In this document: in pieces, positions 1 to 61,771 of the stretch | Position numbering within the stretch: the stretch's first letter is position 1 | Layout: every line of letters starts with the position of its first letter | NCBI GenBank assembly: GCA_016929015.1 | Contig: JAFGJQ010000043.1 | Coordinates: forward strand, 1-61,771 | Direction: 5' to 3' | Length of the DNA stretch: 61,771 nt | From: Phycisphaerae bacterium | GTDB taxonomy: Bacteria; Planctomycetota; Phycisphaerae; UBA1845 | The notes under the pieces: model-generated | Told to the model about the DNA's origin: nothing | Seen by the model: only the letters and a program-made list of their open reading frames with translations | The model's database searches: none | Program-made: the position numbers and the translations under genes

Positions 1-816
1 CAACCCCTGCTGGTACAGCCCATGCCCCACTTCGTGCATTGCGCCGAAGAGGGCGGACGGCAGGAACTGATCGTCGTACCGCGTGGTCAGGCGAACGTCG
101 CCCGGACATGCGCCGGAGGTGAACGGATGCGTCGACACGTCCATCCGGCCCGCCTCGAAATCGAACCCCATGGCCCGGCTGATCTCCAGGACCAGCTCTC
201 GCTGCGCGTCGATCGGATAGTGCCGCCTCAGAATGGACGCGTCCGGCCGCTTGTTCGCCTCCGCAATCGCCTGCACAAGCGGAACCAGGCCGCGGCGCAG
301 CGCCGCGAACAGCTCCGCCACCTGCGCCGTGCTCATGCCCGGCTCATACTCGTCCAGCAATGCATCGTACGGTTCCCCGACGTACCCGATGCACTCCGCC
401 ACGCGACGGCGCAGATCCACCAGCCGCTCCAGAAACGGGGCGAATGTCGGGAAATCACTCTCGCGCCGCGCCCGCTCCCACGCCTCGTGCGCCAGCGACG
501 ACGTCCGGGCAAGCTCGCGAACCAGATCGCCGGGAACCTTCACCGCCCGCTCGTAGGCCCGACGCGTCTCGCGAACATTCGTGTCGGCCACCGGGTCGCC
601 GGTGGGTGCGGTCAGGGCCGCCAGCGCGTCGCCCATCCGCGGCGACGTCAGACGCTCGTGAACCAGCCCCGCCACCAGGCCCGCCTGCTCCGCCCGCGCG
701 TGCACGCCCTTGGGCGGCATGCACACCTGCTGGTCCCAGTCCAGCAACTCCTGAACGGACTGGAGCCGGCCGATGTCCCGCACCGCGTCCAGCAGAATCG
801 CCAAAGCCTCTGTCAC
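1..816 (-). CDS. M32 carboxypeptidase (carboxypeptidase Taq-like), first 272 codons; 3' end runs off the window
   Basis: Absent from the ORF track because there is no stop in the window. Reverse translation from GTG (814-816) gives VTEALAILLDAVRDIGRLQSVQELLDWDQQVCMPPKG...STHPFTSG...DVRLTTRY...AMHEVGHGLYQQGL. These are the HPF, DxRxTTRY and HExxH motifs typical of family M32. An AAGGAAG Shine-Dalgarno-like box lies 6 nt upstream of the GTG. Confidence 0.8.
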   Translation of the reverse strand, partial: MTEALAILLDAVRDIGRLQSVQELLDWDQQVCMPPKGVHARAEQAGLVAGLVHERLTSPRMGDALAALTAPTGDPVADTNVRETRRAYERAVKVPGDLVRELARTSSLAHEAWERARRESDFPTFAPFLERLVDLRRRVAECIGYVGEPYDALLDEYEPGMSTAQVAELFAALRRGLVPLVQAIAEANKRPDASILRRHYPIDAQRELVLEISRAMGFDFEAGRMDVSTHPFTSGACPGDVRLTTRYDDQFLPSALFGAMHEVGHGLYQQGL

Positions 817-866
817 AAACGGCTTCCTTTCTCCCCGGATGCCCGACTTGCTCGAGCCCCCATCGG

Positions 867-1484
867 TCAGAGCTGTATAATCAGGCTGATGCACACGTAG
901 AGCGCGAGCAGCGAAATGATCACTAACGCAGCAACGGCCATACCCCGGCGGGCCCGTCGACGAAGGGCCAGGATGGTCAGGACCAGACCGGCCGCCCAGG
1001 TAATCACCATGCCACAGGCCCCCACGCTCAACCCGAGCGCGACGGGAGGGATCTTCCCCTTCTGGGCGTCTTCCATCCACTGCTTCTGCAGCTCGGCAAT
1101 CGAATCCTGCATCTCCTCCACCGAGCTGCCGGGCTCGACCGCACCCATCATCTGCGTAACGGTCAGAATACCCACGCCCACAAGACAAAGAACAGCAAGC
1201 AGCGACGCCACCAGGGCCCAAACGGCATAGGGGTTCCCCTCGGCGACCCCCACACCCGGCGGACCATATGGAGCAGCCGCTCCGTACGGAGCATCCGCCA
1301 AACCTTCAACCTGCTCGACATTGCCGAGCGGTTTGGCCACCGGAGGCGACAGGCGATCAATCGTCGACGCCGCCGGCGCGGTGATCGTGCGGCGGCAGTA
1401 CGGGCAGGCCACCTGCCGGTGCGCCCATTCGTCATCCACTTCGATGGGCTGCTGACAGCCCGGACAGGCAAACTGAATCGCCAT
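867..1484 (-). CDS. membrane protein with N-terminal double-CxxC zinc ribbon
   Basis: ORF 867..1529. The preferred start is MAIQFACPGCQQPIEVDDEWAHRQVACPYCRR (ATG at 1484), which avoids overlap with the upstream gene. There are two CxxC pairs, a Pro/Gly-rich linker and then 3-4 hydrophobic helices (VWALVASLLAVLCLVGVGIL, VALGLSVGACGMVITWAAGLVLTILAL, VAALVIISLLALYVCISLII). Confidence 0.6.
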   Translation of the reverse strand: MAIQFACPGCQQPIEVDDEWAHRQVACPYCRRTITAPAASTIDRLSPPVAKPLGNVEQVEGLADAPYGAAAPYGPPGVGVAEGNPYAVWALVASLLAVLCLVGVGILTVTQMMGAVEPGSSVEEMQDSIAELQKQWMEDAQKGKIPPVALGLSVGACGMVITWAAGLVLTILALRRRARRGMAVAALVIISLLALYVCISLIIQL

Positions 1485-1518
1485 GGCTTGCTGTCTCTGC
1501 TTACGCCATTGGAACGTC

Positions 1519-3261
1519 TCAGGGGGCAACCAGGTTCAGGTCGCTGATGTCCTCGCCCCCCCGTTCGCCGGTTGTGCTGAATCGCGTAATCTTCCTGCCG
1601 GAATCCACAACAAAGAGGAAGTACAGCTCGTAATCCCCCTTGAGGCTCCAGTCCTTGATCCGCTGGAAACCTCGGACGCCGCCCAGCGACCCGATGACCT
1701 CGGGGAAGTACTGCACTTCCATCACCCGCCGGCCCCCGACGTCGGCCACGGCAATCTGTCCGCAGATCTTGTACTGCGCGCCGGATTCGTCCGTGACGAG
1801 GTAGTTCTTCACCGTCTTGACCGCAAAGCTCTTGGCCTGCCCGAGCAGGCTGCCCGCCCGCAGGTTCACCACGTCCACCTGGAGAAGCGCCTTGCCCTCG
1901 GGCACCTTCAGCCGGTGCAGGGGCTCGCCCGCCCCGGACGTCTCCAACGTGCTGATGACGTGTCCGCTGATCAGCTCACCGTCGCGCATCTCGGCGTCGG
2001 CAACCGACGTGAAGTAGACGCCCGCGTGCGGCAGCGCGTTGCCGAAAGACGCCCCCGTCACGTCCGCGCCGTGCGTCCGGCCGCGCGTCTCCGGACCGGG
2101 CCGACCGGCGCCGTCCCGTTCGGACGGCAGCGGCGGTGTTTCCTCCGCCACGGCGGGGGGCAGGGCGTCTGACGTCACCTTCACCGCCGCCCGCGCGCCC
2201 ATCTTGTACTCCAGAAACACCGGCTCGAACGCATGGCCCTTTGAAACCGGTCCCACCTCGGGCAACTCAAACACTACGGAAATCGAGCCGTCGGCGGCCG
2301 GCGTATACAGCTCACTGGCTGCCCACTTCGTCTTCCCTCGCTCGTCTCGCCTGACGAGAAACCGCTGGTGCTTCTTCGTATCGAACACCGCGATCGGATG
2401 GAACTGCTCCATCACCCCGAACCGACCCCGCCCGACCAGCCGGATCTGATACAACGCAAAACGGTGCTTGCCATCCTCGTCCTGGGCGTCGCTGGTCGGC
2501 TTGAACGTGACCGCCCAAAGCTCCCTGCCGCCTTCCTTCCCGTATGTCGGATCCGGCTCCGCCTTCTCGTTGACCGTGTTTCCCATCTCATTCACACCGG
2601 TCGTAATCCGATAGACGTAGTTCTCCCGAACCATCGAAACGAACTGGATCGCGTCCCGCGGCGCCAGGCACCGGACATCGCGCGGGGCGGTCTGGTTCCA
2701 GCCGATTTCGGTCACGTAATCCGGGTGCTCCAGCCGCCACTCCCGCTCGCCGCTGAACACGCCGCTCGAAAAAAGCGAGGCCAGCCTCACCGCAAAACGG
2801 TCCGGCGAAAACAGCAAACCGTTCGGCTCCGCCTTCGGGTCGAATTTCTCGTCCTTGACCTTGATCTGCCGGAAGCCCAGAAACGGCTCGCCGAACGGCA
2901 GCATCTGCAGGGCCACACCCACCACGCCCATGATGCACAAGGCGGTCACCAGCCCGAAGGCCACCCCACCCACGCGGTCCACGATGCTCGGCAGCAGGCA
3001 GCTCCGCCGCAGCAGGGCATCCAGCGTCAGGCGCAGCGTCACCAGAGGCACCACAAAGCAGATCGCCAGCGACAAGGGAAGGGCAAAATCCGGCTTCCAC
3101 TGGATCAGCCACTCCAGGGCCACGTATTCGTGCAATGCGAAGGCAAACACCAGGCTCAGCACGGTGATGACGCACATGATCATCGCGCTGAACAGGCCGT
3201 GGATGGACTGGTAAAAGGCAACGGCCCCGATCAGCGCAATGAGAAACAGCGAAACCGCCAT
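1519..3261 (-). CDS. 580-aa membrane protein: CvpA-like 4-TM N-terminus plus a large soluble domain of unknown function
   Basis: The N-terminal ~125 aa form four hydrophobic helices (MAVSLFLIALIGAVAFYQSIHGLFSAMIMCVITVLSLVFAF...VGGVAFGLVTALCIMGVVGVAL). The layout resembles colicin-V-production (CvpA) family proteins. I recognise no motif in the remainder. It starts 16 nt downstream of the GspE-like gene. Confidence 0.6.
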   Translation of the reverse strand: MAVSLFLIALIGAVAFYQSIHGLFSAMIMCVITVLSLVFAFALHEYVALEWLIQWKPDFALPLSLAICFVVPLVTLRLTLDALLRRSCLLPSIVDRVGGVAFGLVTALCIMGVVGVALQMLPFGEPFLGFRQIKVKDEKFDPKAEPNGLLFSPDRFAVRLASLFSSGVFSGEREWRLEHPDYVTEIGWNQTAPRDVRCLAPRDAIQFVSMVRENYVYRITTGVNEMGNTVNEKAEPDPTYGKEGGRELWAVTFKPTSDAQDEDGKHRFALYQIRLVGRGRFGVMEQFHPIAVFDTKKHQRFLVRRDERGKTKWAASELYTPAADGSISVVFELPEVGPVSKGHAFEPVFLEYKMGARAAVKVTSDALPPAVAEETPPLPSERDGAGRPGPETRGRTHGADVTGASFGNALPHAGVYFTSVADAEMRDGELISGHVISTLETSGAGEPLHRLKVPEGKALLQVDVVNLRAGSLLGQAKSFAVKTVKNYLVTDESGAQYKICGQIAVADVGGRRVMEVQYFPEVIGSLGGVRGFQRIKDWSLKGDYELYFLFVVDSGRKITRFSTTGERGGEDISDLNLVAP

Positions 3262-3277
3262 ACGCTCGCTCCTGATT

Positions 3278-4963
3278 CTACTTGCCCGGCTCGTCCCGCA
3301 AGCCGCGCAGAATCTCGTCCATGCTCGTGACCCCCTCGATCACCTTCAGCAACCCCTCTTCCATCAGGTAGTGCATCCGGGCCTTGCGCGACTGCGCCTT
3401 GATCAGTTTCAACGGCGCGTTGTCGGCGATCATCGCCCGGATGTTCTCGTCAATCTTCAACACCTCGAACAGGCCCGTTCGACCCACATAGCCGCTGCCC
3501 TGGCACGTCTGGCAAATGATCTCCCGGCCCTTCTTGTCGTAGACCGGTTCCGTGGGCGGCGAGTAAAACGTCTCGATCTTGTCCACCGGAAGGTTGAGCT
3601 TCTTGAGCTTGGCCGGGTCCGGCCGATAGCCCACCCGACACGCCGGGCACAGCTTCCGGACCAGACGCTGGCTCACGGACCCCACCATGACCTGGGCCAC
3701 CAGTTTGCTGTCCTCCACCATCGCCATGAGCCGGGCCAGGGCCTCGATGGCGCTACGGGCCTCCATGCCCACATAGAGCTTCTTCTCATCCGCCGCATTC
3801 GCCGCGATCTGGGCGCTGTCACGGTCCGCGCATTCCCCCACCATCACGATGTCCGGCTCGCGGCGGAGGACGGTCTGCAACATGCGGGCGTAACTCACGC
3901 CCTCGTCCCCCTCCCCCTTGTACGTATGCTGCGTGATGTTGTCGATGTCCAGCAGGGGCCGGCGCTCCAGCGTGTAGATGTTCTGCATGAAGGCGTCGTG
4001 CTCCCGCAGCACCGCGTACTGCGTCGTCGTCACCCCGGATTCCGGCGGCCCGCTGAACAGCACGATCCCGTGCGGCTCCCGAATGAGTTCCTTCACGATT
4101 TCTTCACGCGGCCCGGCCAGCCCCAGGTCCGCCAGCCGACGCAGCTCCGCGCTGGTCTGCACCCGCAGCCGCAGCCGCTCACCCTGCGTCGATCCCGACG
4201 TCTGAATCTCGATGAACCCCAGGTCCACGTCGCCCAGCAGGCCGGCCTTCACACGGCCCTTCTGCGGACGACGCCGCTCCTCCGGATTCAGACCGCCCAG
4301 GCGCTTGAGATACCGCAAAAGCCGCTCGCCGTGGTCGGGCGGACCCGACTGCTGGGGCTGCTCGGCCACCACCCCGTCGATCTTGTAGAAGACCCGCGTC
4401 CGCTCCGGTGTGACCAGAACGTCCGCAAGGCTCGATCGACGCCACAACACGTCAAACACGAAGTCCTGCACCGCGTCGAACATCTGACGCTCCTGCAGGT
4501 CCTCCGGCTGATGAACCGCCTTGCCCTCGAAATTGGCCAGGTGGATCCGCAGCCCCTTGTCTGATTGGGCCGCCTGTTTGTCTCCCTTGGCCCGAGCCAT
4601 GACCCCCTTGATGTGATTCCAGGTCAGGACCCGCGCGTCCGGAACCACCCGACCGTTCCGATGGAAGACGTACGCCAGGGCGGATGCCCCCGCCAGAACG
4701 ACCCAGAATGACAGGCCGATGAAGTAGCTTGCGCCGGACCAGGGCGGCAACAGGCACACCAGCAATCCGGCGATGCCTCCGGCCAACACGATCAGGTTCC
4801 ACTGCTCGCGCTTGGTCTTCACCACGTCCGTGTCACGGTCCACCCACTGGCACAGGTAGCACCACAACACGAACAGCACGAGCACGGCGGCGATTTTGAC
4901 GTAATTGAAGTATCCGGGGTGGACCGACGAAAATTGGGCCAGCAAAGCCATGCTGTTTTGCAT
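3278..4963 (-). CDS. GspE/PilB-family secretion-ATPase homologue, membrane-anchored, with degenerate catalytic motifs
   Basis: The fold markers are retained: tetracysteine CPAC...CQTCQGSGYVGRTGLFEVL and the Walker B region LRREPDIVMVGECAD. Walker A reads GPPESGVTTT (no Lys, 4028-4051). The Asp box reads TLERRPLLDI and the His box KKLYVGMEARSA. The N-terminal ~100 aa carry 3 predicted TM helices. Confidence 0.85.
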   Translation of the reverse strand: MQNSMALLAQFSSVHPGYFNYVKIAAVLVLFVLWCYLCQWVDRDTDVVKTKREQWNLIVLAGGIAGLLVCLLPPWSGASYFIGLSFWVVLAGASALAYVFHRNGRVVPDARVLTWNHIKGVMARAKGDKQAAQSDKGLRIHLANFEGKAVHQPEDLQERQMFDAVQDFVFDVLWRRSSLADVLVTPERTRVFYKIDGVVAEQPQQSGPPDHGERLLRYLKRLGGLNPEERRRPQKGRVKAGLLGDVDLGFIEIQTSGSTQGERLRLRVQTSAELRRLADLGLAGPREEIVKELIREPHGIVLFSGPPESGVTTTQYAVLREHDAFMQNIYTLERRPLLDIDNITQHTYKGEGDEGVSYARMLQTVLRREPDIVMVGECADRDSAQIAANAADEKKLYVGMEARSAIEALARLMAMVEDSKLVAQVMVGSVSQRLVRKLCPACRVGYRPDPAKLKKLNLPVDKIETFYSPPTEPVYDKKGREIICQTCQGSGYVGRTGLFEVLKIDENIRAMIADNAPLKLIKAQSRKARMHYLMEEGLLKVIEGVTSMDEILRGLRDEPGK

Positions 4964-5085
4964 TGTTCCCTACTCGGCTCGCAGGATTCCAGAAACGCTT
5001 TCGCGGGTCGACCGCACCAGACCCGCCCGGGCACACCATCACCCTCCGGTCGGGCCGACCCGGGGTCGGCACAGCGTACCCGGTC

Positions 5086-6402
5086 TCACCCGATGATGCC
5101 ACCACCCGAAACGCTAATCCCTTTGAGCCGCATACGCAACTCATCCGGGTTCGGGGCAACCGAGTATGCCGTCTTCGAGGAAATGAACTCCTCCACCACC
5201 AGCTTACGCAGATACTCGCCGAAGTCGATCATCCCCTCGTTGTACGAATTCCGGATGACGCCCAGAATGTCGTTGTCCCGCTTCTCCGAAATCAGCTTCC
5301 GCACCGTGCTGTTGGCGATCATGATTTCCACGGCCGGTATCCGCGGCACGTCCGCCCGCAACCCCGGCAGAAGCTTCAGGCAGATGATCGCCTGCAGGTT
5401 GAACACCAGCGAGCTGCGCACCAGGTCCCGGGCGTCCTCCGGAAACAACTCCAGCACGCGCGTGATCGTGCTCGACGTGCCCGACGCATGCACCGTCCCG
5501 AACACCAGGTGACCCGACTCCGCCGCCTGAAGTGCCGCTGAAAAAGTTTCCTCGTCGCGCATTTCCCCGATGAGCACCACGTCCGGGTCCTCACGCATCA
5601 GGTACTTCAGCGCGTCATGGAAGTTGTCCACGTCCAGCCCGATCTCACGCTGGTTGATAAACGCCTTCTTGTCCGTGTACATGAACTCGATCGGGTCTTC
5701 CACCGTCACGATGTGGCACGCGCGCGTCTGGTTGATCTGCTCGATCATCGCGGCGATCGTCGTACTCTTCCCGCTGCCCGTGATGCCTGAAACCAGCACC
5801 AGGCCCTGATGCAGCTCCGCAATCGTGGCCAGAGACGTCGGAAGATGCAGCGCGTCGTAATCCAGAATCTCAAACGGAATCCGACGGGCGGCCACCGACG
5901 TCTTCCCCCGCTGGCGGAACACGTTGATGCGGAAGCGAGCCGCCTCACCGAACTGGTAGGCAAAGTCCATCGACCCCTTCCGCTTGTAGATCTCAATCTG
6001 CTCCGGAGTCATGATCTCATAGATCATGGCCTCGATCTCATCGTTGGCCAGCGGACCGCCCTTGATCGACTTGATGTGCCCGCCCATGCGCATTCGGGCA
6101 CGCGACTCCGCCTTCAGGTGAAGGTCCGAAGCCCTCATCTTGTTGACCGTCTTGAAGAACTTGTCGATCCGCTTGGAGCCGTTGCGAGCGGCGGGGCCCT
6201 CCTCCGACTCCACCGCCAGAATCTCCACCGGCTCATCTGTGATTTGTGGGGCATCGTTTCCGCCGGGCTGTTCGGCGGCCGTCTCGTTCAATGCTGGCTC
6301 GTCCACGTGGCTCACCCTCTGTCCTTCGGCGTGTGGGACATCGATCCCCCCGATCGATGCGTCAACATCCGCGTTTCTTGGGTTTGGATTGCTACGGACC
6401 AA
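5086..6402 (-). CDS. pilT: PilT/PilU-type retraction ATPase with ~100-aa acidic N-terminal extension
   Basis: All four catalytic motifs are intact: Walker A GITGSGKSTT, Asp box TVEDPIEFMY, Walker B REDPDVVLIGEMRD, His box GHLVFGTVHAS. Confidence 0.9.
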   Translation of the reverse strand: MVRSNPNPRNADVDASIGGIDVPHAEGQRVSHVDEPALNETAAEQPGGNDAPQITDEPVEILAVESEEGPAARNGSKRIDKFFKTVNKMRASDLHLKAESRARMRMGGHIKSIKGGPLANDEIEAMIYEIMTPEQIEIYKRKGSMDFAYQFGEAARFRINVFRQRGKTSVAARRIPFEILDYDALHLPTSLATIAELHQGLVLVSGITGSGKSTTIAAMIEQINQTRACHIVTVEDPIEFMYTDKKAFINQREIGLDVDNFHDALKYLMREDPDVVLIGEMRDEETFSAALQAAESGHLVFGTVHASGTSSTITRVLELFPEDARDLVRSSLVFNLQAIICLKLLPGLRADVPRIPAVEIMIANSTVRKLISEKRDNDILGVIRNSYNEGMIDFGEYLRKLVVEEFISSKTAYSVAPNPDELRMRLKGISVSGGGIIG

Positions 6403-6597
6403 TCCGGGGTTCGGTCGGCCCGGTCCCCTCCCGGTGCCCCACCGGAAACCGCGGCAGGGCTGGGTCCCAGGAACCCCTATATTGTAACGTCGAAAAGCAG
6501 GGCTTCAAGTCGCGAAACGCCCCCCTTGCAGACACCCGCCTGCGGCATCATCCTGGCAGGGTCGGTTCGCATTCCGTATGCCCCAGGGAGCCCTCTG

Positions 6598-7101
6598 ATG
6601 CGCAAGGCCATCATCGGAGTCATGGGCGGCAGCCACGTGCCCCCCGCCATCGAGCAACAGGCGGAGCAACTCGGCCGCGCCATCGCAGCCCAAGGCTGGA
6701 TTCTGCTCAACGGCGGACGCAACTGCGGCGTCATGGCAGCCTCCGCCCGCGGGGCCCGGGCCGAGGGCGGTACGACCATCGGCATCCTGCCCGGCCAAAA
6801 CACGGACGACGCGGCACCAGACGTCGACATTGCCATCGTCACCGGAATGGGCGACGCGCGAAACCTGGTCAACGTTCTCTCCAGCACGGTCGTCGTGGCC
6901 ATGCCCGGCGGGACGGGAACGGCCTCGGAAGTCGCCCTCGCTCTCAAGAACGGCAAACGCGTGATTCTGCTCGGCTTCCCGGATTCTCCGCTCTTTTCGG
7001 CCCATCGGCAGGCCGGGCAGCTCACCGTGGCGAACACGGTGGACGAGGTCATCGCCCAGGCAACGGCAACGATTGAAGCATTACGGCACGAGGGCGTATG
7101 A
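6598..7101 (+). CDS. TIGR00725/LOG-family Rossmann-fold protein
   Basis: MRKAIIGVMGG...GGRNCGVMAASARGARAEGGTTIGILPG...PGGTGTASEVALAL. GGxxGxM and PGGxGTxxE are the hallmark motifs of the LOG/lysine-decarboxylase-like family. The start was taken at an internal ATG (6598) of track ORF 5809..7101; the upstream part of that ORF is antisense to pilT. Confidence 0.75.
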   Translation: MRKAIIGVMGGSHVPPAIEQQAEQLGRAIAAQGWILLNGGRNCGVMAASARGARAEGGTTIGILPGQNTDDAAPDVDIAIVTGMGDARNLVNVLSSTVVVAMPGGTGTASEVALALKNGKRVILLGFPDSPLFSAHRQAGQLTVANTVDEVIAQATATIEALRHEGV

Positions 7102-7134
7102 TGCCCTCGTCCCGAATCAGCCTGAGGAACCCAA

Positions 7135-8655
7135 ATGCCTGACTACTACATCGGAATTGACAGCGGAACCCAGTCCACCAAGGCGCTCGTCGTGGCCGGC
7201 GACACCGGCCAAGTCGTCGGACGCGGTGCCATACCATACGACCTCATTCCCAGCCTGCCGCCAGGACACTGTGAGCAACATCCGCAAACCTGGGTGGAGG
7301 CAATGGTTGGCGCCGTTCGCGCCGCTATCCGAAACGCCGGGATCGACCCCGCTGCCGTCCGCGGCATCGGCGTCTCCGGCCAGCAACACGGCTTCGTCCC
7401 GCTGGACCGGGAGGGCCGCCCCATCCGACCGGCCAAGCTCTGGTGTGACACCTCCACGGCCGCCCAGTGCAATCGCATCATGGAGGCCGTCGGCGGACCC
7501 CAGGAGTGCTTCCGACTCCTGGGCAATCTGGTGCTTCCGGGCTTTACCGCTTCCAAGATCCTCTGGCTGAAACAGAACGAGCCGGACCACTTCCACCGCC
7601 TTCACACGGTTCTGCTGCCGCATGATTTCCTGAACTTCTGGCTCACCGGCGAGCGAGTCATGGAATGGGGCGATGCATCGGGAACCGCCCTCATGGACGT
7701 ACGGCGCCGTTGCTGGTCGTCCGAGATACTGAAGGCCATCGATCCGGACCTCGAAGACAAACTGCCCCCGCTCCGCGACTCCGGCTTGCCGTGCGGCACA
7801 CTCACCCCAGCCGCCGCAGAAACCCTCGGCCTGCAGCCTGGCGTGCTCGTGGCGGCCGGCGGCGGTGACAACATGATGGCAGCCATCGGCACCGGAAACG
7901 TGTCCCCCGGCGTCGTGACCGCCAGCCTCGGCACGTCCGGCACCATATTCGCGTGCAGCGATCGACCGGTTGTCGACGAAAGGGGCGAAATCGCAGCCTT
8001 CTGCGACTCCACGGGCCATTGGCTCCCCCTGCTCTGCACCATGAACGTGACCATCGCCACGGAGTTGACCAAGGCCCTGTTCGGAATCGATACAGCAGAG
8101 CTGAACGACCTGGCCACAAAAATAAAGCCTGGCTGTGACGGACTGGTTCTGCTCCCCTACTTCTCCGGGGAGCGGTGCCCGAATGTTCCCAACGGCACCG
8201 GCGTCTGGTTCGGGGCCAACCGCACCACGCACACCCCCGCCCACTTCTGCCGAGCCGCGATGGAAGGCGCGGTGCTCGGGATGAACTACGGCCTTCGGCG
8301 GATGCGGGAACTCGGCATCAGCCCCAGGGAGATTCGCCTGACCGGCGGCGGCTCCAACAGCCCGCTCTGGCGGCAGATCGTCGCGGACGTATTCGCTTCG
8401 CCCGTCGTCTGCACGACCGAGGCCGAAGGCGCGGCGCTCGGGGGAGCCGCCCAGGCATGCTGGGCCGTCCGACGCCAGCAGGATGCGGCCGCCCGCATCG
8501 CCGACGTGACGGATCTCTGGGTCCGGCTGGACCCGGCCACTCGCTGCGAACCGGTCCCCGCAGCCACCGCGGTCTACGCCCGAATGCAGGCCCTGCAGGA
8601 TGACCTGTCCGGACGGCTTCGTGAGACGTTTCATCTACGCAGCCGGGGGATTTGA
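7135..8655 (+). CDS. xylB: xylulokinase (FGGY carbohydrate kinase)
   Basis: YYIGIDSGTQSTKALVV, GVSGQQHGFVPLD, LWCDTST, FTASKILWLKQNEP, GGGSNSPLWRQIVADVF. A GAGGA RBS lies at 7124-7128. Confidence 0.9.
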   Translation: MPDYYIGIDSGTQSTKALVVAGDTGQVVGRGAIPYDLIPSLPPGHCEQHPQTWVEAMVGAVRAAIRNAGIDPAAVRGIGVSGQQHGFVPLDREGRPIRPAKLWCDTSTAAQCNRIMEAVGGPQECFRLLGNLVLPGFTASKILWLKQNEPDHFHRLHTVLLPHDFLNFWLTGERVMEWGDASGTALMDVRRRCWSSEILKAIDPDLEDKLPPLRDSGLPCGTLTPAAAETLGLQPGVLVAAGGGDNMMAAIGTGNVSPGVVTASLGTSGTIFACSDRPVVDERGEIAAFCDSTGHWLPLLCTMNVTIATELTKALFGIDTAELNDLATKIKPGCDGLVLLPYFSGERCPNVPNGTGVWFGANRTTHTPAHFCRAAMEGAVLGMNYGLRRMRELGISPREIRLTGGGSNSPLWRQIVADVFASPVVCTTEAEGAALGGAAQACWAVRRQQDAAARIADVTDLWVRLDPATRCEPVPAATAVYARMQALQDDLSGRLRETFHLRSRGI

Positions 8656-8824
8656 GTACCCAGGCCACCCGGGTGGACGGGCGCGGAAGCCACCAGGCCG
8701 GGCGGGCCGATAAGCGGCGAAGTGCCCGTTCAGGATTCTCCAGAAGCGCGGCCTGCCGATTCCACGCTGAAGGAAGGCGGGAACACAGTACGCGTCTGCA
8801 GCGGAACATTGTGGAGGACTGGCC

Positions 8825-10279
8825 ATGCGTCGAACACTGCATCAGTGGGGACTCGTGCTGCTCACGGCGGGACTGCTGGGATGGGCCGGTTGTGCGGCTT
8901 CCGGCGGTGGAGGCGGCGGAGGAGGCGGTGCCACCAACAACAATGACAACACCGTCGCCAACGACAACAACGACAACGCGAACGAACCGTCGCCCGGCTT
9001 CGCGGCGTTTTCGGCCAGGGGGTGCACGGCCTGTCATACCAGCGAGTCCAACAACTTCGCGAACAGCACGATCGACGACATCGTCGATACGCTGCTCGGT
9101 GACAAGCCCCACCCCGGCGGCGAGTTCGGCGACCTCACCGAAGAGGAGACCGACCTGATCACCGAGTTTCTGCTGGACGTGATGCTCGGCGACGACGACA
9201 ACGCCAACGACAACGCCGACAACGAGAACGAAAACGACAACGACAACCTGAACGACAACGAAAACGACAACTCGGACGGCGGCGGCGGTGGCGGCGATGA
9301 CGCGGATTACACCGCGGACCAGGTCCAGGCATGGTTCGACCAGGTCTGGACGGATTTCGATCAGGACTACTCCCACTTTGCCGACAAGGGCGTGGACTGG
9401 GACGCCCTGCGAGACCAATACGCCGACCAGTTCAACGTTGCCATGACGGAAAGCGCGTTCCTGGCTCGCCTGTCCGACCTCCTGGCGGAGTTGCGGGACC
9501 TGCACATTTGGATCGAGGACGCCCAGGGCAACGCCACCGCCCCCTATATGCGCACGGCCGAGCAGAACTTCCCCAGCGACAACACCCCGTCGTACTTCCC
9601 GCAGGGGCTCAGCCAGGTGGAAGCCTTCCCCCTGTTCCACGGCTGGCTGGAGAACAACCTCGCATACATCGCCATCGACACTTTCTCAGACAGCGAATGG
9701 GACGGGCTGCGTACCAGCCACCTGGACGGCATGTTCTCCACGTACGCCGCCGCCGACGGAATGGTCATCGACGTGCGCCGCAACAACGGCGGCAACGAGT
9801 TGATCGCCAAGGCACTGGCCGGCTACCTCACCGACACTGCCTACATCTACGGCTACCACCGCCTGCGTAACCCGGGCGACGATCACGCGGATTTCGGCGA
9901 CTGGGTGGAGCACAGCCTCGAGCCGGCGCAGAACCACGTGTTCACCAGCCCGGTCGTATGCCTGATCGGCGAGACGAACATGAGTTCGGCCGAGTGGTTC
10001 GTCCTGATGATTTTCGAGAACCCCGACGGTATCACGCTCATCGGCGATACCACGCGCGGCAGCTCCGGGTCGCCCCAGCCGTTCTCGCTGGATAACGGCC
10101 TCACGTACCACATCCCGAGCTGGGAGGCGTACCGGGCGGACCAGACCACGAAAATCGAAGACGTGGGCGTCCCCCCCACCGCCGGATATGCGATTCCGCC
10201 CGGCGAAGGCACAGACAACAGCTACACCGGCGACCGGGACCTGGTACTTGAGCGAGGCATCGACGCATTGACTCCGTAA
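8825..10279 (+). CDS. secreted or lipoprotein S41-family peptidase with an N-terminal CxxCH segment and Asn/Asp low-complexity linkers
   Basis: Signal/lipobox-like LLTAGLLGWAGC. CTACH is a heme-c-type motif. Low-complexity linkers: poly-Gly and (N/D)n runs. The S41 core shows VIDVRRNNGGNELIAKALAGYL and LIGETNMSSAEWFVL. Confidence 0.7.
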   Translation: MRRTLHQWGLVLLTAGLLGWAGCAASGGGGGGGGGATNNNDNTVANDNNDNANEPSPGFAAFSARGCTACHTSESNNFANSTIDDIVDTLLGDKPHPGGEFGDLTEEETDLITEFLLDVMLGDDDNANDNADNENENDNDNLNDNENDNSDGGGGGGDDADYTADQVQAWFDQVWTDFDQDYSHFADKGVDWDALRDQYADQFNVAMTESAFLARLSDLLAELRDLHIWIEDAQGNATAPYMRTAEQNFPSDNTPSYFPQGLSQVEAFPLFHGWLENNLAYIAIDTFSDSEWDGLRTSHLDGMFSTYAAADGMVIDVRRNNGGNELIAKALAGYLTDTAYIYGYHRLRNPGDDHADFGDWVEHSLEPAQNHVFTSPVVCLIGETNMSSAEWFVLMIFENPDGITLIGDTTRGSSGSPQPFSLDNGLTYHIPSWEAYRADQTTKIEDVGVPPTAGYAIPPGEGTDNSYTGDRDLVLERGIDALTP

Positions 10280-10333
10280 CCACCGTGGGAAACCACGATC
10301 GAGCCCGCGGGCGGTGGTGGAGTGAGCTCCGTG

Positions 10334-11293
10334 TTACGCACCATGCAAAAGCTCCACTGCCGCCCGCTTCAGCAACTGCGTGACCCTGGTCGGGTCCACG
10401 CGCCCGGGTAACAGGCGCGTCGCCGCTTCGGTGGCCGTCGCCAGGGCCCGTCGGTGCGCCTCCCCCGCGTCGTGCCCCTTGAGCCGGGCCGCGATGAACC
10501 CCGCCAGCAGCGCGTCACCGCACCCCACCGTGCTGACCACGTCCTTGGAATCCAACTCCACTTGCCCGATGTAACCACGATCTTCCGTAAACAGGTACCC
10601 CCCGGCCGACCCGCAGCTCACCAGCACGTTATCGACCGTCTCACACAAAGCACGCCCCTCCCGCACCAAATCATCGTCACTGCCCAGCGGCCGGCCGATC
10701 ATGGCATGCAGCTCCTCACGGTTCGGCTTGATCGCCCACAGACGATTCGATCGAACCTCGCGCAGCAGCGGCCCGTCCGCATCAACGGCCACGGCGGCGC
10801 CCCGTCCGATGCACTCCCGGATCAGCGTGCTCAGGTCCGACGGTTCCATGCCCGGCGGAAGCGAGCCGGAGAACACCACCAGCACACGTGCATGGGCCAG
10901 AAGGCCCAGTTTGCGAACCAGCCGATCCACATCGTGTCGCTTCACGTGAAACCCGATGTCACGCACGTGGGTCTCCGTGTTCGCGCGGGGGTCGATCAGC
11001 GTGATGTTCTCTCGCGTATTCCCTTCGACGGCAAGGAATTGTGATTGCACGCCGTCTGACGCCAGACTGTCCTCAAACGCCTGCATCTCCGCCGCACCGA
11101 CAAAACCGGTTGCCACCGGAGGATGCCCCAGGGTGGCCAGCACCCGGGCGACATTCACGCCCTTGCCGGCCGGTGCCCGATACAGACGGCGACCCACTTG
11201 GTGTGCTCCCAGCGTCAGCCCGGGCACCTCGAATAGACAGTCGATCGCCGGATTCACCGTGACCGTCACGACCCGTTCGAATGCGGTTTCCAT
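10334..11293 (-). CDS. PfkB-family sugar(-phosphate) kinase (1-phosphofructokinase/tagatose-6-P kinase type)
   Basis: VTVNPAIDC..., APAGKGVNVARVL and the C-terminal GCGDALLAGFIAA signature of ribokinase/pfkB kinases. Confidence 0.85.
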   Translation of the reverse strand: METAFERVVTVTVNPAIDCLFEVPGLTLGAHQVGRRLYRAPAGKGVNVARVLATLGHPPVATGFVGAAEMQAFEDSLASDGVQSQFLAVEGNTRENITLIDPRANTETHVRDIGFHVKRHDVDRLVRKLGLLAHARVLVVFSGSLPPGMEPSDLSTLIRECIGRGAAVAVDADGPLLREVRSNRLWAIKPNREELHAMIGRPLGSDDDLVREGRALCETVDNVLVSCGSAGGYLFTEDRGYIGQVELDSKDVVSTVGCGDALLAGFIAARLKGHDAGEAHRRALATATEAATRLLPGRVDPTRVTQLLKRAAVELLHGA

Positions 11294-11360
11294 GTGCGAA
11301 CCTCACTACTCCTGCGTCCGGCTCAGTGGACGCCGACGCCCGCCAGCGTACCATGACCGC

Positions 11361-12098
11361 ATGGCCCTGACCAAGGATGAGGCAATCGCCCTGCGGCGAC
11401 TGGATTACTCGGAAACCTCGCAGGTGCTCGTGTTCCTGACCCGCGAGCACGGCAAGGTGCGGGCCATCGCCAAGGGCGTCAAGCGAGGCACGAAGTCACG
11501 GTTTGCCGTGGGGATCGACTTGCTGGAACTCGGACACGTCGTTGTCTCCGCACGGCCGGGCGGAGGGGCGGAGCTGGCCACCGTCACCGAGTGGAAGCAG
11601 GTGCGGTCCATGGCAGGTCTGCGGCAGCGACTCGCACGAATGCATGCCGCCGAGTACGCCGCGGAAGTGACCGCCGCCCTGACCGAAGACTGGGATCCCC
11701 ACCCGCGAGTCTTTGCCGCCCTGGTGGGCTTGCTGGACGACCTGTGCCAGGCGAACCAGGTCTTCGATCGGCTGGTGGATTTCCAGCGCGAGCTTCTGGA
11801 CGAAATCGGCTCGCTCCCGGAGTTCGCCGCGTGCCTGACCTGTGGCCGGATTCCCGAGCCGGACGAGCCCGTCCACTTCTCCTCCTTTGAAGGCGGGTTG
11901 CTCTGCCGCGACTGCGAGCCGGCCCATGTCGAGAAGCGAGAGTTGCTGCACGGCTGTCTGTCGATCCTTCGCGGCCAGCCCGGCCACCCCACGTCCCAGG
12001 TCGCCGCCTTCGACATCCTCAACTATCACATCGCCCACCTGATGGGCCGCAACCCCACCACCGCCCCCGTCCTCCTAGCCACCGCGTCCCCCGCCTGA
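11361..12098 (+). CDS. recO: DNA repair protein RecO
   Basis: MALTKDEAIALRRLDYSETSQVLVFLTREHGKVRAIAKGVKR (OB-fold N-terminus) and a C-terminal zinc motif CLTCG...LLCRDC. The start is the internal ATG of track ORF 10956..12098. Confidence 0.85.
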   Translation: MALTKDEAIALRRLDYSETSQVLVFLTREHGKVRAIAKGVKRGTKSRFAVGIDLLELGHVVVSARPGGGAELATVTEWKQVRSMAGLRQRLARMHAAEYAAEVTAALTEDWDPHPRVFAALVGLLDDLCQANQVFDRLVDFQRELLDEIGSLPEFAACLTCGRIPEPDEPVHFSSFEGGLLCRDCEPAHVEKRELLHGCLSILRGQPGHPTSQVAAFDILNYHIAHLMGRNPTTAPVLLATASPA

Positions 12099-12165
12099 CA
12101 TCGCGGAGCGGGCTGGGGTCGGGAGAGGCAAGCGCGTCCGGCGTTCCGGGGCTGGCATTGGCCAT

Positions 12166-12292
12166 CGCCCATTCGTCATTCGTCATTCGGTCCTGATTCC
12201 CTCCTTGGTGGGACCAGCTTTCTGTGTGGGACCGGCTTTCTGTGTGGGACCGGTTTCCTGTGTGGGACCGGCTTTCCAGCCGGTCTCTGGGG
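12166..12292. repeat. REP-like cluster: (cattcgt)n run, about four tandem 18-bp units gtgggaccRgctttctgt, and a terminal hairpin gaccggct-ttcc-agccggtc
   Basis: Read directly from the sequence. Track ORF 12019..12390 merely translates these repeats (HTGNRSHTESRSHTESWSH). Confidence 0.8.
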
Positions 12293-12413
12293 ATCACGCC
12301 GGTCGTCCCCTCACGCCCTGTGTTCAGGCTCACTGACGGGCCTGGGGCGGAGGGCGGTGAATAGGCACTGCTCAAGGAGCAGTGGCACATGGCGACCCCG
12401 GGGCTTCACGACG

Positions 12414-15400
12414 TCAGTCGAAGAACGGCTGAATCATCGAGAAGTCCTTCAGGTCGACGTCGGTGTCACCATCCGCGTTGGCGCAGGCGCACTCGGTGGC
12501 GTGCGGGACGTCCGGTCCGGCCAGGCAGTCGGCGATCAGCGGCCAGTCGGCGAGATCGACGTTGAAATCGTTGTTGCAGTCGCCGGGGTACGACGGGCCG
12601 GGGCCCAGGTACACATCGCGAATGTCGACGTGCGCCTCGCCGAAGCGAACCGGCTCTTCTTCCTCCACGTACAGCGCGTGCCCGCTGAACATGATCTGCG
12701 CAACCTGCGTGGGGTCGAACAAATCGTCGGCCGCGATGATGTCCAGCGGTGCCTCGATGGTCTGCCACGCGGGATACGGTTCGTCGGGTTGCGGGCCGTA
12801 CAGCGCACCGAGATCCGCGGTGTACCCCATGGAATCGAGCAGCGTCACATAGATCGGGGCGTGGTCGTACGGAGCCGGATACGCCTCGCTCTGGTAGTAG
12901 CGGGCGGCGAAACTCAACATGAGCCCGGGTTCCGTGACGTCGGCCGGATCGTGACAGGCCCATCGTAGATCGATGATCGGTCCGGACCAGGCCTGGCCCA
13001 TCGGGAACAGGACGCGGGTGAACGCGTGCAGGCCGTCGTTGAGAAAGAGCAGTTCGGCGGGCGGCTCAACCTGGATCGCGTCAAGGGTCGGGTCGCTTGG
13101 GTCGTGCAGGTTGATCTGCTGATCCATCGGGAAGACGGCCGGCAGCGGCAGGCCGCCTTCGGCGACAACGGTGGTCACGGCCGAGCTGGACAGCCCATCT
13201 TCGTCGTAGGTCGTCAGTTTGATCTCGGACGAACCGAGCGGCAGCGTGACGACGATGTCGGGATAGTCACCGTCGTAGAGGACCTTGTTGTTGACGGTCC
13301 AGACCCAGCGGGTGATCGGGCCGTCGGGATCGTAGCTGCCGCCGCCGCTGACCGGCGTGGGATACCGCGGGCAGCCCGGCGGGGTCGCCGGCGTCGACGG
13401 CGGCGTGGTGAGCGGCGGGTTCCCGGGGATGCACCACCAGAAGGTGAACGGATCCCAGTTGTCCGGCGCCGAATAGAGCCCGTCATTCAGCACGTCGGCA
13501 TAGAGGTACCAAGGCCCCGCGTAGGGACAATCGTGCACGTGATGCTGGATGGCGCCGCCGCGGCGATTCGTGACGAACAGGCCGCTGGGGGCGATCGGAT
13601 CTCCGTCGTTCTTGGACGGATAGCCGGGCCCGAGCTCGTACCAATAGAGGGACCATTCGTGGAAGGTGCGCGTCCGGCGCGCATTCGTGTCGACGATATA
13701 CACCGGCTCGCCGACGAGGTAGATGTCCTTGTCGACGTGGATGGTGATCTCCAGGTCTGCCGGCCGGAACATGCAGGTTTCCCACTGCTCGGGGTTGTGG
13801 CCGTTGCCGTTGATATCCTCGCCGCCGTCAAAGTCGCTGTCGTCGTCCGAGTCGCAGTCGGCCTCGGAGCGAAGGCCGTCGCCGTCCCAGTCGGAGAACG
13901 ACAGAGCGTCGTTTTCATGGCCGGAATGGTACCGGTCGTGGAAGGTGTAATTGCGGATCTCTTCCTTGTCGGGCACTTCGTCGTCATCGGTATCCTGGTC
14001 GCCGGGCAAGGACTGCAAAGCCCGCGTCGTCTCGTCGAAATCCATCACACCGTCTCCGTCGGAGTCGGTGGTGACGGAGGTTTCCTGCATCCGGCCGGTC
14101 GTGCCCGCGGCGGGCTGCAGCCAGACGGCGTCGAACTGGTTGGTGCGGTGGTGACGCCAATATGGCGTGGGGGACCCGGCGATGACGTAGCTGAACACGT
14201 GCGGATGATAGGGCCCGCGCCACGGGTCATGGGCGTAGACGATTTGGCAGTTGGTTCCGCTCGTCGTCGTGAACTCGAAGTAGAAGGTCGGGACCAGGCA
14301 GTGGCCGGGCACGGCGGCGACGAAGCACTCGCGTTCATCGATCCACTGTTTCATCTGCGCGAAGGTGAAGTTGCCCGCGCCGACGTATTGGTAGTTGATG
14401 GCGGCGCCGTTCAGCGCCCAGGACAGGGTGGTGGTGATTCGTCCGTCGCTGTTTGCCCGGTCATGCCCCAGGTCGCCCTCCGGCTCGGGGCGTTGCGTGT
14501 TCCAGTTCTCGTAGGCGATTCGATCCTGGCTTAAGTCACCGCCGTGTCTGCCGTTGACCATGGCGATGGACGCAGCCCAGCAGTAGTTTCGGCCGTGGCG
14601 GCAGCCGCTGTCGTCCGGGCTCTGGTTCGGGTGGGGCTGGTCCCAGGCGCAGCTTCCGGCTTCCGGACAGCCCGGGCGGGTATGCGCATCCATGTCGTTC
14701 CAGAGGCACAGCAGATTCGTATCCTTGCGCTGATACTTGAACGGGCAGGACCGGCAGAATTGCGCCTCCAGGCTTTCCAGATCCGAGTTCACCACAAACA
14801 TCCACTCGGCGGACCAGGGCGTGAAATCGACGCCGATCTGGGCACGCACGCGCCAGAAGTAAACATTGGTCGGCAGGGTCAGGCCGGGCGTGTACTCGGC
14901 GCCGGGCAGGCCGGTGGCATAAACCAGCGTGGTGGCGAACGTGTAGTCCGTCGCCAACTGGAATTCGTAGGTGGTGGCGCCGGGGAGGGGCATCCAGGTG
15001 AACGTGGCCGGTGTCGTGATGAACACGTCGCGGTTGCTCGGTGACAGTTGAATCGGGTTTTCGACCGGGTAGGCCCGGTGGTGCGCGTAGAGGGAGATGG
15101 GTACGATGCGCCAGTCTTCAGGCAGATTGCGATCGAAGCCGTCGAAGTATCGCGCCAGCGAGTCACCGGTCGTGAGTTGGTTTGTGGGTACGAAAGCGCC
15201 GGCGGTCCACACGCCGGCGGCGACCGCGTGGTCATGGGCGACATCGGGGAGGTAGACGTCGTCGCGGCTCCAGGAGACGAAGTCGACGAGAGTCCCGCTG
15301 CCGGGGGAGCCGTTGTAGAGCGCGCACTCGTCCTCGGTCGGGTCAAATGGCAAGCCGACCGGGCCAAGGAACAACTCCCCGGCACCGTCCGTGAAATCCA

Positions 15401-15734
15401 GTTCGTCGATCCCACCGGTGAGGTAGACCGTAAGGAAGCATCCGCCCGGCAGGTTCAAGGGCGGCAGGACGATGGCCGGCAGGGCATCGCCGCGCGTGAT
15501 CGTCCAGTTGGCCAGATCCACGCTGCCGGGGCCGCTGTTGTACAGCTCGATGCGCGTGGCGGCGCTCCGCAAGTCGTCGCGGCCGAGACTGGCGGGATCG
15601 TAAACGACCTCGTTGAGCAGGACATCGGCCAGCGCGGTCGGGCTGCTCGCGGCCAGCACCAGGGCCAGGGCCAAAAAGGGAATCAGGGCCCGACTCGCTC
15701 CACGCGTGCCGCGCGTCGATTGTCTGCACATCAT
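12414..15734 (-). CDS. ~1,100-aa secreted multidomain protein with LTD, Fn3-like, papain/C39-like, TSP3-type Ca repeat, PKD-like and C-terminal dockerin-type modules
   Basis: Start chosen at MMCRQSTRGTRGASRALIPFLALALVLAASSPTALA (signal peptide). LTD: VLLNEVVYDP...RIELYNSGPGSVDLANWTI. Cys/His protease-like: NYCWAASIAMVNG...VPGHCLV. Ca repeats: DSDGDGVMDFDE, DQDTDDDEVPD, DWDGDGL..DCDSDDDSDFDGGEDINGNG. PKD-like: GGSYDPDGPITRWVW. Dockerin-like: GDCNNDFNVDLADW...ADGDTDVDLKDF. Confidence 0.8.
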   Translation of the reverse strand: MMCRQSTRGTRGASRALIPFLALALVLAASSPTALADVLLNEVVYDPASLGRDDLRSAATRIELYNSGPGSVDLANWTITRGDALPAIVLPPLNLPGGCFLTVYLTGGIDELDFTDGAGELFLGPVGLPFDPTEDECALYNGSPGSGTLVDFVSWSRDDVYLPDVAHDHAVAAGVWTAGAFVPTNQLTTGDSLARYFDGFDRNLPEDWRIVPISLYAHHRAYPVENPIQLSPSNRDVFITTPATFTWMPLPGATTYEFQLATDYTFATTLVYATGLPGAEYTPGLTLPTNVYFWRVRAQIGVDFTPWSAEWMFVVNSDLESLEAQFCRSCPFKYQRKDTNLLCLWNDMDAHTRPGCPEAGSCAWDQPHPNQSPDDSGCRHGRNYCWAASIAMVNGRHGGDLSQDRIAYENWNTQRPEPEGDLGHDRANSDGRITTTLSWALNGAAINYQYVGAGNFTFAQMKQWIDERECFVAAVPGHCLVPTFYFEFTTTSGTNCQIVYAHDPWRGPYHPHVFSYVIAGSPTPYWRHHRTNQFDAVWLQPAAGTTGRMQETSVTTDSDGDGVMDFDETTRALQSLPGDQDTDDDEVPDKEEIRNYTFHDRYHSGHENDALSFSDWDGDGLRSEADCDSDDDSDFDGGEDINGNGHNPEQWETCMFRPADLEITIHVDKDIYLVGEPVYIVDTNARRTRTFHEWSLYWYELGPGYPSKNDGDPIAPSGLFVTNRRGGAIQHHVHDCPYAGPWYLYADVLNDGLYSAPDNWDPFTFWWCIPGNPPLTTPPSTPATPPGCPRYPTPVSGGGSYDPDGPITRWVWTVNNKVLYDGDYPDIVVTLPLGSSEIKLTTYDEDGLSSSAVTTVVAEGGLPLPAVFPMDQQINLHDPSDPTLDAIQVEPPAELLFLNDGLHAFTRVLFPMGQAWSGPIIDLRWACHDPADVTEPGLMLSFAARYYQSEAYPAPYDHAPIYVTLLDSMGYTADLGALYGPQPDEPYPAWQTIEAPLDIIAADDLFDPTQVAQIMFSGHALYVEEEEPVRFGEAHVDIRDVYLGPGPSYPGDCNNDFNVDLADWPLIADCLAGPDVPHATECACANADGDTDVDLKDFSMIQPFFD

Positions 15735-16096
15735 GTTTGGCTCCTTGGTTGCGGCCGAATCCGTGAAGTGGTTCGGCCAACGCGCTTCTTTCGGCCGGCA
15801 AGATGATTGGGGGGAGCCTGCTTGGCTTGCTTGAAATGCCCTTCCCCGCCAAATCCCCCACCGACCTACACGTGCACCCCCGATCAACGCAGAGACAGAA
15901 CGGCAACCGCTGAGAGTATTGTCTCAAAAGGTGCGTGCGTGTTCAAGTGGGATGAAAAGGTCTGACACATTGAATGCCTGGGACCCGATACGAATAAGCC
16001 AATTGGCGCGTTTCTCGACGAGCCCGACCGAATCGTTCGCCGTCGTTGGCTGTCATGGCTTGGGAAAGGCGGTTCCTGACCGGCTGGTCTCCGCAG

Positions 16097-16167
16097 GCGA
16101 CTCGCCGGGGCGAGAAAGCCGGTCCCACAGAAAAAGCCGGATCCACAACAGAGGCGGGTTCCACACC
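16097..16167. repeat. REP-like cluster, inverse orientation of the 12208-12290 units
   Basis: gcgactcgccggggcga + gaaagccggtcccacag + aaaaagccggatccacaacag + aggcgggttccacacc. The second unit is the reverse complement of ctgtgggaccggctttc at 12222-12243. Confidence 0.75.
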
Positions 16168-16214
16168 ATGAGCGGCGTCAATCGGGATCTAAGATGGAGC
16201 GCACGACGACTCAC

Positions 16215-16652
16215 TCAGAAATGCAGTTGTGGGGAGTCGGTGAAGCAGGCGGAGATGCGCCAGCGGGCCGAACTGGCGGAGGGCGAGGCCGGCTCCACAC
16301 GCACGACCTGGCCCTCGGTGTGCACGCGGCCTGGGTAGGGGGAATGGCCGTCACCGGGGGGTACCAGCAGATCGACCGTCAGGCGGGTGCCGAGGGCGAG
16401 GCCGGGGCAGTCCGTCTCGAAGTTCACGCCGCCGCTGCTCACGTCGCGGCATACGGAGCGATGGACCGGCTCCGAGATGCCGTTCTCGCCGTTAACTCGA
16501 TACTCCAACGGCAGCCGAATGGCCAATCGTCGATGCCTGCGCCTGTCTGCGTCGCACATGGCCGACTCTCGAAATGCCCGCTCCCCCGCATGACGCAAGG
16601 CTGTTGCCATGCTCTGCTTATCGGCTGACAGGAACGGTGCCATCCCGCACAA
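16215..16652 (-). CDS. PilZ-domain protein (putative c-di-GMP receptor); start codon uncertain
   Basis: It carries the RxxxR and D/NxSxxG signature of PilZ: DRRRHRRLAIRL ... RDVSSGGVNF. Alternative starts lie at 16610 and 16559. Confidence 0.7.
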   Translation of the reverse strand: MCGMAPFLSADKQSMATALRHAGERAFRESAMCDADRRRHRRLAIRLPLEYRVNGENGISEPVHRSVCRDVSSGGVNFETDCPGLALGTRLTVDLLVPPGDGHSPYPGRVHTEGQVVRVEPASPSASSARWRISACFTDSPQLHF

Positions 16653-16904
16653 TTCAGGATCGGTCTCTGGTGAATCATCAGTAAGGGCTGCCGGAATGGG
16701 CTGTTATGGGACTTATCCACAGGGAGGTCCGGTCGATCGGACGAAACCGGCGTTAGCAGACGTTGACGGCCGACAACACGGTTGGGTCGTCTGTGTGGCG
16801 TTTCGCCAATGAGAGGAAGGCCCCAGCCGCCGCTTCGCGGAATCACGCCCATACCCGTACAATGCCCCCACCGGCCGGCAGCGGGTCGGAACTGGCGGAA
16901 CGAA

Positions 16905-18449
16905 ATGGCAAAGCTGATCGCATCCGTAACGGGGAGCACGCTGGAAGCCCTCCGGCCTCTGGGCGAACAAGCCCTTGCGGCCGGTGCTGACCTGATCGAG
17001 CTGCGGCTGGACGGGCACGGCTCGCCCGGCCCGTCGTTTCGGGAATGGGTGGCCGGCCTGCCGGCAGGCCGGTGGATTGTCACGTGCCGATCAACCGCGG
17101 AAGGAGGCGCCTCGGATGCGCCGGCAGAGGCCCGTGCCCGGCTGCTGGCGGACCTGGCGGGCGAAGGCCGGGGGATTGTCGATTTCGAGTATGCGGCGTG
17201 GCGGGCGTCCGCAGCGGCTCGCGAATGCTTGGAACGGGTGCGTTCGGCGGGTCTTTCGGGCAAGCCGAGATTGATCCTTTCGTCGCACCACTTCGAGGGC
17301 CGACCGGTTGATGCAGCCGGGCTTTTGCGGGAAATCGCAGCGGTCGGCGGCGTAGTACCGAAAGTCGCCTGGATGTCGCAGAGCATCTGCGACAGTCTGG
17401 AGGCACTGGAGTTGGCGCGGCGGGCGCCGGTGCCGGGCATCGTCATCTGCATGGGTGAGGCGGGGCTGCCTTCGCGCGTATTGGCCGGCAAGGTGGGTGC
17501 GTACGGAACGTATTGTGCGGCGGCATCCGGCGGCGAGACAGCGCCGGGGCAGGCTTCGCTTGCTCAGATGCGTGAGGTTTTCCAATGGGGATCGATCAGG
17601 GCCTCTACACGCGTGTTCGGTGTCATCGGGTGGCCGGTGGGCCACTCCATGAGCCCGCTGCTGCACAACTCCGCGTTTGCGCGGGCCGGCGTGGACGCCG
17701 TGTATCTGCCGCTGGCCGTGGATCCAGTCGGTGAAGTGCTGGAGTCGTTTCTCGACAGGTGTCTGCACGCGGACTGGCTGAACGTGGGTGGGTTCAGCGT
17801 TACCGTGCCGCACAAGGGCCGCGTGCCGGCGTACCTGGGGGGCGCCGCGGACAAGCTGGCACAGCAGATCGGGGCTGTCAACACGCTGATCGTGCAGGAT
17901 GGAAAGTACCGCGGCTACAACACGGACTATTCCGGTGCGTTAGGCGCGTTGATCGAGGAGTTGGGGCCGGACCGGGCGTGCCTGAGAGACACAGCGGTGG
18001 ACGTGCTGGGCGCGGGCGGCGCCGCGCGAGCGGTGGTGGCGGGCCTGCGATCGTGCGGCGCTCGCGTTACGCTGAGCAACATCGTACATGACGACACCGT
18101 TCATCTTGCAGACGAGTTTGCCTGCGAGGTCCGGCCCTGGGCTGAACGTGGCCAGGGGCGAGGTGCCGTCCTGATCAACTGCACGAGCGTGGGGATGTGG
18201 CCGGAGGTGGATGCCACACCGATGCCGCCGGAATCCCTGCCGCGGTATGCGGCCGTGTTTGACGTGGTGTATAACCCATTAGAAACAAGGTTGTTGCGTG
18301 ACGCAGCGGCCGCGGGGTGCCGCACGATTCGGGGGGTCGAGATGTTCGTTCACCAGGCGGCGGAGCAATTCCGGCTCTGGACCGGGCGGGAGGCAGACGT
18401 GGGGTTGATGCGGCAGTTGGTGATTGGGGAGTTGACCCGTCATGGCTGA
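16905..18449 (+). CDS. aroDE: bifunctional 3-dehydroquinate dehydratase (type I) / shikimate 5-dehydrogenase
   Basis: N-terminal half: MAKLIASVTGSTLEALR...ADLIELRLDG (AroD type I). C-terminal half: VFGVIGWPVGHSMSPLLHNSAF...SVTVPHK...NTDYSG...VLGAGGAARAV (AroE). Confidence 0.9.
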   Translation: MAKLIASVTGSTLEALRPLGEQALAAGADLIELRLDGHGSPGPSFREWVAGLPAGRWIVTCRSTAEGGASDAPAEARARLLADLAGEGRGIVDFEYAAWRASAAARECLERVRSAGLSGKPRLILSSHHFEGRPVDAAGLLREIAAVGGVVPKVAWMSQSICDSLEALELARRAPVPGIVICMGEAGLPSRVLAGKVGAYGTYCAAASGGETAPGQASLAQMREVFQWGSIRASTRVFGVIGWPVGHSMSPLLHNSAFARAGVDAVYLPLAVDPVGEVLESFLDRCLHADWLNVGGFSVTVPHKGRVPAYLGGAADKLAQQIGAVNTLIVQDGKYRGYNTDYSGALGALIEELGPDRACLRDTAVDVLGAGGAARAVVAGLRSCGARVTLSNIVHDDTVHLADEFACEVRPWAERGQGRGAVLINCTSVGMWPEVDATPMPPESLPRYAAVFDVVYNPLETRLLRDAAAAGCRTIRGVEMFVHQAAEQFRLWTGREADVGLMRQLVIGELTRHG

Positions 18450-18978
18450 TCGTCGACCGCCCAATCTCGTATTGATCGGCTATCGCGGGTCGGGCAAGAC
18501 CACGGTGGGCCGGGCCGTGGCCGACCGGCTGGGTTTTCGGCTGGTGGACACGGATGCGCTCATCGTATCCGAGGCGGGGATGCCGATCGCGACGATTTTT
18601 GAGCAGGAGGGTGAATCGGGCTTCCGCGAGCGAGAGGCCCGCGTTGTGCGGGCCGTGATGGAGGGTGAGGGGCAGGTGGCCAGCATGGGTGGGGGCGCGG
18701 TTCTGCGGGACGACAGTGTAGCCTGCATGAGGGCGCGGGGATTCGTGGTGTGGCTGACCGCTCCGACCGAGTTGTTGTGGCGGCGGATTCAGGCGGATGC
18801 CGCGACGGCCGCTAACCGGCCGGCCCTTACGTCACTTCCGGGAATCGAGGAGGTGCGTGCGGTGCTGGCTGCCCGCACGCCGCGATACCGCGCGGCGGCG
18901 CATGTCGAGGTGGATGCCACGGCGGAGTTGGAGTCCGTGGTGGATGCAGTGCTGGCCGCCTACGGCTCGTCGTCTTGA
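18442..18978 (+). CDS. aroK: shikimate kinase
   Basis: LIGYRGSGKTTVGRAVADRLGFRLVDTDALI...FREREA. It overlaps aroDE by 8 nt, suggesting translational coupling. Confidence 0.9.
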   Translation: MADRRPPNLVLIGYRGSGKTTVGRAVADRLGFRLVDTDALIVSEAGMPIATIFEQEGESGFREREARVVRAVMEGEGQVASMGGGAVLRDDSVACMRARGFVVWLTAPTELLWRRIQADAATAANRPALTSLPGIEEVRAVLAARTPRYRAAAHVEVDATAELESVVDAVLAAYGSSS

Positions 18979-19739
18979 GCGGGCGGTGTCGCGTCGGTTT
19001 CAGGTTCCTTGCTTTCCAGGGGGTTTTCAAAGCCCTTGCGTTCGCAGAGGGCGTTGATCAGCGGGGTGAAATCCCGAATCCAGTAGTCGTCCAGGCGGAC
19101 CGTGGCGTCCTGTTCGTCGCGGACGTACAGAAGCTCCACCCTGCCCTTGTCACGATAGCGGGCGGCATCCAGCCCGGTCATTGCCTCGAACGGGATCAGC
19201 GGCTTGCCGCTGACTTTCAGGCCCTGGTCGTCCAGCCGCACGGAGTACGTCAGGACGCGGAGGTAGTGCACAATCAGGGGAATGCCGAGTATCGCGAGAA
19301 CGAGGGCCAGGATCTTCTGGGTGTCGATGTCCAGTTCGGTCTTGTACGCAGCCGTCGCCCGGTGGATGCTACCGCGGGGGATGACGTTTTCGCCGATGGT
19401 GGTGACCTTCATGGCGACGGCCGGTCCGAACCAGTACGAGGAGAGTCCGTCGTCGCTCGTGTAGTCCGGCTCGCCGAGTACCTCCTTGACTTTCTTCAGG
19501 CTGGTGAGCTTGTCGGCCTCGATTCGTCCGGTGTTCTTGACGGTGACCCGCCCGTTGATGGGCGGGTGTTCCAGGGGCACCATTTCGGGCCGGCTTTTGC
19601 GGATCTGGTCGAGGTTTTTCCGGGGATAGCCGATGTAGCCGTCATAGGCGAAGTATGCGCCGAACACGACGATCATGCCCACAAAAATGCCCTTACGGAT
19701 GATCTGTTCGAGTGTCACCTTGGATCGGATTTCAGCCAT
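18960..19739 (-). CDS. hypothetical 2-TM membrane protein
   Basis: Long ORF with clean coding-like composition and two hydrophobic helices (GIFVGMIVVFGAYFAY; ILALVLAILGIPLIVHYL). No family recognised. Confidence 0.55.
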   Translation of the reverse strand: MAEIRSKVTLEQIIRKGIFVGMIVVFGAYFAYDGYIGYPRKNLDQIRKSRPEMVPLEHPPINGRVTVKNTGRIEADKLTSLKKVKEVLGEPDYTSDDGLSSYWFGPAVAMKVTTIGENVIPRGSIHRATAAYKTELDIDTQKILALVLAILGIPLIVHYLRVLTYSVRLDDQGLKVSGKPLIPFEAMTGLDAARYRDKGRVELLYVRDEQDATVRLDDYWIRDFTPLINALCERKGFENPLESKEPETDATPPAQDDEP

Positions 19740-19974
19740 CGGGCGCTACCCCATCATAGAAGACATGGACCTGTTGCCTGCCCGCGATCGGGCACCGGCA
19801 CCCGAAGCCGGCGCTTACATGGTTCCCGGTCTTGTGGCTTTTTTCAAGGGGTTCGGCCGGATACGGTGTTTGCCCTGTCCTGCGTGCAGTTGAAACCGGC
19901 GCCGGATACGGCAATAATCCATTGCGGGACGGGCGATTGCGACCCGCCGCCTCGTGTGGGAAGCGAGCTCATTG

Positions 19975-20730
19975 ATGAACAACCATCTGGGCGCGGTGTG
20001 CGATGAGTTCTACGTCAACTCCCGCCTTCATCTGAAGATCGAAGTGATGCCGGAGCCGGAGCCGGTGTTGCGCTTTCTCGAGCGGATCTCGAAATCCTTT
20101 CCGACCATGCGCAAGTTGCGGCAGCGGGAGGACGGCGGGGTCGTGCTGGAGGAGAGCGTCCACCCCCGGTCGCCGCGTCGCTGGCTTCGGCTGGACCCGA
20201 CGAGCCTGCGGTTCGGGTACTACGCCATTCCGGACATGGCGGAGATTCGGACCATGGCCGACGTGATTCTGGAGCACGCGCCGTATTACCTGAACTTCAG
20301 CGAGCTGAACTACGACCACCTGGACGTGACGTACGGCTTTGACCTGGATTTTCGCGGGAACCATGACCAGCTTCTGGCGGAAACGTTCTGGACGGACCAC
20401 CCGTTTGCCGGGCTGCTGCTGGGAGAAGAGGCGGTCCACGTGATCGAGAGCCAGCCGTACCTGGGCATCGCCCTGACGCAGGAATGCGACCTGCAGGCGT
20501 ACGCGGAGATCCGGTCACGCAGCTCCACCTATGAGGTTCGGGCGGGCGACTTCGATCCAGGCCCCATCAGTGTCTATCTGACCGTGCGGCAATATTGGGG
20601 CTTCGAGGAACCCACATCGCCGGTGGATACGCACCGCAAGCTGGTCGAGATTGCGGACGATCTGGCGGGCGGCCGCGTGGTGCCGATCCTCGTGAATCCC
20701 CTGGCCCAGGCCATTGCCGGCCGGCGGTGA
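19975..20730 (+). CDS. hypothetical cytoplasmic protein
   Basis: ORF 19954..20730 (GTG) with the first ATG at 19975. Non-repetitive, balanced amino-acid composition. No motif recognised. Confidence 0.55.
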   Translation: MNNHLGAVCDEFYVNSRLHLKIEVMPEPEPVLRFLERISKSFPTMRKLRQREDGGVVLEESVHPRSPRRWLRLDPTSLRFGYYAIPDMAEIRTMADVILEHAPYYLNFSELNYDHLDVTYGFDLDFRGNHDQLLAETFWTDHPFAGLLLGEEAVHVIESQPYLGIALTQECDLQAYAEIRSRSSTYEVRAGDFDPGPISVYLTVRQYWGFEEPTSPVDTHRKLVEIADDLAGGRVVPILVNPLAQAIAGRR

Positions 20731-20740
20731 ATCGGCAGTT

Positions 20741-20789
20741 AGGCTGTGGACTGTAGACTGTGGGCTGTAGGTCGCCCCGGCGACTCGCT
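20741..20789. repeat. REP-like element (ggctgtggactgtagactgtgggctgtag + gtcgccccggcgac hairpin)
   Basis: A near-identical reverse-complement copy lies at 61689-61731 (agcgagtcgccggggcgacctacagtctacagtccacagcc). Confidence 0.8.
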
Positions 20790-20952
20790 CTGGCCGGGTG
20801 CCATGCCCGTAGGCTTCAGCCTCGGGCATGTCCGCTGGGCCGAGATTCCCATCCCGGCCCTCGACCGCATCCGCGCTTGATCTGTGCGCATCCTTCCGGC
20901 AGAATCCACCGTCTGGCGACCTTCGGACCCGTCCTGCGTTGAGAACGACCGG

Positions 20953-22440
20953 ATGAGCGACGGCGGCATCACATCCCGCGTGCTGGTGGGCATGGAAATC
21001 CACGTGCAGTTGGCCACGCGGACGAAGCTCTTCTGCAGCTGCGCGGTCGAGTTTGCGGCGGTGCCCAACAGCCGGGTCTGTCCGGTCTGCGCCGGGATGC
21101 CGGGCGTGCTGCCGGTGCTGAACCGGCAGGCGGTCGAGTTTTCCATTGCGGTGGGGCTGGCCCTGAACTGCCGCATCGCTCCGTTCACCAAGTGGGACCG
21201 CAAGAGCTATTATTACCCCGACCTGCCGAAAAACTACCAGATCAGCCAGTACGACCTGCCGCTGGCGGCCGACGGGTACTTCGACGTGAACGTCGATGGC
21301 GAGACTCAGCGCGTGCGCATCCGCCGCGCCCACCTGGAAGAGGACGCCGGCAAGAACATCCACGACACGCCGGGCTGCACGCTGGTGGACCTGAACCGGG
21401 CGGGGACGCCGCTGCTGGAGATCGTGACGGAGCCGGACATTCACTCGGCCGAGCAGGCTTACGCGTTCGCCACGGAGCTCCAGCGGCTGGTGACGTACCT
21501 GGGCGTCAGTGAAGGCAGCATGCAGAAGGGCCAGATGCGCTTCGAGCCCAACGTGAACATGATCATCACGCGGGACGGCGAGGAATACCGCACGCCCATC
21601 AGCGAGGTGAAAAACCTCAACAGCTTTCGCAGCGTGCGCGACGCCATCGCCTACGAGGCCCGCCGACAGGTCCAGGAGTGGCAGCGCGACAACGGCTACG
21701 TGCTCGGCAAGCGTCCGAACGAAAACCGCGGCTGGCTGGACGACCGCGGCGTGACGGAATTCCAGCGCGGCAAAGAGGCCGCCCACGACTACCGCTACTT
21801 CCCCGACCCGGACCTGGTGCCCGTGGAAATCGACGCGGCCTGGCTGGATCGCGTGCGCGGGCAGATGCCCGAGCTGCCCCGGCCACGGCAGGCTCGGCTG
21901 GAGAAGGAGCTGGGGCTTTCGCCGAAAGACGCGGAGATCATTGTGACGGACCGCGCGACGGCAGACTTGTTCGAGGCTGCCGTGGCGGCGGGCGGGCCGC
22001 CCGACGTGCTCGCCCGGCAGTTCGTCAACGTATGGTCCGCGCTGGCCAACGAGCGCGGTGTGGCGGTGGCCGGTTTGCAGGTGGACGCAGCCCGCATGGG
22101 TCGCCTGGCGCGGCTCACCACGGACGGCACCGTCAGCGCCACTGCGGCCAAGCAGATTGCAGAGCGGATGCTCGAATCTCCGGACGAACCGGCCACCCTG
22201 GCGGAATCCCTCGGCCTGGTGCAGGTGCAGGATGCGGACCAGACTGCCGCGTGGGTCGCCCAGGCATTCGCGGAAAACGAGCGGGCCGTCCGCGACGCCG
22301 CCGCCAATCCCAAGAAGGCTCAGAAGGCGGCAGGTTTCCTTCGCGGCCAGGTGATGCGCATCTCCGGCGGCAAGGCCGACCCTCGCCTGGTGGGCAAGCT
22401 CATCGAGGAGCGACTGGCCGAGTTGAGAACGGAGGATTGA
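20953..22440 (+). CDS. gatB: Asp/Glu-tRNA(Asn/Gln) amidotransferase subunit B
   Basis: VGMEIHVQLATRTKLFCSC...CPVCAGMPGVLPVLN...DRKSYYYPDLPKNYQISQ...RAHLEEDAGK...GSMQKGQMRFEPNV. The start is an internal ATG of track ORF 20884..22440. Confidence 0.92.
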   Translation: MSDGGITSRVLVGMEIHVQLATRTKLFCSCAVEFAAVPNSRVCPVCAGMPGVLPVLNRQAVEFSIAVGLALNCRIAPFTKWDRKSYYYPDLPKNYQISQYDLPLAADGYFDVNVDGETQRVRIRRAHLEEDAGKNIHDTPGCTLVDLNRAGTPLLEIVTEPDIHSAEQAYAFATELQRLVTYLGVSEGSMQKGQMRFEPNVNMIITRDGEEYRTPISEVKNLNSFRSVRDAIAYEARRQVQEWQRDNGYVLGKRPNENRGWLDDRGVTEFQRGKEAAHDYRYFPDPDLVPVEIDAAWLDRVRGQMPELPRPRQARLEKELGLSPKDAEIIVTDRATADLFEAAVAAGGPPDVLARQFVNVWSALANERGVAVAGLQVDAARMGRLARLTTDGTVSATAAKQIAERMLESPDEPATLAESLGLVQVQDADQTAAWVAQAFAENERAVRDAAANPKKAQKAAGFLRGQVMRISGGKADPRLVGKLIEERLAELRTED

Positions 22441-22937
22441 GAAGGGTGTACCTCGCCAAGCGCGCCAGCGCAGAATCCCATAACACAGGCACGTGGTAAC
22501 GAATCTTGTGCGGCATACGCGCGATCCGTAGCCGGACCACTGGCGGCTGCGCGGAACGGTCGGCCTTTTGGCAAGGGCCTGGTCGGTGCTGACGTAGCCG
22601 GTGGGTTTCGGCTCGGAGTGTGCTGCGCAAAGAGGAGACGCGGATTCTCGGGATCGGGGTAGGCGCAGGGGGGGGGCGCTGGTATACTGCGCGGGAGTGC
22701 TCGGCTGAGGGCGGGGAGCGACTCCCGCAAGTTCGACAGCCTTCCGCCGAGCGACGCAGGTTGAGTATCCCAGCGCGCGAGAGAGAGAAAGGTTCTCCTC
22801 CGCGCGTTTTTTCATGGACGGACGGTCCGGTCGGCGGGTGGCGACTGGCAGGCGACAATCGCCGTGCCTGCAGCGCTCGCCGAACACGAGGGCAATTCCA
22901 GACAAGTGACACTTCTACGGTAAGGAGGACTAGGGGC

Positions 22938-23969
22938 ATGAACATCTCCAAGACAGTTATGTCGGTTGCCGTGTTGATCGGTCTTGTCGCCGGCGCCGCT
23001 TCGGCGAGCATCGTGATCGACACCGTGCCGGTGGGCAATCCGGGCAACGCCGGAGAGCTATCAGGCGAGGGCGCGGGCGGCTTAGGCCAGGATCGTATAT
23101 GCGGCGCGGTGGACTATACGTACAACATCGGCAAGTACGAGGTGACGGCGGGGCAATACACGGCGTTCCTGAACGCCGTGGCGGGCGTGGACACATATGC
23201 CCTCTACAACACGACTATGTCTGAGACCCCCGCCGGCAGCGGTATCACGCGAAGCGGCGGTGGCACTGTGGGCGACCCTTACACGTACACGGTGGCGTCG
23301 TCTCACGTCAACCGCCCGGTGAACTGCGTATCATGGGGTGATGCGGCGAGGTTCGCCAACTGGCTGCACAACGGCCAGCCGACGGGTGGGCAGGATGCTT
23401 CGACCACGGAGCGTGGCGCGTACACGCTCGATGGCGCTACGAGTGATGCGGCCTTGTTGGCCGTGAACCGAAACAGCAACTGGAAGTGGGCCATCACGAG
23501 CGAGGATGAGTGGTATAAGGCGGCGTTTCACAAGAACGACGGCGTGACGGGCAGCTACTGGGACTACCCGACCAGCAGCGATAGCAGGCCAGGCCGCGAC
23601 CTGAGCGATGTCTCCGGCAACAACGCCAACCACAACGGGACTCCGTATCCGATCCAATCGCCGTACTATACGACAGTTGCGGGCCAGTTCCACAACTCCG
23701 CCAGCCCCTACGGCACGTTCGACCAGTGCGGCAACGTGTCGGAGTGGAATGAGTCTACGCTTTGGGGTTTGTATCGTTGTCTGCGGGGCGGGGCGTTCCA
23801 CAGCCCCACCCGCCACCTGCGTGCGTCGGCTCGCGACCCCTACGACACCCCGACGAACGAGGCCACCGGCATCGGGTTCCGCGTCTCCGCGGTTCCTGAG
23901 CCAACTTCCCTGGCGCTACTGGCGTTGGGCGGGATCGTGCTGGCCAGGCGAAGGGGGCTGGGAAGATAG
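22938..23969 (+). CDS. FGE-sulfatase/SUMF1 (C-type-lectin fold) domain protein with PEP-CTERM anchor
   Basis: AAGGAGGA RBS at 22922-22929. Signal peptide MNISKTVMSVAVLIGLVAGAASA. SUMF1 markers: YNIGKYEVTAGQYTAFLNAV, VNCVSWGDAARFANWL, GNVSEWNES, RGGAF, GFRVS. C-terminal VPEPTSLALLALGGIVLARRR is a PEP-CTERM motif. Confidence 0.85.
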   Translation: MNISKTVMSVAVLIGLVAGAASASIVIDTVPVGNPGNAGELSGEGAGGLGQDRICGAVDYTYNIGKYEVTAGQYTAFLNAVAGVDTYALYNTTMSETPAGSGITRSGGGTVGDPYTYTVASSHVNRPVNCVSWGDAARFANWLHNGQPTGGQDASTTERGAYTLDGATSDAALLAVNRNSNWKWAITSEDEWYKAAFHKNDGVTGSYWDYPTSSDSRPGRDLSDVSGNNANHNGTPYPIQSPYYTTVAGQFHNSASPYGTFDQCGNVSEWNESTLWGLYRCLRGGAFHSPTRHLRASARDPYDTPTNEATGIGFRVSAVPEPTSLALLALGGIVLARRRGLGR

Positions 23970-24004
23970 CTCTTTTCCCTCTGGCCCTCTTTCTCTTCAT
24001 CCTT

Positions 24005-24034
24005 CGCCGCCGTAGGCGGCGCGCGAGTTTTTTT
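24005..24034 (+). terminator. candidate intrinsic terminator of the FGE/PEP-CTERM gene
   Basis: Stem cgccgcc-gta-ggcggcg (24005-24021), then cgcgag and a T7 run (24028-34). The 6-nt gap between stem and T run is not ideal. Confidence 0.45.
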
Positions 24035-24039
24035 GAGCC

Positions 24040-24180
24040 GTGCGTGCGCGCCGCATCAGCGGAGATTCTCGCAACGAACCGCCCGTTCTGCTGGTCAAAT
24101 GGTACGACGTGACCAAATGGCTGCTGGAGCGGGTGGACAGCTTCCCCAAGAACCAGCGGAGTATATTCAGCCAGCGAGGG
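24040..24180 (+). pseudogene. 5' fragment (47 codons) of an Avd-like (DGR accessory, four-helix-bundle) gene
   Basis: ...EPPVLLVKWYDVTKWLLERVDSFPKNQRSIFSQRG fits the N-terminal pattern I recall for Avd proteins (LPxxxKxYDxxxWxxxxxxxFPKxxRFTLGxRI). Protein-like sequence stops at 24180, where a hairpin-repeat cluster begins. Confidence 0.4.
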
Positions 24181-24201
24181 TCAAGCGTTGTCGGTGTGTT
24201 T

Positions 24202-24482
24202 GCCCGTTTCAACGGGTATTCCCGCCGCAGGCGGGCCAATGGGCCAGCCCTTGTAGGGCTGGTTGGCGGAGGCAGACGTTCCCTTCCCCTCTCCGAATCG
24301 GAGCCCGTTTCAACGGGCTTCCACCGTTCTGATCCAGGCCGCGGCGGGTGGTGAGGAGAGAGAAGCCCGTTGAAACGGGCTCGCTCTGTCGTTGACGAAG
24401 ATATGATGATCTTCGCCCGCGAACCAGTCCTCAAAGGACTGGCCTGAAGCCCGCCTGCGGCGGGAAAGCCCCGTGAACGGGG
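24202..24482. repeat. cluster of eight short GC hairpins (REP-like)
   Basis: cccgtt-tc-aacggg 24203; cccgcc-gca-ggcggg 24221; agccc-ttgta-gggct 24246; gcccgtt-tc-aacgggc 24303; gcccgtt-ga-aacgggc 24365; cagtcc-tcaaa-ggactg 24425; cccgcc-tgc-ggcggg 24450; ccccg-tgaa-cgggg 24469. Confidence 0.8.
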
Positions 24483-24731
24483 CTGGCGCCACGGGGCGGG
24501 TCGTTCAACATCAGCGACCCGAGGCATCGGGAGTTCCCTGACAGCTTCACCCCCGGACGCCGCGGGCCGGGTCGGTCAGCAGCAACGACACCATGTCGTA
24601 TCGCGGCTTGGGGGGTGGGTCGTCCAACGGCAGCGGGAACCGAGTTACACCCAATTGAGAATATGCAACAGGCCGCGCAGAGTGAGAGGCTTCTTCCATT
24701 CTCCATTCGCCATTCTTCATTTGCCATTTCT

Positions 24732-25982
24732 TCAGGGATACAGGCTTTCGAACAGCGTCTCGAACGAGGCGGGGTACGGCACCTCGATGCTGGAGTACCA
24801 GGTGCCGCTGTTGTAGAGGTCGCTGATGTCCTCGCCCTCGTAGGCGGCGATGCGAATGTCGGGGCGCCGGTCAAGCTTGAACGGGCCCTCCAGTTTCCCG
24901 CGGGGCAGACGCTGGCCGTTCTCGTCAAAGGCGATAATGACTTCCGGCAACAGCGAAAACCGCTCTCCGAAGCGGACGACCACGCCGTACCGCCCGCAGG
25001 CCAGGCGAACCTTCGCGCCGATAGGGAAGGGCTGGACCACGCTGCCGAAGATCTTGAGCACCACCGGATCGTAGAACTGGGCGTAGGGTCCGACGGTCAT
25101 CTCCCACAGCGCTCGCGGCGCCGACTTCGCCTCGCGGAAGACGCGCCGGCTGGTGGCGGCGTCAAAGGCGTCGGCGATGCGCAAAATGCGGGCGAACAGC
25201 GGAATCGCCTCACCGGTCAGGCCGCCGGGATACCCCGTGCCGTCCATGTTTTCGTGGTGGCGCAGAATGATCTCCGCGACGGCTTCCGGCGTGTCGGGCG
25301 GCAGAGTGGCGGCGCTGGCGGCCGGGTGCTCCGCAACAATCTGCCGTTCCTCCGCGGAGAGCGGGCCGGGGTGTTCGAACACCTTTTCCAGCGGCCACAA
25401 CGCCACGTCCATGAATAGGGCGGCCAGACCCAGTGGGGTCAGGTTCACGGGAAAACGGGCGCGGCTGTAGCTGCGCAGGCTGCTCCGCCGGGCGAGGTCG
25501 TGCTGGGCGAGCCCCCGAACGGCGTTGCCGACAACCAGGCTCAGGTAGAAGACGTTGGCCGGATGCTCGATGAGGTAGCCGCCGTCCTTGCCCGAGGGCA
25601 TGACCATTGCGGTCGCGTCCGGATGCTGCTGCAGGTACTGCGTGATGTATGCGAGGGCCTCATGCACGCCGCGCAGCGACATGCCTCGCAGGGACATGCG
25701 TGACGCAAACTTCTCCCGGACGCCGGACAGGGCGTCCACCAGCTTCTCGCGGGCGGCCAGGGCCACCGTGCTGTCGCGAGAGTCGTCCTGGAAACGGGCC
25801 CACTCATCCAGCACGGGGTCCAGGATGTAAATGTTCGCCCGAGGGTACTGCTTGCGCAGGTTGTCAATCTCAGCCGGATTGAGCACGCGGCCCGCGGGCA
25901 GCAGGACGCGACGGTCACAGATGACCGGTTTGGCCAGCCGCATGCCGGCTTCGAGTTCGCTAGGTTGCAGGTAGAGCGGCAT
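24732..25982 (-). CDS. HD-GYP-domain protein (c-di-GMP phosphodiesterase family) with DUF3391-like N-terminus; HD dyad reads MD
   Basis: Start at MPLYLQPSELEAGMRLAKPV (internal ATG of track ORF 24732..26372). Domain markers: EHPAASAATL, ILRHHENMDGTGYPGGL, ARILRIADAFDAATS. The expected LHDIGK is LFMDVAL. Confidence 0.8.
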   Translation of the reverse strand: MPLYLQPSELEAGMRLAKPVICDRRVLLPAGRVLNPAEIDNLRKQYPRANIYILDPVLDEWARFQDDSRDSTVALAAREKLVDALSGVREKFASRMSLRGMSLRGVHEALAYITQYLQQHPDATAMVMPSGKDGGYLIEHPANVFYLSLVVGNAVRGLAQHDLARRSSLRSYSRARFPVNLTPLGLAALFMDVALWPLEKVFEHPGPLSAEERQIVAEHPAASAATLPPDTPEAVAEIILRHHENMDGTGYPGGLTGEAIPLFARILRIADAFDAATSRRVFREAKSAPRALWEMTVGPYAQFYDPVVLKIFGSVVQPFPIGAKVRLACGRYGVVVRFGERFSLLPEVIIAFDENGQRLPRGKLEGPFKLDRRPDIRIAAYEGEDISDLYNSGTWYSSIEVPYPASFETLFESLYP

Positions 25983-26244
25983 CGACAAACCCCGCGGACA
26001 CGTGCGGCGCGGCCGGTCGGCGCAGGATGACCGGCCGGGCACTCTCCGGCCGCCTCCGCGGCCGGGTCCACTGCTATCCCTATCGGGCAAAGAGACCGAC
26101 CGGACGATTTCGGCGGGGAGGGGCCGATAATCGGGACGCAGGGGTCGAGGGATCCAAGGCGCGCAGGTCGGGGGGCGGGGCGCTGCGCGCGCATCACCAG
26201 CCTTGGTGCGCCGCCCGCACGCGCACCCCCGCGGAGGCGTCAGC

Positions 26245-27270
26245 CTACAGCCAGCCCTTGTGCGCGGCCCACATGTGCTGCTCCGGCGTCTGGCCGTCCG
26301 CCGCATTGCAGCCCAGGCAAAGCCGGCCCTTCGCATCCTTCGAGACCGTGGCGTAACACAGGCTCCCGGCATCGTCCTCGAACCGCCAGATCCAGTACTG
26401 GCAGTCCTCCACCTGCGCCGACCGCAGGAACGTCAGGTCCGCGGCCGTGAGGTCCTCGTCGTTTTGCTCTCGCCGAACGTAGTCCACGAGCTTTTTGAGG
26501 AATTCGGTGTGCCTGGCCGTCAGCTTGTCGCTGAGCGGCGGGAAGGACGACGGCATGCCCTCCGTGGCGTCGGGCTCCGGCTCCGGCGCCTTCGTCGGCG
26601 TGATGTCCGTCCGCATCCGCGTCAGGTCGGCCGTCTGGCGGTCCCCGATTCCGCCCCAGGGGGACCACTCCACGTCGGTGAAACCCTCACGCTGGATGAC
26701 CTCAACTACCCGTTCGGTCACAATCGGTCCCCTCAACTCATGCGGGCGCATGAAATCCGAGCCGTCCCAGGATGAGCGGTCAACGACGTAGGAATCATCG
26801 TCCCCCACGGGTGCATAGCGCTCGCGCCCACACACGCCACACGGGCCCTTGTATCTCACGTCACTGGCCTCCGGAATGATGTGAACGAACGTGTCCACGT
26901 AGATGTCCCACAACGGCGGCCCCTTGTACGGCCATGGCACGATCGGTCGCTTTCGCGATTCACGCTTGGCTGGGGCTTCGACCTTGACCGGCCAGGCAAC
27001 ATAGCCCTTCAGATCCGCGGCTTCAAAGGCAACCTTCACCCTGTCGGTCACAAGGAATTCCCAGGCTGCACCGCCGAAAATGAAATCCGGAATCTCGTCG
27101 GAGCCTGATCGCCAGCGAATCGCGTACGGCCCACGCCGACGTCTGTTTTCCGGCTCATAGCACACGCGGCACACTTCATCCGGATTCAGCCAGGGATGAG
27201 GCTCCGCAAGGCTGGTTTGCGCGAACCGTTCGCCGTACCAATCGCTTCTCTTGAGGAGATACAACAACAT
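26245..27270 (-). CDS. putative immunity protein (double-CxxC, Imm11/DUF1629-like) for the upstream RHS toxin, with an extra C-terminal domain
   Basis: It starts 33 nt downstream of the RHS stop on the same strand. Motifs: CRVCYEP and CGVCGRERY. There is no signal peptide. After a Pro/Glu linker (TKAPEPEPDATEG) comes a further ~110 aa of unknown domain. Confidence 0.55.
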   Translation of the reverse strand: MLLYLLKRSDWYGERFAQTSLAEPHPWLNPDEVCRVCYEPENRRRRGPYAIRWRSGSDEIPDFIFGGAAWEFLVTDRVKVAFEAADLKGYVAWPVKVEAPAKRESRKRPIVPWPYKGPPLWDIYVDTFVHIIPEASDVRYKGPCGVCGRERYAPVGDDDSYVVDRSSWDGSDFMRPHELRGPIVTERVVEVIQREGFTDVEWSPWGGIGDRQTADLTRMRTDITPTKAPEPEPDATEGMPSSFPPLSDKLTARHTEFLKKLVDYVRREQNDEDLTAADLTFLRSAQVEDCQYWIWRFEDDAGSLCYATVSKDAKGRLCLGCNAADGQTPEQHMWAAHKGWL

Positions 27271-27303
27271 GACTACAACATCCTTCTGAACTCGACCAGA
27301 CTA

Positions 27304-30300
27304 CTACCACCTTCCGTAGTAGATCATATCCAACGCAGTCTCGCGCATCGCCTTGAACGCCGCTACCATATCGTCAGGCTTCAGATGCTCGATTCCCCTG
27401 AACCAGTCCATCCACAGGCTGTTCCACCATCCGCCGCGCGCCCCTTCGTGCAGGAACCAGTGCAGTTCATCGGGAATCCCGAAGATATTCGGCTGTCCCT
27501 TTACGCCCACCACTATTTTGTACACGTCCGGATGGTCCCTCTTCAGAATCTTCAGCAACGCATCGGGCACCATATGATGCCGCTCAAGAACCGCTTCCCC
27601 GGCCTCTTTGATCGCCTTGACGATCTTCTTGATCTTCCGTTGCTTCGCTCCCAGTTCCGCCAGCGCCTTGACCGTCGCCTTCCGGAACGTCTTGCCGAAC
27701 TTGCCGAACGGCCCGGTCAGGATGTCGACGGCAACCCAGGCGCCTCGGCCCGCGAGGCTGACGGCCAGTTCCAGCGACAGGTTGCGGGCCTCGATCGCCG
27801 CGGCAATGTCCCGGAACATGCCGTACAGCGACCTACTGATGTCGTAGACAGTATACGCCTGCCACGCGTAGTTCGCCGCAGTGCCAAGCATGCCGATGTA
27901 CGTCCACTGCCCCGTCGGGTCGGTGAAGACCTGCGGGTTGCTCAGGACGTACTGGTAGAGGTTCAGCGACTCGGCGTAGTCCACCGGGTCGCGTTGGCAG
28001 AAGCGCCCGTGCCAGGGGTCGTATTCCCGGGCGCGGTAGTCATAGAGCGCCAGCAGCGGGCGGCCGGGTTGGCCGGTGACGGCGCCGTCCGCGTCCCGGA
28101 TGTCGAAGTCCAGACGCCGCCCGGTGAAGTAGTACGGATTGGCCGGCGCTGCGGACCCGCCGCGCGAACCCGTAAAAACCGTCTGAAGCGCGCCCGCGTC
28201 CGCGAGGTCCACGTCCCCGTCGCCGTCCAGGTCGCCGGGCTCGCAGCCGCCGGACGGAGGCACGCCCGGCCCGGCCAGGCAGGCGGCCAGCAGCGTCCCA
28301 TCCTCCACGTCGATGTCCAGGTCGCCGTCGAAGTCACCCCGGCCGTCCAGCAGAACCAGCAGCACCCGCGCGTCCCGCGTGTCCACGTCGCCGTCCGGCT
28401 CGGCGTCGAAGACGTCGCAGCCCGGCCCGTACGGCACGCCCGGCCCGCCGAAGCACACCTGGAACGCCGCAACGTCCGCGAGGTCCACGTCCCCGTCGCC
28501 GTCCGCATCTCCGACCGGCGGCAGCCCCGCCCCGCCGCCGCCGAACACCGCCGGCAGGCCGTAGGCGTCGTAGGTGTACCGCTGGACGACCTCGCCGGTC
28601 GCGTCGGCCAGCCCGGTGACGCTGTGCAACGCGGCGAGCAGATAGAAGAAATCCCGGCCGTGCTCGTGGATCAGCAGGTGTTCGTCCACGTACGTCGGGC
28701 CGTCGACGTAGTAGCGCAGCAGCGCGCCGGCGCCGTCGTATTCGGCCAGCACGCGCTGTCCGTCGTAGACGAAGCGGGTCGTTGCGCCGTCCCTGACCTG
28801 CGTGGCCCGGCGGCCGAGGGCGTCGTAGGTGAAGGTTGCGAGGACAGTGCCGGCGGGGTCGTGGACCTCGATCAGTCGCTGCTCATAGTCGTACGCCAGC
28901 GTGTAGCCGGTCTCCGTGCGGGTCAGGTTGCCGGCGTTGTCATGCTGCGGATCGACCGCGCCGGGGGTGATGTCGGTGTACTCGTTGACGCAGTTGTGGG
29001 CGTACGTGGTGTCCGCGCCGGCGCGATCGGTGTAGGTGAGGCGGTTGCCCAGCAGGTCGTAGTCGAAGAGCTCGCTGCCGGCGTCGGCGGCGTAGGCCGC
29101 CGAGGTGAGGCGGTGGAAGTCGTCGTACCCGTAGAGAATCGAATCGGCGATGGTGGGGTCGCCGGCCACCTCGGCCGTCTCGCGATTGCCCACGTTGTCG
29201 TAGGTGTAGTCGTAGCGGTCCAGCTCCGTCAGCGTGCCGGCCACGTCCGCGCGGTTGACGATGGCCGGCTCCCGCCGATGCACGTCGTAGTCCACGTGCC
29301 GGCGGATCCACGTCTCGGTGGGGCCGGCGGTGCGCGCCGCCCGGTCCGTGGGGAACCGGCCGGCGTACGCGTAGTCGGCCAGTAACTGGCCGTTGCGGTG
29401 GACGGCGGTTGTTTGCCCGAGTCCGTCATGGTCAAACGTCAGGGTGACGCCGACGTCGGCGGGGTAGCCCAGCAGCGTGCGGTCGCCCGCCTGGTTGTGG
29501 TCGTACGTGACCGTCTTGCTGACGCCGGCGACGGTTTGCGTTTCCGTGGTGACCTGGCCGAACCCGTCATGCGAGAACGTGACGCGGTGGCTCGCGTCGC
29601 GCTGGGCCAGGGTCATCCAGCCCAGCGGCGTGTAGGTGAAGGTCTCTTCGAGCAAACCGCCGACGGTTTTGGTGAGCACCTGGCCCCGCCGGTTGTGCGT
29701 GTAGAGTGAGATCTGCCCGCGCGGATCGGTGCGCTGCGTCATCCGGCCGGCGTCGTCGTAGACGTACACCCACGCCCCGCCGTCGCAGAAGTCGATCCGC
29801 GTGCGGCGGCCGAGCTTGTCGTTGGCGTACGTCGTGGTTTCCGTCAGGCCCAGGCCGTCCCAGGTCCGCTGAAGCGTCAGGTGGCCAAGCTGGTTGAACT
29901 GCGATTCGGTCTGCCGCGGGGCCGCCGCGTCGGCGTTTTCGCGAATCCACGTCTGGTCACCGAAGGCGTTGTACGTGTACTGCGCGGCGACGTCCTCGGC
30001 GTCCACCGTGCGCGTGCACCGGCCGAGCGCGTCATACTCGTGCGTGGTGGTCAGCGCCGGCGGGCCGTTGGCGACTTCAGAGGTCAACCGGCCCAGGTTG
30101 TCGTAGCCGTAGGTGTACGACCGCGTGCCGAGCGGCGGCTCCGTGACGGTCTTCGTCAGCACCTGGTTGTGGACGGTGTAGGTTCGTGATTCGGTGTTCC
30201 CTTGCGGGTCGGTGATCAGCGTCAGCCGGCCGATGGCGTCGTAGTCGTAATCGGTCGTCCGCGGCTGCGGCGGGTCGCCGGCGTAGGTCGTTTCCGTATC

Positions 30301-33300
30301 CACGCGTTCCGAGCCGGCCACGTAGGTCAGGTCCGTCACGCGGTCCACCGTCAGGCTGACGGGCCCCGCATCGGCCGGGTCGGCCATCTGCACGCGGCGT
30401 GTGTTGCGGCCCAGCTCGTCGTATTCCCGGCGTTTCTGGGTCAGCGGCGTGCCGCCGGCGTCGTACGCCGTTTCGCGGATGCAGTTGTCGCGGCTGTTGT
30501 ACGCACTGACCACGCGTAGATCGAGCGTGGCGCCTTCGTATCGCTGGTCCTCGACCGGCCGGCCGAGCGCATCGTACGTAAACCGGATTTCGTTGCCGGC
30601 CGGGTCTTCAATGAAGACCACGTTCCCGCGGCCGTCGTGGTCGTAGGTCGTCACGCCGCCCTCGGCGTCGGTCATGGACGTCTGCCGATTGGCGAAGTCA
30701 CACGTGAAGACCGTTTCGGCGTTCCCGGCGGCGGCTTTCTGCCGGCGCAGTGTCGCGTTGCCCGCCCGATCGAAGCCGATTTCCGTGACGCGGTCGGCGT
30801 TGTTGCTGGGCGAGCCGCCCGGCGCGGCCAGCTCTCGCATTCGCCACGGCCGGCCCAGGTTGTCGTACTCGCTCCGGGTCTCCGAGAGCGTGGCGACCGT
30901 CTGCGTATCGACGACATATTGCCGCGTCACCTGCCCGGCGTCGTCGTACTCGTAGTGTGTCGTACCGTCCGGCCGGATCTCGGCTGTCCGCCGGTTGTAG
31001 GCGTCGTATTGGTAGGTGGTTTCGGTCGCGCAGTCCGGGCAGCCCTGGCACGAACGATGGACCAGGTTGCCGTTCAGGTCATATGCGTACGTGCTGACCA
31101 GCACCGGGGCCGGCCCGATTCGCGTTTCGACAATCTGCCCGCGGCCGTTGCGGATAGTCTGCTTCCAGAGCCCGTCGGGGTACGTAATCCGCGTGATGCG
31201 GTCCTGCGCGTCGTATTCATACGTCGTGACCTGGTTGCCCGGCGTGACGGTCCGGCTGACCACCCGGCCGTAGTCGTCGTAGGCGTATGCGGTGACGACC
31301 CAGCCTGCCGGCGCGTTGAGCGTGAACGGCCCGTCGTTGTCCGCGACGCGCACCTCGGCCAGCCGGCCGTCCGTGTACACGTAATCGGTCTGGCGGAGCA
31401 CCGGTCCGCTCGCGCCCGCGGCGTACGTATACGTCCGGATCAGCATTCCGGCGCTGTTCCATTCCTGCCGCGTGACGTAGCCGTCCGGGTCCGTACGCTG
31501 GACTTCCTGGCCGAACGCGTCGTGTGTGAACAGCCATTCAATCTGGTCCGCGCCCGGCTTCTCCGCTCGCCGATTCAGGTTGTCGTAAGTGTCGTAGTCG
31601 TAGTCGATTGTGACGGTCGCGCCGGTGCCGTCGTTGCGGGTTTCGTAGTCGACGCGGTGCTTGCTGTCGTAGGTGCGCGTGCGAAACGCCCGGAAGCCCG
31701 TGTACACGCCGGTCGTCACCAACGGGTCGTCCCGCCGCGTCAGGAAGCCGCCGGAATCGTACGTGAGATCGGTGCAGGCGTTGCGAGATACGTCGCATTC
31801 CTGCGTGATCTGCCAGATGCCCCAGTCCGGGCCGCTCGGATTGTTCCGTGCCCAGGTGCGGGTCATGTGACTTTGGGGCCCGGCCGGCATCCCCGTTATT
31901 CCCGGAGGCGCCATGAACGCCTCGACCACGTTAAAGTCGCAGTTAAACAGGGTGTATTCCGAGAGGTCTCCGGCCGGCCAGGTCTTCTGCATGCAGCGGG
32001 TCATCACGACCTGCTCGCCGCCGATCGAGCATATCTGATGGTAGAAGAGGTCCGCTTCGCCCGGTTGGGTATTCTCCGGCGGAATGTGATAGTCGAAGAC
32101 GGTGATCGCCGGGACCCCGTTTGTGCTGCTCAACTCCTCATACTCGGCCAGCCTGAGAACCTGGTTGTGCTTGTCGATCGCCCGAATGGCCACCTGATAG
32201 TCCGTCTCGTCGACATAGAATCGGGCTTCCATGATGGAGTTGCTGTTGGCCTCTTCATACGGCCCGTAAAGAAACTCGGCGAGGGTCTGAAGGTTGCCCA
32301 TGCCCGTTGAGCCGCGGGTCCGCTTGATGAGCCGCCCCTGGGAGTCGTAGGCAAACTCGGCCAGGACGTTGCCCGCCAGGTCGGACACCTTCCTCAGTTT
32401 GCGGTCGTACTTCGTGACCGGATCGCCGTCGTCGGGATACCACTCGTAGAGCCGGCTCGGTCCGCCCCCGGTTATCGAGGCCTGTACCAGCGGGCGCGTG
32501 CCGGGATCGAGGGGGTTTACGGGCGGATCAAACCGCGTCTCTACCTGACGAGTGCCGTCGGGTGAAGTCCCGGTTACTGTCAGGAGAAGCCGGCTTCCCT
32601 GCGTCGCGTAGGCGTAGTCGATCTTCAGGCTCGGCGAAGCGGTCTCCTTTTGCCGGATCAGGTTGCCGGCCACCGTGCCGCCCTGGTAGTCGTACGTGCG
32701 CTGCGACGTTCCGCTGCCGGCCGGCTGATGGACGTTGATCAGCTTCGCGCTGCGGAACCAGTAGTCTTCGTGCGTAATCTGCCCCGGCGTCTCAGAGCTG
32801 TCCGTTGCGAGGAAGCGGTACGACTTGTCCGCGCAGGTGTCGTTCACGCGCAGCCGCGTCTGGCCTCCCTCCTGGTAGAAGGCCCAGTCCCAGCCCGGCA
32901 CGTCCTCCACGGCAAACCAGACCCCGAACATGTTGACGGCCACGAAAGTGTTACTGTACACGCTGTCAAACGCGTACCATTTGGCATCGTTGCCGAGAGT
33001 CTCGCCCAGGCTGCGGCCCGCTCTCCAGCGGTTGTGACCGACCCGCATCGACGGCAGCTCGACGTTCAGATCGTTGACCACCCGCACGCCAACCGCCTCA
33101 AACTCCGCGGTCTGCTGCCGGGCCTCCGGCAGGTTGGACGCCGCACACTCGTCATCCAGCGGCGGCGGTTCGATCCACCAGTCCTCCGTGCTCTTGTCCG
33201 AGCAGACGCCGACGTCCAGCGTGTCCGTCCGGGCGAAATCGACGCGGTCGCCGTCGCGTGGGACCGGGCAGCCGTAGCTGTCGCCCGCCCAGCGCAGCGT

Positions 33301-34191
33301 GTGGAGGAACAGCCGCACTGTACGGCCCTTCACGTCGTCCAGGGAGCGTCCGTCCTTCAGCCCGACCTCTACATAGTCGGGGACCGTACGCCATTCCGAC
33401 TGGCGGAACGTCACGTCCGGAGGATTCCAGGTGAACACAAGATCCTGAAACATGATGCTGCCGAGGCTACGCAGCGGCGCCTTGCGATAGTCCCATTCAT
33501 AGTACGAGCCTGGATGCGTCAGGACCGCGCCCGCCACCTTCACATCGAAGATCGTTTCGTCGTAAACGGCCGTTACAAAGAACAACGCCCCGGCGTAATC
33601 GCTCGCGGATGAAGTGCTGCCCCCCAAGCTGATCGCGTAGCGAGCCGCGGCGGCGACCGGCCGAGCGCTGTTCGTGCATTCCAGCGGGATGTTCTTCAGG
33701 CACTCGAACCCGTCGATCGGCTCGAAACGAGCTTCGTACGTCGGCGCGGGCGGCGCTGCCCAGTCCAACGCAACTCCGAAGTCGCCGAACGTGAGTGGGG
33801 CCGCCTCGACGGGACCACTCACATTCCAACACATCAGGTTGTCCTGGTAGTACCAGGTGGCAAACGTGCTCCAGCAGTCGCACCCTCCGTATTCACCGCA
33901 CTGATTGGGGAAGTAGACCTGCGGCGCCCACAACCCGTCGCCGCAGTCCGGACCCACGTACGCCCAATCCCAGTAGTAGTAGTACCACTGGCTGTAGATC
34001 GGCGGCGGATATATCTCGCTTCGACCCTCCCTCGCCCACGCCTCTCGAGCGCCCCAGAGCCGACTCGGCGGATCTACTCTTTGCGGTTTGAACTCCAGCC
34101 CCTCGGCACACACTGCCGTCGGCCACGCCGCCAGCGCCGCGAACACCAACGCTCCGAACCACATCTGACGCACCGTCTTCCGCTCGATCAT
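27304..34191 (-). CDS. 2,295-aa RHS/YD-repeat polymorphic toxin with Sec signal peptide and C-terminal AHH-like (HNH/EndoVII-fold) nuclease domain
   Basis: AGGAGGG RBS precedes the ATG at 34191. Signal: MWFGALVFAALAAWPTAVCA. Dozens of YD repeats (YDALGR, YDxxGN, YDxxDR...). RHS core end: YRAREYDPWHGRFCQRDPVDYAESLNLYQYVLSNPQVFTDPTGQ. The C-terminal 200 aa carry ERHHMVPD...NIFGIPDELHWFLHEG. Confidence 0.9.
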   Translation of the reverse strand: MIERKTVRQMWFGALVFAALAAWPTAVCAEGLEFKPQRVDPPSRLWGAREAWAREGRSEIYPPPIYSQWYYYYWDWAYVGPDCGDGLWAPQVYFPNQCGEYGGCDCWSTFATWYYQDNLMCWNVSGPVEAAPLTFGDFGVALDWAAPPAPTYEARFEPIDGFECLKNIPLECTNSARPVAAAARYAISLGGSTSSASDYAGALFFVTAVYDETIFDVKVAGAVLTHPGSYYEWDYRKAPLRSLGSIMFQDLVFTWNPPDVTFRQSEWRTVPDYVEVGLKDGRSLDDVKGRTVRLFLHTLRWAGDSYGCPVPRDGDRVDFARTDTLDVGVCSDKSTEDWWIEPPPLDDECAASNLPEARQQTAEFEAVGVRVVNDLNVELPSMRVGHNRWRAGRSLGETLGNDAKWYAFDSVYSNTFVAVNMFGVWFAVEDVPGWDWAFYQEGGQTRLRVNDTCADKSYRFLATDSSETPGQITHEDYWFRSAKLINVHQPAGSGTSQRTYDYQGGTVAGNLIRQKETASPSLKIDYAYATQGSRLLLTVTGTSPDGTRQVETRFDPPVNPLDPGTRPLVQASITGGGPSRLYEWYPDDGDPVTKYDRKLRKVSDLAGNVLAEFAYDSQGRLIKRTRGSTGMGNLQTLAEFLYGPYEEANSNSIMEARFYVDETDYQVAIRAIDKHNQVLRLAEYEELSSTNGVPAITVFDYHIPPENTQPGEADLFYHQICSIGGEQVVMTRCMQKTWPAGDLSEYTLFNCDFNVVEAFMAPPGITGMPAGPQSHMTRTWARNNPSGPDWGIWQITQECDVSRNACTDLTYDSGGFLTRRDDPLVTTGVYTGFRAFRTRTYDSKHRVDYETRNDGTGATVTIDYDYDTYDNLNRRAEKPGADQIEWLFTHDAFGQEVQRTDPDGYVTRQEWNSAGMLIRTYTYAAGASGPVLRQTDYVYTDGRLAEVRVADNDGPFTLNAPAGWVVTAYAYDDYGRVVSRTVTPGNQVTTYEYDAQDRITRITYPDGLWKQTIRNGRGQIVETRIGPAPVLVSTYAYDLNGNLVHRSCQGCPDCATETTYQYDAYNRRTAEIRPDGTTHYEYDDAGQVTRQYVVDTQTVATLSETRSEYDNLGRPWRMRELAAPGGSPSNNADRVTEIGFDRAGNATLRRQKAAAGNAETVFTCDFANRQTSMTDAEGGVTTYDHDGRGNVVFIEDPAGNEIRFTYDALGRPVEDQRYEGATLDLRVVSAYNSRDNCIRETAYDAGGTPLTQKRREYDELGRNTRRVQMADPADAGPVSLTVDRVTDLTYVAGSERVDTETTYAGDPPQPRTTDYDYDAIGRLTLITDPQGNTESRTYTVHNQVLTKTVTEPPLGTRSYTYGYDNLGRLTSEVANGPPALTTTHEYDALGRCTRTVDAEDVAAQYTYNAFGDQTWIRENADAAAPRQTESQFNQLGHLTLQRTWDGLGLTETTTYANDKLGRRTRIDFCDGGAWVYVYDDAGRMTQRTDPRGQISLYTHNRRGQVLTKTVGGLLEETFTYTPLGWMTLAQRDASHRVTFSHDGFGQVTTETQTVAGVSKTVTYDHNQAGDRTLLGYPADVGVTLTFDHDGLGQTTAVHRNGQLLADYAYAGRFPTDRAARTAGPTETWIRRHVDYDVHRREPAIVNRADVAGTLTELDRYDYTYDNVGNRETAEVAGDPTIADSILYGYDDFHRLTSAAYAADAGSELFDYDLLGNRLTYTDRAGADTTYAHNCVNEYTDITPGAVDPQHDNAGNLTRTETGYTLAYDYEQRLIEVHDPAGTVLATFTYDALGRRATQVRDGATTRFVYDGQRVLAEYDGAGALLRYYVDGPTYVDEHLLIHEHGRDFFYLLAALHSVTGLADATGEVVQRYTYDAYGLPAVFGGGGAGLPPVGDADGDGDVDLADVAAFQVCFGGPGVPYGPGCDVFDAEPDGDVDTRDARVLLVLLDGRGDFDGDLDIDVEDGTLLAACLAGPGVPPSGGCEPGDLDGDGDVDLADAGALQTVFTGSRGGSAAPANPYYFTGRRLDFDIRDADGAVTGQPGRPLLALYDYRAREYDPWHGRFCQRDPVDYAESLNLYQYVLSNPQVFTDPTGQWTYIGMLGTAANYAWQAYTVYDISRSLYGMFRDIAAAIEARNLSLELAVSLAGRGAWVAVDILTGPFGKFGKTFRKATVKALAELGAKQRKIKKIVKAIKEAGEAVLERHHMVPDALLKILKRDHPDVYKIVVGVKGQPNIFGIPDELHWFLHEGARGGWWNSLWMDWFRGIEHLKPDDMVAAFKAMRETALDMIYYGRW

Positions 34192-35018
34192 CGAACGACC
34201 CTCCTGGCAAGAGACAACAGCTTCCCCGCAGCAGCCGACCGCCGGCTTGTTGCCGGGCGGCGGCTCGTCAGTTCGCCCGCCGGAAACGCCGCAGAACCCC
34301 ACGGCTCAAGAGCAGTGGCACACCAGGCGCGCACACTGGGCGCGGATGGTTGGGCGCAGCTTGTTTTGTCGTTACGAACGGGCCCCTGACGCTTTCGCCG
34401 GCGTCAGGGGTGGGGGTGCGCAGACGCGCTGCGCGGGGCGCAGATCCCCTCCATTGGATTCACTCCTCCTACGCGAGAATAGAAACTGCCACGCGACGGA
34501 CATCATGGGTCCCCAAAACGGCCCATCCAGCATGAAGAAATGACAGAACCCCCTCCGTGGGAGAATCTGCTTGTTGCCGTTGCGCCAAATGCTTGTAGCG
34601 CAACCATACCACAGAGCATCCGCAGGGGCAAGCGAAAAACGCAGAGAAACCGGCCATTGCGAAACAAACGTGACTGCCATCATTCGGCACTGTGAGTGCA
34701 ATCACTCAGCCGGGCGGCAGGACAATGACACGGAAGGCGGTGAGGGTGGGAGACAAGTGAGGGATGGTGTCTGGGAGAGTCGGCTTCCCCCCGGCTCGAA
34801 GCCGGGGGCACTCGCCGGCCGGCTGAAGCCGGCCGGTGCGTCGGCGGCTCAGAGGCAAGTGTTCCGCGAGGCGGGTCCGGCAACTGCTGCGAAGCCCCGT
34901 GCCGGGATGGCTGGATCCGAACACCAGAAAAAACGGCCCAGGAGGCGGACCCTGCAATGGCCGCCACCGGGCAGCGCCGTCGATTCATGCGCGCGTCCCT
35001 TCGTCCCTTCGTCCCTTG

Positions 35019-35117
35019 GGTTGCGGGCGCAGCCCGCGCTGCGTTTTTGCGCTTCGTAACTGCTCAGCGGAATTGCGTCACGTCCGGCCACTCTACGTTG
35101 GCCAGGCCGGCGACGCG
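35019..35117. repeat. degenerate duplicate of the surE 3' end plus its downstream hairpin (copy A)
   Basis: By hand alignment to 38747-38863: 31 nt are identical (ttgcgggcgcagcccgcgctgcgtttttgcg), then a 16-nt indel, then 57 of 67 nt match. The minus strand reads ...RVAGLANVEWPDVTQFR*, against ...SRLADLADVDWPDVTQFR* in surE. Confidence 0.85.
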
Positions 35118-35192
35118 GCGTTGATGATGCGGCGAAACGTCACTCCCGGCGGGCACCAGGCCCGATGCCCGCTCTGAAGCCAAGGCAAGGCG

Positions 35193-38100
35193 TCACTTCG
35201 GCTTGATCCAGGAGACGTGGGCCTTCAGCTTGCCTGCCCGCTCCTGCAGAGCGGCCAGGTTCTCCGGCGTGTCGCTGGCCAGTTCGACAATGTACTCCGT
35301 GGTCCCGCCGGCGGGCGAGGACACGACGGTGTTCACGCTGACGTTGGGAATCGGTTGCAGGACGTAGTAGTAGTCATCGTCGTAGATCAGGATCCGCCAT
35401 CGGTCGCCCGTCGACCCCTCCCACGTGAAGTAAGCCTTGATCCCCTGCGACGCGCCGTCCACGACGTGCGGCCCGACCTGGCACGCAAGCACTTTGGCAT
35501 CCTGGTACGTTTCGAGGCTGATCGCTGCGCCCCCCAGATCGACGCGATGCCCGTCGATGATGGCATCGACGCCGACGTTGCCGCCCACCTGCCCGGGCCA
35601 CTGCAGACCGCGGAACACGGCCAGCGGCGAATCGGATGTACCATCCACACCGGCGATGCCCCACCCGCTCGGCCCCACGCCACCGGCAGACCAGCGGTAT
35701 TCGAGAATGCCGCCGGCAATGGCCGGTTCGGCACGGGCGACGGCCGTCACCGCGCCGTTGTCCGTTTCCAGGCGGGCGGTCGTCGGCGAAATGCTGACGC
35801 TGGGACCGATGACCACCGGACACGTCTCTCTCGCGGCTTCGCCGGGGACCGTTGCCGTGACGATCGCAACGCCCGCGTCATTGGAACTGACCTGGGCGAG
35901 GGCCCAGCCATTCTCCGACGTGGTCACCGTGGGGGGACTGAGAAGCTCGCCGACCCCGCTCACCGTAAACCGCACGGTCTTGCCCGCCATGCGCTGCCCC
36001 TGGCCGTCGCTGACCACGGCATTGCACGTCACGCCGATGCCTGGCTCGGTTGTCACGCCCTCGGGAATGAACTCGATTTTCATTCGGTTCGATCCGACGT
36101 TGACGGTCGCATCATCGAGACCCAGCGAGACCAGTTGTCCGTCCGCCGCTTCGAAGACTTCTACGGTGACGTGGTCGCTGCCTGATCCGGTCTTGCCGGT
36201 GATGTAGAGCGCCTCGCCCCGACTGCTGTCCTGCGTATTGCCGCCGCGAAGATCGCCAAGGTACCCCGTGTTGCGCCAGCGATAGATCAACTGCGCGCTT
36301 GCCGGTGGCACCGGGCTGACGTTTGCCCGCAGCTCGGCCGTACCGCGAACCGGGATGACCGTCTGCTTGGGCGAAATCGAAACCACGTAGGGCGAAATGC
36401 GCACGACCGCCTGGGCCGACCCGAGCCGGTCGCGCTGGCCGTCTGCCTGCTTGTAGGCTTCGACGGTGATGAAGTCGCTGCCCCGGCCGTTCGGGTTTGC
36501 CGTGTAGACCGGTGTTCCGCCGGTTGTCTCGAACTGGTCGATGCCACCTTCGAAGGCCAGATGGCCGGCCGTTCCGGTGTTCTTCCAGACATAGACCACG
36601 TCGCCGTCCTGCGGCACGGGATCGATGCTGACGGTGAACGTCTGCTGTTCGTCCGGCTCCAGTGTGACCGTCGCCGGTTGCACCGTCACCTTGGTGCCGT
36701 TCACGTTCACGGTTGCCGACGCCGTGCCGACGGGCACTCGCTCTTGTCCGTCGAGTTCGAACACGTCCGCGGTGATCGTGTCCGTGCCTCGCGGCTCGCG
36801 ATCGGCGATGTAGTAGACGAACTCGCTCGAGCTGTCGTAGTCGTCGCTCGGGCCGGACAGGCTGCCCGCCAGGCCGGTGTTGCGCCAGTGGTAGACGAAC
36901 ACGGGGTCTTCCTGGCCGACGTTGCCCGTGGCCTCGGGCACCTTCGCCTCCAGTCGCACCTGGTCGTAGGGCTGTATGTCGGACGACGCCGGGTCAAGCC
37001 TGACCTGGGGCGGCGAGACGTCCACGGTCCAGACCTCGGCCATGCGCACGTTCAGCAAGGCGCCGATGACCTGCAGCACGTCGAAGTTGTACAGAATCTG
37101 ATCCACCACGCCCACGGCGGCCAGCACCTTGTTGGCCATGCCCAATGCGGTGGCGCCGGACTCGGCCCCGCCCGCGCCGGCGACCTGAATGAGATCCATG
37201 ACCAGGTCCAGCGTCTTCTTCATGAAGAAGCTGCTGGTCGACAGGCCGCCCCAGGCCGCATCAAGGGCGCCGCGCAGATCGCCCTTGTCCATCGCCTCCT
37301 TGATGGCCGGAATCGTTCCGGTCATCGTGCCGATGTAGTCCACCACCGCGTCGTTCGCCGTGAAGAACCGCTCGTATTCGTCCGACTGCATCTGCAGGCC
37401 GGGCGCCACCACGTTGACCACCAGCGGCAGGAATATGTCCTGCACGAACCACGTCAACGCCACCTCTCGCTGCTTCGCCTGCTGGTACTCCGGCAGCGTG
37501 AACAGGGGCCCGAACGTATCGCCGAAGCCCAACACGCTCACCTTGTACCGTGTAATCGTTGAGCCGGGCACGACAGGCAGCCGTGTCAAGGCCGTGCTGA
37601 CCTCGGCGTACGCGTAATCGCCGTTGATGATGTCCGTGAAGGTTCCGACCGCCCCGTTCAGGCCCTTGACCGACGGGACGGCCATTTCGGTGAGTCTCTC
37701 GGGGGACTCGTGCCACAGGTTGTCCTCGCCGTACCACGAGTCGCGATCGATGAATGCATAACCCGCTCGCCGGAAACGGTTGCGGAAGTAGATCCGGTTC
37801 ACGCCGACCTGGTTGATGCGCACGCCGCTCTGCTCGTCCGACGGATCGGTGAGCACGCGAGCGGCCTCGGTTTTTGGCTGCGGCGCGAATCCCCAGCCCT
37901 GCAGCAGATCGGTCAGGGCATCGCGAACCGGCGCGTTGTCTCGCGAGAGGCTGTCACTGGATTCGGCCAGGCTCGTTCGAATCGCGTCCGCCAAGGCATC
38001 CACTGCCGGCTCCGCCGCGATCTGCCGGATGTATTCCGCCCTGCCGTCATCCGTCAGTGCGAATCCGCCCGATCCGAAGAAGGCGAGCACCTCCGCCGTC

Positions 38101-38465
38101 GTCCGCACGCTGATCGTGCCGCCCTCGGGACCGACCCAGCCCATCAACAGCGGGTGATCGGCGCCGTCGGCGACAATGACCAACTGCAATCCCTCGCCGT
38201 ACGCCGCGATCTCGCACGTACCATCCTGCCCGACTTCGCCGGCCCCAAAGCCGGTCAGTGCTCGCATTGTGCCGACACCGGCCAGTTCGTCCGGCAGATC
38301 GACCTGGGCCGTTCGCGTGGTCAGGCCGTCATTCGAGCCGGATCCATCGTCGACCCGCCCGGGTTGTGAAGGAGCACGACACGACGCGCCCAACAACACG
38401 ACCAAGCCGGATAGCATCACCACCAGACGAGCGAGCTGCAGCCGAAACACCCTTGTCATGCTCAT
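35193..38465 (-). CDS. ~1,090-aa lipoprotein with bacterial Ig-like (Big_1-type) domain and four ~95-aa internal repeats
   Basis: Start at MSMTRVFRLQLARLVVMLSGLVVLLGASC (lipobox). Repeats begin YHWRNTGLAG / YVWKNTGTAG / YRWRNTGYLG / YRWSAGGVG and end ...ITADVFELDGQ / ITVEAYKQADGQ / VTVEVFEAADGQ. Big_1-like: VRFTVSGVGELLSPPTVTTSENGWALAQVSSNDAGVAIVTATV. Confidence 0.8.
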   Translation of the reverse strand: MSMTRVFRLQLARLVVMLSGLVVLLGASCRAPSQPGRVDDGSGSNDGLTTRTAQVDLPDELAGVGTMRALTGFGAGEVGQDGTCEIAAYGEGLQLVIVADGADHPLLMGWVGPEGGTISVRTTAEVLAFFGSGGFALTDDGRAEYIRQIAAEPAVDALADAIRTSLAESSDSLSRDNAPVRDALTDLLQGWGFAPQPKTEAARVLTDPSDEQSGVRINQVGVNRIYFRNRFRRAGYAFIDRDSWYGEDNLWHESPERLTEMAVPSVKGLNGAVGTFTDIINGDYAYAEVSTALTRLPVVPGSTITRYKVSVLGFGDTFGPLFTLPEYQQAKQREVALTWFVQDIFLPLVVNVVAPGLQMQSDEYERFFTANDAVVDYIGTMTGTIPAIKEAMDKGDLRGALDAAWGGLSTSSFFMKKTLDLVMDLIQVAGAGGAESGATALGMANKVLAAVGVVDQILYNFDVLQVIGALLNVRMAEVWTVDVSPPQVRLDPASSDIQPYDQVRLEAKVPEATGNVGQEDPVFVYHWRNTGLAGSLSGPSDDYDSSSEFVYYIADREPRGTDTITADVFELDGQERVPVGTASATVNVNGTKVTVQPATVTLEPDEQQTFTVSIDPVPQDGDVVYVWKNTGTAGHLAFEGGIDQFETTGGTPVYTANPNGRGSDFITVEAYKQADGQRDRLGSAQAVVRISPYVVSISPKQTVIPVRGTAELRANVSPVPPASAQLIYRWRNTGYLGDLRGGNTQDSSRGEALYITGKTGSGSDHVTVEVFEAADGQLVSLGLDDATVNVGSNRMKIEFIPEGVTTEPGIGVTCNAVVSDGQGQRMAGKTVRFTVSGVGELLSPPTVTTSENGWALAQVSSNDAGVAIVTATVPGEAARETCPVVIGPSVSISPTTARLETDNGAVTAVARAEPAIAGGILEYRWSAGGVGPSGWGIAGVDGTSDSPLAVFRGLQWPGQVGGNVGVDAIIDGHRVDLGGAAISLETYQDAKVLACQVGPHVVDGASQGIKAYFTWEGSTGDRWRILIYDDDYYYVLQPIPNVSVNTVVSSPAGGTTEYIVELASDTPENLAALQERAGKLKAHVSWIKPK

Positions 38466-38746
38466 TTCCCGATCCGCATTCGTTGGTTGTTGTTTGGCTG
38501 ACCGACCAAGCATCAGGACCAGCCGGTAACCTGGGGGCTCCCCTTCTCCCGGACTGACGTGCGAGTCCAACTTGTCGTGACTCCAATCCCCTGTGTCAGC
38601 CTTCCCATTCGACCTTGCCCTGCTACGCCGCCGGGCGGTGTTCCACCATTGTATCAGCACCCCCGCCCCGCTGCGCCTACCCCGCTTTCGAGTCATAGCG
38701 GTCCGCCGGGCTGATGAAGAACGCCCGTCTGGATGCCGGGGGCACT

Positions 38747-38863
38747 GGATTGCGGGCGCAGCCCGCGCTGCGTTTTTGCGTTTCTTTGTTTCCGCGTTTC
38801 GTAGCTGTTCAGCGGAACTGCGTCACGTCGGGCCAATCTACGTCGGCCAGGTCGGCAAGGCGG
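38747..38863. repeat. surE 3' end plus downstream hairpin (copy B, the functional copy)
   Basis: See copy A at 35019-35117. The two copies are in direct orientation, 3,728 bp apart. Confidence 0.85.
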
Positions 38864-39582
38864 GAGCGCTCCGTCAGGTCGACGTGAAGGGGAGTCAACG
38901 TGACGAAGCCGTCGCGCAGGGCGCGGAGGTCCGTGTTCGCGTCCGAGCCGAAGTCCTTGAAGCTGCCACGCAGCCAGAATTGCTTTGTGCCGAACGGGCC
39001 GGCCTGCTCCACGTAGTAGTCGTCCATGATCTGGACCGCCTGCGGCACGACGCGGATGCCTTTGGGACGGCCCTCCGTGAGCGAGGGGATGTTCATGTTG
39101 ATGAGCTTGCCGGCCGGCAGGTGCTGGTGAAGCAAAAGTTCGATGATCCCCCGCGCGATCCGCGCGGCCCCGCCGAAGTCCAGCTCGTCACCGTGTTCCA
39201 GCGAGACGGCCACCGCGGGGAGGCCCAGCAGGGCGCCCTCCGCGGCGGCGGCCACCGTGCCCGAGTACAGCACGTTGATGCTCACGTTTGCCCCGTCGTT
39301 GATGCCGGAGACCACCAGGTCCGGCCGGGGCTGGACCAACTGGCTGACTGCCAGCTTCACGCAGTCGGCCGGCCGGCCGCCGATTGACCAGCCGTGGAAT
39401 TCGTTCTGAACGTGGACCCAACTGGCGGTCAGAGGGGCGTTGATGGTGATGGCGTGGGCAGAGGCGGACTGGGCGGAATCCGGGGCGGCCACACTGACCT
39501 GGCCGAGCCTGGCCAGTTCGCGATACATGGCGGCCAGCCCGGGGGCGAGGATCCCGTCGTCGTTGGTCAGCAGAATGTGCAT
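38809..39582 (-). CDS. surE: 5'/3'-nucleotidase SurE
   Basis: MHILLTNDDGILAPGLAAMYREL...GINDGANVSINVLYSGTVAAAAEGALLG. The start is an internal ATG of track ORF 38809..39654. Confidence 0.9.
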   Translation of the reverse strand: MHILLTNDDGILAPGLAAMYRELARLGQVSVAAPDSAQSASAHAITINAPLTASWVHVQNEFHGWSIGGRPADCVKLAVSQLVQPRPDLVVSGINDGANVSINVLYSGTVAAAAEGALLGLPAVAVSLEHGDELDFGGAARIARGIIELLLHQHLPAGKLINMNIPSLTEGRPKGIRVVPQAVQIMDDYYVEQAGPFGTKQFWLRGSFKDFGSDANTDLRALRDGFVTLTPLHVDLTERSRLADLADVDWPDVTQFR

Positions 39583-39665
39583 TGCGGGTGATTCTAGGAG
39601 TGGCCGGTCGGGTGTCAACGCGGGCCGGGGTACCCGCGGAGCGGTCCGGCGCATACAATGGAGCG

Positions 39666-40352
39666 ATGAGCCGCAGCCTGACGCGAGACGAGGTTCGCCG
39701 GGTGGATGGGATCGCGATCCACGAGTTGGGGATTCCCGGGGTCGTGCTGATGGAAAACGCGGGCCGGAACGCCGCGGACCGCGTGGCGGATCTGTTGCGA
39801 AGCCGAAGCGCCGACCGGGTAGCGGTTTTTGCCGGTCCGGGGAACAACGGCGGCGATGGCTTTGTCATTGCCCGGCACCTGCTGAACCGGGGCATCGATA
39901 CGCGGGTCTTTCTAGTCGGCGACGCGGCGCGGTTGACGGCGGATGCCGGAACGAACCACCGGATTCTGCGTGCGATGGGCGTGGAGGTTCCCGCCTTGCA
40001 CGGCGAAGAGGCCGCCCACAAGGCGGCCGAGCAGATTCGGCCGAAGGACATCGTGGTAGATGCGCTGCTGGGGACGGGGTCCCGCGGCGACGTGCGGGAA
40101 CCCCTGGCCGGTGTGATTCTGGCGATCAACGCCGCGGACAAGGCGGGCGTGGTGGCGGTGGACGTGCCGTCCGGGCTGGATTGCGACACGGGGCGGCCGG
40201 CCAACGCAACGATTCGGGCCGATCGGACGGTGACGTTTGTGGCGAGCAAGACAGGGTTCGCGGCGGCCGGCGCGTGCGAATATACCGGCGAAGTTTTTGT
40301 TGCGGACATCGGAGCGCCGCCGGATTTGATCGAACGGGTGTCGAATGGTTGA
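39666..40352 (+). CDS. nnrE: NAD(P)H-hydrate epimerase (YjeF N-terminal domain only)
   Basis: LTRDEVRRVDGIAIHELGIPGVVLMENAGRNAADRV...VAVFAGPGNNGGDGFVIARHL...VDALLGTG...AVDVPSGLD. Confidence 0.85.
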   Translation: MSRSLTRDEVRRVDGIAIHELGIPGVVLMENAGRNAADRVADLLRSRSADRVAVFAGPGNNGGDGFVIARHLLNRGIDTRVFLVGDAARLTADAGTNHRILRAMGVEVPALHGEEAAHKAAEQIRPKDIVVDALLGTGSRGDVREPLAGVILAINAADKAGVVAVDVPSGLDCDTGRPANATIRADRTVTFVASKTGFAAAGACEYTGEVFVADIGAPPDLIERVSNG

Positions 40353-40385
40353 ATGGGATTCGGCTTTCGAGGATGAAACACGGAA

Positions 40386-41567
40386 ATGAGAAGGCCACTT
40401 TCAGAATGGCTGTCGGTCGGGAGCGCCGGGCGCGCGCGGGTACGGGCGCTGTCGGCGTGTGTTCTCATCCTCATCGCGTGCGGTGGAGTCCGGGCCCAGG
40501 AGACGCCGATTCCGATCGATGAAGCGGCGGAAGCGGAACTTCTCGAGATCGCAGGCGACGGGTTCCGGATCGAGCGGACCGACCACTTCGTGATCGCGCA
40601 CAACACGTCGCCGGACGTGCTGCGGAGCTTTCTGGTCCGGGCGGAGCGAACGTACGACGCCGTGTTCCGGTTCTGCCGGGCGGGGGAGATTCCCGTTCGG
40701 GCACCATCGCACCGGCTGGCGATCGTTTTTTTTGATCGGCCGGAGGAGTTCACGCAGTATGGAGAGCGGGTCGGTTTCTCCAACCCGGTCGCCAGCGGCA
40801 TCTTCTCCATCCACCTGAATCGGGCGGCGTTCTTCAACACGGAGAACACGCCGCGGATGAGCGAGCTGTCGGCCGTCATTTCGGGACTGGAGGGGCAACT
40901 GGCCGGCGGCGGCGGGGTGGGCGGCAACGAACGGCGTGCCGTTCGCAAGCAGCTTCAGCGGGCGCGAAACCAGCGTGAGCAGTATGTGACCCAGATCAAC
41001 CAGCTCGTGATCCAGCACGAGGTGACGCATCAGGTGCTGTACAACATCGGCGTGCACACGGCCGGTGCGCAGAACCCGACGTGGCTTGCGGAGGGGCTGG
41101 CGTGCCTGTTCGAGACGCCGCCGGGTTCGAGGGGGGCGGGTTTCACGGCGGTCAACCAGGCCCGGCTTCGCGATTTCCGGACGTGCCTGACGGCGAAGGG
41201 TTTGAGCCAACTGCCGCAGGCCGGCAACCTGGTCCACGCATACCGCAGCGGCGAACTTGTTCCGCTGAAGCAGCTCATCGGCGACGCGGCGTTTCTGGTG
41301 CGCGGCGGCAATCCGAACATTGCCAACCACTATGCCCAGGCGTGGTCCCTGGTATTCTATCTCCAGCGCACGCAGCAGAATGCCTTTGCCCGGTACATCC
41401 AGACGATCGCCCAGCGCCGGCCGGAGGATCGCTTCACCGAACAGCAGGAGATCGAGGCGTTTGAAGCGGTCTTCGGCCCGATCGATGCGCGGTTCGAGCA
41501 GCGCTGGGTTAGCTGCGTCCTGAACCTGCCGTATCGTCCGGGCGAGATTGCCGATCCGGGTCTGTGA
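40386..41567 (+). CDS. secreted hypothetical protein with HExxH-like motif (DUF1570-like)
   Basis: Signal peptide ALSACVLILIACGGVRAQ. Motifs HEVTHQVLYN and AEGLACLFE. The family assignment is from memory of planctomycetal DUF1570 proteins. Confidence 0.6.
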   Translation: MRRPLSEWLSVGSAGRARVRALSACVLILIACGGVRAQETPIPIDEAAEAELLEIAGDGFRIERTDHFVIAHNTSPDVLRSFLVRAERTYDAVFRFCRAGEIPVRAPSHRLAIVFFDRPEEFTQYGERVGFSNPVASGIFSIHLNRAAFFNTENTPRMSELSAVISGLEGQLAGGGGVGGNERRAVRKQLQRARNQREQYVTQINQLVIQHEVTHQVLYNIGVHTAGAQNPTWLAEGLACLFETPPGSRGAGFTAVNQARLRDFRTCLTAKGLSQLPQAGNLVHAYRSGELVPLKQLIGDAAFLVRGGNPNIANHYAQAWSLVFYLQRTQQNAFARYIQTIAQRRPEDRFTEQQEIEAFEAVFGPIDARFEQRWVSCVLNLPYRPGEIADPGL

Positions 41568-41583
41568 CGGCGGCGGCCGGCGC

Positions 41584-44310
41584 TCAACCGGGGTGCGGCA
41601 CGGCCCTCCGCGCAACATTCCTTCGGATCAGTTCGATGAGTTTCATGCGATCGATGGGTTTGCTGGCGTAGTCGTCACAGCCGGCCTCCAGACAGGCCGT
41701 CTTGTCCTGGGCCATGGCGTGCGCGGTCAGGGCAATGATCGTGCCGGTGTAGCCCCGGCGGCGAAGCCGCCGCGTTGCCTCGTAGCCGTCCATCTCCGGC
41801 ATCTGAATATCCATGAGAATCACATCGAAGGCCCGGTTCTGATCCTGCGCCGCGGAGGCGACGTGCAGCGCGATCCGACCGTTTTCCACGACGGTCACGT
41901 CGGCCCCCGCCCGGCGGAGAACGTGCGCGATGAGCTGCTGGTTGTCCGGCCCGTCCTCTGCCAGCAGGATACGGCAATTCAAGGCGGCGTCCGCGGAACG
42001 GTCCGCCGGTGCGGATCGCGTGCCCGAACGGACAAACGTCGCTTCCTGCGGGTTCTCCAGCATGGGCACGTTGTCCAGCGGGCCGGTCCGGACAGCGATG
42101 CGGAAGCAGGTGCCCTGCCCCGGCCGGGAATAGAGCACGCGCACATCGCCGCCGAGCATCTCGGCCAGCCGCTTGCTGATGGTCAGGCCCAGCCCCGTGC
42201 CTCCGAAACGCCGGGTCGTGGAGGCATCGGCCTGGGTAAACGGCTGGAAGAGGCCGGCTCGTTGGTCCTCGGTCATCCCGATGCCGGTATCCACGACATC
42301 GAACTCCAGCATCGGGTCTTCCGGCTGCCGATTCAGACGGACGATGAGCCGCACGCCGCCGACCTCGGTGAATTTGAAGGCGTTGCCCACCACGTTGATC
42401 AGGATCTGACGCAGGCGGGTGGGGTCGGTGCGGATGGTCTGGGGAATGGGGCCCTCGTACTCGATGCTGAGCGACAGGCCCTTCGCATCCTGCCGGACGC
42501 GCATCAGAGACGCCAGGTCGGCAAGAATCTCACACGGCGAGCAGGTCAGCGTCTCGAGCGTGACCCGGCCCACCTCGATCTTGGAGAGGTCGAGAATGTC
42601 ATTGATGAGCTGCAGCAGGTGGTCCGCGTTGCGGACCACGGTGGCCAGGTGCTCCGCGTGTTCGCGCCGGCCGAAGGGGCAGGTGCGGGGGCAGCCCTCC
42701 GCGACGAGGTTGACGAACCCCAGGATGGCATTCATGGGAGTGCGGATTTCGTGGCTCATGTTGGCCAGAAAGGCGCTTTTGGCCCGAGTGGCGGCTTCCG
42801 CGGTGTCCTTCGCTGAACCCAGTTCCTCCAGCGCCGCCTCCAGCTTCCGGGAGGTCCGCCTTTCGCGATCCAGGGCCTCCGCCAGCAGAGTGTTGTTCTC
42901 GCGGAGTTCCGCCTCGGCACGCTTGCGGTCCGTGATGTCGAGGAACGTTTCAAGCAGGTAGGCGTGATCGTTCACCATGAAGGGCACGACCGTTTTGAGG
43001 ATGGGGATGGTGCGTCCGTCCCCTGCATGCAAATCAGACTCGTTGGTCTCGCTGCCCATTCCCCGGTCGAGAATCGGACACATTCCGTCCTGCGGCGGGC
43101 AGATGTAGGTGTGACAGGACCGGCCGACGATCGCCTCGCGGTCCTGTCCGATCATGCGACAGGCCGCGGGGTTTGCCTCCACGATGGTTCGCGTGCCGGC
43201 ATCCACGGCAACCACGCCGGCCTGAACCGAGTCCAGGATGGTCTGGAGCCGCTGCTCACTTTCCTGCAGCGACCTTCGCGCCCGCTCGGCCTCACCGCGG
43301 GCCAGTTCGGCGTCCTCCATCATGTCGAAGGCGGCCTGGGCGGCTCGCTCTCGTTCGTGGACGGCCTCTCGCAGTTCCGCATTCGCCCGGGCCAGTTCGC
43401 TTGTCCGGGCGGCCACACGTTGTTCCAGCGAATCGCGAGCCACCCGCAGATTGTCGGCCAACGTGTTGAAACTCCTGCCGAGCACGGCAATTTCGTCGTT
43501 CCCGGACACGACGAGCGGGTCATGAAAAACACGATCGGCCTGGTCCGCGATCTGCCGGAAGTGCTCCGTGATGAGAGCGAGCCGCACGGACACCAGCCGG
43601 CGGAAGACATAGACGATGGTGAAGAACAACATCGCCAGCCCCGCCAGCATGATGGAGGACTGGCGAATCATGCCGGCCGTCATGTGAGCGTTGGCTTTGT
43701 CGGTGGGAATGGCCACGGTGTCCAACGCAATGACTTCTCCGACGGGTCGATGGAAGCCGGCGGCGTCGCCGTAGCGTTCCCGAAGGACCGCCGGCGCATC
43801 CTCCGGCCGGCCGTGACATCGAAGGCAGCTTTCGTTCATGCGCCGCGCGCTGAAGTGCGCGTAATACTCCCGCCCGTCCAGTCGGATGTGGCCCGACCAT
43901 CGCTCAACGTCCGGGTGTTCGTTGAAGTAGCGGATCATGGCCAGTTCGTCGGTCGTGGCCTGGTTGGCAGGGTTGCGGGGATTGTCGGAGGAGAACTTGA
44001 GAATATAGTCCGGGAACTGGGCGCGGACGTCTTCGAAAACGCTACGCGCCACGAAGCTCGTGGACATGCTCTCCGGGATGAACCCGTCCGGCCCCACGAA
44101 CCCCTCCATCACGGGCCGGATGCTCTGCTGGACGTAATCGCGGATGGCGAGTTCGAAGCTCAGGGCGAGCGACGCCGTCTGACGATGCAGCTCCTCAGCC
44201 TGACGCTTGGCGGAAGCGTGGGCACAGTAGAGCACCAGGCCGAGGGCAAGCGCGGCGATGACGCCCACCGGCAGCAGGAATCGTGTGGCAATGCTTCTCA
44301 TCGGCACCAT
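41584..44310 (-). CDS. hybrid sensor histidine kinase (DUF3365/heme-c-type sensor, HAMP, PAS, HisKA, HATPase, REC)
   Basis: CLRCHG lies in the periplasmic DUF3365-like domain. [18 protein letters not shown] is the H-box. Also [18 protein letters not shown] and a C-terminal REC with [20 protein letters not shown]. Start chosen at [11 protein letters not shown]. Confidence 0.9.
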
Positions 44311-44634
44311 TCTTCGGAGGTCCGGCCGCTGACACGACTCGCGCCGGCGACAATCCGTTCCACGACGAGGCGAACTCGCCGCTGCCGGCAATGGCGAGCG
44401 AGCCTGTCCCATCAGGGAGGATCGCGCCCAATCGCTCAGCCAATCCGTGGCGATGCGCGGAGGGCTGCCCTGGGACCCAGGCCGGTTGCCGGACCTGCCA
44501 ACGGAGATATCGACGCCGCGAGCGGGCCGCTACGGCTTCGATTTCCATCAACCTCGCGGGCTACAGTCCGATACCTGCGGATGTGCGATGCGTCTGATAA
44601 GCGGCTTGGCCTTGGCGATTCGGGGCCGTCGGGA

Positions 44635-45297
44635 TCAGGCTTCGGCCAGGCCCTCGCGGATGGCGAAGCGGGCAAGCTCGACGCGGTTGTGAATGTCGAG
44701 CTTGGTCATGAGGTGGAACGTGTGCTGTTCCACCGTCTTGGCGCTGATCCCCATGAGCTGGGCGATTTCCTTGTTGAGCATGCCGCGGGCAATGTAGCGG
44801 ACAACCTCCAGCTCACGGCGGGTCAGTGACGACACCCGGGTCTGCACGGGATTGGTCAGCTTGGCCCCCTCGGAGTCCACGGTGATCCGCGACTGCACTT
44901 CGGGCGAGAAGTAAACCCCGCCCGCCGCCACGGTCTGAATGGCGTCGATCAGCTTGTCGGGCGGTTCGCTCTTGGTCACGTAGCCGGCGGCCTCGACGGC
45001 CAGGGCCTGCTCAATGTAACGATCGTGGTAGAACGCACTCACGAAGATGATGCTCGTTTCGGGAGACTGCGCGGTGATCGACCGGGCGGCGCTGAAGCAC
45101 CCCAGTCCCGGCATGTCGATGTCCATGAGCACGATGTCCGGTCGCTCGCGAACGGCCACGCTCAGCGCGTCGTCCGCATTGCTGACGGCGTCCACGACCT
45201 GAACGTTGTCCACGTCTTCCAGCCACTTGGCCAGCGCCCCTCGCATCATGGCGTGGTCGTCGGCAATCAGGATTCGCAGGGTCTTGGTCACGGTCAT
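44635..45297 (-). CDS. NarL/FixJ-family response regulator (REC + LuxR HTH)
   Basis: ILIADDHAMMRG...DIVLMDIDMPG... and LTRRELEVVRYIARGMLNKEIAQLMGISAKTVEQH. Its start overlaps the upstream kinase stop by 4 nt. Confidence 0.9.
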   Translation of the reverse strand: MTVTKTLRILIADDHAMMRGALAKWLEDVDNVQVVDAVSNADDALSVAVRERPDIVLMDIDMPGLGCFSAARSITAQSPETSIIFVSAFYHDRYIEQALAVEAAGYVTKSEPPDKLIDAIQTVAAGGVYFSPEVQSRITVDSEGAKLTNPVQTRVSSLTRRELEVVRYIARGMLNKEIAQLMGISAKTVEQHTFHLMTKLDIHNRVELARFAIREGLAEA

Positions 45298-47744
45298 GTT
45301 GTTTCGCTCTTGGGGTCCGTCACGAGCTGAGCCACCAGTTGCCCGATCTCGGCCATCTGGAAGGGTTTGGGCAACAAGTACGAATTTTCGTCGATCTGGT
45401 CTTCCAAGTCAACGTGGGCGTGGGCCGTGATGAGAATTGCGGGTAATCTTATACCCGCACCGCGAATTTCACGCAGACAGTCCAGCCCGCCTCGCTTGGG
45501 CAGATCAATATCAAAGATCAGGAGACGGATGTCCGCCTGGTGCTCCCGGAAGCATTCCATGGCCGCCACCCCGTCGCCGGCCGGCATCACGCGGTAGTTA
45601 AACGACTGCAGAGTTGAGGTGATGATCTTACGAATGTAGTGATTGTCCTCGGCCAGAAGGATGGTCTGTCCGTTGCCGCGGGGTTCCACCGTGGCCTTAT
45701 CGGACTCGCGGCGGGCGTCCGGGGGCACACAGGGCAGCGTGATGGTGAACGTCGACCCGAGGCCGAGCTGGGACGAGACCTCGATCGTGCCGTTGTGTTC
45801 GTTGACGATGCTCAGGGCAATGGCCAGCCCGAGCCCCGTGCCGGTCCCCCGGGGTTTGGTGGTGAAGAACGGCTCGAAGATCCGGCGTTGGACGTCGGGA
45901 GACATGCCGGTGCCGGTATCGCGCACGATCACGCGGGCGGCGGCCCGGGCGGCCTCCGCCTTCTCCTCCGTGGGCAGGGGTGGAGCGGCGCCGACCATCA
46001 CGTGGAGGCTGCCGCCGTTGGGCATGGCGTCCCGGGCGTTGATCGCCAGGTTCAGGATGACCAGGTGCAGTTGTGAGCTGTCCGCGGTCACCCACAACGG
46101 TTCATCGCTGTCGATTTCCACGTCCAGTTCGATGGACGCCGGCAAGATGCGCCGCATGAAGCGAACCGTCTCGTCCACGAAATGGGTCAGGTCGACGGAC
46201 CGCTTTTCCGTGGGCACCCGCCGGCTGAAGGACAACAGCGAGCGGGTAACGCCCTTCGCCTCTTCCGCGGCGTGCTCGATGAGGCTGAGGGCGTCGAGGG
46301 CCGCGCCGTCGCCGCCCATCCTCCTGCGAAGTTGCTCGGTGCCGCCCAGCATGATGGTCAGCAGGTTGCTGAAGTCGTGGGCAACGCCCGCGGCGAGCTG
46401 GCCCAGCGCCTCCATCTTCTGGGCCTGGTGCAACTGCTCTTCGAGCTGGGCCTTCTCCTCTTCCATCGTCTTGCGGCGGGAAACGTCCAGGATCACGCCG
46501 TCGCGAATGACGTTGCCGTCCTCGCGCAAGTGCAGGCGAGCCATGTCTCGCACCCAGCGCACGTCGCCGCCGGTGGTCAGCAGCCGGTACTCCATGTCCA
46601 CGCTGTGGAGCGTGCGGACGGAGGCGGCCACGGCCCGGAGCAGGGATCGCCGATCTTCCGGATGCACGTAGCGCAAGCTCTGTCGCGGATCACGCATGAT
46701 CTGCCCGGGGGCCACGCCGATCATCTCCCGGAGCCCAGGGCTGATGTAGGCGAAGACGACCTTGCCGTCCGGCGTGTACACGGCGCGGTAGACCGCGCCG
46801 GGCACGTTGGCGGCAATGGTGGCCAGGCGCTGCTCGCTCTCCCGCAAGGCGGCCTCGGCGCGCTTGCGGTCCGTGATGTCGCGGCCGACGGCCTGGATCT
46901 CCATGGTTCCGCCGTGCTCGTCGCGAATGGCGTTGATCTCCCACTCGATCCAGCGCTGCCCGAAAGCGGTGGGCGCCCGCTGCTCGTAGCACGTGCGATG
47001 GGGCGGCCGTTCGAGCTGGTCGACGGCGTCGCGCATGGCGCGACGGTCCGCGTCGCCCGCGAGTTCCAGAAACGGCAGGCCGATGAGTTCATGTCGCGGC
47101 CGGCCGAACATGCGGACAAAAGCCTCGTTGACGAACGTGATGGAGCCGTCGCGGTCGATCCGGGTGATCAGGTCCTGCTGCGACTCCACCAGGCCGCGGT
47201 ACCGCTCTTCGCTTTTGCGGAGCTGCTCTTCCGCCCGCTTCTGGGGAGTGACGTCGCGGGAAATGCCGACGATGCCGTGGTACCGCCCGTCGTTGCCGCG
47301 GATCGGCACCTTGGTGGTGGAGATCCAGCGATGCTCGCCGTCGGCGCGGCGCATGCGTTCGCCCTTGCCGATGACGCCGCGGCCGGTTCGGAGCATGGCC
47401 TGTTCGTCCGCGAACGCACTGCGGGCGTGCTCCAGTTCAAAGAAGTCGAAGTCGGTCTTCCCGATGGCCTCGCCGGGCGCGACGCCGAGAATTTCCGCCT
47501 GGGCCCGGTTGATACGGGTGAAGCGGCTCTGTTCGTCCTTGAAGTAGATCGTATCGGGGATGTGGTCCATCAGGGTGTGGAGCAGGTCACGCTCGCGGGC
47601 GAGCGCGTCTTCCGCCTCGCGCCGCTTGGCCGCCTCCTGCTCCATTTCCGCCACACGCGCGCGAAGATCCTCCAACTCCGCCAGGAGCTGGGCCCTGGTT
47701 TTCTGTGAGTCATTCACGCCCTGCGTCTCGTGCATCCCCGACAT
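45294..47744 (-). CDS. multi-PAS hybrid sensor histidine kinase with C-terminal REC
   Basis: Several PAS modules, H-box [18 protein letters not shown], then [10 protein letters not shown]...[13 protein letters not shown] and the REC motif [13 protein letters not shown]. Confidence 0.9.
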
Positions 47745-47927
47745 GCCTCCCCGCTAGGCTATTTTATAGAGCCGGCACCTCATTTGCAAAATGACCCAAC
47801 CCGCGGTACGGTGTCGCGCCCCGATTCGGTACGCTGGTCGGGGGCAGGATATCCGGGTATAACCTTATATCGGACCGTGCAGCGGGTTCAGCGTTTCCAG
47901 GCCGGTCGAGTCGTCCGCATGGGATCC

Positions 47928-48000
47928 GGGGGCGTAGCTCAGTTGGTAGAGCAACGGCCTTTTAAGCCGTAGGTCTTGGGTTCGAGTCCCAACGCCCTCA
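47928..48000 (+). tRNA. tRNA-Lys: tRNA-Lys (anticodon UUU), 73 nt, no encoded CCA
   Basis: Cloverleaf folded by hand. Acceptor GGGGGCG/CGCCCTC (one G-U pair); D arm GCTC-AGTTGGTA-GAGC; anticodon arm ACGGC-CTTTTAA-GCCGT; variable AGGTC; T arm TTGGG-TTCGAGT-CCCAA; discriminator A. Confidence 0.9.
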
Positions 48001-49537
48001 GTGACAGGGTTGTGTCATTCCGTTCCTGCCGGTTCCCTTTGGTTCGCTTGGAAGTGGAGTTGTAAGAACGGGTTGCGTCGCCCGGTCCGTCGGCCGCGCC
48101 GATCGGGGAATGGGAACGGTCGCGCGTTTGACGGGAACGGGCGGGAACCGGTTTTCCTCCCACTGTTCCTCCCATTGGTCCGCCAGCGCTTACGCCGGAC
48201 ACCCGGCCGTCGGTTCCAGTCGCCTGCGCGGACTGCTGTTCGGAGCCGTCGGGCACGTGCAGATCGGGCAGCCGGCCCGCCGCCCGGGACAGCGCACCGC
48301 GTAGGGTCCGGGTGTAGTGCTTGCGGGTGGTCATGGGGCTGGAGTGCCGGGCGAAGTCCTGGAGGTCCACCAGCGGAGTCCCTTCCGCAGCCAGCCAGGA
48401 CAGGCACGTGCCCCGGAGGCAATGGAAGTCGACCCGCCGACCGCCGGCGTCCGTGTCGGCCAGGGTGAAGCCCTTCTCCCGATCCGCCCGGGTCTTGTCG
48501 TCCCGTGCCTCCGCGATCCAGGCTGTCCGGGCGTCGGCCAGATCGGCCCGAAGCATGTGGACCACGTCGTAGGCCGGGGGCATGAGGAACACCCGTTCCT
48601 CCGGTTTGCGCCCCTTGAGGAACACCCGAAGCTCCGCCGCCGTGGTCGGGCGAAGGGGGATTTCGGCGTCCTGCCGGTTCTTCGTATCGTCGCCCGGGAG
48701 GTACACGCTTGGGGTTGTCCCGCCCAACCGGAAGGACTCCGTTGTGAGCGACCGTAACTCTGCCGACCGCAGGGCGGTTTCCAACGCGACTCGGTACAAC
48801 CAGTACCTTGCCTCCCCCGCCATTCCGAACCGCTCCGGCCCCGTCCGCGTGGTCGCCAGCAGCCGGGTTGCTTCGTCGCGCTCCAGCGGTCTGCGTTCAT
48901 GCTTGCGGACGCCGGGGGTCACCTGCGGGGGGCTTACGTCCTTGAGCGGATTCGTGTGCGCCCGTCCGGTCCGGACAAGCCACGTGCAGAACGCCTTGAG
49001 GGTCCGGAGGTAGTTCCCGGCCGTCTGTACGGCCATGCCGTCCGCCCGCCGTTGCGTCAGGTGCTTCCCGACGGCTTCCGCGCTCAAGTCCACTGCGGTC
49101 TTGGCGCCCGTCCCGTCCAGGATGTCTTTGATCCGTTGCCGAACGGTATCGACGTGCTTGTCGGTCGCCGGTCCCTTCTGCCGGTTGGACGCTACGCCAT
49201 CGCGCAGGGCTTGTGCGTAGTCGGTCAGGTGGTCGGTCAGGAGCCGGCCGGCGGATGCGTGCCGGGCCACGACCAAGCCCTCCCGGGCCAGCCGATCATA
49301 GATGCGATCGGGAAGCGCCCTTACCCACGTTGCCAGCTCGCCGGACGGAGTCTCGCCCGCCGCCCGTAACGCCATCAGCCGTTCGATCTTCCGACCGAGT
49401 TCCGCCGACGCGGCCTTGTCCGTGAAGCCGGGCAGCCGGAACCCGCGATTGCACAGGCAGACTTCCACGGTCCAGGCGCCCTGCTCTCGCTTCCGCCCCT
49501 GTTCGTCGCGATAGGTACGCTTGTACAGGCTTGCCAC
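47939..49537 (-). CDS. int: tyrosine-type site-specific integrase; the ORF tail reads through attL into the tRNA
   Basis: Catalytic residues in context: LETALRSAELRSL (R), FHCLRGTCLSWL (HxxR), RHSSPMTTRKHYTR (H...Y). About 120 low-complexity codons follow the catalytic Tyr before the stop at 47939. Confidence 0.85.
   Translation of the reverse strand: MASLYKRTYRDEQGRKREQGAWTVEVCLCNRGFRLPGFTDKAASAELGRKIERLMALRAAGETPSGELATWVRALPDRIYDRLAREGLVVARHASAGRLLTDHLTDYAQALRDGVASNRQKGPATDKHVDTVRQRIKDILDGTGAKTAVDLSAEAVGKHLTQRRADGMAVQTAGNYLRTLKAFCTWLVRTGRAHTNPLKDVSPPQVTPGVRKHERRPLERDEATRLLATTRTGPERFGMAGEARYWLYRVALETALRSAELRSLTTESFRLGGTTPSVYLPGDDTKNRQDAEIPLRPTTAAELRVFLKGRKPEERVFLMPPAYDVVHMLRADLADARTAWIAEARDDKTRADREKGFTLADTDAGGRRVDFHCLRGTCLSWLAAEGTPLVDLQDFARHSSPMTTRKHYTRTLRGALSRAAGRLPDLHVPDGSEQQSAQATGTDGRVSGVSAGGPMGGTVGGKPVPARSRQTRDRSHSPIGAADGPGDATRSYNSTSKRTKGNRQERNDTTLSLRALGLEPKTYGLKGRCSTN
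47949..48003 (+). repeat. attL core (within the intact tRNA-Lys)
   Basis: gagcaacggccttttaagccgtaggtcttgggttcgagtcccaacgccctcagtg, identical to 55596-55650. Confidence 0.9.
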
Positions 49538-49540
49538 AAA

Positions 49541-49726
49541 TCACCTTGCCTTCCGCGTGAGTTCCAAGCCCAGTACACGGCAGAACTTGTCTGCGTTGCG
49601 TAAACCGACGTTGCCGTGCCCGCTGATGAAGCGGTGCGTAATGGAGTACGCTACCCCCGCCCGCCCGGCCAGTTCTGCAACGGTAAGGCCGCTTTCGCGG
49701 AACGTCTTGCGAATCACGTTGTCCAT
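49541..49726 (-). CDS. XRE/Cro-type HTH protein, probably co-transcribed with int
   Basis: MDNVIRKTFRESGLTVAELAGRAGVAYSITHRFISGHGNVGLRNADKFCRVLGLEL. Its stop lies 3 nt before the int start. Alternative starts are at 49741 and 49759. Confidence 0.65.
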   Translation of the reverse strand: MDNVIRKTFRESGLTVAELAGRAGVAYSITHRFISGHGNVGLRNADKFCRVLGLELTRKAR

Positions 49727-49847
49727 CGTCTGTCTTCCCATATGTACATGATATCTCACTTTTCGATATCAAGCAAGTCCCATCTTCAGATTTTATTCCC
49801 GCCCCTTCCGCTCGCCGCACGTGGCACGTGTGCCACGGCTCGGCACC

Positions 49848-50075
49848 TCAATTCTTCTCTTTGAATGAATCCCACATTTGCTTCCTTCTCTTCTCGAAGA
49901 TGGTCCGCGCGTTCGTCAGAAGGTCTTCTGCATCTTCCGTGAAAAGCTGGGGAATCATGCGGATCAGCGCGGCTTCCACCACGAGCCGGTGCCGCGGGTC
50001 CAGCCGTGGGAGGCCGCTCAAGGTGATCTCCGGTTGCGGCTTGCCCGTGGGGTTCTCATTCGGGTTCTCAGCCAT
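49848..50075 (-). CDS. hypothetical 75-aa protein
   Basis: Only a clean small ORF inside the element; no motif recognised. Confidence 0.4.
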   Translation of the reverse strand: MAENPNENPTGKPQPEITLSGLPRLDPRHRLVVEAALIRMIPQLFTEDAEDLLTNARTIFEKRRKQMWDSFKEKN

Positions 50076-50154
50076 GATTCGGTTCCTCGGAAAACACCCG
50101 TTGCGCTATTTCTCTCCTGCTGTACGGTGCATAAGGCACGGTCGCTGGTAGACT

Positions 50155-50292
50155 TCCGATGTTCACCCGGTTTCTACGGTTCACGGTCCACGCTTCCCCC
50201 TTTACCCCGGGTTCACGATTTGAGAGAATCCGGGTGTTGGATCTGTCGTGTCCCCCGGGCCATCTGTTTGCGGCTCCCCGTCGTGAACCGAT
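50155..50292. promoter_or_regulatory. iteron-like repeats (candidate replication origin of the element)
   Basis: TGTTCACC at 50160-67; GGTTCACG at 50178-85 and 50210-17; inverted GGTTCACG at 50281-88. All lie in a 267-bp non-coding gap next to the helicase operon. Confidence 0.4.
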
Positions 50293-50342
50293 GGCCCAAC
50301 CTTTGCGCCGCCGCGAGGTGGGGAAGTTGAATGCGGCCTGCT

Positions 50343-50639
50343 TCACTGCGTCCCTGCCTTTCTCGCCTTCCACAGGGCCAGCCGCTCGGCATCCTGCTCG
50401 GCCAGCGCTTCGACAACGCGCCGGTGTTGGGGTTCCGGAGAGCACCATTCGATTTCGGGGGCGAAGACGGGGGTGGGCTCGGCGTCGGCCAGCGCGGCCA
50501 GCACTTCGGCCCGGTGTTCTCTCAACTCGCGGGCAAGACCGGGGGGGAGCTTCCCGCGAATCTGGAGCTTCCCGCCCACGAGCCGGACTTCAACGCCGGC
50601 CCTGCGGATCGCGTCCAGGATGGTCGGGGCCACGCTCAT
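50343..50639 (-). CDS. hypothetical 98-aa protein (TubC-N-like docking motif?) coupled to the DUF3987 gene
   Basis: ILDAIRRAGVEVRLVGGKLQIRGKLPPGLARELREHRAEVLAAL. It overlaps the upstream gene by 4 nt. Confidence 0.5.
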   Translation of the reverse strand: MSVAPTILDAIRRAGVEVRLVGGKLQIRGKLPPGLARELREHRAEVLAALADAEPTPVFAPEIEWCSPEPQHRRVVEALAEQDAERLALWKARKAGTQ

Positions 50640-52378
50640 GCAAAGTCCTTCCAGCCGGTGTCGCTCGCGTCATTTCCGGCGTTGACAGAACCCGCGGCTT
50701 TTGGGGTGTTGACAGCGTTGACGTTGACAATACCTCGATTTTCGACCCCGCCACTGGGGGTATTGTCAACGTCAACAGTGTCAACGGGCTTCTGCGCGTG
50801 GGTATTGTCAACGAGCCGGAACCGCCGGCTCGGCTTCCCACCGCAACGGTCTGGTGGGGGGTTCTCCCACTCACCCAGGCCAGCGTTGACCAGCTCACTC
50901 AGGGCCGCCTCGGCGTCGTCCGCCGTGGGGTATGATCGCGAACACCGCATGAGGTCGCGGGCCGTCACCACCCCACCCTTGCGTTCGATCAGGTCCACCA
51001 GGCGCCGCGCCGCGTGGTCCTCCCTGTCCCCGGCCAGCAGCCCATACACCCGCCGGGCCTCGCCCTTGAACCATTCGGTTATTCTGATGGCCCGGGCCAT
51101 GCAGTCAGCGTCGATGCAGGCCGCCGAACCTCCGCTTTCCACGAGCCGGATGCACGTCAGGATCAATGCGAACCGGATGCACCCACCCTTGAGCTTGCTG
51201 AATCCCGCGCCCAGGTCGTCGTCGTCCAGATCGGCCAGTTCTGCCATGTGCGTATCGTGCCAGCGCACCCAGGCGGGCTTGGCCTCGGCGGAGATCGTCA
51301 GCGTCCTCGGCCTCGGGTCGCCGGTTACATCCTCCGTGGGGGTCAACGCCAAAAGCCCGTTCACAATGTTCTGCCAGCGCTCGGCCAGGTGGTCGGGGAG
51401 TCCATCGTCCGTCCACCGTGCGGGTCGGGTCGGGGGGCAGGTCAGCAACACGCGGGCCAAGAGTCCGGCCTCGCGTTCCTCGCACCCGAAGACGCGGGCC
51501 AGGGTGCCAGGCTGGAGACTGCCCAACACGGACACCGCAGCCCGTTCCACAAAGAGGGAACCGTCTTGGGACTTCCGATCCACGGTAAGCGGGCTTGCGT
51601 CGTGCATACTGAGCCACGCCGGCCGATCCGAACCGCGCCCGCCGCCAGCGTATCTGTCGAACGCTCCGACCCAACCGCCCAGTTCGTCACGAACGACCAG
51701 CAAGCCCAGCGGGTTCTGAGATAGCAGGCAGCCCAATTTCTCCACCGTGATGTCAGATACGAGCACGCGCTCTTCCCTCGGCGGGTCAGGGGGAAGTGGC
51801 GGGTCACGTCGCGGGCCAGACTTCTGTGACTGCTTCCATGCGGCCAGGTCCACGGCGTGCTGTTGTTGCGCGATGGCGTAGTCTGTTGTTGCCTCCAGGA
51901 ACGCGGCACGTTTGATCTTGTACGCCGCCACAACGGGCTTCGTCACCAGCTTCAATACCGCGCTCTTGACGGTCCCGCTTCTTCCGATGCACGCACCCCA
52001 CAACACGGCGGGTTCAGTCCACCCGTGTCTGACCTCCACGGCCACGCGGTTGCCGATGCACCCCGCCGCCGTCACCAGCACCGCGACCGCCGCGTAGGCA
52101 GGGTCGGTGGAAGTCGCCTTCGCAACCGCCGCCACGTACTCCTGCACCCCGCCAGGCAGGGCCTCATGGGGGAAGGGTCTGTAGGGTTGAATACCCTCGG
52201 CGCGTAGACTGCCGACAGCGCCGACGTTGACAGAACCTCCATTCTCGGCTCCGTCACGGGGGGTATCGTCGGCGCGGGTTCGGCTCGCGGGTTGCGTCGG
52301 TGCGGGCTTGCCGCCCAGGGCGGCTTCCAGCGCGCGCGTCTGCTCGCGAATCACCGGGTCTCGCGTCGGGTCAAACAT
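50636..52378 (-). CDS. DUF3987-family (YfjI / P4-alpha-related) replicative helicase-like protein
   Basis: PFPHEALPGGVQEYVAAVAKATSTDPAYAAVAVLVTAAGCIG, Walker-A-like GRSGTVKS, and LVVRDELGGWVGAFDRY. These are characteristic of DUF3987 proteins found on integrative elements and satellites. Confidence 0.75.
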   Translation of the reverse strand: MFDPTRDPVIREQTRALEAALGGKPAPTQPASRTRADDTPRDGAENGGSVNVGAVGSLRAEGIQPYRPFPHEALPGGVQEYVAAVAKATSTDPAYAAVAVLVTAAGCIGNRVAVEVRHGWTEPAVLWGACIGRSGTVKSAVLKLVTKPVVAAYKIKRAAFLEATTDYAIAQQQHAVDLAAWKQSQKSGPRRDPPLPPDPPREERVLVSDITVEKLGCLLSQNPLGLLVVRDELGGWVGAFDRYAGGGRGSDRPAWLSMHDASPLTVDRKSQDGSLFVERAAVSVLGSLQPGTLARVFGCEEREAGLLARVLLTCPPTRPARWTDDGLPDHLAERWQNIVNGLLALTPTEDVTGDPRPRTLTISAEAKPAWVRWHDTHMAELADLDDDDLGAGFSKLKGGCIRFALILTCIRLVESGGSAACIDADCMARAIRITEWFKGEARRVYGLLAGDREDHAARRLVDLIERKGGVVTARDLMRCSRSYPTADDAEAALSELVNAGLGEWENPPPDRCGGKPSRRFRLVDNTHAQKPVDTVDVDNTPSGGVENRGIVNVNAVNTPKAAGSVNAGNDASDTGWKDFA

Positions 52379-52655
52379 GGGCTCCCCCCCTCCGCAGCTC
52401 TCGCACCTCGCGTTCCGCCGCCGCCAGCCGCTCGGCCAATTCTCGCGTGTTTGGATCGGCGTAGTATCTCCGTCGGAACCGGCGATCCTGCGTCACGCGG
52501 TGAAGGTGCGGGACGGATCGGCGCCAGAGGAAATCGGGATCGGCCAGCAGTTGATCTCGATACGGGTGTTCAGATAGAATGTGTTGTGTCACAGTATTCT
52601 GCGGCCGCGTTTCCTGCCCGGGCGCGGCCGCTCCCATATTCATGTTCGCGTCCAA
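52371..52655 (-). CDS. hypothetical 94-aa protein
   Basis: ORF overlapping both neighbours by a few nt (operon-like packing). No motif recognised. Confidence 0.4.
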   Translation of the reverse strand: MDANMNMGAAAPGQETRPQNTVTQHILSEHPYRDQLLADPDFLWRRSVPHLHRVTQDRRFRRRYYADPNTRELAERLAAAEREVRELRRGGAHV

Positions 52656-52837
52656 CGTTGTTCATCCTCCAGGTGGGTTACGAACAATTCGATATCGACA
52701 TGCCGCCAGCGGCTCGCTCGTCCGATTTTCAGGGGTCGTGGCAATCGACCGGTCGCCACAAGCTTGTCAACGAAACGGGGGGTGAATCCCAGCAGCCGCG
52801 CCACCTCCGCCTTGGACAGTAGCAATATCTCGGTCAT
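52640..52837 (-). CDS. AlpA/excisionase-family HTH protein
   Basis: AAGGAA RBS. MTEILLLSKAEVARLLGFTPRFVDKLVATGRLPRPLKIGRASRWRHVDIELFV matches the MerR-like excisionase pattern (G.LP....G...RW...D...). Confidence 0.7.
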   Translation of the reverse strand: MTEILLLSKAEVARLLGFTPRFVDKLVATGRLPRPLKIGRASRWRHVDIELFVTHLEDEQRWTRT

Positions 52838-52915
52838 CTCATCATTTCCTTTACGCCGACCAATTGGGTTATGAATGACAGCACCATGCCCCAAACGTCT
52901 GGTTTTATTGCCATC

Positions 52916-53125
52916 TCACACGTCTCCTGCATCTGTGTTTTGCGGTTGCTGCGCGCGGGCCAGCAGGGCGGCTTCAACTGCTGCCCGGTCGAATCTCCAC
53001 TGCTCACCAATACGCAAGGCCGGAATCCGGCCAGCGGTCGCCTCGCGCATCAGCCACCGCGCGGGCAACCTCAATTCACGCGCCAGTCCATGAATGTTCA
53101 GAAGGGGCGTTGTACCCATGCCCAC
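52916..53125 (-). CDS. second excisionase-type HTH protein
   Basis: LLNIHGLARELRLPARWLMREATAGRIPALRIGEQWRFDRAAVEAAL. Confidence 0.65.
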   Translation of the reverse strand: MGMGTTPLLNIHGLARELRLPARWLMREATAGRIPALRIGEQWRFDRAAVEAALLARAQQPQNTDAGDV

Positions 53126-53183
53126 AGTATGACATAGGCCCGGTGTGGTACCGTGGTACGTAGCAGTGTATTTCTGGTGTATC

Positions 53184-53798
53184 TCAGGATTTGGGCAGGT
53201 TGAGTCGCCGTGTCCCCCTAGTTGCGCCGGGCAGAATCAGCGTACCCCAAGCCGCGCAGTCGCGGAAGATATCCACGAGTCGGCTGGTTTTTGCATCAGC
53301 CCTTTCAAGCAGGAAAGCATCCCCCACATCGGGAGTCCCGTTTTGTGCAGCTTCGTAGAGTTCCTTCACGATCACGGCCTGAGTCTTGGTGAACGGATAC
53401 TGCGTCTCTCCAACCGTTATCATGCGGAAGTCGGGTGAGTGCATCGCCCCTTCGGCCGGCGCGTTCTCCGCGTCGGGCAGTTCCATCCCCCAGGCTTTCA
53501 TCTTCTCCTTGGCGACGTGCTCTTCACCCTTCTCGGTGAGTCTCAGACACCAACTGCCGCGCTGCCCAGGTGTGCTTGAACACACCTTCTCGATTGTCTT
53601 CGCCGTCAGCGGGAATCCCCACTTCATTACTTGCGTGTCACCCAGGAAGGCGAAGAAACCCGCTTCAACCAGCCCCTCAGCCGCGCGCAGAACGTCGGGC
53701 GTTCGGAGTTCGGCAGGAACGGCGTTCAGAAGCACGCCATCCTCGTGCGAACCATCGACTAGGCATTCAAGCAGCTTTGCGACAGACAATTGAGGCAT
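53184..53798 (-). CDS. hypothetical 204-aa protein, possible C-terminal winged-helix domain
   Basis: The C-terminal half (QYPFTKTQAVIVKELYEAAQNGTPDVGDAFLLE...RLVDIFRDCAAWGTLILPGATRGTRRL) resembles a wHTH module seen in mobile-element proteins. This is weak recognition. Confidence 0.45.
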   Translation of the reverse strand: MPQLSVAKLLECLVDGSHEDGVLLNAVPAELRTPDVLRAAEGLVEAGFFAFLGDTQVMKWGFPLTAKTIEKVCSSTPGQRGSWCLRLTEKGEEHVAKEKMKAWGMELPDAENAPAEGAMHSPDFRMITVGETQYPFTKTQAVIVKELYEAAQNGTPDVGDAFLLERADAKTSRLVDIFRDCAAWGTLILPGATRGTRRLNLPKS

Positions 53799-54044
53799 GA
53801 CTCATCCTTTCGCGCGGGTCGGGCTCGGCCGCGGTGGGCGATGAGTCTTCCCACCAACGGCGCGAACCCGTTTGCCGGCCGTCGCCGGCTCCCCGCAAGA
53901 CTCTACCATATTCGGCTTCTCGCGCGCGCACGCGCGAGGCGCGATGAAGGCAGGGCAATGTTTGCCCCGTAGCACGTCCGTCCGCAATCGTGCCACCCGT
54001 CCAGCGCCGCAATAGCGCTTCGGGCATACAGCATCCCTCTTCGC

Positions 54045-54419
54045 TTAGAACAAACTCGGTTGATCTCCCGCGAAGCACGGCCCAACCGCCTTCCAGCGCA
54101 GATCGTCGCCGACGCGGACGCCCAGAAGCTCCAGCAGCTTCCCGGTCGTGAAGGATGCCGAAACGTACGGCGAAGACAGCATGACGGCCGTTTCTCCATC
54201 GACATCGACGAAGTTCACCATCACCGCACCCGTCAACGCGGTCCCCACGATCACAAGCGTCTGCCCCACGGCAGACGGTGGCGGAAGCACGCGCGTCCCC
54301 GCTGCACCGCGCAGCTCGACGATGCCGCTTCGCGCCGTCGGAATGACGCCTCCGTCGCCCGGGTCAGGAATCACCCACTCGGCCTGTCCCCAGTCGTTCA
54401 GAAATCTGTGCGGTGGCAT
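54045..54419 (-). CDS. hypothetical 124-aa protein (element cargo)
   Basis: Clean ORF; no motif recognised. Confidence 0.4.
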   Translation of the reverse strand: MPPHRFLNDWGQAEWVIPDPGDGGVIPTARSGIVELRGAAGTRVLPPPSAVGQTLVIVGTALTGAVMVNFVDVDGETAVMLSSPYVSASFTTGKLLELLGVRVGDDLRWKAVGPCFAGDQPSLF

Positions 54420-54536
54420 CGTTCAAACTCCTTCAGCGGGACTTTAACTGCAAAGTACGATCTCGGTGAACAGAAACTAATATCTGGTACCCGCTGCGAT
54501 CACCCCCGGGGGTGTGGTAAAAACCTCGGACCGCTC

Positions 54537-54863
54537 TCACGGATAGGTTGCCTCCACGATCGCAACCAAGCACACCGCGCATTCATCCGGCGTAGCCTCT
54601 ATTTCGACGGTTGCACAGGTTTGCAGCGCCGCGGTGATCGCCTCGCGTTTCGTGAATCCCGCTTGGTAATTGGCGGATTCAATGCTCAACAGGTACTCCA
54701 AAGCTTCGTCCGGCCAATCAGGACACGCTCTGCGTACCGCCGCAGAGATACCCGTTGTCGAGCCGGTTGCCCCGGTGTCCGGTGTCAAAGCTTCACACCC
54801 CGGCAGCAGCAGGACCACCGCCAGGCCGACCGCGACCGCCAAGATCAGGTTCCTTCTTCCCAT
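54537..54863 (-). CDS. small lipoprotein (element cargo)
   Basis: GAGGAAA RBS. MGRRNLILAVAVGLAVVLLLPGC lipobox. Four further Cys residues. Confidence 0.55.
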   Translation of the reverse strand: MGRRNLILAVAVGLAVVLLLPGCEALTPDTGATGSTTGISAAVRRACPDWPDEALEYLLSIESANYQAGFTKREAITAALQTCATVEIEATPDECAVCLVAIVEATYP

Positions 54864-54969
54864 TTTCCTCAAGCCTCCATCATGCCTTCTACTTGCATTC
54901 ATCCCGCCCCACACGGCCGGCCGAGTGCCCGGGCTACCCGAGCACCCGACCGACCCGACAGAACGATCC

Positions 54970-55293
54970 TCAATTGCCGTTCGCAATCTCTTGCATCAGC
55001 ACGTCGATTCCCTTGTGCAGCCGTTCGACCGTGCCGTGGTCGCCTACGACTTGCCACTCTCGCCAGTTGTCGCCTTCGCTGCCCAGCACGAGCACCACGA
55101 CGCACCGATCTACACCCGTGCCATCGTGCCGTCTGTGCTCTTCCAGAATCGCAGAATCGCCGCCAGACACGCGCACGAGCACCGCCCCCACGTCTGAGGC
55201 GTCCGCCTCGCATTGCGTTCCACAGCGGGCCCGCGCGGCCTGCCCGTTGCCCCTGTGCATCCGTTCCGTCGTTCGTTCTGTCGTCGTTGCCAT
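54970..55293 (-). CDS. hypothetical 107-aa protein (element cargo)
   Basis: GGAG RBS before the ATG at 55293. The N-terminal part of track ORF 54970..55575 looks non-coding. Confidence 0.4.
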   Translation of the reverse strand: MATTTERTTERMHRGNGQAARARCGTQCEADASDVGAVLVRVSGGDSAILEEHRRHDGTGVDRCVVVLVLGSEGDNWREWQVVGDHGTVERLHKGIDVLMQEIANGN

Positions 55294-55363
55294 CTCTTCG
55301 CACTCCGTGCTATGGCGTTTCGACCCGTCACCCGGAGCAACACGCCCCGGGCATCGGGGCCGG

Positions 55364-55595
55364 TTACTCCGTGTTCGCTTTGCTCTCACCCTCCAGACCT
55401 CCGGCCCCCACGGCGCTTTCAACCATGAGGCGGACGGCCCGCCGCATGGCGTCAGGGAGGTCAGACCAGCGTTCAATGACCGCTTGTAGATCGGGGTCGG
55501 CAACGCTAGGATTCGGGCCTGTTTCCTCCCATTGGTCCGCCAGCGCGGGAGGTGCAGATTCGTAAGTCGAGTCACCGTCGGGCGTTACGTTTTCT
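55364..55595 (-). other. ORF segment with no start codon of its own; in frame with the att core. Candidate 3' end of the integrase ORF in the excised (circular) form
   Basis: It reads ENVTPDGDSTYESAPPALADQWEETGPNPSVADPDLQAVIERWSDLPDAMRRAVRLMVESAVG...* directly after the att-core translation LRALGLEPKTYGLKGRCS. The int ORF uses the same core frame at attL. Confidence 0.45.
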
Positions 55596-55650
55596 GAGCA
55601 ACGGCCTTTTAAGCCGTAGGTCTTGGGTTCGAGTCCCAACGCCCTCAGTG
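55596..55650 (+). repeat. attR core (3' tRNA-Lys fragment)
   Basis: Identical to 47949-48003. It lacks tRNA nt 1-21. Confidence 0.9.
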
Positions 55651-56070
55651 TTGCAGGTTTGCTCCGTCGGCGCGGGTGCCGGGTGCCCTGCCGCTGCCGC
55701 CCGTCGGCTCGCCTGCGTTCGTGGCGGGGCGGTCTCACCGAACGCGGCGTAGCTGCGCACCACAGTTCCTTTCGGCAAGGAAGCCCCGGACGGGTTCAAC
55801 GAGGCCGGTGTACTCCATGCCACCGCCCTGCCCGCTGCCCGCGACACGCCGCATGACGGCTCAGACGAAATGCCCCTGACGGCCGGCGCGGAAGCCGACC
55901 ATGAACGACGCGATCGCAACACGCCGCACGTTGCCGACGTCCAGTCCGCATCTGCCGGACGGACCGAAAGGTGTTATCTTCGCAGACGTGACCCCGGGTA
56001 TGACTTGCATCCGACGGAACCGAATGCTTCAATGGGGTCGTCGGGAAAACGGCCATCGGGAGCAGGATTC

Positions 56071-56532
56071 ATGACGAAGTGGCAGTACTGGTCACCCTTA
56101 TTCATCGGCGGAGTCGTGGGTGAGATCTTCGGGCTGCAGGCATTCAAGGACGTCACCGGCAATCCGCTCATCTGGATGGGCGTTCTTCCGCTCCTTGTGG
56201 CGTTGATCGGGGCCGTGCAGTTTCAGCTCATCATGTTCGCCGCACAGGCCTTCTTCGCGGCCGTGCTGCCGGTTCCCGTCGGCAAGAGCATTCGCGGAAC
56301 GAAGTGCCGGTTGATCGGTTTTCTCATGCTCTTCGGGCCGTTGATCGCCCTTTTCTTCAAGTTGAGTGGGGCACTCGTGTACCTGGGCATCCAGCGACAT
56401 ACCCTGACGGTCTTCTGGCAGATCTGGTTCATCGGCTGGGGCACGGTCGGGGCCCTGTGCTACCCGGCGGCCCTGCTGATCTATCTGTACTCCGTGCCCA
56501 CGGCCAAGCCGGACTTCGGGGCAAAGGACTGA
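56071..56532 (+). CDS. hypothetical 4-TM membrane protein
   Basis: MTKWQYWSPLFIGGVVGEIFGL..., followed by three more hydrophobic helices. The start is an internal ATG of track ORF 55870..56532. Confidence 0.55.
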   Translation: MTKWQYWSPLFIGGVVGEIFGLQAFKDVTGNPLIWMGVLPLLVALIGAVQFQLIMFAAQAFFAAVLPVPVGKSIRGTKCRLIGFLMLFGPLIALFFKLSGALVYLGIQRHTLTVFWQIWFIGWGTVGALCYPAALLIYLYSVPTAKPDFGAKD

Positions 56533-57039
56533 CCGGCCTTCCATTCCGCCGGCAACGAGCGTCAGCCCGACGAGTACCGCCTGGCGGCCGGCCGGCCGGT
56601 GTTTCCCGGCCGAACCGACGCGAGCGCCGATCTGCAGCGGCGTCACCATGGTTTGCCTGCACTTCGCCGCAAGTGTTCCCGACAGGCCCGCCGTGCCTGG
56701 CGCGGGACGCGCGTTCACGCGGCGTCCTCACCATTGCGTGGGAGGCGAGGCGGTCCTACAATGGGTACGCACGGCTCGGCAGCGGAGCCGGGTCAGGTTA
56801 TCCGGCAAACCCCATGAACGGGACCGTTCCATGGGCGACGGGACGAACAGCCAGGGGTCGACGCTTCTCCCTCCGATTCAGGCTCCTCGTCTGGGCAGCC
56901 ACACAAGACCACATGTGATGATTGTTCCGACTCCGCCCGACAACGCGCGCGGAACGGCGGACCGGGCAGTGCCGGCCGGTCTGAAGCGTCGAAACCCATC
57001 TGCGCGGTGAGGTTTTCGCCACAAACCAGGAGGTGCAGC

Positions 57040-58011
57040 GTGAGCAGCGAGGGCATGACAAGGTGGACGTGGCTGGGGCTCGCACTTGGGGTCTTCACGG
57101 GCCTGACGAGCGCAGACGAACCGCCGCCGATCAACCGACTCGAGGGCGTGGTGGTGTCTCAGGAAGACGGACAACCCGTGGCGGGCGTGCCGGTGGGCGT
57201 CGCAAGCCGGAAGAGGGGCTATCTGATCTTCAACGATGAAGGGCTGAGAACGCACGGAGAACAGGATCTGGTTTTCGGCATGTTTCCCAAGCGAAACGGG
57301 CGGCACTCCTGCCAGACCGTGACGGATGCCGCCGGCCGCTTCGTGCTGGAGAACTTCGCCGCACCCGATGACACCTGGATGATCGCGGCCGGCGATGCAC
57401 AGCACGGTCATGCGATCGAGGCGAGCTTCAAGCCGGAAGACTTCAGGTCAAAACCGCTGCGGCTGGAGCTGCAGAGGCCCGGGCACATTCTGCTCAGCCC
57501 GCCCAAAACGCCCAAAGGAGTGCGGCTCTTCACGAGTATCGGACTGGTCGATTCTGATGCACGGCAGGATGCCGATGCTGCCGTAACGGGAGACGCGGAA
57601 CCCCTGAGCGAGCGGATACGCTACTACGCGTCGATGGAGCTGGGCGAAGGCACCACCAGGCCTCAGCGGATCGGGCCGCTGCCGGGAGGGCATCGGTACA
57701 AGGTGAGCGTGCAGGGATATGGCAACAACCTGCCCTACGCGGCGCTACTGTTCGAGCGTGTGATCACGGTGGAGCCGAACGGAACGGCCGAGGCGGCATT
57801 CGAGTCGGACGGCGGTCTGATCGTCAGTGGCCGGGTCACCGGCAGCGACGACAAGCCGCTGGACAAGGTCAACGTGAAAGTGAAGACCGCCGACGGGACT
57901 CTGATCGGCGGCGTGAGTGACGCGGAAGGAAAGTACGAACTGCACGGCGTGCCGCCGGGGACGCACACGCTGGAGCTTCTTCGACACGCCAAACGCACGG
58001 CGCCTGGCTGA
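57040..58011 (+). CDS. signal peptide plus carboxypeptidase-regulatory-like beta-sandwich repeats; ends at an in-frame TGA inside the last sandwich
   Basis: AGGAGG at 57028-33, then GTG at 57040. Signal: MTRWTWLGLALGVFTGLTSA. Sandwich motifs: LEGVVVSQEDGQPVAGVPVGV...DAAGRFVLENF and VSGRVTGSDDKPLDKVNVKVKTADGTLIGGVSDAEGKYELHGVPPGTHTLEL. Confidence 0.7.
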   Translation: MSSEGMTRWTWLGLALGVFTGLTSADEPPPINRLEGVVVSQEDGQPVAGVPVGVASRKRGYLIFNDEGLRTHGEQDLVFGMFPKRNGRHSCQTVTDAAGRFVLENFAAPDDTWMIAAGDAQHGHAIEASFKPEDFRSKPLRLELQRPGHILLSPPKTPKGVRLFTSIGLVDSDARQDADAAVTGDAEPLSERIRYYASMELGEGTTRPQRIGPLPGGHRYKVSVQGYGNNLPYAALLFERVITVEPNGTAEAAFESDGGLIVSGRVTGSDDKPLDKVNVKVKTADGTLIGGVSDAEGKYELHGVPPGTHTLELLRHAKRTAPG

Positions 58012-58077
58012 GGTTCCGGGCCCAAAGACATCTCCTGGTCGCAGGAGATCGCTCTGCCGGTCGGGCAGAGTACGGTT

Positions 58078-60666
58078 GTGCGAGACATTGCGAAAGTGAA
58101 GGTGCAGTCGGTCCAGGCCGGCACGCCGGCGCCGGACTTTGAGGCGACGACCCTCGACGGCAAGCCGTTCAAGCTCTCGGACCTGCGTGGCAAGGTCGTG
58201 CTGGTGGATTTCTGGGCGACCTGGTGCGTCCCGTGCGTGGCCGAGCTGCCGCGAGTGAAGGCGCTGTACGAGAAATTCGGCGGCGATCATTTCGCGGTGG
58301 TCGGCATCAGCTTCGATTCGGACGCAGCCACGGCACGAAAGTTCACAAGCGCGCAGCAGTTGCCCTGGACGCAGATCTGGGCGGAAAAGGGGGACGAGGG
58401 GCCGATCGCCGGCCTGTACGGCGTGGGCGGGATTCCGGCCACTTTCCTCGTCGGGGCGGACGGCAAAGTGATCGAGCGTGATCTGCGCGGCGACGAACTG
58501 ACGAAGGCCGTCGCACGCGAGACCCGCAAACTGGCCGGCGGCGGCACACCGCCGGACACCTCGCCGATGGGTGATCTGGTGCGGCGCGTGCTGAGAGTGG
58601 ACACGGCCTTGCAGCCGCGGGAGACGCCGGCGGCACTGCCGGCGGAATCACCCGAAGCGCGGGCAGTGCTGAATGCCACCGTCGCCAGATACCGCGAGAT
58701 GAAAAGCTACCGCGACACGTACGGCTGGACGGCACGGCTCGAGCAGAAGAGTGAAGCACCAATGGAGGGGCGAATCGATGGGTCGCTCGCCTGGACATCG
58801 GGTCGCATCGTGAACAAGTCGGACGTGGCGCACGTCTATTGCGACGGCCGGAAGGTCACGTGGTACTGGCCGGCCGCAAACCAATACGTGCAGGAGATCC
58901 AGGACGACGACTTGTCCGGGGCGCTGCACGAGCCGGAGTGGTTTCACTACGGCCAGCGGGCCGCCGGCATGCATCCGCTGGCGGTTCTGCTGGTGGCCGG
59001 CGATAACGCGACGGAATCGCTGCCGATTGTCGTCGTGACAGACGTGCAGCCGACGACGCGCGGAGGCCAATCCGGCCGGTTACTTCACGGACGGTTCCGC
59101 GTAGACGGGCTGCCGCACGCCGCCGCGTTGCCATTCGAAGCGTTCATTGACGATCAACGGGGGCTTTTTGAGGAATTCCGGCTGAACTACACGGACTCGT
59201 ATCGGGCGGCGCTGCGGGAATCCTACGAGGGCGACCCGGACGCCGTGGAACGCGCGGAGATCGTGATCACACTGCGTGACATCGAGTGCGACAAGCCGAT
59301 CGAGGATGCGGCCTTCGTGCTGAACGAACCCGGCGCGCGGAAGATCGACATGTTCAGCGTAATGAGCAACGTCCGCACGGTCCGCCCGAGGCAACTGCTC
59401 GGGCAGGACGCACCCGCTTTGACCGGCACGACTCTGGACGGGTCGCCGTTCGACCTGGCCGCGGAGCGAGGAAAGACGGTGGTAGTGGCGTTCTGGGGCA
59501 CTTGGGCACCGCAGGCGGAACAGATGCTGCGCGAACTCCAGCGCCTGGCCGCGGAAGACACGCCTAACGTGCGCATCGTCGGCGTCGGCCGGAACGACGC
59601 GGTCGGCGGGCCGGCCATGCGCGGGATGATCGAGCGCTGCGGCGTGAAGTTCCCACAGGTAAACGATGGCGACGGCAAACTGGCCGAAGCGTGGAACGTG
59701 GCGTGCCTGCCGCTGATTTACGTCGTGGGCCCCGCCGGCCGCGTGAACCGGGTGCTCCAGAGTTGGACGGACGACGCCCGACAGGAGCTGTCCGATTGTC
59801 TGCCCGGGCTTGCCGGCGGTCCGACCACCCGGCCGGTCGACGCACCGGCCGATCCGTCGGAGCCCGATGAAACGGTCGGATTCACGCTGAAGGTGGACGG
59901 CAAGCCGGTGGGCGATGCCCGCGTGAAGGCCGAGACGCTGGAAAACGCCAATGTCTCCCGCTGGAACATGTCCGAGCAGGACATCGACGGCGACGGGGAA
60001 GCCGAGCTGATCTTCCCCGACTGGCAGGGCAGCCTGTCGATTCTGAAGCCGAGCACGGGCGCACTGCAGCGCATCCAGTTGATGGGAATGGAGGCAACAT
60101 CGATGAATAGCGTGCGCGGCGTGCGCATCGACGGCCAAACGTGCTGGCTGTGCTCGGGAACGCGCTACCGCGTTGTCAACGTGGACTCCCGAGAGGGAGA
60201 AGAGGCGGTGGCCCTGCACTCGCCACGCGGCGAACTGCTCTGGACCTTCCGGCCGCAGGTCGACAAAGGCCTCCATGCACAATCACAGGCCGCGGCCGGC
60301 GACCTTGACGGAGACGGGCGTGTTGAGTTCGTGATCGGAATAACGACGCAAGAAAGGAAGCAGATCGACGAAAACTCCTACGAGATTACCAACATGGCAG
60401 GACGATTGGTCTGGCTCGACCAGACCGGGCAGCGCATTGCCGAGCGGGAAACCGAAGGCAGTATTGAACTGCTCCACGTGACGAACGCCGGGCCGGGCAA
60501 GCCCGCCACGCTCCTGTGCATCAGCAACGGCATGCTGGAACGCTACAGCCTGGCGCCGCCGCCCGGCGGCGACCCGCAGGAGAACGTAGCAGGAATGTCG
60601 CCGGCCGGCCCGTCGGCGTGCATGCCGGCACCCCAGAACACCACGGCCGGCGACAGCGGGGATTGA
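58078..60666 (+). CDS. TlpA-like thioredoxin (CxxC) + LolA-like region + second thioredoxin-like domain lacking CxxC + FG-GAP/VCBS repeats; no signal peptide of its own
   Basis: APDFEATTLDGKPFKLSDLRGKVVLVDFWATWCVPCVAELP. Second domain: GKTVVVAFWGTWAPQAEQ. FG-GAP-like: DIDGDGEAELIF, GDLDGDGRVEFVIG. It is in the same frame as 57040..58011, and the GTG start is only nominal. Confidence 0.75.
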   Translation: MRDIAKVKVQSVQAGTPAPDFEATTLDGKPFKLSDLRGKVVLVDFWATWCVPCVAELPRVKALYEKFGGDHFAVVGISFDSDAATARKFTSAQQLPWTQIWAEKGDEGPIAGLYGVGGIPATFLVGADGKVIERDLRGDELTKAVARETRKLAGGGTPPDTSPMGDLVRRVLRVDTALQPRETPAALPAESPEARAVLNATVARYREMKSYRDTYGWTARLEQKSEAPMEGRIDGSLAWTSGRIVNKSDVAHVYCDGRKVTWYWPAANQYVQEIQDDDLSGALHEPEWFHYGQRAAGMHPLAVLLVAGDNATESLPIVVVTDVQPTTRGGQSGRLLHGRFRVDGLPHAAALPFEAFIDDQRGLFEEFRLNYTDSYRAALRESYEGDPDAVERAEIVITLRDIECDKPIEDAAFVLNEPGARKIDMFSVMSNVRTVRPRQLLGQDAPALTGTTLDGSPFDLAAERGKTVVVAFWGTWAPQAEQMLRELQRLAAEDTPNVRIVGVGRNDAVGGPAMRGMIERCGVKFPQVNDGDGKLAEAWNVACLPLIYVVGPAGRVNRVLQSWTDDARQELSDCLPGLAGGPTTRPVDAPADPSEPDETVGFTLKVDGKPVGDARVKAETLENANVSRWNMSEQDIDGDGEAELIFPDWQGSLSILKPSTGALQRIQLMGMEATSMNSVRGVRIDGQTCWLCSGTRYRVVNVDSREGEEAVALHSPRGELLWTFRPQVDKGLHAQSQAAAGDLDGDGRVEFVIGITTQERKQIDENSYEITNMAGRLVWLDQTGQRIAERETEGSIELLHVTNAGPGKPATLLCISNGMLERYSLAPPPGGDPQENVAGMSPAGPSACMPAPQNTTAGDSGD

Positions 60667-60670
60667 CCGA

Positions 60671-60727
60671 GGGCATTCTAAGGTGTCAGGGCATTCTAAG
60701 GTGTCAGGGGCATTCTAAGGTGTCAGG
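60671..60727. repeat. three tandem 18-19-bp units gggcattctaaggtgtcag
   Basis: Read directly; the repeat begins 5 nt after the stop at 60666. Confidence 0.85.
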
Positions 60728-60939
60728 ATGATTTTCCGGACCGATGCCGTAATGCGTACCGGGGTGGTCGGCGGAGCGCGCCCGTACCCACGTGAATCGT
60801 CGCCATCCGCCCGCCACCGAGGGCGGTCGAAGCCCGCCATTCTGGACCGGGCGTTTAAGGGAGAGTTGTGAGCCGCCCGGACCCGGCGGCCTCCGGTCGG
60901 AACAGGAGCGCAGCACGCCATGGCAGCAGGTGGGGCAAC

Positions 60940-61000
60940 GTGTCCGACGTGTCAGACGTGTCCGACCGGTCCGACGGGTCCGACGTGTCCGACGGGTCCC
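60940..61000. repeat. about 6.5 tandem 9-bp units (NNgtccgac)
   Basis: gtgtccgac gtgtcagac gtgtccgac cggtccgac gggtccgac gtgtccgac gggtccc. It lies 30 nt upstream of the four-helix-bundle gene. Confidence 0.85.
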
Positions 61001-61031
61001 GAAACGAAACAACCGCCATAGGAGCCATCCA

Positions 61032-61634
61032 ATGCACGGAAAGGGCGACCTGATCCAGCCGCACGGGGGCTACCGCAAGCTGCGCAGCTTCCAGACGGCG
61101 CGGATCGTCTACGACGCCACCATCGTGTTCTGCGACCGCTTCATCGACAAGCGATCGCGCCCCCACGACCAGATGGTGCAGGCCGCACGTAGCGGCGTGC
61201 AGAACATCGCGGAAGGCAGCATGGCCTCCGCCACGTCGAAGAAAACCGAGCTGAAGCTCACGGGCGTGGCCCGGGCAAGCCTGGAGGAACTGCTGCTGGA
61301 CTACGAAGACTTCCTGCGGCAGCGCGGCCTGCCCGTCTGGCACAAAAACGCGCCGCAAGCGCTGGCCGTGCGGACAAGGTACCGCGCGGAAGAACTGGGC
61401 CAACTGGAGTCGCAAGACCCCTACGCCGTGCGGCAGGCATCTGCGGAGGCGGCCGCGAACACGCTGATCTGCCTGATTCAGCAGGCGAGCTATCTGCTGG
61501 GCCGGCAGTTGCAGACGCTGGAAGAGCAGTTCTCGTCGGAAGGCGGATTCACCGAGCGGATGTACCGCCAGCGCCAAAGGCGCAGGGCAGGCGCGGGCGA
61601 CGCAACGCGCGGATCGAGCCCGTACGACAGATAA
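61032..61634 (+). CDS. four-helix-bundle protein (23S rRNA intervening-sequence protein family) with C-terminal suffix domain
   Basis: AGGAG RBS. YRKLRSFQTARIVYDATIVFCDRF...MVQAARSGVQNIAEGS...ARASLEELLLDYEDFLRQRGLPVW. Confidence 0.75.
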   Translation: MHGKGDLIQPHGGYRKLRSFQTARIVYDATIVFCDRFIDKRSRPHDQMVQAARSGVQNIAEGSMASATSKKTELKLTGVARASLEELLLDYEDFLRQRGLPVWHKNAPQALAVRTRYRAEELGQLESQDPYAVRQASAEAAANTLICLIQQASYLLGRQLQTLEEQFSSEGGFTERMYRQRQRRRAGAGDATRGSSPYDR

Positions 61635-61660
61635 AACCCGCCCGGCCGGTCCCCCCAAAC

Positions 61661-61735
61661 CCCACAGCCCAGCGCCTACAGCTCGCCACAGCGAGTCGCC
61701 GGGGCGACCTACAGTCTACAGTCCACAGCCTATGT
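61661..61735. repeat. REP-like element, inverse copy of 20741-20789
   Basis: cccacagcccagcgcctacagctcgccacagcgagtcgccggggcgacctacagtctacagtccacagcc. Confidence 0.8.
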
Positions 61736-61771
61736 CCCCCCGCTCGCCGCGGCGAGTCGCGCGCGCCGACC

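Follow-up and report, generated by a model that had tools for sequence, protein, structure and literature searches.

A PilT-type ATPase, a membrane-anchored pseudo-ATPase and a CvpA-like protein in a conserved gene module of Planctomycetota

We analysed a stretch of 61,771 nucleotides from a Phycisphaerae bacterium (GCA_016929015.1 JAFGJQ010000043.1:1-61771), referred to below as the window, and found that it carries one form of a module conserved phylum-wide in Planctomycetota, in which an ATPase of the GspE/PilB type with its own transmembrane (TM) anchor is encoded directly before a CvpA-like membrane protein, often with a PilT gene in front. In this window the PilT appears catalytically intact and the anchored ATPase has degraded motifs, a combination that, together with CvpA, possibly represents an envelope machine of a new type. 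Our tentative reading is that an ancient inner-membrane motor module, present throughout Planctomycetota and derived from type IV filament ATPases, occurs here in its Phycisphaerae form, with CvpA holding the platform position. Full-text literature searches and a 2024 review of PilB and its cofactors yielded no prior description of the module, in agreement with a preliminary description of this DNA, whose author knew of no system with this composition.

Layout of the locus and its four proteins

Gene calls bore out four packed genes on one strand, as first described, with spacers of 122, 16 and 34 nt from G1 through to G4:

G1, 5086-6402, minus strand: PilT-type hexameric ATPase, catalytic core intact by its motifs, with an acidic, variable N-terminal extension
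G2, 3278-4963, minus strand: membrane-anchored pseudo-ATPase of predicted GspE/PilB fold
G3, 1519-3261, minus strand: CvpA-like four-TM domain followed by two beta-sandwich domains, predicted periplasmic
G4, 867-1484, minus strand: N-terminal cytoplasmic zinc ribbon followed by three TM helices
Candidate operon promoter, 6481-6508, minus strand: sigma-70-like match (TTGAAG-16-TACAAT) that precedes the PilT ORF, taken at its longest, by about 80 nt

The promoter match comes from a consensus scan only, which returned 2 sites in 7.2 kb against 0.7 expected. No canonical terminator was found between the four genes; the GC hairpin in the G1-G2 spacer has no T tract. Two of the starts involve a choice: that of G1 is uncertain, with TTG 6402 giving the longest ORF and in-frame GTG codons at 6315 and 6306 (PilT orthologues are mostly 385-405 aa long), and for G4 we took the ATG that opens a conserved MAIQF... 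N-terminus, the longest ORF starting at TTG 1529. Downstream of the operon, in the sense of transcription, the window has just 866 nt, which are filled by a Peptidase_M32 gene. Among the PADLOC defence-system models G1 gave only generic P-loop matches (E >= 4.5e-6), and G3 and G4 gave none.

By its motifs, G1 is a catalytically intact PilT. It scored 388.8 bits against the TIGR01420 model (pilT_fam), exceeding the cut-off of 319.1 and covering profile positions 2-343 of 343, and Aquifex PilT (2ewv) matched it with 275 bits. The Walker A motif (GITGSGKST), Asp box (EDPIE), Walker B motif (GEMRD) and His box (GHLVFGTVH) are all intact, and their key residues are kept in 43-44 of 44 orthologues, with a dN/dS of 0.07-0.13.

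G2, judged from sequence and predicted structure, retains the whole PilB/GspE core fold, zinc site included, but its catalytic motifs are degraded. It matched PF00437 (T2SSE) with 183 bits and the GspE, PilB and TfpB equivalog models with 192-218 bits, below their cut-offs of 617-850; the best of these was GspE TIGR02533 (217.7 bits against a cut-off of 630). Its AF2 model (pLDDT 90.2) aligned to PilF and PilB in Foldseek with a TM-score of 0.90, normalised by target, and an rmsd of 2.4-2.6 A. The predicted architecture combines a short N-terminus in the periplasm, three TM helices (approximately 24-42, 57-75 and 81-99 by topology prediction and the AF2 model) and a cytoplasmic loop, followed by an N2D+CTD core with a zinc site of four invariant cysteines (C439, C442, C484 and C487). 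Homology to GspE/PilB begins at about residue 154-187, and no Pfam domain was found in the TM region, residues 1-100. The three-helix anchor replaces the N-terminal domains that normally tether such ATPases to GspL or PilM; domains of the N1E, MshEN or GSPII type, by which soluble family members bind GspL, PilM or c-di-GMP, are absent from G2. It includes a conserved cytoplasmic loop, QWVDRDTDxVKTKREQWN, within which W40, D42, D44, W55 and N56 are invariant across Phycisphaerae and Planctomycetia alike, as are the juxtamembrane residues Y98, R102 and N103.

When G2 was aligned with Thermus PilF, GPTGSGKS was replaced by GPPESGVT, EDPVE by ERRPL, GEIRD by GECAD and GHLV..LHTN by KKLY..MEAR. The position of the Walker A lysine is V, L, I, M or A in all 81 orthologous sequences; both His-box histidines are lost in the same set, the first position being R or K and the second variable; and the Walker B glutamate is retained in 54/81. 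A glycine-rich loop with a threonine triplet, GxxxxG[VLI]TTT, is also retained, as are the Asp-box glutamate (77/81) and an invariant N2D motif, ERRxPQxG, so that G2 might still bind nucleotide. Selective constraint on the protein matches that on PilT (dN/dS 0.08-0.11), and its length is steady, 548-567 aa in 77 of 80 orthologues and 521-532 aa in the other three. Such strong purifying selection on a seemingly dead ATPase makes a structural or scaffold role reasonable.

G3 resembles CvpA at its N-terminus, where residues 4-125 scored 27.5 bits against PF02674 (Colicin_V; gathering score 29.3). The corresponding partners in other lineages scored 38.3 bits (on metagenome contig L091, above the gathering score), 23.3 and 23.1 bits; precomputed PF02674 matches exist for eight G3 orthologues and for the partner in Schlesneria, some G3 orthologues carry the NCBI name 'CvpA family protein', and an NCBIfam search with G3 gave no match. 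The AF2 model (pLDDT 74.8) places helices at 2-21, 23-52, 60-84 and 93-120, giving a CvpA-like domain of about residues 1-125. The loop between TM3 and TM4 (77-99) contains four K+R, which puts the C-terminal part outside the cytoplasm, and about 460 residues are predicted to be periplasmic. After a juxtamembrane region they would form two beta-sandwich domains, at about 200-360 and 410-565, separated by a disordered linker rich in proline and charge.

The preliminary description had called G1 a PilT with intact catalytic motifs and G2 a GspE/PilB homologue with three N-terminal TM helices and ruined motifs. The first identification stands on the TIGR01420 score and the motifs, and the second on PF00437, the PilF alignment and the topology. 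The profile searches that it had proposed gave the expected families for these two, with CvpA just missing its threshold for G3, and the last two genes do encode polytopic membrane proteins, with four and three predicted TM helices.

Conservation in and beyond Phycisphaerae

We examined synteny in a sample of 80 species-level Phycisphaerae loci. G2 and G3 adjoin in 67/69, with gaps mostly of 18-50 nt. PilT lies immediately upstream of G2 in 42/67 and is not adjacent in the other 25 (37%), having parted from G2-G3 several times across the G2 tree. The invariant core is therefore G2-G3. G4 is a loosely linked, lineage-specific neighbour outside this core: its motif, QFxCPxCxQPIEVDDEWA..VACPYC, was found within 4 kb downstream of G3 in only 13/62 loci, its dN/dS is high (0.36-0.46), and its zinc ribbon (CPGC...CPYC) gave weak Pfam zinc-ribbon matches. 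The neighbourhood check thus narrows the four-gene module first proposed: the genes for PilT, the pseudo-ATPase and the CvpA-like protein are a conserved unit with close spacing, but G4 drops out, and PilT is often not adjacent. The flanks of the three-gene unit are unrelated between relatives and without pilus genes. An adh_short gene, clearly unrelated, is frequent upstream (24/80 loci), and the SLOG and M32 peptidase genes flanking the operon here are lineage-specific neighbours, as G4 is.

Planctomycetia have the same TM-anchored GspE, with a short CvpA behind it and often a PilT of the same kind ahead of it. The order in Tundrisphaera is PilT, TM-anchored GspE, CvpA-like; Schlesneria and a Planctomycetaceae MAG have the anchored GspE and then Colicin_V. 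Contig L091 carries a degenerate member (PilT, anchored GspE with degraded motifs, Colicin_V), and the same module is present on two more metagenome contigs (L093 and L094). G1 shares 46-49% identity with the module PilTs of Planctomycetia-type and metagenome loci, and in a tree these formed a group separate from the PilTs encoded after canonical PilB (controls of other phyla; without bootstrap support). G2 is 35% identical to an active anchored protein, P0383, over its full length including the anchor. Directly downstream of the ATPase we found a CvpA-like ORF in 8/9 TM-anchored metagenome loci, and within 6 kb in 0/70 canonical GspE/PilB loci (Fisher p = 3e-10). The anchored ATPase and CvpA are almost always adjoining in both classes of the phylum. 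The order of the two ATPase genes also differs, PilB preceding PilT in the control loci and PilT preceding GspE in the module.

All ATPase motifs were intact in the five Planctomycetia-type sequences in which they were read. Three of these five are the proteins of Schlesneria, Tundrisphaera and the Planctomycetaceae MAG, so an intact anchored ATPase is also found paired with CvpA and, in Tundrisphaera, with PilT. The dead state of G2 is therefore derived, though widespread, and the pseudo-ATPase scaffold suggested in the preliminary description, while reasonable as a role, was not the founding design. The two predicted periplasmic beta-sandwich domains of the CvpA-like protein are likewise a gain in the Phycisphaerae class.

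Pilus context and possible function

Pilin or pseudopilin, prepilin peptidase, PilC/GspF, PilM-Q and secretin genes were all lacking in the part of the window whose genes were scanned, which extends to about 50 kb. The preliminary description had claimed a stretch of at least 6 kb downstream free of pilus and secretion genes. That stretch is indeed free of them; given the 866 nt available downstream, it lies upstream of PilT. Orthologues within ordinary type IV pilus or T2SS loci had been named there as evidence against a separate module. In 10 Pfam-annotated relatives, covering 8-10 kb on each side, the only genes of the kinds just listed were single pilin-like N_methyl/SBP_bac_10 genes in two Planctomycetia loci (L090 and L092), 3-5 kb from the module. 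The absence of pilus genes refers to the stretches checked, and further components could lie elsewhere in the genome, so that the machine need not be self-contained, the possibility raised in the preliminary description.

We propose that G2 would form a membrane-tethered ring, as in its family, by analogy with PilB, PilT and PilC, and that this ring is docked to the CvpA-like protein or surrounds it; CvpA would then hold the position of the PilC/GspF platform. In Planctomycetia the anchored ATPase would itself be a motor, with PilT as its counter-motor. The anchored copy of Phycisphaerae and many other lineages would have turned into a pseudoenzyme and would now serve as a fixed membrane adaptor, through which PilT, as the sole active motor, acts on the CvpA-like protein. 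Movement might be passed to the periplasm by the beta-sandwich domains; candidates for the cargo or target are a pilin-like protein, some exported factor or a component of the envelope. As PilT is non-adjacent in 37% of Phycisphaerae loci and in two Planctomycetia loci, a PilT dedicated to the module is only a possibility.

The separation of PilT from G2-G3, seen several times across the G2 tree, fits another explanation, which we regard as possible but doubtful: that the module is accessory to a type IV pilus or T2SS-like system whose genes are dispersed, with pilins, prepilin peptidase, PilC/GspF and secretin encoded elsewhere. G1 would then be an ordinary retraction ATPase, as its canonical look and its score above the PilT/PilU family cut-off would allow, G3 a lineage-specific accessory, and G2 a membrane-tethered decoy or docking site that controls the place and timing of the machine's engagement by PilT or an active PilB. 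Planctomycetes have many pilin-like N_methyl/SBP_bac_10 genes, including the two near the module, and a full-length active GspE/PilB lies 4.6 kb from the anchored GspE/CvpA pair on L093. Canonical GspE/PilT/GspF operons are also present in Planctomycetes, among them an essential GspE-PilT-GspE-GspF operon in Planctopirus limnophila (PMC10632474). Together with the nearby pilin-like genes, they mean that the module could serve a dispersed filament system. However, PilC/GspF, PilM-Q, secretin and prepilin peptidase occurred in 0/10 annotated neighbourhoods and in none of the window genes scanned, the constant partner of G2 is CvpA, which has no known pilus or T2SS role, and the PilT-then-GspE order is the reverse of the controls.

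The motifs retained in G2 would also suit a ligand sensor rather than a passive scaffold: the degenerate pocket would bind a second messenger, ATP or ADP but not turn it over, and G2 would use its bound state to gate the CvpA-like protein or PilT. FlaH, which does not hydrolyse ATP, gates FlaI of the archaellum in a comparable way. In 8/49 family representatives arginine rather than a hydrophobic residue stands in for the Walker A lysine, and c-di-GMP signalling genes lie near some loci (GGDEF in L005 and L088; EAL-HDOD in L093; a PilZ gene within the window). We nevertheless think this unlikely: the GGDEF link is weak (8/80 loci), profile searches found no MshEN, PilZ or other known c-di-GMP-binding domain in G2, and the partial retention of the Walker B glutamate and free variation of the His-box positions are expected of a pocket no longer used.

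That the clustering is functionally meaningless, with neighbours co-inherited in one lineage and G2 a decaying ATPase gene, describes G4, the M32 peptidase, SLOG and adh_short well but is hardly credible for the core, being already contradicted by the synteny (G2-G3 adjoining in 67/69 Phycisphaerae and also in further planctomycete lineages whose flanks differ, against 0/70 controls) and by the steady length and dN/dS of about 0.1 of G2.

Comparison with known systems

The type IVa pilus motor set (PilB, PilT, PilC) is similar in that a PilB/GspE-fold protein with a zinc site and a bona fide PilT are encoded beside a polytopic inner-membrane protein, and in that both ATPases of the Planctomycetia module look active. 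The module differs in lacking pilin, prepilin peptidase, PilC, PilM-Q and secretin genes in its neighbourhood, in having a CvpA-like membrane partner rather than PilC, in its PilB-like protein, which is anchored by three TM helices and, by its motifs, dead in this window, and in the position of PilT before the PilB-like gene. With the T2SS, where GspE needs membrane tethering to work, the module shares a protein that scores highest on GspE models and has N2E and CTE domains and a zinc site. But GspE is soluble and tethered to GspL through N1E, whereas G2 has no N1E, carries its own anchor and falls far under the GspE equivalog cut-off, and GspF, GspL/M, pseudopilin and GspD genes are absent near the module.

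G3 resembles CvpA and mycobacterial MarP in its N-terminal four-TM CvpA-like domain and, like MarP, has a large extracytoplasmic part, in G3 a predicted one, fused past the fourth helix. We know of no reported ATPase partner of CvpA. Unlike these proteins, G3 carries two beta-sandwich domains with no Pfam match and no significant Foldseek match in the PDB. E. coli CvpA is small, and its function is 'largely unknown' (bioRxiv 10.1101/2020.09.25.314492).

PilT and PilU are paralogous retraction ATPases, one dependent on the other (PMC6821130), and the module likewise encodes two paralogues of this superfamily together. PilU, however, is PilT-type, soluble, active and part of a normal pilus, while G2 is PilB/GspE-type, membrane-anchored and inactive by its motifs.

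In the archaellum, an active PilB/PilT-superfamily hexamer (FlaI) and a ring-forming P-loop protein (FlaH) both sit on a polytopic membrane platform (FlaJ). FlaH binds ATP without hydrolysis; it is RecA/KaiC-like and soluble, not a PilB paralogue, and the archaellum assembles a filament. The analysis of the module showed no homology to FlaH or FlaJ. The likeness lies in the combination of an active hexamer, a non-hydrolysing P-loop partner and a polytopic platform, as we propose for the module.

The four-gene locus and its pseudo-ATPase

Four minus-strand genes were recovered with the same open reading frames (ORFs) and gaps as in the preliminary description:

5086-6402, minus, G1, ORF for a PilT-type ATPase
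3278-4963, minus, G2, ORF for a membrane-anchored GspE/PilB-fold pseudo-ATPase
1519-3261, minus, G3, ORF for a CvpA-like protein with four transmembrane (TM) helices
867-1529 (longest ORF; start taken as the ATG at 1484), minus, G4, zinc-ribbon membrane protein

The start of G4 was set at 1484 because it yields the N-terminus MAIQF... common to the orthologues; with it, the intergenic gaps (G1-G2, G2-G3, G3-G4) are 122, 16 and 34 nt. GC3 in the first three ORFs is 0.81-0.87, consistent with real genes in a genome of 65% GC. The pilus-free stretch of at least 6 kb previously placed downstream in fact lies upstream of PilT, and only 866 nt of the window lie downstream of the operon. Other features of the window are as follows:

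1-816, minus, Peptidase_M32 (carboxypeptidase Taq-like), first 272 residues, running off the window start
about 5051-5067, GC-rich perfect hairpin GCCGACC-CCG-GGTCGGC in the 122-nt PilT-G2 spacer
6598-7101, plus, SLOG cluster 4 (LDcluster4, PF18306, 163 bits), divergent from PilT
12414-15887, minus, lamin-tail-domain protein, 1157 aa
16215-16652, minus, small PilZ-domain protein (PF07238, 35 bits), about 10 kb from the module
27304-34302, minus, RHS-repeat protein with a dockerin-like segment, 2332 aa
35193-38696, minus, Big_1/invasin-like-domain protein, 1167 aa
47939-49537, minus, phage-integrase-family recombinase, 532 aa

The peptidase gene begins 50 nt after G4 as a fifth gene on the same strand, and its product is 63% identical to that of an equivalently placed gene in the related locus L001, probably reflecting lineage-specific synteny. 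The divergent SLOG cluster 4/PilT layout also occurs in L001, a 75%-identical relative. The spacer hairpin has no T tract behind it and might serve in RNA processing or attenuation, or have no role at all. The 2332-, 1167- and 1157-aa proteins are probably surface or secreted proteins. The recombinase gene, downstream of two hybrid histidine kinases and a LuxR-type response regulator (41584-47744), may mark the boundary of a mobile element.

G1 passed the TIGR01420 model (388.8 bits, cut-off 319.1) and matched Aquifex PilT at 275 bits. Its four nucleotide-binding motifs are all intact, with key residues kept in 43-44 of 44 orthologues, and its earlier description as an active PilT stands as a prediction from these motifs. 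An acidic N-terminal stretch of 65-75 residues lacks conservation, orthologues are mostly 385-405 aa long, and the position of the start codon is uncertain.

G2 had been described as a GspE/PilB homologue with three N-terminal TM helices and ruined ATPase motifs, and the Pfam match (PF00437, 183 bits), an alignment to Thermus PilF and the AlphaFold2 (AF2) model all agree with this.

ATPase motifs of Thermus PilF and G2, from their alignment
Walker A: PilF GPTGSGKS; G2 GPPESGVT
Asp box: PilF EDPVE; G2 ERRPL
Walker B: PilF GEIRD; G2 GECAD
His box: PilF GHLV..LHTN; G2 KKLY..MEAR

All 81 G2-type sequences have V, L, I, M or A in place of the Walker A lysine and lack both His-box histidines, and just 54 retain the Walker B glutamate. 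The protein is nevertheless uniform in length (548-567 aa in 77 of 80 orthologues, 521-532 aa in the other three), and its dN/dS against three close relatives (0.08-0.11) is like that of PilT (0.07-0.13) and below those of G3 (0.16-0.22) and G4 (0.36-0.46). The AF2 model is confident (pLDDT 90.2), and its cytoplasmic body superimposes on PilF/PilB with a TM-score of 0.90 normalised by target and an rmsd of 2.4-2.6 A. Together, length, dN/dS and fold argue that G2 is a folded pseudoenzyme under selection rather than a decaying gene.

Hydropathy and the AF2 model both place three TM helices at the N-terminus of G2. The predicted topology is a short outside N-terminus, TM1, a basic invariant cytoplasmic loop, TM2, TM3 and a cytoplasmic N2D+CTD body. 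N1E and other N-terminal domains tether or regulate soluble GspE and PilB; since resemblance to these proteins begins only near residue 155-185, the anchor replaces such domains. Scanned alone against Pfam, the anchor had no meaningful match, and an exact-sequence look-up of G2 returned no record. G2 has none of these N-terminal domains, scores below the equivalog cut-offs for GspE and PilB and does not have the catalytic residues; it belongs to the superfamily fold, not to the GspE or PilB families. We dropped the idea that its retained arginine motif completes PilT active sites in a mixed ring because, as structures of PilB show, the arginines in question work on nucleotide bound within the same chain.

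The remaining two assignments, a CvpA-like protein and a zinc-ribbon membrane protein, also held. Residues 4-125 of G3 match Colicin_V/CvpA at 27.5 bits, just below the gathering score of 29.3. Its four TM helices and basic TM3-TM4 loop (which includes R77, D81 and R86) predict that the remaining 460 residues are periplasmic; AF2 (pLDDT 74.8) models two beta-sandwich domains with a disordered linker between them. Foldseek found no match to the G3 model in the PDB at E <= 0.001, and a Pfam scan of the C-terminal part alone yielded nothing meaningful. G4 has a CxxC...CxxC zinc ribbon, predicted to be cytoplasmic, followed by three TM helices.

Conservation of the module

Full-length G2 homologues number in the hundreds in Phycisphaerae metagenome-assembled genomes (MAGs), at 50-58% identity. 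A scan of one genome per species gave 130 matches, from which 80 loci were kept, nearly all labelled Phycisphaerae or Planctomycetota. G3 directly follows G2 in 67 of the 69 evaluable loci, mostly with gaps of 18-50 nt, and PilT directly precedes G2 in 42 of 67. The four-gene composition proposed at the outset thus survived in part: its G2-G3 adjacency and, less uniformly, its PilT recur, while the G4 motif lies within 4 kb downstream in only 13 of 62 loci. We rejected G4 as a core member on that count and for its fast evolution; it is a lineage-specific neighbour, and the stable unit is G2-G3, usually plus PilT.

Loci lacking PilT are scattered over several places of the G2 tree, one of them a large group, and an adh_short gene precedes PilT in some genomes and G2 directly in others, so PilT adjacency looks ancestral and broken more than once. 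Adh_short often lies directly upstream of the module PilT in Phycisphaerae (24 of 80 loci). Two complete Phycisphaerales chromosomes (L048 and L056) and L101 have no CvpA-like gene after the TM-anchored gene; what follows there is either a convergent gene or one for a sigma-54-type regulator. Complete Phycisphaerae chromosomes with the module include CP070827.1, CP070718.1, OY776568.1 and CP070691.1. In the last of these, the close relative L010 (77% identity, match at 10001-11428), the G2 match does not begin until residue 85; the protein is recorded as 'partial' at 476 aa, and there is no PilT upstream. Either a rearrangement or faulty assembly of the anchor-coding end could account for this.

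The G2 anchor region (residues 1-185), used as a profile against 1.84 billion representative proteins, retrieved 528 clusters, with full-length members of 540-630 aa. Among 49 full-length representatives the Walker A position holds lysine in two, arginine in eight and mostly hydrophobic residues in the rest. One of the two lysine-bearing representatives, P0231, has every motif intact; its large group includes Schlesneria, Tundrisphaera and Tautonia proteins and a Planctomycetaceae MAG protein, and in the five sequences of this group whose motifs were examined GPTGxGK[ST]T, EDP[VI]EY, GEIRD and GHMVFST.H.ND are all intact. G2 and the Tundrisphaera protein are 35% identical over their full length, anchor included. 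Both classes share, without exception, anchor-loop residues W40, D42, D44, W55 and N56 and juxtamembrane residues Y98, R102 and N103.

Gene order at loci found with the wider family (TM-GspE, anchored GspE-type protein; TM-GspE*, version with degenerate motifs; lengths in aa)
L089, Schlesneria: TM-GspE, Colicin_V (242)
L090, Tundrisphaera: PilT (397), TM-GspE (585), CvpA-like (255)
L091, metagenome contig, degenerate member: PilT (381), TM-GspE* (622), Colicin_V (212; 38.3 bits, above threshold)
L092, Planctomycetaceae MAG: TM-GspE, Colicin_V (255)
L093, metagenome contig, distant member: TM-GspE*, long G3-like protein (570)
L094, metagenome contig, Lys-to-Arg member: PilT, TM-GspE*, next gene 3 nt later

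The CvpA-like partners examined beside active Planctomycetia proteins (212-255 aa) are without the beta-sandwich domains. A His_biosynth-family (HisA/HisF-like) gene lies directly upstream of PilT in both L090 (7868-8653) and L091 (5253-6020).

A metagenome scan seeded with the active clade supplied controls. Of its 80 loci, nine match the anchor-region profile and 70 are ordinary GspE/PilB loci from other organisms; L104, with a CvpA-like ORF downstream but no anchor-profile match, was kept out of the counts. When all ORFs of these loci were searched with CvpA-like-domain and module-PilT profiles, a CvpA-like ORF was found directly downstream in 8/9 anchored loci and within 6 kb in 0/70 controls (Fisher p = 3e-10). 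Against the module-PilT profile, the PilTs neighbouring anchored genes, on their upstream side, reached 449-486 bits; those of control loci, mostly located after PilB, reached 301-359 bits. Identity of G1 with the L090, L091 and L094 PilTs is 46-49%. In a neighbour-joining tree, calculated without support values and with control PilTs from other phyla, module PilTs group in a single clade, with a Phycisphaerae and a Planctomycetia-type branch. This pattern fits a dedicated PilT inherited with the module. Altogether, the module is a phylum-wide pairing of an anchored PilB/GspE-like (pseudo)ATPase with CvpA, usually with PilT, and the window holds its pseudo-ATPase, long-CvpA form.

Possible mechanism and alternatives

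By analogy with PilB/PilT/PilC machines, the anchored protein would assemble into a ring tethered to the membrane by its own helices and engage the CvpA-like protein, which would occupy the platform position. An active anchored protein, as in the Planctomycetia-type sequences examined, might power one stroke and PilT the opposite one; with a dead one, the state in Phycisphaerae and in most of the other lineages sampled, PilT would be the sole motor and G2 its fixed adaptor, with the periplasmic domains of G3 the likely output in Phycisphaerae. We hold this mechanism with a little less than even confidence. A bolder reading is tentative and rather unlikely: TM-anchored PilB/GspE, CvpA and PilT would constitute an unrecognised inner-membrane machine of Planctomycetota without a filament, in which CvpA takes the PilC/GspF platform role, the ATPase ring works mechanically on the envelope or on exported cargo, and the anchored ATPase is mostly a pseudoenzyme stator for PilT.

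The main rival, which we consider somewhat unlikely, makes the module an accessory to a pilus or type II secretion system (T2SS)-like system encoded elsewhere. Pilin-like genes are numerous in Planctomycetes and two sit 3-5 kb from the module, and Planctopirus has a separate essential GspE-PilT-GspE-GspF operon (PMC10632474). On the other side, no pilus or secretion genes were found among the genes scanned in the window, which extend to about 50 kb, or in the Pfam-annotated neighbourhoods of five divergent members, whose flanks are unrelated. The original claim of a self-contained machine is only partly supported. The essential T2SS-like operon of Planctopirus limnophila, Plim_0410-0401, was rejected as the module locus: it is distinct, and one of its products is a 'type II secretion system protein', probably GspF. 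A possible orthologous TM-GspE/CvpA pair is Plim_0082 with its hypothetical neighbour Plim_0083, neither of them essential (PMC10632474, supplementary file 3).

A ligand-sensing role for the degenerate G2 pocket is improbable, less to be expected than either the mechanism proposed above or the accessory. Least of all do we believe that the clustering is meaningless: the finding is real, non-random and wider than the preliminary description supposed. GGDEF and EAL-HDOD genes lie near the module in a few loci (L005, L088 and L093). We dropped a c-di-GMP link (GGDEF, EAL and PilZ nearby) as a main line, since GGDEF-like genes occur in only 8 of 80 Phycisphaerae loci, and regard it as weak. Membership of a defence system was rejected after a PADLOC scan showed none.

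Relation to known systems

To our knowledge, PilB/GspE and PilT ATPases have almost no known role other than as motors: they drive pili, type II secretion, competence systems and archaella, where they sit on PilC/GspF-type platforms. Full-text searches found no prior description of the PilT/GspE/CvpA combination, an absence that is no proof for the whole literature, and neither transmembrane PilBs nor planctomycetes appear in a 2024 review of PilB cofactors. What the module adds is a membrane-anchored branch of the PilB/GspE family with CvpA as its constant partner, in a phylum of unusual envelope biology. The function of CvpA is still called largely unknown (bioRxiv 10.1101/2020.09.25.314492); the bolder reading, if true, would give this widespread, enigmatic family its first mechanistic context and PilT motors a new output. 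If the module works as proposed, CvpA gains a testable role as a motor platform, and the active (Planctomycetaceae, Isosphaeraceae), Lys-to-Arg and fully degenerate members offer a natural series for how a pseudo-ATPase persists beside an active paralogue. Planctomycete cell biologists would also gain a compact two- or three-gene set.

The ATPases of the module are those of type IV pili and the T2SS, but no pilin, platform, alignment or secretin genes accompany it in the stretches scanned; it is a type IV filament ATPase module whose membrane partner and architecture are new. Among its nearest functional analogies is the FlaI-FlaH pair of the archaellum, an active ring plus a non-hydrolysing ring. 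The other is the PilT-PilU pair (PMC6821130).

Follow-up and report, generated by a model that had tools for sequence, protein, structure and literature searches.

A PilB/GspE-like putative pseudo-ATPase with a predicted membrane anchor is conserved between PilT and CvpA-family genes in Phycisphaerae

What is understood of the ATPases of the secretion superfamily comes almost wholly from soluble hexamers driving PilC/GspF platforms that yield pilin fibres. In the archaellum, the FlaI motor works with FlaH (ArlH), an inactive partner that binds ATP. CvpA is an inner-membrane protein of unknown function, with links to ColV secretion, to resistance against deoxycholate and to the sigma-E response (bioRxiv 10.1101/2020.09.25.314492). 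Our literature searches found nothing on a membrane-anchored GspE/PilB, on a PilB-type pseudo-ATPase of the kind described below or on a link between CvpA and PilT.

The window analysed here is a 61,771-nucleotide stretch of DNA from a Phycisphaerae bacterium. It contains an intact open reading frame of 561 codons (3278..4963), as originally predicted; the prediction gave no strand, and the coding strand is the minus strand, as for all features described below. The product is a member of the PilB/GspE branch of secretion ATPases that kept the two-domain fold and the zinc module. The T2SSE family (PF00437) aligned to residues 184–553 (E 8e-54; 183 bits, cut-off 24.9), and the top Foldseek matches of its AlphaFold model (pLDDT 86.6) were PilF, PilB and EpsE (TM 0.87–0.90, target-normalised). 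The profile and the structural matches satisfy the criterion of an N2D plus CTD RecA-like fold for the superfamily. Scores against the GspE/PilB families TIGR02533 (217.7 versus a cut-off of 630.25) and TIGR02538 (195.2 versus 675.65) fell far under the thresholds. Of the other T2SSE paralogues in the genome, the 12 with a readable P-loop all carry the canonical GxxGxGK[ST].

We checked the hydrolysis motifs by translating the exact coordinates and aligning the protein with HMMER to Thermus PilF (5oiu), and counted residues in 40 aligned orthologues. The Walker A remnant (4022..4051) reads GPPESGVTTT where PilF has GPTGSGKS, replacing the lysine with valine. None of the 40 orthologues has a lysine at this position (V21/I6/M6/L5/A2). 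The original prediction had recognised this loss; its interval (4028–4051) spans the first eight residues only. The Asp box is reduced to TLERRPL (3953..3973; TIEDPVE in PilF), with arginine for the aspartate and leucine for the second glutamate, and the orthologues mostly have R25/K11 and L35 at these two positions. The His box remnant (3752..3787) is EKKLYVGMEARS, compared with TGHLVIATLHTN in PilF; the first histidine is replaced by lysine or arginine, and neither Lys395 nor Tyr397 varies within the family. Both replacements had been called from the sequence, and our alignments agree. The protein thus meets none of the GspE/PilB criteria for Walker A (GxxGxGK[ST]), the Asp box (E-D-P-x-E) or the His box (G-H...H). 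Misassigned motif registers or a hidden P-loop lysine would have refuted the original reading. However, the PilF alignment, the T2SSE alignment and the superposition of the AlphaFold model agree, which rules out a misregister, and no canonical lysine appears under any alignment.

Other elements survive. The Walker B region (3824..3859) reads EPDIVMVGECAD, versus DPDIIMVGEIRD in PilF, and has the catalytic glutamate (VMVGEC). The claim that the Walker B core is retained therefore holds for this protein but not across its orthologues, in which the glutamate varies (E30/D6/H2/N1/Q1); Cys378 and Asp380 are invariant. The tetracysteine module (3503..3649) is made up of CPAC (3638–3649) and CQTC (3503–3514). 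All four cysteines are invariant in the 40 orthologues and satisfy the CxxC...CxxC criterion, from which zinc binding itself is inferred. Its predicted retention is correct for this protein and most members, but one Phycisphaerae family (L018 and L036) lost three of the four cysteines. The GRTGLFEVL motif is also present, as predicted.

Hydropathy, model helices and conservation delimit an N-terminal anchor domain with three transmembrane helices (residues 14–125; 4589..4924). The hydropathy scan identified hydrophobic segments at residues ~22–40, 56–73 and 80–99 and none beyond them, and the AlphaFold model has helices at 21–48, 52–71 and 79–105, consistent with the three-helix anchor originally proposed. 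Its cytoplasmic loop, QWVDRDTDVVKTKREQWN, is conserved, and the third helix is followed by a YVxHRNGRV motif. No Pfam family covers the domain (chance-level matches only), and we found it in 322 clusters at 50% identity. Direct anchoring had been described as unusual. This is true of secretion ATPases generally, but within the anchored family the trait is ancestral and common to fully active members. In the phylogenetic tree, the anchored family is monophyletic (99–100), active members branch basally to the dead ones or as their sisters, and the dead state forms two separate clades. Planctomycetaceae (e.g., Gimesia) and other lineages have this anchor on proteins whose motifs are fully canonical, and intermediates keep Walker A or have an arginine for its lysine. 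Because the anchor is ancestral, its acquisition and the loss of catalysis were separate events. Tree and synteny together show that the module originally combined CvpA with two active ATPases, PilT and an anchored PilB-like protein. They also show that catalysis was lost at least twice in the anchored subunit, once before the Phycisphaerae radiation, leaving PilT as the sole motor. Modules of this ancestral type persist in Planctomycetaceae and in several further families.

The gene lies in a three-gene module. Directly upstream is a PilT/PilU-family ATPase gene (5086..6402; TIGR01420, 388.8 bits versus a cut-off of 319.1) with canonical motifs (GITGSGKSTT, TVEDPIEF, GEMRD and GHLVFGTVHAS). 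A canonical PilT-family gene occupies this position in 32 of the 36 loci that could be assessed; two Gimesia-like genomes instead have their best PilT orthologue ~10 kb away. The module PilT proteins form their own orthologue group, sharing 43–50% identity versus at most 42% with other PilT paralogues. Directly downstream, starting 16 nt past the stop of the anchored gene, is a gene for a 580-residue CvpA-family membrane protein (1519..3261), identified by its structure model and a weak match to PF02674. This was the only Pfam match of the protein and scored just below the cut-off (27.5 versus 29.3 bits). PF02674 is also the sole match of 15 of 17 orthologues and of all eight distant neighbours. 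Furthermore, precomputed matches to it exist in L016 and L017, and some orthologues go under the NCBI name 'CvpA family protein'. The model has four transmembrane helices followed by two beta-rich domains predicted to be periplasmic. A fold search of the PDB with this model returned nothing significant (best E 0.015, TM below 0.15), and the beta-rich domains had no match among solved structures. The CvpA-like gene is directly downstream in all 37 loci, which span more than 15 families.

The composition of the module is also defined by what it lacks. None of the 37 loci includes genes for a platform protein (GspF/PilC), GspL/PilM or pilins and pseudopilins, and the module has no secretin gene. 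The genome encodes elsewhere five high-scoring canonical GspE/PilB proteins, at least four of which adjoin GspF genes, along with several PilT paralogues; its GspF genes are on other contigs. Neither intergenic gap of the module has a terminator-like site, and the promoter and terminator scan gave consensus-level matches only. A fourth gene (867..1529), overlapping the end of the CvpA-like gene by 11 nt, codes for a 220-residue protein with a zinc ribbon and a transmembrane segment. The only homologue found is in the nearest relative (L001; 40% identity), and it is a lineage-specific addition outside the conserved core. NCBIfam searches with the CvpA-like and zinc-ribbon proteins gave nothing useful.

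With all four hydrolysis motifs degenerate, the gene could be regarded as a former ATPase gene decaying without function. We consider this refuted. Against three close orthologues, dN/dS was 0.084–0.112 at unsaturated dS (0.33–0.53), indicating strong purifying selection. The stretch with the dead motifs (0.07–0.12) is as constrained as the remainder, and the adjoining active PilT gene gave 0.07–0.15. Frameshifts or stops in orthologues would have favoured decay, but none was seen: the reading frame is intact at all 23 further loci (556–582 residues in 20 of them), and the 59 genome matches to the anchor profile have no internal stops. New family-specific invariant residues also speak against decay. 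An anchor-only profile detected the domain in 59 of 401 Planctomycetota genomes, always as a single copy, and these include all 24 sampled Phycisphaerae genomes. It supersedes a full-length profile (E ≤ 1e-100), which matched 35 of the 401 genomes and overlooked half of the Phycisphaerae. Our single-sequence locus scan reaches Phycisphaerae-level relatives only, so absence outside Planctomycetota is not shown. The usual marks of a pseudo-enzyme (lost residues, retained fold, purifying selection and a long span) are all present, and the dead clade branches deeply. Low dN/dS, intact reading frames, the missing Walker A lysine and single-copy presence throughout the sampled Phycisphaerae support the original view that the gene encodes a conserved pseudo-enzyme, with the loss of hydrolysis inferred from its motifs.

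What such a protein does is less certain. A rebuilt pocket could bind a nucleotide or a phosphorylated ligand, perhaps with slow hydrolysis, and serve as a sensor or switch gating the PilT motor. Consistent with this, the P-loop residues G310 and T312–T314 are nearly invariant, basic residues are fixed at the former Asp box aspartate and first His box histidine (R/K334 and R/K394), K395, Y397, C378 and R368 do not vary, and the arginine of the N2D RRPQxG motif is kept. The conserved P-loop backbone and new basic residues mean that nucleotide binding may persist, as far as residue conservation can indicate. Furthermore, many family members have arginine for the Walker A lysine, a change that in P-loop NTPases usually preserves binding and abolishes hydrolysis. 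However, all 40 close orthologues have a hydrophobic residue there, 35 have leucine at the second Asp box glutamate, and the catalytic glutamate is not invariant. The patterns of wreckage also differ by lineage, which argues against one new conserved active site. We regard the sensor role as unlikely. We give still less weight to a role as accessory subunit or as regulator in one of the conventional systems encoded elsewhere in the genome (type IV pili or type II secretion), the link to CvpA being incidental. In favour of it, the genome has canonical GspE/PilB proteins and several PilT paralogues, for whose partners an inactive paralogue tethered to the membrane might in principle compete. Yet the order PilT, anchored protein and CvpA recurs across the families sampled, pil and gsp genes are never inside the block, the gene is single copy regardless of the number of pilus systems, and the module PilT is a separate orthologue group.

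We favour as probable a role for the pseudo-ATPase as a non-hydrolysing scaffold that couples the PilT motor to the CvpA-like membrane protein, although its working is inferred, as are the contacts, which rest on gene order alone. The anchored protein, presumed no longer to split ATP, would form a fixed ring or scaffold on the inner membrane face, linking the CvpA-family protein with the active PilT hexamer encoded upstream. Together the three proteins may make up a compact machine with no PilC/GspF platform, pilins or secretin. The CvpA-like protein would then replace the platform, and its large, predicted periplasmic domains could carry the output into the envelope. How PilT would reach the CvpA-like protein past a permanently anchored ring is a matter of several possibilities: stacked rings, mixed hexamers or alternation. 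The position of the gene between those for PilT and CvpA points to an undescribed envelope machine of Planctomycetota. That PilT, the anchored PilB-like protein and CvpA form an unrecognised envelope machine, powered by a secretion ATPase and using a CvpA-family membrane transducer with no filament, platform protein or secretin, is a tentative proposal that may well not hold, and we advance it with less assurance than the scaffold role.

The module suggests an arrangement different from the soluble hexamer, in which a self-anchored PilB-type subunit is accompanied by its own PilT and, instead of a platform, by a CvpA-family protein. All sampled Phycisphaerae genomes keep the module as a single-copy core. 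Catalysis in the anchored subunit was lost repeatedly, always with PilT as a neighbour, and this natural experiment bears on which features of a PilB-type protein count besides hydrolysis. The module also ties CvpA, which is widespread, to a motor. If the proposal is correct, the CvpA family in general could be a mechanically driven membrane component, giving a first mechanistic handle on it, and the dead subunit would represent a two-motor system cut to one motor and a stator. The hypothesis is testable because active versions are present in cultured Planctomycetaceae and genetic tools are under development for the phylum.

Among known systems, PilB/GspE proteins (PulE and EpsE; PilF, 5oiu and 5it5; Geobacter PilB, 5tsh; Vibrio EpsE, 1p9r) have the same N2D plus CTD fold at 28–29% identity and share the tetracysteine module, RRPQxG and GRTG.FE with the pseudo-ATPase. 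However, the latter is without the Walker A lysine, Asp box and His box, has three N-terminal transmembrane helices instead of the soluble N1 or MshEN domains and has no GspL/PilM or GspF/PilC partner genes beside it. Active anchored GspE-like proteins are found, for example, in Gimesia fumaroli, Maioricimonas rarisocia, Rubinisphaera margarita and Schlesneria paludicola. These proteins of Planctomycetota are, to our knowledge, uncharacterised, and their annotation goes no further than 'Type II secretion system protein E' or 'GspE/PulE family protein'. They share the anchor domain (W..D loop, WN and Y..RN..V), the downstream CvpA-family gene and the tree family, but they keep GPTGAGKSTT, VEDPVEY, GEIRD and GHMVFSTVHAN and have an N-terminal signal-like extension. 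Furthermore, the anchored gene of Planctomycetaceae has no PilT orthologue next to it. The antagonistic PilB/PilT motor pair of type IVa pili likewise has adjacent PilB-type and PilT-type genes and probably one shared membrane partner. In the module, however, the PilB-type protein is dead and tethered to the membrane, the partner is CvpA-like instead of PilC and there are no pilins. FlaH resembles the pseudo-ATPase in concept, as a non-hydrolysing P-loop protein beside an active secretion-superfamily hexamer, but it is RecA/KaiC-like rather than a PilB paralogue, keeps its Walker A and has no membrane anchor. The downstream partner has in common with E. coli CvpA, the colicin V production protein (PF02674), the four-helix CvpA domain. 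No secretion ATPase is linked to cvpA in E. coli, and the protein of the module has ~450 extra residues in two beta-rich domains.

The gene at 3278–4963 (minus strand) codes for a protein of 561 residues that matches the Pfam T2SSE domain at residues 184–553 (E 8e-54). Its scores fall far below the cut-offs of the curated GspE (218 vs. 630 bits) and PilB (195 vs. 676 bits) models. The degenerate Walker A, Asp box and His box of the original prediction were recovered by HMMER alignment to Thermus PilF, which placed the motifs unambiguously and removed the concern that their registers had been misassigned, and the coordinates were checked by translation. Walker A reads GPPESGVTTT (4022–4051; GPTGSGKS in PilF), the Asp box TLERRPL (3953–3973; TIEDPVE in PilF), the Walker B region EPDIVMVGECAD (3824–3859; DPDIIMVGEIRD in PilF) and the His box EKKLYVGMEARS (3752–3787; TGHLVIATLHTN in PilF), all on the minus strand. 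The CPAC, CQTC and GRTGLFEVL motifs are still present, as also predicted. Walker A is canonical in all 12 other T2SSE paralogues of this genome whose P-loop is readable in full.

The predicted anchor of three transmembrane (TM) helices was evident from hydropathy, which identified exactly three hydrophobic segments in residues 1–100 and none beyond, and from an AlphaFold model based on 40 orthologues (mean pLDDT 86.6), which has helices at residues 21–48, 52–71 and 79–105 followed by PilB-type N2D and CTD domains. The soluble part superposes on PilF, PilB and EpsE with target-normalized TM scores of 0.87–0.90 (Foldseek). Because the ATPase domain must be cytoplasmic, we infer a topology with the N-terminus out, loop 1 in and loop 2 out. 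Distant family members have an N-terminal hydrophobic, signal-like extension ahead of the first helix. Such a segment is found in active members from Planctomycetaceae (loci L007:7121–8953, minus strand; L008:6505–8334, plus strand; and L009:6758–8707, plus strand), where the extension ahead of the first anchor helix spans 50–100 residues and is presumably periplasmic. These extensions are compatible with the N-out topology.

The protein is a maintained pseudo-enzyme, with purifying selection acting on a fold that lacks the hydrolysis residues. A word-indexed search retrieved more than 500 full-length relatives (550–590 aa), whose named assemblies are Phycisphaerae or Planctomycetota. In an alignment of 40 orthologues (52–77% identity), the Walker A Lys position is hydrophobic (V21/I6/M6/L5/A2), the Asp of the Asp box is replaced by R25/K11 and its second Glu by L35, and the first His of the His box by R28/K12. 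The Walker B Glu is not invariant (E30/D6/H2/N1/Q1). Invariant features are the four cysteines, RRPQxG, LRREPD, G310, Cys378, Asp380, Lys395 and Tyr397. The proposal that the gene is conserved rather than decaying was upheld by dN/dS values of 0.084, 0.099 and 0.112 against three close orthologues (90–95% amino-acid identity, dS 0.33–0.53), with 0.07–0.12 across the stretch of dead motifs; the active neighboring PilT gave 0.07–0.15 in comparable pairs. Nor did frameshifts or stops contradict it: the ORF is uninterrupted at 23/23 orthologue loci from named assemblies (556–582 aa in 20), none of which has the Walker A Lys; the single-sequence scan behind this count reaches close relatives only. 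The sole split copy, in a metagenome assembly (L015:5348–8746), consists of two ORFs (382 and 171 aa). Since the adjacent CvpA-like gene is also split (425 and 151 aa), these breaks are probably assembly or sequencing frameshifts, not decay. In one Phycisphaerae family (L018:5216–6952 and L036:5398–7125, both minus strand), only one zinc cysteine of the four remains in the dead protein (ALAKSSRE and VPCPESGG vs. KLCPACRV and IICQTCQG), so the zinc module is dispensable in some lineages.

A phmmer search of 1.84 billion cluster representatives with residues 1–185 found 322 clusters. Among the best 150 matches, 44 of the 48 full-length proteins were without all four motifs and a few were canonical or intermediate (an intact Walker A with the other motifs missing, or Arg in place of Lys). 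An anchor-only profile detected a single copy per genome in 59 of the 401 Planctomycetota genomes sampled, including 24/24 of the class Phycisphaerae and one large family identified through named hits (Gimesia, Maioricimonas, Rubinisphaera and Schlesneria) as Planctomycetaceae; families were assigned from kinship tags together with named hits obtained in separate searches. Planctomycetaceae and five further families carry the same anchor with perfect motifs (GPTGAGKSTT, VEDPVEY, GEIRD and GHMVFSTVHAN). In two trees rooted on the soluble GspE/PilB paralogues of the same genome (quick IQ-TREE search, SH-aLRT support only), the anchored family is monophyletic (support 99–100), with its active members branching at the base of the dead ones or as their sisters. 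Dead members occupy two separate positions, a small clade of two families and a large clade with every Phycisphaerae member; thus, catalysis was lost at least twice. The anchor is a family trait older than this loss, which in the present lineage predates the diversification of the class.

The gene belongs to a module of strict order. A CvpA-like gene lies directly downstream in all 37 distinct loci sampled from more than 15 families, and a PilT orthologue is the immediate upstream neighbor in 32 of the 36 loci that could be assessed. Of the other four, three belong to Planctomycetaceae genomes and one to a metagenome contig. In two of these Planctomycetaceae genomes, both Gimesia-like (G095:C1 6966269–6978739 and G344:C1 324708–337050), about 10 kb separate the best PilT orthologue from the pair formed by the active anchored ATPase and CvpA genes; in a third Planctomycetaceae genome (G173) the distance is about 180 kb. 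None of the 37 blocks contains platform, pilin, prepilin peptidase or secretin genes. The five high-scoring canonical GspE/PilB genes of this genome are located elsewhere, at least four of them adjoining GspF genes.

Here, 122 nt separate the PilT stop from the pseudo-ATPase start, and 16 nt its stop from the CvpA-like start. The PilT (5086–6402, minus strand) exceeds its PilT/PilU family cut-off (388.8 vs. 319.1 bits) and has all motifs intact. It begins at a TTG with an acidic, low-complexity extension of about 75 residues; as orthologues are mostly 370–415 aa, the real start may lie further downstream. The CvpA-like protein (1519–3261, minus strand) has 580 aa, compared to about 190–230 aa in most sampled non-Phycisphaerae lineages and about 160 aa in E. 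coli CvpA. Its sole match is PF02674 (CvpA), slightly under the cut-off. PF02674 is likewise the only match in 15/17 orthologues and 8/8 distant counterparts; precomputed hits to it exist at two further loci. The model (pLDDT 74.8) has four TM helices and then two beta-rich domains, which account for the extra ~450 residues, are connected through a disordered stretch rich in Pro (residues 369–399) and had no match among solved structures. We infer from the positive-inside rule that they are periplasmic. The CvpA-like stop overlaps by 11 nt a gene (867–1529, minus strand) for a 220-aa protein that starts with a double CxxC zinc ribbon and has TM helices toward its C-terminus. Since no homologue turned up outside the nearest relative (L001, 40% identity), this gene seems to be a lineage-specific fourth member of the module.

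Beyond the demonstrated fold, anchor, loss of hydrolysis residues and order of evolutionary events, we infer that the protein would form a PilB-like ring held at the membrane by its own helices. Without interaction data, we suggest that the ring associates with the CvpA-like protein, which would occupy the position that PilC or GspF has in pilus and secretion machines. We infer an ancestral module with two motors, comparable to PilB and PilT of type IVa pili. In Phycisphaerae, the anchored motor would have become a non-hydrolyzing scaffold or stator, leaving all energy to come from PilT, an inference with neither expression nor interaction data behind it. Judged from sequence, the charges at the former active site are compatible with a pocket locked in one state: the Lys position is hydrophobic, and the former acidic and His positions carry Arg or Lys. 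The main alternative, that this site still binds a ligand, is not excluded. With low confidence, we favor an envelope-directed role for the machine over one in fibers or DNA uptake, based on the predicted periplasmic placement of the added domains and the links of E. coli CvpA to envelope stress and colicin V secretion (bioRxiv 10.1101/2020.09.25.314492).

Neither an anchored PilB/GspE, nor such a pseudo-ATPase, nor a CvpA-PilT link came up in the literature searched; that the module is a new kind of machine is a real possibility that we stop just short of favoring. The anchored protein shares the secretion-ATPase superfamily fold with GspE and PilB but lacks their defining catalytic features and genomic associations. 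The proteins most closely related to it are anchored ones from Planctomycetaceae, labeled “GspE/PulE family” and not known to have been studied. In function, the anchored protein is reminiscent of inactive partners of motor ATPases such as archaellar FlaH, but its own relationship to the motor is that of a paralogue.

Follow-up and report, generated by a model that had tools for sequence, protein, structure and literature searches.

An in-frame TGA that very probably encodes selenocysteine in an exported TlpA-type protein of Phycisphaerae

Does the TGA at positions 58009-58011 end a gene, or is it read as an amino acid? The question arises in a stretch of 61,771 nucleotides from a Phycisphaerae bacterium (referred to as the window), in which the open reading frames 57040-58011 and 58078-60666 share one frame and, as direct reading of the sequence confirmed, have this codon in frame between them. 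Gene callers and public annotation divide such loci into two products, a "carboxypeptidase-regulatory" protein of 323 aa and a "TlpA" protein of 820-860 aa. An earlier, sequence-only reading of the window had weighed selenocysteine (Sec), programmed read-through, a recent nonsense mutation and a sequencing error, and had leaned towards the first. All the tests that we ran favour Sec. Judging from sequence comparisons, we consider it very probable that the TGA encodes selenocysteine and that the two frames make up a single exported redox protein of 1,208 residues.

Layout and predicted domains of the probably recoded gene

The features of the locus are collected in Table 1. Across the TGA, the translation runs ...LLRHAKRTAPG-U-GSGPKDISWSQEIALPVGQSTVVRDIAKV..., which agrees with the peptide ...GTHTLELLRHAKRTAPG*GSGPKDISWSQEIALPVGQSTVVRDIAKV quoted in the sequence-only reading, and the motif around the putative Sec is R-x-x-P-G-U-G-x-G-P. 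The GTG at 57040, which stands behind a Shine-Dalgarno sequence, is the likely start, and the coding sequence ends at a genuine TGA stop (60664-60666). Public homologues carry hydrophobic N-termini equivalent to the predicted signal peptide, and an alignment of eight full-length orthologues is collinear across the internal TGA.

Table 1. Coordinates of the features in and around the probably recoded gene
Feature	Position	Strand	Basis
Shine-Dalgarno sequence AGGAGG, 6 nt before the GTG start	57028..57033	+	sequence read directly
Single recoded CDS, 1,208 residues, putative Sec as residue 324	57040..60666	+	translation with TGA=U
Predicted Sec-type signal peptide, MSSEGMTRWTWLGLALGVFTGLTSA followed by DEPP	57040..57114	+	read from the translation
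CarboxypepD_reg-like beta-sandwich with the putative Sec loop	57817..58098	+	PF13620; AlphaFold2
Putative UGA selenocysteine codon, residue 324	58009..58011	+	TGA in 14/14 loci; Cys in distant homologues
Candidate SECIS hairpin 1, 8 bp, loop GUCG, -11.6 kcal/mol	58030..58049	+	folding, covariation, codon conservation
Second conserved hairpin, 7-8 bp, loop GGUCG	58052..58070	+	81% of cells paired
TlpA/ResA-like thioredoxin-fold domain, intact WCVPC (58222-58236)	58141..58533	+	PF00578, PF08534
LolA-like alpha/beta domain	58651..59319	+	full-length AlphaFold model; approximate boundaries
Second thioredoxin-like domain without cysteines, WAPQ 59503-59514	59422..59814	+	AhpC/Redoxin stretch; secondary structure of the model
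All-beta FG-GAP-type region, invariant CWLC (60142-60153)	59881..60552	+	weak PF01839 and PF13517 matches; all-beta model

The upstream frame encodes the signal peptide and a CarboxypepD_reg domain, the downstream frame two redoxin domains and weak FG-GAP matches. The upstream domain is assigned to the CarboxypepD_reg family of seven-stranded sandwiches by a PF13620 score of 56 bits, above the gathering cut-off of 32.3. The Pfam match stops just before the TGA, and the last long strand of the sandwich (KDISWSQEIALP) is encoded after it. In an AlphaFold2 model of the sandwich-plus-TlpA segment, made with 12 sequences (pLDDT 87, pTM 0.77), strand 57-66 is joined to strand 79-89 by a loop that holds residue 74, which corresponds to the putative Sec. 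The modelled sandwich is thus closed by the strand that follows the TGA, in line with the earlier proposal that read-through completes the last strand of this domain.

The adjoining domain matches PF00578 and PF08534 with an E value of 1e-40. Foldseek aligned it to ResA and to 4nmu with TM scores of 0.83-0.90, and CcmG and TlpA structures were matched as well. These matches place it in the TlpA/ResA/CcmG group (cd02966), which is characterized by a thioredoxin fold with a beta-hairpin at its N-terminus and with a CxxC where helix 1 begins. The two positions of the CxxC are Cys in 12 of the 12 aligned sequences, and the putative Sec lies 72 residues upstream of it.

A model of the full-length protein (AlphaFold, pLDDT 76) arranges the chain as three beta-sandwich regions, the TlpA domain, a disordered linker, a LolA-like domain, a Cys-less thioredoxin-like domain (WAPQ) and the all-beta FG-GAP region. 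The modelled LolA-like domain resembles 4mxt, 4ki3, 8cgm and 2w7q (Foldseek, TM 0.58-0.71), which suggests that it might bind a hydrophobic ligand or a lipoprotein. In the second thioredoxin-like domain, positions 59494-59514 read WGTWAPQ instead of WxxWCxxC. Both cysteines of the CWLC motif in the FG-GAP region are invariant in the eight orthologues, and the motif may provide a second site for redox chemistry or metal binding.

Conservation of the TGA and of the hairpins behind it

When the fused sequence was used as a query, the close relatives that were returned were downstream halves only, of 816-862 aa. Seven contigs of such relatives were fetched, and in all seven a CarboxypepD_reg gene of about 320 aa lies upstream in the same frame and ends at a TGA, a few dozen bases from the downstream half. 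A search with the N-terminal reading frame yielded 22 further public clusters (305-340 aa, 38-56% identity), and 20 of the 20 sequences checked among them end at ...LLRHAxRxxPG or a close equivalent. In addition, 301 genomes of the class were searched in all six frames, which detected copies with the TGA at 40-48% identity in five other genomes as well as two tandem copies on another contig of the same genome (C475). The TGA is kept in eight orthologues, whose full-length identity to the window protein is 41-59%, and also in six paralogous copies (G148, G078, two in G197, G085 and the two on C475). None of the 14 loci that were read as DNA has TAA or TAG as the in-frame stop; each has TGA.

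The sequence behind the stop is conserved as well. The 20-30 codons that follow the TGA are strongly conserved as protein, and the peptide GPGPKD[IV]SWSQE.. is among the best conserved stretches of the whole product. The sequence-only reading had held that the downstream frame has no convincing start of its own, and among the loci compared we indeed found no conserved in-frame start after the TGA. The orthologues that were checked therefore do not look like two independent genes: the in-frame TGA, coding sequence across it and a hairpin are all kept. It is this comparative conservation of the TGA that, for practical purposes, excludes a sequencing error, a nonsense mutation of recent origin and an independent gene pair.

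Which amino acid is inserted at the TGA is indicated by more distant homologues. About ten of them (P0057, P0068, P0077, P0061, L027, L028, L031, L034, L036 and one on contig C501 of the same genome) carry a Cys at the exact position of U, while many others have no Cys there. This Cys sits in a C-G-x-G loop, 18 residues after the P/A of PGT[YH], the same spacing as that of U in U-G-x-G. Aligning orthologues at this position had been suggested earlier, and the residue found in these homologues was Cys, not Trp or Arg. All of these Cys homologues are distant, at 30-40% identity, and no close orthologue with Cys was found in the data examined; as far as the sequences go, the clade with the motif R-x-x-P-G-U-G-P-G-P appears to be Sec-only within these data. 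The distant homologues are single fused proteins, among them BlaR1/M56-sandwich-TlpA proteins and others of the same class.

The short-form paralogues on C475, outside the window, were looked at individually. They lie in tandem at 1777-3420 and 3554-4709 and comprise a signal peptide, sandwiches, U and TlpA (547 aa), the second copy running off the end of the contig. Their in-frame TGAs are at 2866 and 4631, and each copy has the hairpin GUCUCCC-UGGAGC-GGGAGAU. Counting the window gene and these two copies, the genome has at least three genes of the putative Sec family.

The recoding signal expected in bacteria is a hairpin shortly downstream of the UGA. Folding reproduced both hairpins of the sequence-only reading, namely AUCUCCUG-GUCG-CAGGAGAU at 58030-58049, 18 nt after the TGA, and CUCUGCC-GGUCG-GGCAGAG at 58052-58070. 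One number had to be corrected: the loop of hairpin 1 (58038-58041) is 29-32 nt from the U of the UGA and not 27-30 nt. The published bacterial SECIS model calls for a loop of 3-9 nt, a stem of 4-16 bp, dG <= -7.5, a G in the first two loop positions and a spacing of 16-37 nt (PMC13188914). The earlier view that hairpin 1 conforms to bacterial SECIS criteria stands, as its loop is GUCG, its stem has 8 bp, its energy is -11.6 kcal/mol and 26 nt separate the A of the UGA from the loop. In a manual check against the same model, 13 of the 14 loci fit, and every clade has a hairpin that begins 18 nt behind the TGA. The paralogue L026 has a hairpin of 10 bp that is shifted by one base, and its loop, CAACAA, is without the consensus G.

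In a single sequence, such a structure means little. A hairpin of at least 8 bp with loose SECIS geometry follows 3.8% of random genome positions and likewise 3.8% of all TGA trinucleotides; hairpins of this geometry are not rare in this GC-rich genome. The fold of the 78-nt region has a z-score of -1.58, which is not significant. Given this z-score and background, the significance of the hairpin has to come from comparative data. Across the 14 loci, 91% of the cells of the hairpin 1 helix are paired, and three pairs show compensatory exchanges (CG>UA, UA>CG and GC>UA), which also lead to amino-acid substitutions (W>L, Q>R). None of 500 shuffles reached the observed covariation, and pairing dropped to 36-54% when the register was slid. 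In addition, codon identity in invariant amino-acid columns of the eight orthologues is 0.73 for codons +1 to +20 compared with 0.54 elsewhere, and the seven most codon-conserved of the 115 windows of 20 codons all overlap the hairpin 1 region. The strongest synonymous-site conservation of the gene is thus found at hairpin 1. No Rfam family matched within 57950-58150 at E <= 10; we know of no bacterial SECIS family in that database.

Hairpin 2 shows covariation, too, with 5 of its 7 pairs changing on both sides, and its position is kept in 12 of the 14 loci (it is absent in L023 and L024). At 47 nt from the UGA, its loop exceeds the usual SECIS spacing. This hairpin may aid SelB, cause the ribosome to pause or simply follow from the LPVGQ codons, and either of the two conserved hairpins might be the element that binds SelB. 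Positions 58003-58020 could form a small stem whose loop contains the UGA itself. This stem is CCUGG/CCGGG in the window and CCGGGG/CCCCGG in several orthologues, and it may simply be a by-product of the G-U-G-P-G codons.

Selenocysteine machinery and rival explanations

Searching the genome for the Sec machinery had been named as a check of the proposal, and selA, selB, selC and selD are all present. The tRNA-Sec scores 69 bits and is called SeC with anticodon TCA by ARAGORN. The SelB and SelA genes are adjacent on contig C432. There are two SelD genes. One (C94:10470-11402) belongs to a NifS-like (Aminotran_5)-SelD fusion of 740 aa that is not interrupted by a stop. The other (C318:17117-18037) stands alone and is itself a selenoprotein gene, with the in-frame TGA at the classical place (SCAG-U-AGKLP) and the hairpin GCUUCC-CGU-GGAAGC behind it.

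SelA is found in six of the six genomes with the TGA form and is absent in five of the five other genomes with the Cys form. This co-occurrence fits Sec, although phylogeny confounds it: SelA is present almost throughout the order (43 of the 45 sampled genomes). In eight genomes (G183, G233, G227, G169, G275, G141, G134 and G215), which belong to one family of the order, SelA matches Pfam in two pieces (1-183 and 192-366) within one open frame, which suggests a clade-specific insertion in SelA.

A reassignment of TGA in the whole genome was rejected. TGA ends 63% of the long reading frames, as the ordinary major stop, and it is also the terminator of the gene itself; the genetic code is thus standard. 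A local bypass of the stop would be a different matter. A near-cognate tRNA for Trp, Cys or Arg might suppress the TGA, or the ribosome might terminate and re-initiate, with the hairpins serving as a generic read-through or pausing signal. Stimulatory structures downstream of the stop are indeed known for stop-codon read-through, hairpin 2 is conserved even though it lies outside the SECIS spacing, and the L026 loop does not have the consensus G. Such a mechanism would not, however, account for a stop that is always TGA at the 14 loci, for a homologous residue that is Cys and not Trp or Arg, or for the dedicated Sec machinery in all carriers, and re-initiation would in addition call for a restart codon, of which none is conserved. 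We regard general read-through or re-initiation as very improbable.

The public annotations all call two genes, with names such as "TlpA disulfide reductase family protein" (P0004, P0007) and "carboxypeptidase-like regulatory domain-containing protein" (P0283), and the locus could accordingly be read as a secreted 323-aa beta-sandwich protein that truly ends at the TGA and, behind it, a TlpA/FG-GAP protein with a translation start of its own. This is highly improbable in view of the single frame that is kept at every locus, the strong conservation as protein of the 20-30 codons that lie behind the stop and ahead of any possible start, and start codons that are inconsistent or absent. The downstream product, of an extracytoplasmic TlpA type, would be left without a signal peptide, the upstream sandwich would miss its last strand in the AlphaFold model, and the distant homologues are fused. 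As to a pseudogene, a recent nonsense mutation or an assembly or sequencing error at 58009-58011, the window does come from a fragmented assembly of 530 contigs. Yet at least 14 loci, taken from independent assemblies, share the identical feature, another 20 public fragments terminate at this very place, and the sequences have diverged to about 40% identity with purifying selection on both sides of the TGA. The comparative data effectively refute this reading, and we give it a negligible chance. Insertion of selenocysteine thus remains the explanation that we strongly prefer.

Relation to known selenoproteins and a possible role of the proposed selenocysteine

New bacterial selenoprotein families are reported regularly. 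A 2026 compendium lists 119 prokaryotic selenoprotein (sub)families, several of them Sec-containing thioredoxin-fold families such as the UGC-containing TlpA proteins (NF041054, WAxxUGC) and the UxxC Prx-like proteins, which have the Sec in the active site (PMC13188914). The former are those that the GOS study termed "Prx-like (UGC-containing)" and that NCBIfam lists as "ResA-like WAxxUGC motif-containing protein" (PMC2398784, PMC13188914). The window protein is similar to NF041054 in being an exported thioredoxin-fold protein of the TlpA/ResA type with one putative Sec and a downstream hairpin. In NF041054, however, Sec replaces the first active-site Cys, whereas here a normal WCxPC is retained and the putative Sec is in a loop of the beta-sandwich. 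Membership in this family was rejected on the basis of a score of 72 bits (cut-off 300 bits), which reflects the generic thioredoxin domain only, and of the active site WATWCVPC.

With the UxxC Prx-like thiol:disulfide oxidoreductase/thiol-disulfide isomerase-like proteins (PF00578/cd02966), the window protein has in common the combination of an extracytoplasmic redoxin with beta-sandwich modules and the splitting at the TGA by gene callers. In the UxxC families Sec is part of the active site, whereas here it would lie outside the thioredoxin fold, in the G-U-G-x-G-P loop. Membership was rejected for this group, too, the CxxC being invariant and the putative Sec lying far upstream of it. Related in architecture are the multidomain BlaR1/M56-CarboxypepD_reg-TlpA proteins of Planctomycetota and Verrucomicrobiota (for example P0057, P0068 and P0077), which contain the same module of a last sandwich plus TlpA, with C-G-x-G in the loop that is U-G-x-G here. 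These proteins differ in having Cys rather than Sec, other N-terminal domains (membrane sensors) and no TGA.

Neither PF13620 nor the G-U-G-x-G motif occurs in any of the 119 families of the 2026 list (PMC13188914), and no matching family was found in that list or among the NCBIfam selenoprotein models. Two broader searches were less specific. A profile of the sandwich plus linker, run against 1.8 billion representatives, was overwhelmed by giant proteins that contain CarboxypepD_reg repeats by the dozen and told nothing on the Sec column, and a search of genome contigs with a two-domain alignment returned generic TlpA genes from many phyla, in which the patterns were TlpA motifs only. In the six-frame search of the class, TlpA-only matches in five other genomes (G169:C5, G157:C13, G193:C38, G239:C39 and G134:C2) have one in-frame TGA in the part that encodes the thioredoxin domain; they probably belong to the known UxxC-type Sec-TlpA families.

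The recoding itself resembles that of Escherichia coli fdhF, with its SelA, SelB, SelC, SelD and SECIS in the coding region: in both cases a stem-loop whose loop begins with G/U lies a short, fixed distance behind the UGA, and all four sel genes are present here as well. The hairpin sequence is unrelated to that of fdhF, it is a candidate SECIS here, and a second conserved hairpin follows it. The mechanism thus appears to be ordinary, whereas the protein family and the position of the Sec appear to be new. To our knowledge, Sec is located within a UxxC, CxxU or TxxU motif in almost all redox selenoproteins. An exported multidomain protein of Planctomycetota that has its Sec outside such a redox motif, beside an intact CxxC, would be unusual.

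If the TGA is decoded as proposed, SelD would make selenophosphate, SelA would convert Ser-tRNA(Sec) to Sec-tRNA(Sec), and SelB would carry the latter to the ribosome by binding the mRNA hairpin 58030-58049. Translation would yield one pre-protein of 1,208 residues, exported via its predicted signal peptide and consisting of beta-sandwiches, the Sec-bearing CarboxypepD_reg sandwich, TlpA with its CxxC, the LolA-like domain, the Cys-less thioredoxin-like domain and FG-GAP, in this order. Sec324 would be part of the exposed G-U-G-x-G-P loop of the sandwich next to the TlpA domain, where it could form a third redox centre and undergo selenenylsulfide exchange with Cys396/Cys399 or with the substrate. 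The CxxC would in turn be recharged by the CcdA/DsbD-type membrane reductase of the genome, in which a DsbD_TM-type reductase homologue is present. That Sec acts as a redox partner of the CxxC is a tentative proposal, which we derive from the fact that U324 and C396/C399 are the only invariant redox residues common to the window protein and the short paralogues. We put forward with more reserve, and as rather unlikely, the further-reaching idea of a new type of extracytoplasmic selenoenzyme, in which the Sec of the sandwich loop and the CxxC of the adjoining TlpA domain would form a U + CxxC relay. Such a relay may be, for example, a built-in selenoperoxidase or a (poly)sulfide/disulfide reductase, and the Phycisphaerae clade would be obligately Sec-dependent, as no Cys orthologue was found.

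For the annotation of this class, the finding would correct a systematic error, since at least 30 public gene pairs of Phycisphaerae appear to be single selenoprotein genes. The three paralogous clades, with hairpins that are divergent but structurally equivalent, provide comparative data for SECIS models of Planctomycetota. The combination of an intact CxxC with a Sec on the neighbouring domain may amount to a natural test of what selenium does beyond the replacement of an active-site Cys.
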